DNA from: Solirubrobacteraceae bacterium
GTDB taxonomy: Bacteria; Actinomycetota; Thermoleophilia; Solirubrobacterales; Solirubrobacteraceae
Direction: 5' to 3'
Assembly (NCBI GenBank): GCA_050997675.1
Contig: JBPCQX010000217.1
Span: 1-17,004 of the forward strand
Length of the DNA stretch: 17,004 bases
Shown: positions 1 to 17,004 of the stretch, piece by piece
Layout of the letters: each line of letters opens with the position of its first letter
How positions within the stretch are numbered: position 1 is the first letter of the stretch
Made by a program: the position numbers and the translations under genes
The notes under the pieces: model-generated
Databases searched by the model: none
The model's input: the letters and a program-made list of their open reading frames with translations, nothing else
What the model was told of the DNA's origin: nothing

Positions 1-314
1 CACCTCTACCGAATCAAATACCAGCAAGCCGACCCGGACACCATCGACGAGGAGGTCACAGCCGCCTAAACTCACCAGCGGGAACCTGAACCGCGCGCGA
101 ATCTACAGCGGTAAATGGACGCGACCGGCGTCGGGCAGTCGCGCCTGCTTCGAGCGCGCTGCAAGTCTTCGAGGAGACACTTTCACAGTGAAGCTCCGTG
201 TCGAAAGCTGGGCAGTCAAGAACGTGGATGACGGCGGCGACGAAGGTCCTCAGAACCGTGACGGCGCGAGCGTCGTCACTTGCTCGCAGCTATGCCGGCG
301 GCGCTCGCCGCTGA

Positions 315-739
315 TCAGCCGGAAAGTCCCGCCGACACGAGTACCGAAGCGATTGTGTTGACGAACATCCCCAGCGCCATCCCGGGTCCTTCGGCCAGCA
401 GGCCGCCGAAGAGCACGCGGCGGCGGAAGCGAGCCCGCCAACGCCGCCCCAGACTCCGATCGCGGTGTTGCGGTCCCTTTCCCTCCGTGAATGATGTGGT
501 GAGGATCGAGAGGGCGGTCCGGAGCATCATCGTGGCACCGTTGCCTTGCGCGAAGCGGGCGCCGACCAGCACCCCCCCGCGCTTCCGGCGGGCCCTCCGA
601 TAAACGACGAGGCGCCGAGCAGCACCGTTCCGACCCCGAGGACGCGGCGGCGGCCGAGCAGATCGGCGGCGCCGCCCAGCAGCATGAATCCGCCCTAGGT
701 CAACAGGTAGGCCTCGACTGCCCAGACCAGGCCCTGCAT
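315..739 (-). pseudogene. Decayed, 5'-truncated MFS (DHA2/EmrB-QacA-like) efflux transporter remnant
   Basis: Minus-strand translation must hop frames to stay sensible. The pieces are MQGLVWAVEAYLLT*GGFMLLGGAADLLGRRRVLGVGTVLLGASSFIGG, then VLVGARFAQGNGATMMLRTALSILTTSFTEG, then ERDRNTAIGVWGGVGGLASAAA, then VLFGGLLAEGPGMALGMFVNTIAS. Joined, they follow the TM2-TM6 pattern of drug-efflux MFS proteins. There is an in-frame TAG at 695-697, a frame change at the C7 run 572-578, and at least two more shifts (about 473-486 and 412-425). The N-terminal 50-60 codons are missing: similarity stops at 739, where the AT-rich promoter starts. The 3' limit is uncertain and may continue toward ~250. Confidence 0.6.
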
Positions 740-744
740 AGGTC

Positions 745-778
745 TTGCGGAACCAGGACACTATATATAGACTATAAT
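745..778 (+). promoter_or_regulatory. Candidate promoter of the hydrolase operon, overlapped by a perfect 10-bp palindrome
   Basis: This is the only strongly AT-rich patch in the left half. TTGCGG (745-750) is followed after 17 bp by TAGACT (768-773), and TATAAT sits at 773-778. CTATATATAG (761-770) is a perfect palindrome lying across the -10 region, 30-40 bp upstream of the GTG at 808. Confidence 0.35.
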
Positions 779-807
779 GAGCCTCAGGCATCCAGCCGCG
801 TTGATCT

Positions 808-1554
808 GTGTCGACGCCCCGAAAGGACGGTTCCTTGAACACCACCCATCTTGAGACCAAGGAGCTGGTGTGTGCGGCGGACCCCTGGGATTTCGCGTTT
901 GACCCTGTGCACACCGCGGTGCTCGTCATCGACATGCAGAATGACTTCTGCGCGATCGGAGGCTACTGCCACGCCTACATGGCCAAGCAGGGGATCGGCG
1001 ACGCAGCAATTGCGCTGCTCCGCGAGCCGCTAGAGCCGCTTGCCAATGTGCTCGACGCCGCGCGAGTGGCTGGGATTCCGGTGATCTATACCGTCGAGGC
1101 GCATTGGCCTGATCTTGCGGACGTCCCTTCTAACAAAATGCAAGGCACCGTCAAGGTCGGAGCGCCGATCGGCAGTAACGGGCCGCTCGGCCGCCTACTC
1201 ATTCGGGGTGAGCGCGGGTCCGCGATCGTCGACGAGCTAGCTCCTCGCCCCGGAGAGCACGTGGTCCAGAAGCCGGGAAAGGGAGCCTTCTTTGCCACCG
1301 ATCTTGACCACATCCTGCGCAACCAGGGCGTTACGCACCTCATCATCACTGGCGTGACGACGGACTGCTGCGTGCTCGCGACCCGGATGGAGGCACGCGA
1401 CCGCGGTTACCACACGTTACAGCTCGAGGATTGCTGTGCAGCCACGCAACGAAAGAACCATGACGCTGTATTCGCAATGATCCGGACACATCCCGAGGCG
1501 TTCGGGCTCATGTCCTCCTCTCAGGCGCTCCTCTTCGCGCTCGGCGAGGCGTGA
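808..1554 (+). CDS. Isochorismatase-family cysteine hydrolase, biuret-amidohydrolase (BiuH)-like candidate
   Basis: 248-aa ORF with family motifs VLVIDMQNDF (catalytic Asp region), KPGKGAFFATDL (Lys) and ITGVTTDCCV (nucleophile Cys). From memory, the blocks HWPDLADVPSNK, GRLLIRGERGS and LQLEDCCAAT resemble biuret-hydrolase-type members. It sits 4 nt upstream of allophanate hydrolase. An alternative start is GTG 868, after AAGGAG at 859-864. Confidence 0.88.
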   Translation: MSTPRKDGSLNTTHLETKELVCAADPWDFAFDPVHTAVLVIDMQNDFCAIGGYCHAYMAKQGIGDAAIALLREPLEPLANVLDAARVAGIPVIYTVEAHWPDLADVPSNKMQGTVKVGAPIGSNGPLGRLLIRGERGSAIVDELAPRPGEHVVQKPGKGAFFATDLDHILRNQGVTHLIITGVTTDCCVLATRMEARDRGYHTLQLEDCCAATQRKNHDAVFAMIRTHPEAFGLMSSSQALLFALGEA

Positions 1555-1558
1555 GACG

Positions 1559-3394
1559 ATGGACGGGCTCGACCTCGCCACCCTGGCGTCCGGGTACCGC
1601 GACGGGAAACTAACCGTCTCGGCCGTCATTGACGAGGTGCTTGCTCGGATCAGCGCTGCCGGCGACGACCACGTGTGGATCTCGCGGATTCCCGAGCACG
1701 AGCTGCGAAGAAGGGCCCACGAACTGCAGCGGATGCTTGAGGCGCAACGCACCAACGCGCTGCCGCCTCTCTTCGGTGCGCCGTTCGCGGTTAAGGACAG
1801 CATCGACGTTGCAGGACTGCCTACCACAGCGGCCTGCCCCGCCTTCACCTACGAACCGTCGAAGTCGGCACCGATCGTCGAGCGTCTGCTACGCGCAGGG
1901 GCTATCTGCGTAGGCAAGACGAATCTCGACCAGTTCGCCAGCGGTCTGGTAGGAGTCCGTAGCCCCTACGGCGTCAGCCGCAATCCATTTGATGAGCGTT
2001 ACATCCCAGGCGGCTCGAGCTCTGGCTCCGCGGTCGCGGTGAGCTCCGGCCTAGTGAGTTTTAGCCTCGGCACCGATGCCGCCGGGTCGGGCCGTGTGCC
2101 CGCCGCACTGACGAATATCGTCGGCCTAAAGCCGACGCGTGGCCTGCTGAGTACCGACGGCTGCGTCCCAGCGTGCCGCTCGATTGATTGCCCCTCGATT
2201 CTAGCGTCGTCGGTAGGTGAGGCTTGGCGAGTACTGGACACCGCTGCGGGATTCATTGAGCATGACCCATATTCGCGACCTGATACCCGCCAGCCATCGG
2301 ACATCTCGGCCACCGGCGCGTTTCGTTTCGGTGTCCCGGCAGAGGCTGACCTCTTCTTCGACGACGACCGCGAGGCGCAGCGCCTCTTCCAAGAGGCAGT
2401 GGCGCTCCTCGAGTACCTAGGCGGCTCGTGCGTAAAGATCGACTTCGCTCCGTTCCGCGCCGCCGCGACGTTGCTCTATGAGGGGCCTTGGGTGGCTGAC
2501 CGACTCGCCCCGTTGCAGGCATTCCTCAAGGAGTGCACCGATGACGTGCAACCCGTGACTCGCGCGATCCTCACTGGCGGCGAGCGCTACAGCGCGGTCG
2601 ACGCGTACGCGGGCCTGCACGAGCTAACGGTGCTTAAGCGTTCGACGTCTCGCGAGCTTGGCCTAGTTGACGCCCTCGTCCTGCCGACAACACCGACCAC
2701 ATACACAGTTGCCGAGGTCCGCGCTGACCCGCTTGAGCTTAACCGTCGACTAGGTCACTACACCAACTTCGTCAACCTGCTCGACCTCTCGGCTCTCGCG
2801 GTACCCAACGGCTTCCGCGACGACGGCCTACCGATGGGCATCACTCTCGTCGGACCAGCCTTCCATGACGCCACACTCGCCGTGCTCGGCCGCCGCTTTC
2901 ATCTCGCGCGCGGCAGCAGATCCGGTGCACTCAACAGACCGATCCCCGACCTTGAGATCCCCGGCGATCACACGGCGCAGTCCGGCACGCTCAATCTCGC
3001 CGTTGCCGGTGCCCATCTCTCGGGCGAGTCCATGAACTGGGAGTTCAACGTACTTGGGGCGTCGCTTGTGCGGAGTACGCGCACCGCGGCGGAATACTGC
3101 CTCGTGGCGCTCCCGGACTTCGACCCGCCACGACCGGGGCTAGTGCGCGTGGGACCGGACCGCGGATCCTCGATCGAAGTCGAGGTCTGGTCCATCCCGC
3201 TCGGAGCCTTTGGCGGGTTCGCCGCTGCGATACCTGCTCCGCTGCTGATCGGAACGGTCATCCTCGCGGACGGCACGAGCATCAAAGGCTTTCTCTGCGA
3301 AGAGTACGCAACAACCAATGGCGTCGACATTACCCACCTAGGAGGTTGGCGCAGCTACGCGCCACGCAACGCCACATCGGTGAATTCGAACTAG
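1559..3394 (+). CDS. atzF: Allophanate hydrolase (amidase-signature domain plus AtzF-type C-terminal domain)
   Basis: 611 aa. The amidase-signature elements are GAPFAVKDSIDVAG (Lys) and GGSSSGSAVAVSSG (Ser-cisSer). The C-terminal ~150 aa read LAVAGAHLSGESMNWEF...IEVEVWSIPLGAFGGFAAAIPAPLLIGTVILADGTSIKGFLCE...GGWRSY, which is characteristic of the allophanate hydrolase C-terminal domain. Confidence 0.92.
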   Translation: MDGLDLATLASGYRDGKLTVSAVIDEVLARISAAGDDHVWISRIPEHELRRRAHELQRMLEAQRTNALPPLFGAPFAVKDSIDVAGLPTTAACPAFTYEPSKSAPIVERLLRAGAICVGKTNLDQFASGLVGVRSPYGVSRNPFDERYIPGGSSSGSAVAVSSGLVSFSLGTDAAGSGRVPAALTNIVGLKPTRGLLSTDGCVPACRSIDCPSILASSVGEAWRVLDTAAGFIEHDPYSRPDTRQPSDISATGAFRFGVPAEADLFFDDDREAQRLFQEAVALLEYLGGSCVKIDFAPFRAAATLLYEGPWVADRLAPLQAFLKECTDDVQPVTRAILTGGERYSAVDAYAGLHELTVLKRSTSRELGLVDALVLPTTPTTYTVAEVRADPLELNRRLGHYTNFVNLLDLSALAVPNGFRDDGLPMGITLVGPAFHDATLAVLGRRFHLARGSRSGALNRPIPDLEIPGDHTAQSGTLNLAVAGAHLSGESMNWEFNVLGASLVRSTRTAAEYCLVALPDFDPPRPGLVRVGPDRGSSIEVEVWSIPLGAFGGFAAAIPAPLLIGTVILADGTSIKGFLCEEYATTNGVDITHLGGWRSYAPRNATSVNSN

Positions 3395-3456
3395 CGCCTG
3401 CCGCGAGTTGCGCGCGGTTTGGCGGTCAGTTGTTGACTGCACCCAGTGATTTCCCC

Positions 3457-3465
3457 AAGGAGGAG
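3457..3465 (+). promoter_or_regulatory. Shine-Dalgarno site for the permease
   Basis: AAGGAGGAG ends 4 nt before ATG 3470. This favours 3470 over the upstream ORF-track start at 3446. Confidence 0.6.
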
Positions 3466-3469
3466 AGCC

Positions 3470-4807
3470 ATGGCCACTACCAAGGAGCACGATCATCTCG
3501 GTGGTATCGAACTCGAGGCTGAGTTTGAGCGCGAGCCGGTTCCACCCGCCCACCGCAAATCGCTGCGAACGGTCGCCGCGGTCTGGTTCGGTTTCCCGAT
3601 GATCCTCACCTGCGCAGTCTTCGGTGGCGTCCTGTCGGCGCTGATGGGCTTTCAGCGCGCAGTGCTGGCAATCGTTGTCGGCAACCTCGTTCTATTCTGT
3701 TACGTTGGCGCTCTGAGCTACTTCGCCGGTCGGACAGGACGTAACTTCGCGTTGCAGGCAAAGCATGTATTTGGTGATCTTGGCTACTTGCTGGCGGCCG
3801 GATTTCTCTCCACGATCGTCATCGGCTGGTTCGCTTTCAACAGCGGCTTGACTGGGGCAACGATGAAGGAGACGTTCGGTTGGACAGAATGGCTGGTGAC
3901 CCTCCTGGCGTGCATCGGCTTCGTTCTAATCACATTCATCGGCGTACGCGCCCTAGCGGTGCTGGGTCTGATCGCCGCCCCCTTGTTCCTGGTTGTGGCC
4001 ATCATCGCGCTCATCATTGCATCCAAGACTGTGACGCTCTCCAGCCTCTGGAACTACAAAGGGGTGACATCTAACCCGGGCGCGTTCAGTCTCGGTGCTG
4101 GTATCACGCTTGTAGTGGCGACATTCGCGGACTCGGGCACGATGACCGCTGACTTCACGCGCTGGGCAAAGGACGGACGTCAGGCGGTTCTCGCTTCCGC
4201 CACTGCGTTCCCCCTCGGCAACTTCCTTGCGTTTATCGCGGGCGCGATTGTCGTTGCCATGGGCGCGATCAGCAACCCAGCCACCGCCGGCGGCAACTTC
4301 GTAGTGCTGTTGGCGAAAGGCCACGGCAGCGTCCTGACGGTACTGGCGGTCCTATTCGTCTTCATCAGCCTCGGGTCGGTTTCCTCGCATTGTCTGTACA
4401 ACGGTGCGGTCGGCTGGAGCAACCTCCTCCATACCCGCATGCGCGTCATGTGCATCATCCTGGGCGTGATCGGGACAATCGCCGCGACGGCCGGAGTTTG
4501 GAGCCACTTCTTGTCCTGGCTTAACATTCTTGGGGTCTTCGTACCCCCGATCGGCGGAGTAATTATCGCCCACCAGATCTTGGCAGCCGTCAAACCCGAG
4601 CGCGCGCTGGAGACCCTGGCGGTGCGACCGATCGCGTTCATGGCATACGCGTGCGGCGCGGCGGTGGCAGGCGTGTTGCACTACCTTGCGCCCCAGGGAG
4701 CAGAGGCACTCGCGGGCATGGTGATCGGCGCCGCCGCCTTCGTTGGGCTCACGCTCGCGATGCGACGGTCCCCGGTCGCCAGCGTGCCCGGCGTGCAAAT
4801 CAAGTGA
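3470..4807 (+). CDS. NCS1-type (purine-cytosine/CodB-like) permease
   Basis: About 445 aa from ATG 3470. The protein is almost entirely hydrophobic with about 12 predicted TM segments and a short polar N-terminus. Overall layout is typical of cytosine/purine/ureide permeases, and it is embedded in an amidohydrolase operon. The family call is from pattern only. Confidence 0.8.
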   Translation: MATTKEHDHLGGIELEAEFEREPVPPAHRKSLRTVAAVWFGFPMILTCAVFGGVLSALMGFQRAVLAIVVGNLVLFCYVGALSYFAGRTGRNFALQAKHVFGDLGYLLAAGFLSTIVIGWFAFNSGLTGATMKETFGWTEWLVTLLACIGFVLITFIGVRALAVLGLIAAPLFLVVAIIALIIASKTVTLSSLWNYKGVTSNPGAFSLGAGITLVVATFADSGTMTADFTRWAKDGRQAVLASATAFPLGNFLAFIAGAIVVAMGAISNPATAGGNFVVLLAKGHGSVLTVLAVLFVFISLGSVSSHCLYNGAVGWSNLLHTRMRVMCIILGVIGTIAATAGVWSHFLSWLNILGVFVPPIGGVIIAHQILAAVKPERALETLAVRPIAFMAYACGAAVAGVLHYLAPQGAEALAGMVIGAAAFVGLTLAMRRSPVASVPGVQIK

Positions 4808-4825
4808 ACGAGGAAGGCAAAACAA

Positions 4826-6307
4826 ATGCCCGCAAGCGCATCCGATCGAGGGCAGGAGCTTTGGCGGCTGAGCGCGCGCGCCCAAGCCAGGCTCGTCGCG
4901 CGCCACGAGGTGTCGCCAACCGAGGTCGTGCAGGCCGCTCTCGATCGGATGGAGCTCGTAGAGCCACAGATTCACGCATTCTCGACCTCAGCCGCTGAGG
5001 CGGCGCTTAAGGAGGCAGGCCGGCAAGAGGAGGCTATTGCCGCCGGTGTCGAGCTCGGACCGCTGACCGGAGTCCCGGTCGGGGTGAAGGATCTCATCGC
5101 GACGAAGGACCTGCGCACGACCGGCGGATCGGCGGCGTACCGTGACTTCGTTCCGGACGAAGACGATGTTGTCGTCGAGCGCTTGCGGGCCGCAGGTGCA
5201 ATCGTAATCGGTAAAACAAACGTACCGGAGTTCGGCTACAGCGGCGTCGGACACAACCCCGTGCACCAAACGACGAGGAATCCGTGGGACGTGCGGATGA
5301 CGTCCGGGGGTTCGAGCGCAGGCTCGGGCGCCGCGGTAGCCGCCGGCATCTGTCCGTTCGCCCTCGGGAGCGACGGCGGCGGGTCGGTCCGGATTCCCGC
5401 GGCACATTGCGGATTGGTAGGCGTCAAGGCGTCGATGGGGCGCGTGCCGCTCTACCCAGGATGCCGCGACGAGCGTTACCCCGGGCTCTCGAGTTGGGAG
5501 TCTCTCGAACATATTGGCCCGCTCAGCCGAACGATCGAAGACGCGGCGCTCATGCTGAGCATCATCGCCGGCCCTGACTCCCGCGACCGCCACAGCATCC
5601 CATGCGACGATGTCGAGTGGCTCGCCGCGGTGGAGCGGCCCGTGCGGGGGCTCCGGATCGCGTGGTGCCCTGATTTCGGCTACGTGGCTGTCGATCCAGA
5701 GGTGCGCCGTCTCGTCGCAGATGCTGTCCTGGTACTTGCCGACGCAGTCGGGGGTGAAGTCGAGGAATGCGCTCCCGGATGGGACGACCCATTCGACGCG
5801 TTCTGGGGGGTCGTCGCCCTGGACACGGACCTTCGCGGCATGCGCCAGCTCATCGGAGAACACCGGCACGAGATGACGCCACATCTCGTCGAGTTTCTTG
5901 AGAACCCGTGGACGGCCGAGCAGCTCACCGACGCGGTCCGCGGCCGAAAAGCGCTCGTCAACAAGATGTGGCAGTTCATGCAATGCTACGATCTATTGGT
6001 CACGCCGACGCTCACCGTCCCGCCGTTTCCGGTTCACATGCAGGGTCCGGAGAAGGTCGACGGACGGATAGTCAGTCCGTTTGCCTGGCTGTCGTTCACG
6101 CTTCCGATCAACCTCACCGGCCAACCAGCCGCCTCGGTACCTGCAGGCTGGACTGGCGATCGGCTGCCGGTCGGCATGCAGATCGTCGGCCGCCACTTAG
6201 CTGATGAAATGGTGCTGGCGGCAGCCGCGGCGTACCAGCGCTCGGCCGATTGGACCGCGCGCTGGCCCGAACTCGGGGAGACCCCAACCCCACGAGTCGT
6301 CCGATAG
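4826..6307 (+). CDS. Amidase-signature family amidase (substrate unknown)
   Basis: 493 aa with GVPVGVKDLIATKD (catalytic Lys), GGSSAGSGAAVAAG (Ser-cisSer) and GSDGGGSVRIPA. A GAGGAAGG-like RBS lies about 10 nt upstream of the ATG. Confidence 0.9.
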   Translation: MPASASDRGQELWRLSARAQARLVARHEVSPTEVVQAALDRMELVEPQIHAFSTSAAEAALKEAGRQEEAIAAGVELGPLTGVPVGVKDLIATKDLRTTGGSAAYRDFVPDEDDVVVERLRAAGAIVIGKTNVPEFGYSGVGHNPVHQTTRNPWDVRMTSGGSSAGSGAAVAAGICPFALGSDGGGSVRIPAAHCGLVGVKASMGRVPLYPGCRDERYPGLSSWESLEHIGPLSRTIEDAALMLSIIAGPDSRDRHSIPCDDVEWLAAVERPVRGLRIAWCPDFGYVAVDPEVRRLVADAVLVLADAVGGEVEECAPGWDDPFDAFWGVVALDTDLRGMRQLIGEHRHEMTPHLVEFLENPWTAEQLTDAVRGRKALVNKMWQFMQCYDLLVTPTLTVPPFPVHMQGPEKVDGRIVSPFAWLSFTLPINLTGQPAASVPAGWTGDRLPVGMQIVGRHLADEMVLAAAAAYQRSADWTARWPELGETPTPRVVR

Positions 6308-6371
6308 CCGACGGACAGAGCGGCCAGCCGAAAGGTCCTGGCATGCAGCGCCGACTGAACCAAAGCAGAGG

Positions 6372-7028
6372 TCAGATGCCCGAGCGGGCAGCCATCGTCC
6401 TGCGGTAGCCGTCGCGAACGATGCGCTCGGTCTCAGCGAAATGCTCAGTCAGCGCCCTGCCGAGAATGTCGGGCACGCCAGTCTCGTAAGCCTCCATCAG
6501 CGTGCGGTGCATCCACAACGCGTCATCCGGCGAACCGAAGCGCGTCACGAAGAGGCGGACGTATCGCTCGCTGGCCTGCCACAGCGACTCGAGTATGCGC
6601 TGGCCCCATGGGGTGGAGCCGGCCGCGATCAGCGCTCGATGCAGCTCGCGGTGGGCCTCCCAATACTCCACGGACCCGGTATCGCTCGCGGCCTTCTCCA
6701 AACACCCGAATGCCTTGCGGACGAGCGCAAGATCAGCGGCCGTTGAGCGCTCCACCGCTCGACGAGCAGTTGGAACCTCCACCATAGTTCGCAGCTCGTA
6801 GATTGCCGACAGCTCCTCGACTGTCACCGCCGCCACCTCCGGCTTACGTCGCGGTGGCGCGACGATGAGCCCTTCGATCTCTAGCTGGCGCAGCGCCTCG
6901 CGAATCGGAATGTGGCTGACCCCCAATTGCTCCGCCAGCGAGCGAACGTCAAGCGGTTCGCCGGGAGGCATCTCGCCGGTCAGGATCGCGTCGCGGAGAG
7001 CCGCCAAGACCGCCGCTACCGCACTCAT
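6372..7028 (-). CDS. GntR-family transcriptional regulator with FCD (FadR C-terminal) ligand domain
   Basis: The N-terminal wHTH reads ILTGEMPPGEPLDVRSLAEQLGVSHIPIREALRQLEIEGLIV, followed by an all-helical C-terminal domain. The ORF track starts at GTG 7070. ATG 7028 (MSAVAAVLAALRD...) gives the usual short N-terminus, so it is preferred here. Confidence 0.88.
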   Translation of the reverse strand: MSAVAAVLAALRDAILTGEMPPGEPLDVRSLAEQLGVSHIPIREALRQLEIEGLIVAPPRRKPEVAAVTVEELSAIYELRTMVEVPTARRAVERSTAADLALVRKAFGCLEKAASDTGSVEYWEAHRELHRALIAAGSTPWGQRILESLWQASERYVRLFVTRFGSPDDALWMHRTLMEAYETGVPDILGRALTEHFAETERIVRDGYRRTMAARSGI

Positions 7029-7229
7029 CGTCTCGATTCGGTTCAACCGCTTGCTCCGATTTATGGGCACAACCAGGATGCGATCAAATGATAGGTGTCA
7101 GGCGCCCGGACGTCCGCTCTGATGGTGACCAACGCGTTTTTGGCCGATGCGGAAGTCTGACTGCCCAACGGCCCCTTCAACACCTATCGCGATGGGAACG
7201 CCTCCCGCGCGGCCGTCCGTCCTTGCCGA

Positions 7230-7249
7230 CAGCCCGGCTGTCCGGGCTG
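7230..7249. repeat. GC-rich hairpin (8-bp stem, 4-nt loop)
   Basis: CAGCCCGG ctgt CCGGGCTG. It shares the 11-mer CAGCCCGGCTG with the hairpin at 7345-7361. Confidence 0.5.
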
Positions 7250-7283
7250 AGCGCGGAGGTTGACGGCGCACATCAGCTCCCTG

Positions 7284-7297
7284 GTTTGCCGGCAAAC
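7284..7297. repeat. Perfect 14-bp palindrome GTTTGCCGGCAAAC
   Basis: The sequence equals its own reverse complement. It lies in the non-coding spacer between the GntR gene and the toxin gene. Confidence 0.5.
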
Positions 7298-7344
7298 GAG
7301 GGAATCGACTCGCACTGACCGCAAGCTCCTTCGCGCGGAATCGG

Positions 7345-7361
7345 GGCCAGCCCGGCTGGCC
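7345..7361 (-). terminator. Hairpin about 30 nt downstream of the toxin stop; possible terminator of the TA pair
   Basis: GGCCAGC ccg GCTGGCC forms a 7-bp stem with a 3-nt loop. There is no clear U-tract, so terminator function is only inferred from position. Confidence 0.3.
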
Positions 7362-7390
7362 GACTGAAGGCGTGCCGGGTCGGTCGCCGG

Positions 7391-7685
7391 TCACGCGTCG
7401 CCGAGGATGTCATGCGCGCCGACCCGGCGCCAAACCACGTGGGGCTCGCCTGGCAGCACCTCGTCACCGTAGGCGAACGTCGCTCGGCCGTCCGGCGCGA
7501 ACGTGATCTCCCACACACCGGTTGAGCCCTGCACCCGCTTAACGCGCAGGCCAGGCGGGAATGACGGAGGATCGGCGCGCAACGCCGCGATGAACGTCGG
7601 CAGCATCTCCAAGAACGCCCGCTGAAGCTCGCGGCAAGCGGCGAAACTCGCGATCGAATCGCGGCAGCCGCTCGAATGTCGTCAC
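7391..7685 (-). pseudogene. RelE/ParE-superfamily toxin, apparently disrupted by a 1-nt frameshift
   Basis: A GTG at 7685 lies 2 nt after the antitoxin stop and opens VTTFERLPRFDREFRRLP..., which runs out of frame. The -1 frame continues ..ELQRAFLEMLPTFIAALRADPPSFPPGLRVKRVQGSTGVWEITFAPDGRATFAYGDEVLPGEPHVVWRRVGAHDILGDA to the stop at 7391. The span is 295 nt, which is 98 codons plus 1 nt. The junction is around 7627-7642. The joined sequence follows the RelE/ParE pattern: N-terminal F..D.kRL helix, then G..GvwE, then vv.rvG.Hd. Confidence 0.5.
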
Positions 7686-7687
7686 GT

Positions 7688-7918
7688 CTACTCGGAGCCT
7701 TCGTGCGGAAGGTCGTCCTCGGTGGCCGCGACGCGCTCCAGATGGGCGATGAACTTCTCGTCTCGAAACACGGCACCCTCGGTGTCGTTCAGCACGTCCG
7801 AGAGACACTCGCGCTCCGGTCGCAGCAGCAGGGAGCCGTCCGGGCGGCGCTCAACGACATCGTAGGAGCCAACGAGGCCCGGCTCTGAGATCCTGACCCG
7901 CTTGGGTGCGACAGCCAT
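7688..7918 (-). CDS. Putative antitoxin (76 aa, acidic C-terminus)
   Basis: ATG 7918 opens MAVAPKRVRISEPGLVGSYDVVERRPDGSLLLRPE...EDDLPHEGSE, and the stop is 2 nt before the toxin GTG. Only the size, position and acidic tail support the call. The family is not recognised. Confidence 0.45.
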   Translation of the reverse strand: MAVAPKRVRISEPGLVGSYDVVERRPDGSLLLRPERECLSDVLNDTEGAVFRDEKFIAHLERVAATEDDLPHEGSE

Positions 7919-8208
7919 GGCGACATTCTGGCAGGCCCTTGCAAGCCTGAGCGGACGCGTTCGCCACGTACCTGCTCTCGACGCCAGCCCGTCCTCCGGC
8001 TCACGAGGACGATGCGTTGGGCCGCTCGTCGGCGCGAGCGCCTGCTTTCGCCGATTCCAGCAGTCGTCGATCCAGAGCGCCTGGCTACCGGAACGGAAAC
8101 GAAGGCGACACACTCGAATCCCGCTCGGGAGACCGTCGCATCGCGATTCTGCGAGCGGTTGTCCTCGGGCACAGAGCGGAAAGATCGAGGACGCATCCGA
8201 TCCGCGAG

Positions 8209-9684
8209 TCATGGGTGATCCTCCAAGCCGTCGGGCGGCCGCGCGGCCCATCGCTCGGCAGGCCGCCCCGCGGTAAGCACGCGCTCGCGCTGTGCGCGGC
8301 CGGACGCCGCGAGCTGGTCAAGCGCGGCTTGGATGCGTTCGCCGGGCACGTTGCGACTGAGCAACCGCTGTATCTGTGTGCGTGTCATTCCGCCGGGGCG
8401 TTCGGTCAGCGCGGCGTGAAGCTGCTCGGCGAGCCCGTCGCGCAGCTCAGCGCTCACATCGGCGGCGGCCCGCCGGCTGCGTGCGGCCTGCTCGATCCAG
8501 CGCTGCCGCCGGCAGTCCTCGCAATAGGGACGGCGTCCGTCCGTCAGCTCCTTGCCGCATTCTCGGCATGTCGGCGGGAGCACAGGTTTGACGCGCGCCC
8601 GACTGCGCTTGCGGGCCGGCATCCGGTCGTCGAGCGCGGCGCGATGATGCGCCAGCGTCAGCGGTGTCCTGCTCGGCACGCGCGAGTGCGCGTGCCGGGC
8701 GAGCGTGTTGGCGGTCCACTCGACCACCGGCGCGACGTGCGAGCGCCAGACCTCGCAGGTTGAGGCGAGCTGCTCTCCGAGGCGCGGGGTGATGCGGCAC
8801 GATCCCTCCTGGGTCTCGACGAACTCGCGCGCTGAGAGCGTGCGCTGAGCCAGCATGGCGAGCACGTAGGCGTCTACCGCCGGCCGGGCGGCTTCCATGA
8901 GATCGAGCGCCAGCGATGCACGTCCCTCACGGTCGGTGTGGAAGATGCCGAGGCCGGGATCGAGCCCGGTCGCATGGCACGCGAAGATCGCCTCGGCTTC
9001 GAGCAGCGCATAGAGGTAGTTGAGGATCGCGTTCGCGGGGTTGCTGGCCGTGCGCGGCCCGCCCGTAATCAGCGAGGCGCGCCGGTCAAAGCGGTGCCAA
9101 TGCTCCGGCAGCTTCACTTGCTCTCGCCGCGAGAACCGGACCGGCAGCATCGACCACGTCCTCCAATAGACCTTCGCCGCGCCACGCTCGGCCGCGAGCA
9201 GCATCGCCGTTGCGTGACCGACCTCGATCTCGGTCAACGCGCAGTCGAGCGCGTCGCGCACGTACGGCGCGGCGCCCAGCTCGGCCGCGACGGCGGCCTG
9301 ACCTCGGACCTTCTCCGCCAGCACGTGTCGGGCGACCTCCAACCCCGCCGGACCGTCCGGGGCGAGTGCCTGCGCCCGCCGGAGCCCGGCGAGATCGGCG
9401 CCCGCCGCGATCGACGCCGCGACCAGCTCCCCGCTCGTATCCACGTGCACCAGCGCGGCGCCGGTGTCGCGCAGCCACCGCAGCGCATCAAGTGTGACGT
9501 AGCCCGAGCGGCCGATGATGACGAGCCGGCGCAGCTTGCTTGTGCGATGAAACCGGCGGGTGCGTCGCTGGCGGCCGAAGCCGTCGTCGACGATCAGGTG
9601 GCGGTGCTCGACGTGGATCTTGAGTCCGTAGCCGTGGGCTACGGCGATGCCGCTCCTGGGCGGCGGGGTACGCTGGGGCTGCAT
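8209..9684 (-). CDS. cas1: Stand-alone Cas1 homolog (casposase-like integrase) with C-terminal Zn-ribbon and winged-helix-like extension
   Basis: 491 aa. The N-terminal beta domain reads GYGLKIHVEHRHLIVDDG...RLVIIGRSGYVTLDALRWLRDTGAALVHVD. The Cas1 catalytic-domain motifs are LLAAERGAAKVYW (Glu), NPANAILNYLYALLEAEA, GLDPGLGIFHTD (His) and SLALDLMEAARPAVD (Asp/Glu). A CRECG-x11-CEDC motif spans aa 373-391 (8512-8568), and a helical MTRTQIQRLLS...IQAALDQLAASGRA tail follows (about 8260-8412). Confidence 0.9.
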   Translation of the reverse strand: MQPQRTPPPRSGIAVAHGYGLKIHVEHRHLIVDDGFGRQRRTRRFHRTSKLRRLVIIGRSGYVTLDALRWLRDTGAALVHVDTSGELVAASIAAGADLAGLRRAQALAPDGPAGLEVARHVLAEKVRGQAAVAAELGAAPYVRDALDCALTEIEVGHATAMLLAAERGAAKVYWRTWSMLPVRFSRREQVKLPEHWHRFDRRASLITGGPRTASNPANAILNYLYALLEAEAIFACHATGLDPGLGIFHTDREGRASLALDLMEAARPAVDAYVLAMLAQRTLSAREFVETQEGSCRITPRLGEQLASTCEVWRSHVAPVVEWTANTLARHAHSRVPSRTPLTLAHHRAALDDRMPARKRSRARVKPVLPPTCRECGKELTDGRRPYCEDCRRQRWIEQAARSRRAAADVSAELRDGLAEQLHAALTERPGGMTRTQIQRLLSRNVPGERIQAALDQLAASGRAQRERVLTAGRPAERWAARPPDGLEDHP

Positions 9685-10664
9685 GCGGAAGCCTTCTTTC
9701 CGTGTGCCGTGCCCGCGGGCCGTGCCGGCGGTCGCGCGGGCGATTTAGCAGAGGTCTTCGGACGGTGGTAGCGTCTGCTCGGCTGCGCAGACCGGGTTCT
9801 GTGCGCTGGGCGGGCGCTGGCCGGCGCACGCTCGCGACTGAGTTCAAGAAAGCCAAGCACGGTGAGCGTGTCCAGGCAAGCGGTGTTGAGCAGGTGGTCG
9901 AGTGTTACCGGCTCGAACATCGCGCCAATGTCACGGACGCCTGCAAACTCCGACTGGCGTTCTATGTAGTCGGCCATGTGGTGGTGATGGGCAAGACGGG
10001 CGTCCTCGAACGCCCGCTCGTCGAATGCGTCGAGTCCATCGAGCCCGGTGAGTTTTGCCTCGATCGTGCGTACCCATGCTTCGGGGCTGAGTCGGGCGCC
10101 TGCCGGGCCGACCGTGCGGCTTGAGCGTTCGGGGTCAAAGAGGCGGCGAGCGGCCAGAGTAAGTGCGTCCCGGTCTACAGTCCCGGCCGTTGAACCCTCC
10201 ACGATCGCGTGGATAAGCCGCGTGCGGTCGCTTCGGGTCATATCCGCACCGCCAGCGAACAGCTCGGCGATACGCCGCGCGCTATGGCGCGCCGGCTCCT
10301 TCGGGGTTGCGCGATAGCGGCCCCCATAGGTGCGCAGAGCGCGGCGGACCTGACGGACGGGGACGTACTCGGGACCGAAATACAGCCACAGACTTACCGG
10401 CACATTGCACAGCGTCGCGGTGCGCTGCACGCCTTTGTGCATCTGGTCTAGAAGCGCCAAGAAGAGCTGGAACTGGCGCTCGGGCCAGGTGCCTTGCTCC
10501 CTACCTCCGCGCCGCCCCGCTATCCCGTGCTTGTCCGGTTGATCCAATAGCCCGTCTCTCACAAGCCCGCGAACCCACGGGAGGGACCGAGGCAGGCCGG
10601 CGGCGTCCGCTGAGCTAAGCAAGTCATCGGCTGTGTAGCGGGACTGCTGCGAGCCGAGCACCAT
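9639..10664 (-). CDS. Hypothetical protein (341 aa) upstream of and overlapping cas1
   Basis: The first ~280 aa look protein-like (VPVSLWLYFGPEYVPVRQVRRALRTYGGRY, possible N-terminal HTH LPWVRGLVRDGLLDQP). The last ~60 aa are Pro/Arg/Ala-rich low complexity. The stop at 9639 overlaps the cas1 ATG (9684) by 46 nt. No family is recognised. Confidence 0.55.
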   Translation of the reverse strand: MVLGSQQSRYTADDLLSSADAAGLPRSLPWVRGLVRDGLLDQPDKHGIAGRRGGREQGTWPERQFQLFLALLDQMHKGVQRTATLCNVPVSLWLYFGPEYVPVRQVRRALRTYGGRYRATPKEPARHSARRIAELFAGGADMTRSDRTRLIHAIVEGSTAGTVDRDALTLAARRLFDPERSSRTVGPAGARLSPEAWVRTIEAKLTGLDGLDAFDERAFEDARLAHHHHMADYIERQSEFAGVRDIGAMFEPVTLDHLLNTACLDTLTVLGFLELSRERAPASARPAHRTRSAQPSRRYHRPKTSAKSPARPPARPAGTAHGKKASACSPSVPRRPGAASP

Positions 10665-10694
10665 TCAAATGATACCGAGATCAGCGTCCAGTTT

Positions 10695-10715
10695 CGACAC
10701 CGTTTGAAGGTGTCG
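10695..10715. promoter_or_regulatory. Inverted repeat CGACACC-N7-GGTGTCG in the divergent promoter region; candidate operator
   Basis: This is a perfect 7-bp inverted repeat with a 7-nt spacer. It lies between the minus-strand 341-aa gene (start 10664) and the plus-strand RHH gene (ATG 10728). Confidence 0.4.
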
Positions 10716-10727
10716 CAAACTGCGCGC

Positions 10728-10943
10728 ATGACATCAATAGCTCTCGACAGCTCACGCCCCGCCGCGGATGACTCGCGGATCGCCCTCCGTCTCGATCGGG
10801 AAGAACGAGATGGCGTCGCCCGCTTGGCGAAGGCTCACGACCGCACTCTGAGCAGCGAGGTTCGCCGAGCGATCAGGTTCTACGTCGCGCACTTCGATCT
10901 CGTAGAACGGACGCTGCGGGAGCAGCTCGGGGTGACCCGTTGA
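10728..10943 (+). CDS. Ribbon-helix-helix (CopG/Arc/MetJ-like) DNA-binding protein
   Basis: MTSIALDSS...RIALRLDREERDGVARLAKAHDRTLSSEVRRAIRFYV follows the beta-strand, helix, helix pattern of RHH repressors. The ORF track starts at TTG 10704, but ATG 10728 is preferred. It is the first gene of the plus-strand operon. Confidence 0.72.
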   Translation: MTSIALDSSRPAADDSRIALRLDREERDGVARLAKAHDRTLSSEVRRAIRFYVAHFDLVERTLREQLGVTR

Positions 10944-11104
10944 TGCGCGGCGGCAAGGCGAAGCGAGCAGCTCGCCAGCCGTCGAATCAACCGCGAGGCA
11001 TGCTCGACGTCGCCTCATTGACGGGCCGGCCGCAGGCGACAGCGAAGAAGCTCCAGCGGAAGAAGGCCCGGATCGCGGCTCGGGTCAAGGGCGTGACGCA
11101 GTGA
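10943..11104 (+). CDS. Small basic ORF (53 aa), below the ORF-track size cutoff
   Basis: MRGGKAKRAARQPSNQPRGMLDVASLTGRPQATAKKLQRKKARIAARVKGVTQ. Its ATG overlaps the RHH stop (TGATG at 10941-10945), and its TGA overlaps the next gene's GTG (GTGA at 11101-11104). It exactly fills the gap between two genes. Coding status is inferred only from this coupling. Confidence 0.35.
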   Translation: MRGGKAKRAARQPSNQPRGMLDVASLTGRPQATAKKLQRKKARIAARVKGVTQ

Positions 11105-11895
11105 GCGCACAAACGCCGCAGACTACGGGGCTCTCGCTCGATCAGATCACGCTCGATGAGCGCGCGTGGCCGCGTGACGCACTTGACGAGGATCGCGTCA
11201 AGCTGTTCGCCGAGCTGATCCGCGACGCGCGCGACGCCGCCGGTCACGGGCAGGGGTGGACGGACCCGCTGCCGCCGCTTGTAGTCGTCGCCGACGGCCA
11301 GGGCGGCTACCTGCTGGCCGACGGCCGGCACCGCTACGAGTCACGGCGGCGGCTCGGCACCGGCTTCGATCTCGTCTCAGTCGGGGTCTTCCAGCCGGAC
11401 GGGCGGGCGCCTGCCGACCGCGCGTACGAGCTGGCGCTGCTCTGCACGCAGGGAGCTAAGCCGCTTACGACCGCCGAGAAGCGCACGGCGATCCTGCGCC
11501 TGATCGCAGAGCGTCCAGAGCTGTCGGATCGGGCGATCGCCCGGCTCGTCGGAGTCGCGCACGCCACCGTCGGCAAGTACCGGGCCGGGGTGGTCAATTT
11601 GACCACCGAGCGCTCCGCGCCCGAGGAAGCAGACGATGACGGGCGCCAGCAGCCGGACGGCCGCAACGAGCCCCTGCGCTGGGAGGTCGCTGCCCGACGG
11701 CTCGCCGAGAATGTCGCCGAGCTACTCGCCTCGTGCCGGAAGCTATTCGGCGGTCCCAACTTCAAGTCCTCCGGCCGCGAACTCTATGACGCGCTCGCAG
11801 ACCTTTACGGGGACGAGGACGCACTCGCGGTCGTCGATGAGCTGAGCGCCGTTGTCGGCAACGCCCGCGCCCGCGCGAGGAAGGTCGCGGAGTGA
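11101..11895 (+). CDS. ParB/Srx-fold (ParB-like nuclease domain) protein with HTH
   Basis: 264 aa. The ParB N-terminal core reads LPPLVVVADGQGGYLLADGRHRYESRRRLG. An HTH-like segment follows: PELSDRAIARLVGVAHATVGKYR. Confidence 0.78.
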   Translation: MSAQTPQTTGLSLDQITLDERAWPRDALDEDRVKLFAELIRDARDAAGHGQGWTDPLPPLVVVADGQGGYLLADGRHRYESRRRLGTGFDLVSVGVFQPDGRAPADRAYELALLCTQGAKPLTTAEKRTAILRLIAERPELSDRAIARLVGVAHATVGKYRAGVVNLTTERSAPEEADDDGRQQPDGRNEPLRWEVAARRLAENVAELLASCRKLFGGPNFKSSGRELYDALADLYGDEDALAVVDELSAVVGNARARARKVAE

Positions 11896-11902
11896 CGTAG
11901 CT

Positions 11903-12442
11903 ATGCGCATAGAGAACGAGCCGCGCCCGGCGGGGCACGGCTCGATCAGACGATCTGGCCCTGAAAGTCTGGTCGGGATTGTACCGTCGAAGGCCGCGGC
12001 AGACAGCCAACGCGAAGAACAGCTCGTGAGCCTGCCGGCCGGCGCCGCAGCTTTAGAACACGTCCGGGCGCGGCGGGAGTCTCCGTGCCCGTACTGCGGG
12101 AGGCTTATCCACATCGGGGACCCGATCAGCAAGACGTATGTACGTGTCGGCTCGGGTAAGGGGTGGGCATACGGTCGCTGCTCCACGCTGTGGTGGCTTC
12201 ACGCGCGCGGCGCCAAAGACGCCGATGGACGGCGACGGAGCGAGCCTCCGCTGTCGGGCGCGGGTCGAGACGAGATCAAGGCTCGGGCGCTCCGCCGCTA
12301 CCGCACAGGGCGGCAGTACATCCCGCCCGGCGAGCTGCCGGCGTTCGAGGCCGCGGCCGAGCGCGTAGCTCAGCGCCGCCTGAAGGTCCGCGACGAACGT
12401 CGCCGACTATCTGCGGGAGGTCCGCTCGATGGCGCGGGCTAG
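11903..12442 (+). CDS. Hypothetical protein (~179 aa)
   Basis: ATG 11903 lies 7 nt after the ParB-like stop, whereas the ORF-track start at 11852 would overlap that gene. The sequence contains CPYCGRLIH and a basic helical C-terminus. No family is recognised. It overlaps the next gene by 14 nt. Confidence 0.55.
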   Translation: MRIENEPRPAGHGSIRRSGPESLVGIVPSKAAADSQREEQLVSLPAGAAALEHVRARRESPCPYCGRLIHIGDPISKTYVRVGSGKGWAYGRCSTLWWLHARGAKDADGRRRSEPPLSGAGRDEIKARALRRYRTGRQYIPPGELPAFEAAAERVAQRRLKVRDERRRLSAGGPLDGAG

Positions 12443-12908
12443 AGCGATCCGCTCGGCGAACTCGTTCGCGAAGCTGACGCGGAGCCAGCGCGCAACCTAT
12501 CAGCGCACGCTCGACACGCTGTCCGGCATGCGCCGCGGGCAGTCGCTTACCGCTGCGGCGCGTCACGCCGGCACGACCCCGCGCAGCGTGCGCAGGTACG
12601 CGGGCGCGACCGTCAAGCGGTCAGGCTCCCGCTACACGCTCGGGCGCGACCGCATGTACCGGCAGATGAACGTCCTCACGAACACGGGCATCGAGCCGGT
12701 GGCAGTCAGCCGGCGCGAATCAAAGACCCTCGGGCGCTACTGGAACGCCGTCGGGCGCTATCTGCACCACGGCGACAGCTCCGAGCTTTCACAGTTCCGC
12801 GGCGTCAGTGTCGGCGGCTACGAGCTTGAAACCGCCCTTGACGTGATCGACGTGCTGGCCGCCCGCGGCCAGCTTGACTTCGAGGACATCTACGAGCTGG
12901 CGGCATGA
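12429..12908 (+). CDS. Hypothetical protein with probable HTH
   Basis: 159 aa. The segment QSLTAAARHAGTTPRSVRRY resembles a helix-turn-helix. The gene ends in an ATGA overlap with the next gene (12905-12908). Confidence 0.6.
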   Translation: MARARAIRSANSFAKLTRSQRATYQRTLDTLSGMRRGQSLTAAARHAGTTPRSVRRYAGATVKRSGSRYTLGRDRMYRQMNVLTNTGIEPVAVSRRESKTLGRYWNAVGRYLHHGDSSELSQFRGVSVGGYELETALDVIDVLAARGQLDFEDIYELAA

Positions 12909-13819
12909 CCGAACACGGTCACAGTCAGACCGAACGCTGCACGATCTGCGCCACCACCACCGGCCGGTTCGAGCGCCACCACATCGCGCTACGCGCGAAT
13001 CATCCGGGCGCAACCGTCACGCTCTGCCGCGACTGCCATGCCGCCCAGACCGAGCGCCAGTATGACGCCGGGCTGATTAACCGTCGCAGCACGTCGCCCA
13101 GCGACCCGGCCCTCGCGCTGCTCCACCCGCTCACCGAGGGAATCGCCGGCATCTTCGCCGCCGTCTTCGCCGCTCAGGCTCGTCATGCCGACGCCGCCGA
13201 TCTTGGCATGCGCAACGAGTGCTCCCGTCGTCTCACCCTCCGACTGCTCGCCGTGACCTCTCCCGATCGTCCCGGCGCCCTCGGCCCGCGCCCGATCTTA
13301 AACGACCGCCGACACAGGCGCCGGCAGGAGCTAGTCACGCCGGTCCCGAGTGTCGACGAATTGCTCGAAGCGCTCGCAGCCGTCTACCCCGCGCTGGCGG
13401 CCGCGATCACCGGGACGCTGCCGGGCAGCGTCGAGCTGCTTGAAGGCTTCACCGTAGAGGACGCGGCCCGACTACTCTCACCGTCCGGCGCCCGCAGGCT
13501 TGCCCGCAACCTCGCCACGCTCCATGCTCACCCGCGCGCCGGAGAGCTTGAGGGCATCATCGAGCGCGACTTCAACGCGGCTTTGGCCACGGTCGCGCAG
13601 CTCACCACCGCCACCATGGCGGATGCGCTCGGAGAGCCCACGGAGATCGACTTCGAGCAGCTCGTCGGGACCGTGCGCGGCTTCTACGCGCTCGCCGAGC
13701 ACTGGATCGAGCTGATGTCCGCGCTCGCGTCAACCGCGCAGCCGGCGAACGCTCACGCAGCATTCGAGCGTTTCCTTCACCGGCGGGCGCCAGCGTCGAC
13801 CGACAGGCCCGCGGCGTGA
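12905..13819 (+). CDS. HNH endonuclease domain protein with a long helical C-terminal region
   Basis: 304 aa. The N-terminus CTICATTTGRFERHHIALRANHPGATVTLCRDCHAAQT matches the CxxC...HH...N...CxxCH HNH/zinc pattern. The remaining ~240 aa are Ala/Leu-rich and unassigned. Its stop overlaps the polB GTG (GTGA at 13816-13819). Confidence 0.78.
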   Translation: MTEHGHSQTERCTICATTTGRFERHHIALRANHPGATVTLCRDCHAAQTERQYDAGLINRRSTSPSDPALALLHPLTEGIAGIFAAVFAAQARHADAADLGMRNECSRRLTLRLLAVTSPDRPGALGPRPILNDRRHRRRQELVTPVPSVDELLEALAAVYPALAAAITGTLPGSVELLEGFTVEDAARLLSPSGARRLARNLATLHAHPRAGELEGIIERDFNAALATVAQLTTATMADALGEPTEIDFEQLVGTVRGFYALAEHWIELMSALASTAQPANAHAAFERFLHRRAPASTDRPAA

Positions 13820-16800
13820 GCGCCCAGCCTGCCACTTACCCGAGACAGCACCGCCGCGCGCTGGGCGCCGAGCCCGCGGCCAGGCTCACGACCACAAGCG
13901 CGGCCAGCGGGCCGACGCCCGATCATCTGCCGGTCGCGCTGCGCGCCTTCACCGAGACACCAGAGCCCGACCCCGACGCCGAGCAGAACAGCCGGAAGCC
14001 GGGCACGCGTGGCGGGCGCGCTCAGCGCGAGGACCGCTACGTGCTCGTGCTCGACACCGAGACCACCACCTGTCAGGCGCAGCGGCTTACGTTCGGGGTC
14101 TACCGCTACTACCGCACCCGCCGGACCGGCGGAAAGCTCTACTGCGTGGACGAGGGCATCTTCCACTCAGACGAGTTGCCCGGCGAAGATCCCGACGGCT
14201 ACCGGCTGCTGCGGAAGTACGCGAAGTACCGCGAACCCGCTGTCGATTGGACGCCCGGCGACTCGCTGACCGAGGACGCGGCGATCCAAATCCAGTTGCT
14301 GCCTGCCTCCGAGATGCGGGAGCTGCTGCATGCCGCCGCCTACCGCAACCGCGCGCTCGTGGTGTGTTTCAACCTGCCGTTCGACCTCTCCCGGCTCGCG
14401 ACCGACTGGACCGAAACCCGCGGCGGCAAGACAAGAAGGCAGCGGCAAGCATCGAGCTTCGCCGGAGGGTTCACGTTGCGCTACTTCGAGCACGACGGCA
14501 AGCCCAACCGCTACCGGCCCGAGCTGCGAATCAAGACGATCGACTCCAAGCGGGCGCTAAAACAGTTCAGCGCCCCGCACGAAATCGAGGACCGCGACCG
14601 CACCGCTGACGGGCAATCGTTCCGCGGACATCTGCTCGACCTGCGCACGATCGCGTTCGCGCTAACAGACAAAGGGCACTCGTTGGAGAGCGCCTGTGAG
14701 GCCTTCAAGGTCTCACACCACAAGGTGCTGGGTAACGCCGGATGCGAGCGGCGAGGAATACCAACCGGCAAGCAAAAAGAGCCGTACAAGAAGCAGGAAG
14801 CAGAGCACGGCAAGATAACCCCCGAATACATCGACTACTGCCGTGACGACGTGGCCGCCACCGCCAAGCTATACGAGGCCGTGGTGCGGGAGTACCGCCG
14901 GCACCCGATCAGCCTGCAAATCACCAAAGCGTTCTCACCCGCGTCGATCGGCAAGTCCTACCTCGACGCGATGGGCGTCCGCTCGCGCCGAGAGCGCCAA
15001 GCCGACTTCCCCCGGGACGTGCTCGGCAAGGCGATGAGCGCCTACTACGGCGGACGGGCCGAATGCCTCATCCGTCGCGTGGCGGTCCCGGTCGTCTATC
15101 TCGACTTCCTCTCTATGTATCCGACCGTGAACGCGCTGATGGGCTTGTGGCAGCACGTGACCGCCGCGCGGATCGAAGTGCAAGACGCCACCGCCGAGGT
15201 GCGAACGCTCGTCAGCACGATCGACCTCGAAGCGTGCCTGAACCCTGCGACGTGGCAGGAGCTGCCCGCGCTGGTGCAGATCAAGCCGGCCGACCATGTG
15301 CTCCCCGTCCGCGCCCGCTACGGCAACGCCCGCTCCTGGGGGATCGGCTCAAACCCGCTCTGGTCAGACGAGCCCATGTGGTACGCGCTCCCGGACGTGA
15401 TCGCCTCCAAGCTGATCACCGGCAAGACGCCCGAGATCATCCAGGCGATCAGACTCGTGCCCGTCGGCCGGCAGCGAGGGCTGCGATCGGTGAAGCTCCG
15501 CGGCGAGGTTGAGATCGACCCACTCCGTCACGACCTGTTCCGCGCGGCGATCGAACAGCGCCGGCAGCTTGACGATAAGACCGGGCCGACCGGCCGCTTT
15601 CTCAAGACGTTCGCGACCGGCACCGGCTACGGCATCTATGCAGAAATGAACCGCCGCGAGCTGCCTGGCGGACAGCGGCAACAGGTGACCGTCTACGGGC
15701 TTGGCGATAACCCGTTCACCGCGTCCGTGACCGCGCCCGAGCAGCCCGGCGCTTTCGCGTTCCCTCCGATGGCCGCGTGCATCACCGCCGCCGCCCGGCT
15801 CATGCTCGCCACCCTCGAAACGCTCGTCACCCAGGCCCGCGGCACTTGGGCGTTCTGCGACACCGACTCCATGGCCATCGTCGCCACGCAGCACGGCGGG
15901 CTCGTCCCATGCCCCGGCGGCGCCATGCGAGACTCCGACGGCCGCGAGAGCGTGCGGGCGCTCTCATGGGCGCAGGTGGACGAGATCGTGCAGCGGTTCG
16001 AGAGCCTCAACCCCTACGACCGCCAGATCGTGCCCGGCTCGGTGCTGGAGATCGAAGCCGAGAACTACGGTCCGGACGTAGAGCGCCGACAGCTTCACTG
16101 CTACTCGATCTCAGCCAAGCGCTACACGCTCTACAACCTCGACCAGCACGGGCAGCCAATCCTCCGCAAGATCACCGACGAGGACGACGCCGAGGATGAC
16201 GAGCCGGCAGACTCAGACGAGCCCACGGACACGCTCGACGGACTGCGCAAGCACTCCGAGCACGGACTCGGGCACCTGCTCAACCCCACCAATCCCGAGA
16301 ACGAGTCGCGGGACTGGATCGTCCAGCTCTGGCAGCACATCATCCGCATCGACGCGCCGCACCAAAGCGCCTCAGACAGCCAACCGAAGGCGCGCCGCAA
16401 GCCGGCACGAAACATGACAAGCCGGCGCCCGGCCCGCGGGCAGCGCTCGACGAGCACGGACTCCGACGAGCCCGACTGGCTCGACCGGCCCGCGCTGACC
16501 CGGACCACCATCACAAGCCCGCGGCTGCTCAAGCCCTCCACCGAACAGGGCCGCAAGCGCCCGGCCGCCGAACGCATCCGCCCCTACAACTTCCTGCTCG
16601 TCGCGCACGTCGCCAACCCCGGGCTCCAAAACATCCCGGAGCGCTTCCTGCTCATCGCGCCCTACGAATCAGACCCGCGCAAGTGGCGACGGTTGCCCTG
16701 GACCAACGCTTATGAGCCCGGCAGCCGGTACAAGATCGTCACCGACGACGGCGACGGCGAGCAGCTCGCAAGCGCGATCGACGGCCGGGTAATCGTCAAG

Positions 16801-17004
16801 ACCTACCGCAGCGTGCTCGCCGACCACCGAACCCACCCCGAAGCAAAGAGCCTCGGACCCGACGGACAACCCTGCAACCGCGCCACCGTGGGTCTGCTAT
16901 CCCGCCGGCCCGTCAAAGCAGCCGCGATCCACCACATCGGCAAAGAGTCCAACAAGATCGAAGAAGCCGCCTCCGGGCTCGTGACCGACCTCGATGACGC
17001 GCTC
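13816..17004 (+). CDS. polB: Family-B DNA polymerase with 3'-5' exonuclease domain; partial, continues past the window end
   Basis: The frame is open for 1063 codons from GTG 13816 to the window edge. It is absent from the ORF track only because it has no stop. The motifs are: ExoI VLVLDTETT (D80, E82), ExoII VCFNLPFD (aa 186-190), ExoIII YCRDD (aa 341-345), SAYYGGRAEC, motif A YLDFLSMYPT (D430), motif B KTFATGTGYGIYAE (K597), motif C AFCDTDSMAIV (D682, D684) and KxY SAKRYTLY (K768). Confidence 0.9.
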   Translation, partial: MSAQPATYPRQHRRALGAEPAARLTTTSAASGPTPDHLPVALRAFTETPEPDPDAEQNSRKPGTRGGRAQREDRYVLVLDTETTTCQAQRLTFGVYRYYRTRRTGGKLYCVDEGIFHSDELPGEDPDGYRLLRKYAKYREPAVDWTPGDSLTEDAAIQIQLLPASEMRELLHAAAYRNRALVVCFNLPFDLSRLATDWTETRGGKTRRQRQASSFAGGFTLRYFEHDGKPNRYRPELRIKTIDSKRALKQFSAPHEIEDRDRTADGQSFRGHLLDLRTIAFALTDKGHSLESACEAFKVSHHKVLGNAGCERRGIPTGKQKEPYKKQEAEHGKITPEYIDYCRDDVAATAKLYEAVVREYRRHPISLQITKAFSPASIGKSYLDAMGVRSRRERQADFPRDVLGKAMSAYYGGRAECLIRRVAVPVVYLDFLSMYPTVNALMGLWQHVTAARIEVQDATAEVRTLVSTIDLEACLNPATWQELPALVQIKPADHVLPVRARYGNARSWGIGSNPLWSDEPMWYALPDVIASKLITGKTPEIIQAIRLVPVGRQRGLRSVKLRGEVEIDPLRHDLFRAAIEQRRQLDDKTGPTGRFLKTFATGTGYGIYAEMNRRELPGGQRQQVTVYGLGDNPFTASVTAPEQPGAFAFPPMAACITAAARLMLATLETLVTQARGTWAFCDTDSMAIVATQHGGLVPCPGGAMRDSDGRESVRALSWAQVDEIVQRFESLNPYDRQIVPGSVLEIEAENYGPDVERRQLHCYSISAKRYTLYNLDQHGQPILRKITDEDDAEDDEPADSDEPTDTLDGLRKHSEHGLGHLLNPTNPENESRDWIVQLWQHIIRIDAPHQSASDSQPKARRKPARNMTSRRPARGQRSTSTDSDEPDWLDRPALTRTTITSPRLLKPSTEQGRKRPAAERIRPYNFLLVAHVANPGLQNIPERFLLIAPYESDPRKWRRLPWTNAYEPGSRYKIVTDDGDGEQLASAIDGRVIVKTYRSVLADHRTHPEAKSLGPDGQPCNRATVGLLSRRPVKAAAIHHIGKESNKIEEAASGLVTDLDDAL

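Follow-up and report, generated by a model that had tools for sequence, protein, structure and literature searches.

A probable family-3 casposon in the genome of a Solirubrobacteraceae bacterium

Introduction

Casposons are transposons that use a Cas1 integrase to move and a DNA polymerase of their own for replication. The closest known systems to the locus described here are the family-3 casposons, such as AceAut-C1, StrAlb-C1, NitAL212-C1 and HenMar-C1 (PMC4046053; PMC4779613). These elements have bacterial hosts, are inserted in intergenic DNA and carry genes for Cas1, a family-B DNA polymerase (PolB), an HNH protein and helix-turn-helix (HTH) proteins. The Cas1 of AceAut-C1 is described as having zinc-binding and HTH-like segments at its C-terminus, and a ParB-family protein is recorded together with serine resolvase cargo in HypCY54-C1, also of family 3 (PMC4779613). 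In the literature the PolBs of this family are described as RNA-primed and related to PolB3, with a position in trees within the PolBs of family-2 casposons. Family-2 casposons, including those of Aciduliprofundum boonei and Methanosarcina mazei (PDB 6OPM), share with family 3 a core of Cas1, PolB, HNH and, in their case, two HTH proteins, and make target-site duplications (TSDs) of 14-15 bp. They differ in having archaeal hosts, a separate Cas1 clade, other accessory proteins and a frequent preference for tRNA genes as targets. Tandem insertions that share a single TSD are known from Methanosarcina casposons (PMC4779613).

More distant comparisons are also useful. The Cas1-Cas2 complex of CRISPR-Cas is a homologous integrase with the same catalytic residues, and its staggered integration likewise duplicates a short target, which in CRISPR is the repeat; however, it inserts a spacer, whereas a casposon inserts a whole element of 10-17 kb. 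Pipolins and Polintons resemble casposons in encoding their own family-B polymerase and integrating into chromosomes. Neither has Cas1; pipolins have tyrosine recombinases and att repeats (PMC11551731), and Polintons are eukaryotic with a retroviral-type integrase.

We analyzed a stretch of 17,004 nucleotides, here called the window, from a metagenome-assembled genome of a Solirubrobacteraceae bacterium, a high-GC actinobacterium (contig JBPCQX010000217.1). An earlier note, made from the letters alone, had read positions 8209-17004 as a casposon-like element and had proposed profile searches and a Cas1 phylogeny as checks. Its casposon interpretation is largely right, and we think it very probable that the window holds most of an integrated bacterial family-3 casposon. 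The host lineage (Solirubrobacteraceae, Thermoleophilia) is new for this family.

Results

The Cas1 protein groups with family-3 casposases

The cas1 gene (8209-9684, minus strand) encodes a family-3 casposase of 491 amino acids that matches Pfam Cas_Cas1 (E=1.6e-39). A core at residues 1-310 is followed by C-terminal segments that are zinc-ribbon-like (DZR_2, E=2.5e-4) and winged-helix-like (SelB winged helix, E=0.024), as in AceAut-C1. The Glu/His/Asp motifs pointed out in the earlier note, AERGAAKVYW, GIFHTD and LALDLMEAARP, lie at residues 165-174, 246-251 and 258-268, and an alignment of 53 sequences showed E166, H249 and D261 to be invariant or nearly so. The protein scored above the cut-off of the generic cas1 model TIGR00287. 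None of the CRISPR subtype-specific Cas1 models reached its cut-off; the best, cas4g_cas1g, gave 112 bits versus a cut-off of 560, and the I-C model gave 93 bits versus 385.

To rank this Cas1, we compared it by blastp with the reference sequences aligned in Krupovic 2014 (PMC4046053, supplementary file 3). The best references were AceAut-C1 (201 bits), S. spinosa (196 bits) and StrAlb-C1 (174 bits), to which the window's Cas1 is 35-44% identical. By group, the scores were 119-201 bits for family 3, 91-112 for family 2, 67-79 for family 1 and at most 51 for CRISPR Cas1. The fold and catalytic residues are also shared with the family-2 casposases (6opm, E=2.4e-21), with identities of 26-29%.

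A similar grouping was observed in a Cas1 tree, which was built by neighbor joining on Poisson distances rather than by maximum likelihood. Here the window's Cas1, 26 relatives, AceAut-C1, StrAlb-C1 and S. spinosa formed one clade in 194 of 200 bootstraps, and a clade with all five family-3 references was recovered in 155 of 200. A single clade of all casposase families was obtained in only 15 of 200. The window's Cas1 fell outside the CRISPR clades, and the published family-3 casposases were nested within the clade formed by it and its relatives. Judged by sequence, the element is thus a new member of the already known family 3 and not the new lineage that the earlier note had left possible.

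PolB keeps its exonuclease and polymerase residues

The polB gene (13816-17004, plus strand) encodes a family-B DNA polymerase with a proofreading exonuclease; the contig stops after 1063 of its roughly 1185 residues. Its frame is open from 13552, the GTG at 13816 is the sole start codon and 1063 codons follow to the contig end. The complete ortholog in the syntenic locus L004 has 1185 amino acids, is 73% identical and ends in an HTH-like, Cys-rich tail; from its length, about 120 residues are therefore absent from the window's PolB. In an alignment of 20 sequences the residues of Exo I (D80/E82), Exo II (N186/D190) and Exo III (Y341/D345), of motifs A (D430/S433/Y435), B (K597/Y605/G606) and C (D682-T683-D684) and of KxY (K768/Y770) were all invariant, in line with the earlier note's reading that PolB has every exonuclease and polymerase motif. 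cas1 and polB are on opposite strands with gene starts 4.1 kb apart, close to the 4.2 kb given there.

The only Pfam model matched by PolB was DNA_pol_B_2 (E=1.3e-8), which was also the sole Pfam match in 17 of the 20 PolB members, whereas the PolBs of family 3 are described in the literature as RNA-primed. DNA_pol_B_2 is a model of organellar and viral polymerases of the protein-primed type. A PolB profile found no PDB sequences. An AlphaFold model of PolB matched family-B polymerases with a probability of 1.00, which shows a family-B fold, and phi29 polymerase, Pol alpha, Pol zeta and archaeal PolB scored about equally; phi29 polymerase had the highest target-normalized TM-score, at about 0.5.

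Two operons diverge from a short intergenic region

The element's genes form two operons that diverge from a 39-bp intergenic region (10665-10703). This contains a promoter-like site on the minus strand (10697-10669) and a partial palindrome, TTCAAA..TTTGAA, across 10664-10708, and is the probable promoter and operator of both operons.

The leftward operon consists of genes for a 341-aa protein and the Cas1 casposase, followed by two orphan ORFs. The 341-aa protein (9639-10664, minus strand) comes first and the 3' end of its gene overlaps the start of cas1. It had no match in Pfam, NCBIfam, PHROG, PADLOC or the PDB; in L004 (68% identity), L008, L009, L022, L031, L071, L073 and L077 the gene next upstream of cas1 encodes a homolog. 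Downstream of cas1 is an ORF of 174 aa (7688-8212, minus strand) whose ATG overlaps the cas1 TGA (ATGA, 8209-8212); it would have 187 aa if begun at an upstream ATG at 8251. The same gene call was obtained in L001, an independent Logan assembly, and the protein matched no family in Pfam, NCBIfam, PHROGs or PADLOC. The second orphan ORF (7391-7612, minus strand, 73 aa) follows after 75 bp, had no match in the same four collections and, among related loci, had no homolog except the identical sequence in L001. It is probably cargo. These two ORFs after cas1 are specific to the window's copy and set it apart from described family-3 elements.

The rightward operon encodes, in order, an Arc-like ribbon-helix-helix (RHH) protein, a ParB-like/HTH protein, a Zn-ribbon-like ORF, a 159-aa HTH protein, an HNH protein and PolB. 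The RHH protein (10704-10943, plus strand) matches a PHROG Arc-like repressor (E=8.4e-6) and, weakly, Pfam Arc and RHH_1; it is kept in L004, L002, L085, L087 and L009 and is likely to be a repressor of the element. The next protein (11101-11895, plus strand) has a ParB-like N-terminal domain (PHROG 1033, ParB-like partition protein, E=1.5e-16) and then an HTH with weak Pfam matches at residues 118-162; its counterparts in L003 and L004 are 74-75% identical, and it is found in a subset of the distant loci. The ORF of 196 aa (11852-12442, plus strand) may contain a zinc ribbon (weak Zn_ribbon_Com match, E=0.043) and is poorly conserved, L004 having a non-homologous 239-aa gene at the same position.

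By comparison, the 159-aa protein (12429-12908, plus strand) belongs to the core. Its N-terminal HTH is followed by an uncharacterized beta/alpha domain. In about 69 of 80 related loci, which come from several phyla, a homolog precedes polB either directly or with one intervening gene. Its AlphaFold model (pLDDT 80) had no significant PDB fold match and showed only partial similarities to HTH proteins. The 304-aa protein (12905-13819, plus strand) overlaps both neighbors by 4 nt. We call it an HNH-type nuclease from the motif CTIC..RHH..N..CRDCH at residues 12-45 together with a weak match to the NCBIfam IscB HNH region (E=0.0054), and homologs are present in L004, L013, L085, L169 and L068. 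The RHH, ParB-like, HTH and HNH genes that the earlier note had placed between cas1 and polB are thus all accounted for.

Searches of the 17 kb with Pfam, NCBIfam and PADLOC found no cas2, cas4 or effector gene, and no repeat-spacer array was found, in agreement with the earlier note. Among the element's ORFs, Pfam, NCBIfam, PHROGs and PADLOC gave no recombinase and no other integrase or transposase. The window does not fit a pipolin, which would have piPolB with a tyrosine recombinase and flanking att direct repeats, often at a tRNA gene. It has Cas1 instead of a recombinase and has no tRNA gene, the last also being a difference from many family-2 insertions.

[quoted passage not shown]

For comparison we assembled 80 PolB-anchored related loci from several bacterial phyla. 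In 75 of these, cas1 is divergent from polB and 2-5 kb upstream; four of the other five are cut by a contig end. L004 is syntenic with the window gene for gene, and the order of a protein of about 340 aa and cas1 on one side, and the 159-aa HTH protein, HNH and polB on the other, recurs among the relatives. This layout had seemed unfamiliar in the earlier note; it is the usual one in this family, and a ParB-like protein had already been recorded in a family-3 casposon (PMC4779613).

Both canonical termini were present in 36 of the 80 loci. Where both ends are available (29 relatives), inverted repeats starting GGGATAGGAGATAG bound the module; these terminal inverted repeats (TIRs) are 17-509 bp long with a conserved terminus. 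A perfect TSD of 14 bp was found in 26 of the 29 elements and one of 15 bp in two. Insertion sites vary among loci, and the elements are 10.9-17.5 kb long. Because inverted repeats and 14-bp target duplications bound these relatives, the family is a true transposon family. The 14-bp TSD and the GGG(G/A)TA.. terminus resemble those of NitAL212-C1, the published family-3 element with a similar TIR start. Tandem insertions with one TSD, as in family 2, occur in L070 and L079.

The left flank contains a weak candidate terminus

The region outside the element (808-7070) has Pfam matches to isochorismatase, allophanate hydrolase, a cytosine/purine-type permease, amidase and a GntR/FCD regulator. These are typical bacterial catabolic genes, and the element lies beside this host cluster, as the earlier note had noticed. 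The insertion is intergenic, as in other family-3 elements. The cluster was found without cas1 in the metagenome loci L115, L136 and L163. GC content is 0.61-0.67 in the host flank versus 0.65-0.72 in the element, and the junction of the two was seen again in L001, which has the same sequence as the window. Plasmid and phage collections had no match to the element.

The Cas1 and PolB module does lie at 8209-17004, but the element itself probably begins left of 8209 because the ATG of the 174-aa ORF overlaps the stop codon of cas1. We predict a start at roughly 7.1-7.4 kb, an end beyond 17,004 and a total of about 10-11 kb. The ends of this copy are candidates only, since the contig stops within polB, short of the right end. 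The best position weight matrix (PWM) match in 7071-7390 is a candidate left terminus at 7088-7117 on the plus strand (ATGATAGGTGTCAGGCGCCCGG...), which weakly resembles the family terminus GGGATAGGAGAYAG. It scored about 2.4 versus 12-44 for real termini, a level reached by 3-4% of 320-bp windows of real sequence and by 0.8-3.4% of shuffled ones (p ~0.03). The left flank had no strong match to the canonical family terminus and none to the terminal block common to L004 and L085. The closest relatives (L002-L004, L085-L087 and L168) have messy ends, with IS insertions, extra fragments of the polB 3' end and frameshifted polB. Members of this subclade may have decayed in part or may rely on other termini.

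Discussion

The alternative with most to recommend it, though we regard it as distinctly less probable than an integrated element of the ordinary kind, is that the locus descends from a family-3 casposon that is now immobilized or decaying, its cas1-side terminus lost or mutated, and that the module stays as a non-mobile island that is possibly expressed. No recognizable left terminus lies within 8.2 kb of cas1, homology among the close relatives ends at or before the cas1 stop codon, close relatives in ERZ25039489 have frameshifted polB and IS insertions, and archaeal casposons provide documented examples of second copies that have decayed (PMC4046053; PMC4779613). Against this, all core ORFs of the window are intact, the catalytic residues are kept, translational coupling is tight and there is the weak candidate at 7088. 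The canonical terminal motif is also absent from 17 of the 80 loci, including the cultured actinomycetes L008 and L010, so divergent termini are as likely as lost ones.

It is very improbable that Cas1 sits by chance in some other PolB element, such as a pipolin-like island, a protein-primed linear plasmid or a provirus. The single Pfam match of PolB and the top TM-score of phi29 polymerase would fit such an element, but cas1 and this PolB are linked in a fixed arrangement in 75 of the 80 loci, and the relatives' ends have the 14-bp TSDs typical of Cas1-type integration. Furthermore, Pfam, NCBIfam and PHROGs gave no gene in the window for a tyrosine or serine integrase, for capsid or packaging proteins or for conjugation, and the phage and plasmid collections were without a match. 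A CRISPR-Cas adaptation module with cas2, array and effectors beyond the contig end is least probable of all. In its favor are only the contig's end at 17,004 and the matches to generic Cas1 models, whereas casposases scored up to 201 bits versus at most 51 for CRISPR Cas1, no subtype-specific model reached its cut-off and the tree places this Cas1 elsewhere. On one side of cas1 are genes of the element, and on the other orphan ORFs give way to host catabolic genes. Also, L004 and the approximately 80 related loci have no CRISPR arrays and have transposon ends instead, and L004 has no cas2. We consider this reading effectively refuted.

Our data establish the gene identities, the operon coupling, the family placement and the TIR and TSD architecture of the relatives. 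From these relatives and published casposase biochemistry we infer how a family-3 casposon of this kind would move. The Cas1 casposase would bind the inverted terminal repeats and join the 3' ends of the element to a target whose strands are cut 14 bp apart, and gap repair would then give the 14-bp TSD. PolB would replicate the element, and the HNH nuclease and the HTH and ParB-like proteins may take part in the processing of ends, the recognition of ends or target, and regulation.

The earlier note had described casposons as few and mostly archaeal, a view that agrees with the literature but not with present databases: among species-representative bacterial genomes, we found 460 with PolB relatives. 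That this family appears to be abundant in soil bacteria is a by-product of our analysis and more notable than the present copy.

Family placement of the window Cas1

The earlier note had taken a 491-aa ORF for a Cas1 homolog, and database searches agree. The ORF lies at 8209–9684 (–), matches Pfam Cas_Cas1 (E=1.6e-39), scores above the cut-off of the generic TIGR00287 model, and contains all three Cas1 motifs quoted in that note. In an alignment of 53 Cas1 and casposase sequences, E166, H249, and D261 vary little or not at all. None of the CRISPR subtype-specific NCBIfam models came near its cut-off with this protein.

We used the window Cas1 as a blastp query against the references in the supplementary alignment (file 3) of Krupovic et al. 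2014 (PMC4046053). Among casposases of family 3, the bacterial family, it scored 201 bits (44% identity) with AceAut-C1, 196 bits with the protein of Saccharopolyspora spinosa, 174 bits with StrAlb-C1, 129 bits with NitAL212-C1, and 119 bits with HenMar-C1. Scores were 91–112 bits with family 2 casposases, 67–79 bits with family 1 casposases, and at most 51 bits, in partial alignments, with CRISPR-associated Cas1. In a neighbour-joining tree (311 columns, 200 bootstraps), the window Cas1, 26 relatives, and the Cas1 proteins of AceAut, StrAlb, and S. spinosa formed a clade in 194 of 200 bootstraps, and the same clade widened by NitAL212 and HenMar was recovered in 155 of 200. The earlier note had considered that this Cas1 might branch inside CRISPR-associated clades; it groups with family 3 casposases at both levels of the tree, and the published family 3 members branch from within the new sequences. 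Judged by its sequence, the window Cas1 is a family 3 casposase.

Genes of the element

The only possible start of the polB frame is a GTG at 13816, from which 1063 codons run to the contig end without a stop. As the earlier note had claimed, the polymerase carries the expected motifs; the Exo I–III, Pol A, B, and C, and KxY residues do not vary among 20 aligned homologs. An AlphaFold model (pLDDT 72) gave a family B polymerase match with probability 1.00 in a fold search, which does not separate protein-primed from RNA-primed types, and the profile matches no PDB sequence. The sole Pfam model matched, DNA_pol_B_2 (E=1.3e-8), is of the protein-primed type; family 3 casposon polymerases are described in the literature as RNA-primed. 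A domain common to the C-termini of Cas1 and PolB was considered and dropped, there being no sequence similarity between them.

Between cas1 and polB are genes for an Arc-like ribbon-helix-helix (RHH) protein (PHROG E=8.4e-6), a ParB-like protein with a helix-turn-helix (HTH) (PHROG 1033, E=1.5e-16), a poorly conserved 196-aa ORF, a 159-aa protein with an HTH, and a 304-aa protein with an N-terminal HNH motif, for which model support is weak (E=0.005). Searches of the window with Pfam, NCBIfam, PHROGs, and PADLOC found no cas2, cas4, or effector gene, in agreement with the earlier note, and no recombinase gene among the ORFs of the element. The window also lacks a repeat-spacer array, as had been noted.

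The genes are arranged in two tightly coupled operons that diverge from a 39-bp region, and neighbouring genes of the rightward operon overlap by 4–44 nt. A partial palindrome (TTCAAATGATACCGA / TCGACACCGTTTGAA) spans this intergenic region at 10664–10708, and a promoter-like site lies within it at 10697–10669 (–). Together, the two may form an operator at which the RHH protein acts.

The gene layout recurs across bacterial phyla

The earlier note had described the gene set as an unfamiliar layout. This did not hold up, either against L004, one of the closest relatives, or in a wider survey. In the L004 locus (Cas1 77% and PolB 73% identical), gene content and gene order match those of the window, and PolB is complete, at 1185 aa. 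With a PolB profile, one genome per species was scanned; 460 of the genomes contain relatives, and we fetched 80 of the loci (L005–L084) from GTDB species-representative genomes. They span Actinomycetota, Acidobacteriota, Chloroflexota, Eremiobacterota, Gemmatimonadota, and other phyla, and they include the cultured hosts Tunturiibacter psychrotolerans (L036) and Streptomyces luteireticuli (L010).

The earlier note had also allowed that polB might be a conserved chromosomal gene in relatives without cas1, which is not the case. In 75 of the 80 loci, cas1 lies on the opposite strand 2–5 kb upstream of polB, and four of the five loci without a divergent cas1 are cut by a contig end. L051 (9127–17110) is the only informative exception: the 159-aa gene, polB, and a canonical right terminus are all present, but the 10 kb upstream contain no cas1. 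In about 69 of the 80 loci, a homolog of the window's 159-aa gene is found just upstream of polB. The 341-aa gene that is coupled to cas1 in the window also lies ahead of cas1 in some of the actinobacterial and Chloroflexota loci, and the ParB-like gene is present in another subset. The canonical acidobacterial element L039 has the same skeleton with serine recombinase cargo; this is a 510-aa large serine recombinase (13784–15316, –) inside the terminal inverted repeats (TIRs). The published family 3 element HypCY54-C1 is already on record as encoding a serine resolvase as well as a ParB-family protein (PMC4779613).

Termini and target-site duplications of the relatives

Self-comparison of the loci showed that inverted repeats of 17–509 bp bound the module and open with a conserved terminus, 5'-GGGATAGGAGATAG...AAAACTGC. 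With a weight matrix of this terminus, at least one terminus was found in 63 of the 80 loci, 36 of which have a pair in the correct orientation; 756 kb of shuffled sequence gave 5 matches. The two-ended elements are 10.9–17.5 kb long. Among 29 of them, a perfect target-site duplication (TSD) of 14 bp was found in 26 and one of 15 bp in two, with none in the remaining element, and the duplicated sequence varies by locus. The casposon family of these relatives is mobile. The terminus of NitAL212-C1, GGGGTATGTTAAC...CCCAAACGCCG, is comparable, and its TSD is also 14 bp.

In 17 of the 29 elements, the TSD contains TTGAC, in one orientation or the other, immediately next to a terminus (for example, L007:1681–1694 and L039:3239–3252), which suggests a target preference at the cut site. 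The –35 promoter hexamer also has TTGAC as its core.

Head-to-tail pairs of elements with exactly one 14-bp unit between them occur in L070 (15102/15117) and L079 (15855/15870). A further pair in L053 (10130–10147) has 16 bp between the facing termini. These pairs indicate repeated insertion at a regenerated target, an arrangement already described for Methanosarcina casposons (PMC4779613). Several other insertions adjoin an older terminus-like remnant.

Host flank and ends of the window copy

The 17,004-bp window makes up a whole contig of a Solirubrobacteraceae MAG (Actinomycetota, Thermoleophilia), going by the names that NCBI gives its Cas1 and PolB proteins. The left 7 kb (808–7070) encode, according to Pfam, an isochorismatase-family protein, an allophanate hydrolase, a cytosine/purine-type permease, an amidase, and a GntR/FCD regulator. 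This cluster, which resembles a urea-carboxylate or amide catabolic operon, is also found without any cas1 in unrelated metagenome contigs, and its GC content (0.61–0.67) is lower than that of the region to the right (0.65–0.72). We treated it as host DNA. Because an independent Logan assembly (L001) reproduces window 6459–9783 at 100% identity, the junction between host and element is not an assembly chimera. Scans for tRNA genes and Rfam families found nothing in the window.

The left limit of 8209 given in the earlier note seems too far to the right. At 8209–8212, the stop codon of cas1 and the ATG of a 174-aa ORF overlap as ATGA, and next on this strand comes a 73-aa ORF. The element thus probably extends at least to 7391. 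The two ORFs (7391–8212, –) look by eye like a small toxin-antitoxin-type pair; they gave no match in Pfam, NCBIfam, PHROGs, or PADLOC and no homolog in the fetched loci. The left end should therefore lie within 7071–7390, in agreement with the guess in the earlier note. The best match to the family terminus in this interval is ATGATAGGTGTCAG at 7088, with a score that is equalled by 3–4% of real windows and 0.8–3.4% of shuffles and is far below that of real termini. If this terminus is correct, the putative TSD is CAGGATGCGATCAA, the bases preceding 7088. This candidate end is 17 bp upstream of the start codon of the GntR/FCD regulator and could affect its promoter. The gap before this gene also contains a palindrome with a 12-bp stem (7278–7303) and three copies of CAGCCCGGCTGTCCG (7205, 7230, and 7348), which could be subterminal repeats or a terminator.

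It is possible that the window copy is a decayed casposon or one with divergent ends. Inverted repeats in the window, L002, and L004 were chance-level GC-rich matches only, and a search of the window for the canonical terminus GGGATAGGAGATAG with up to three mismatches gave one match (1237–1250), also at chance level. The terminal block of L004 and L085 was not found in the left flank of the window, where local alignment was no better than with shuffles. In four relatives some hundreds of base pairs from the 3' end of polB recur in inverted orientation on the cas1 side (L085:3196–3573 versus 15934–16311; L087:4408–5246; L034:3282–3703 versus 12542–12963; L069:6526–6984 versus 18491–18949), whereas no such copy is present left of cas1 in the window. 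These copies are either very long TIRs with coding sequence or remnants of a head-to-head neighbour element. The homology that the closest relatives share with the window ends at the cas1 stop codon or before it, and several of these relatives carry IS elements, inverted extra polB 3' fragments, and a frameshifted polB. Five of them (L002, L003, L085, L086, and L168), from ENA ERZ25039489, have polB split by frameshifts and IS elements inside or beside the modules, which could be real decay or long-read assembly errors.

The right end of the window copy is off the contig, and elsewhere the window Cas1 and HNH proteins were found only on short Logan contigs (3.3 kb and 1.1 kb) from SRR33880237. 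In a search for an empty site among 80 metagenome loci fetched with the amidase, the best match was only 64–67% identical, GntR was not syntenic, and no breakpoint could be mapped.

Discussion

The architecture of the relatives and published work on casposases (PMC6977970, PMC6614799, PMC10359463) suggest how such an element might move. The Cas1 casposase would attach the termini by their 3' ends to a target opened by cuts 14 bp apart, gap repair would produce the duplication, and PolB would copy the element. End processing and recognition of the ends or the target are candidate roles of the HNH nuclease, the 159-aa HTH protein, and the ParB-like protein, and the RHH protein is a likely repressor.

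The window element is a family 3 casposon in a new host lineage, Solirubrobacteraceae, and is no new kind of system. For the window alone, the outcome is thus confirmation and classification; this copy adds a host lineage, with the cas1 gene intact and polB open to the contig end. The published census holds about eight family 3 elements and calls bacterial casposons rare, and one paper mentions an unpublished broader survey. No report linking casposons with Acidobacteriota or similar soil phyla was present in the literature searched, beyond which other publications are possible. Because of this small census and the lack of a link to soil phyla, the breadth and regularity of the family may be unreported. 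We consider it possible, if rather doubtful, that the window samples a large soil-bacterial radiation of family 3 that is undescribed in the literature searched. Its members would have in common the conserved terminus, a strict 14-bp TSD, the TTGAC preference, and head-to-tail arrays with one 14-bp unit between elements, and its Solirubrobacterales subclade, to which the window belongs, may have different, longer termini that include the polB 3' end.

The CRISPR adaptation machinery is proposed to descend from casposons. To our knowledge, biochemical and in vivo work on casposons has so far all been on the archaeal families 1 and 2. The comparison set shows that in dozens of bacterial genomes, cultured strains included, elements of the family have clean, conserved ends and duplications of 14 bp, and the terminus signature can be used to delimit such elements and to guide in vitro integration assays. 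If the reading of a large radiation with a subclade of distinct termini is true, bacterial casposons would be common rather than rare, and many bacterial systems, some of them from cultured species (Tunturiibacter, Streptomyces, Tsukamurella), would be at hand for testing how CRISPR adaptation arose from Cas1 integration.
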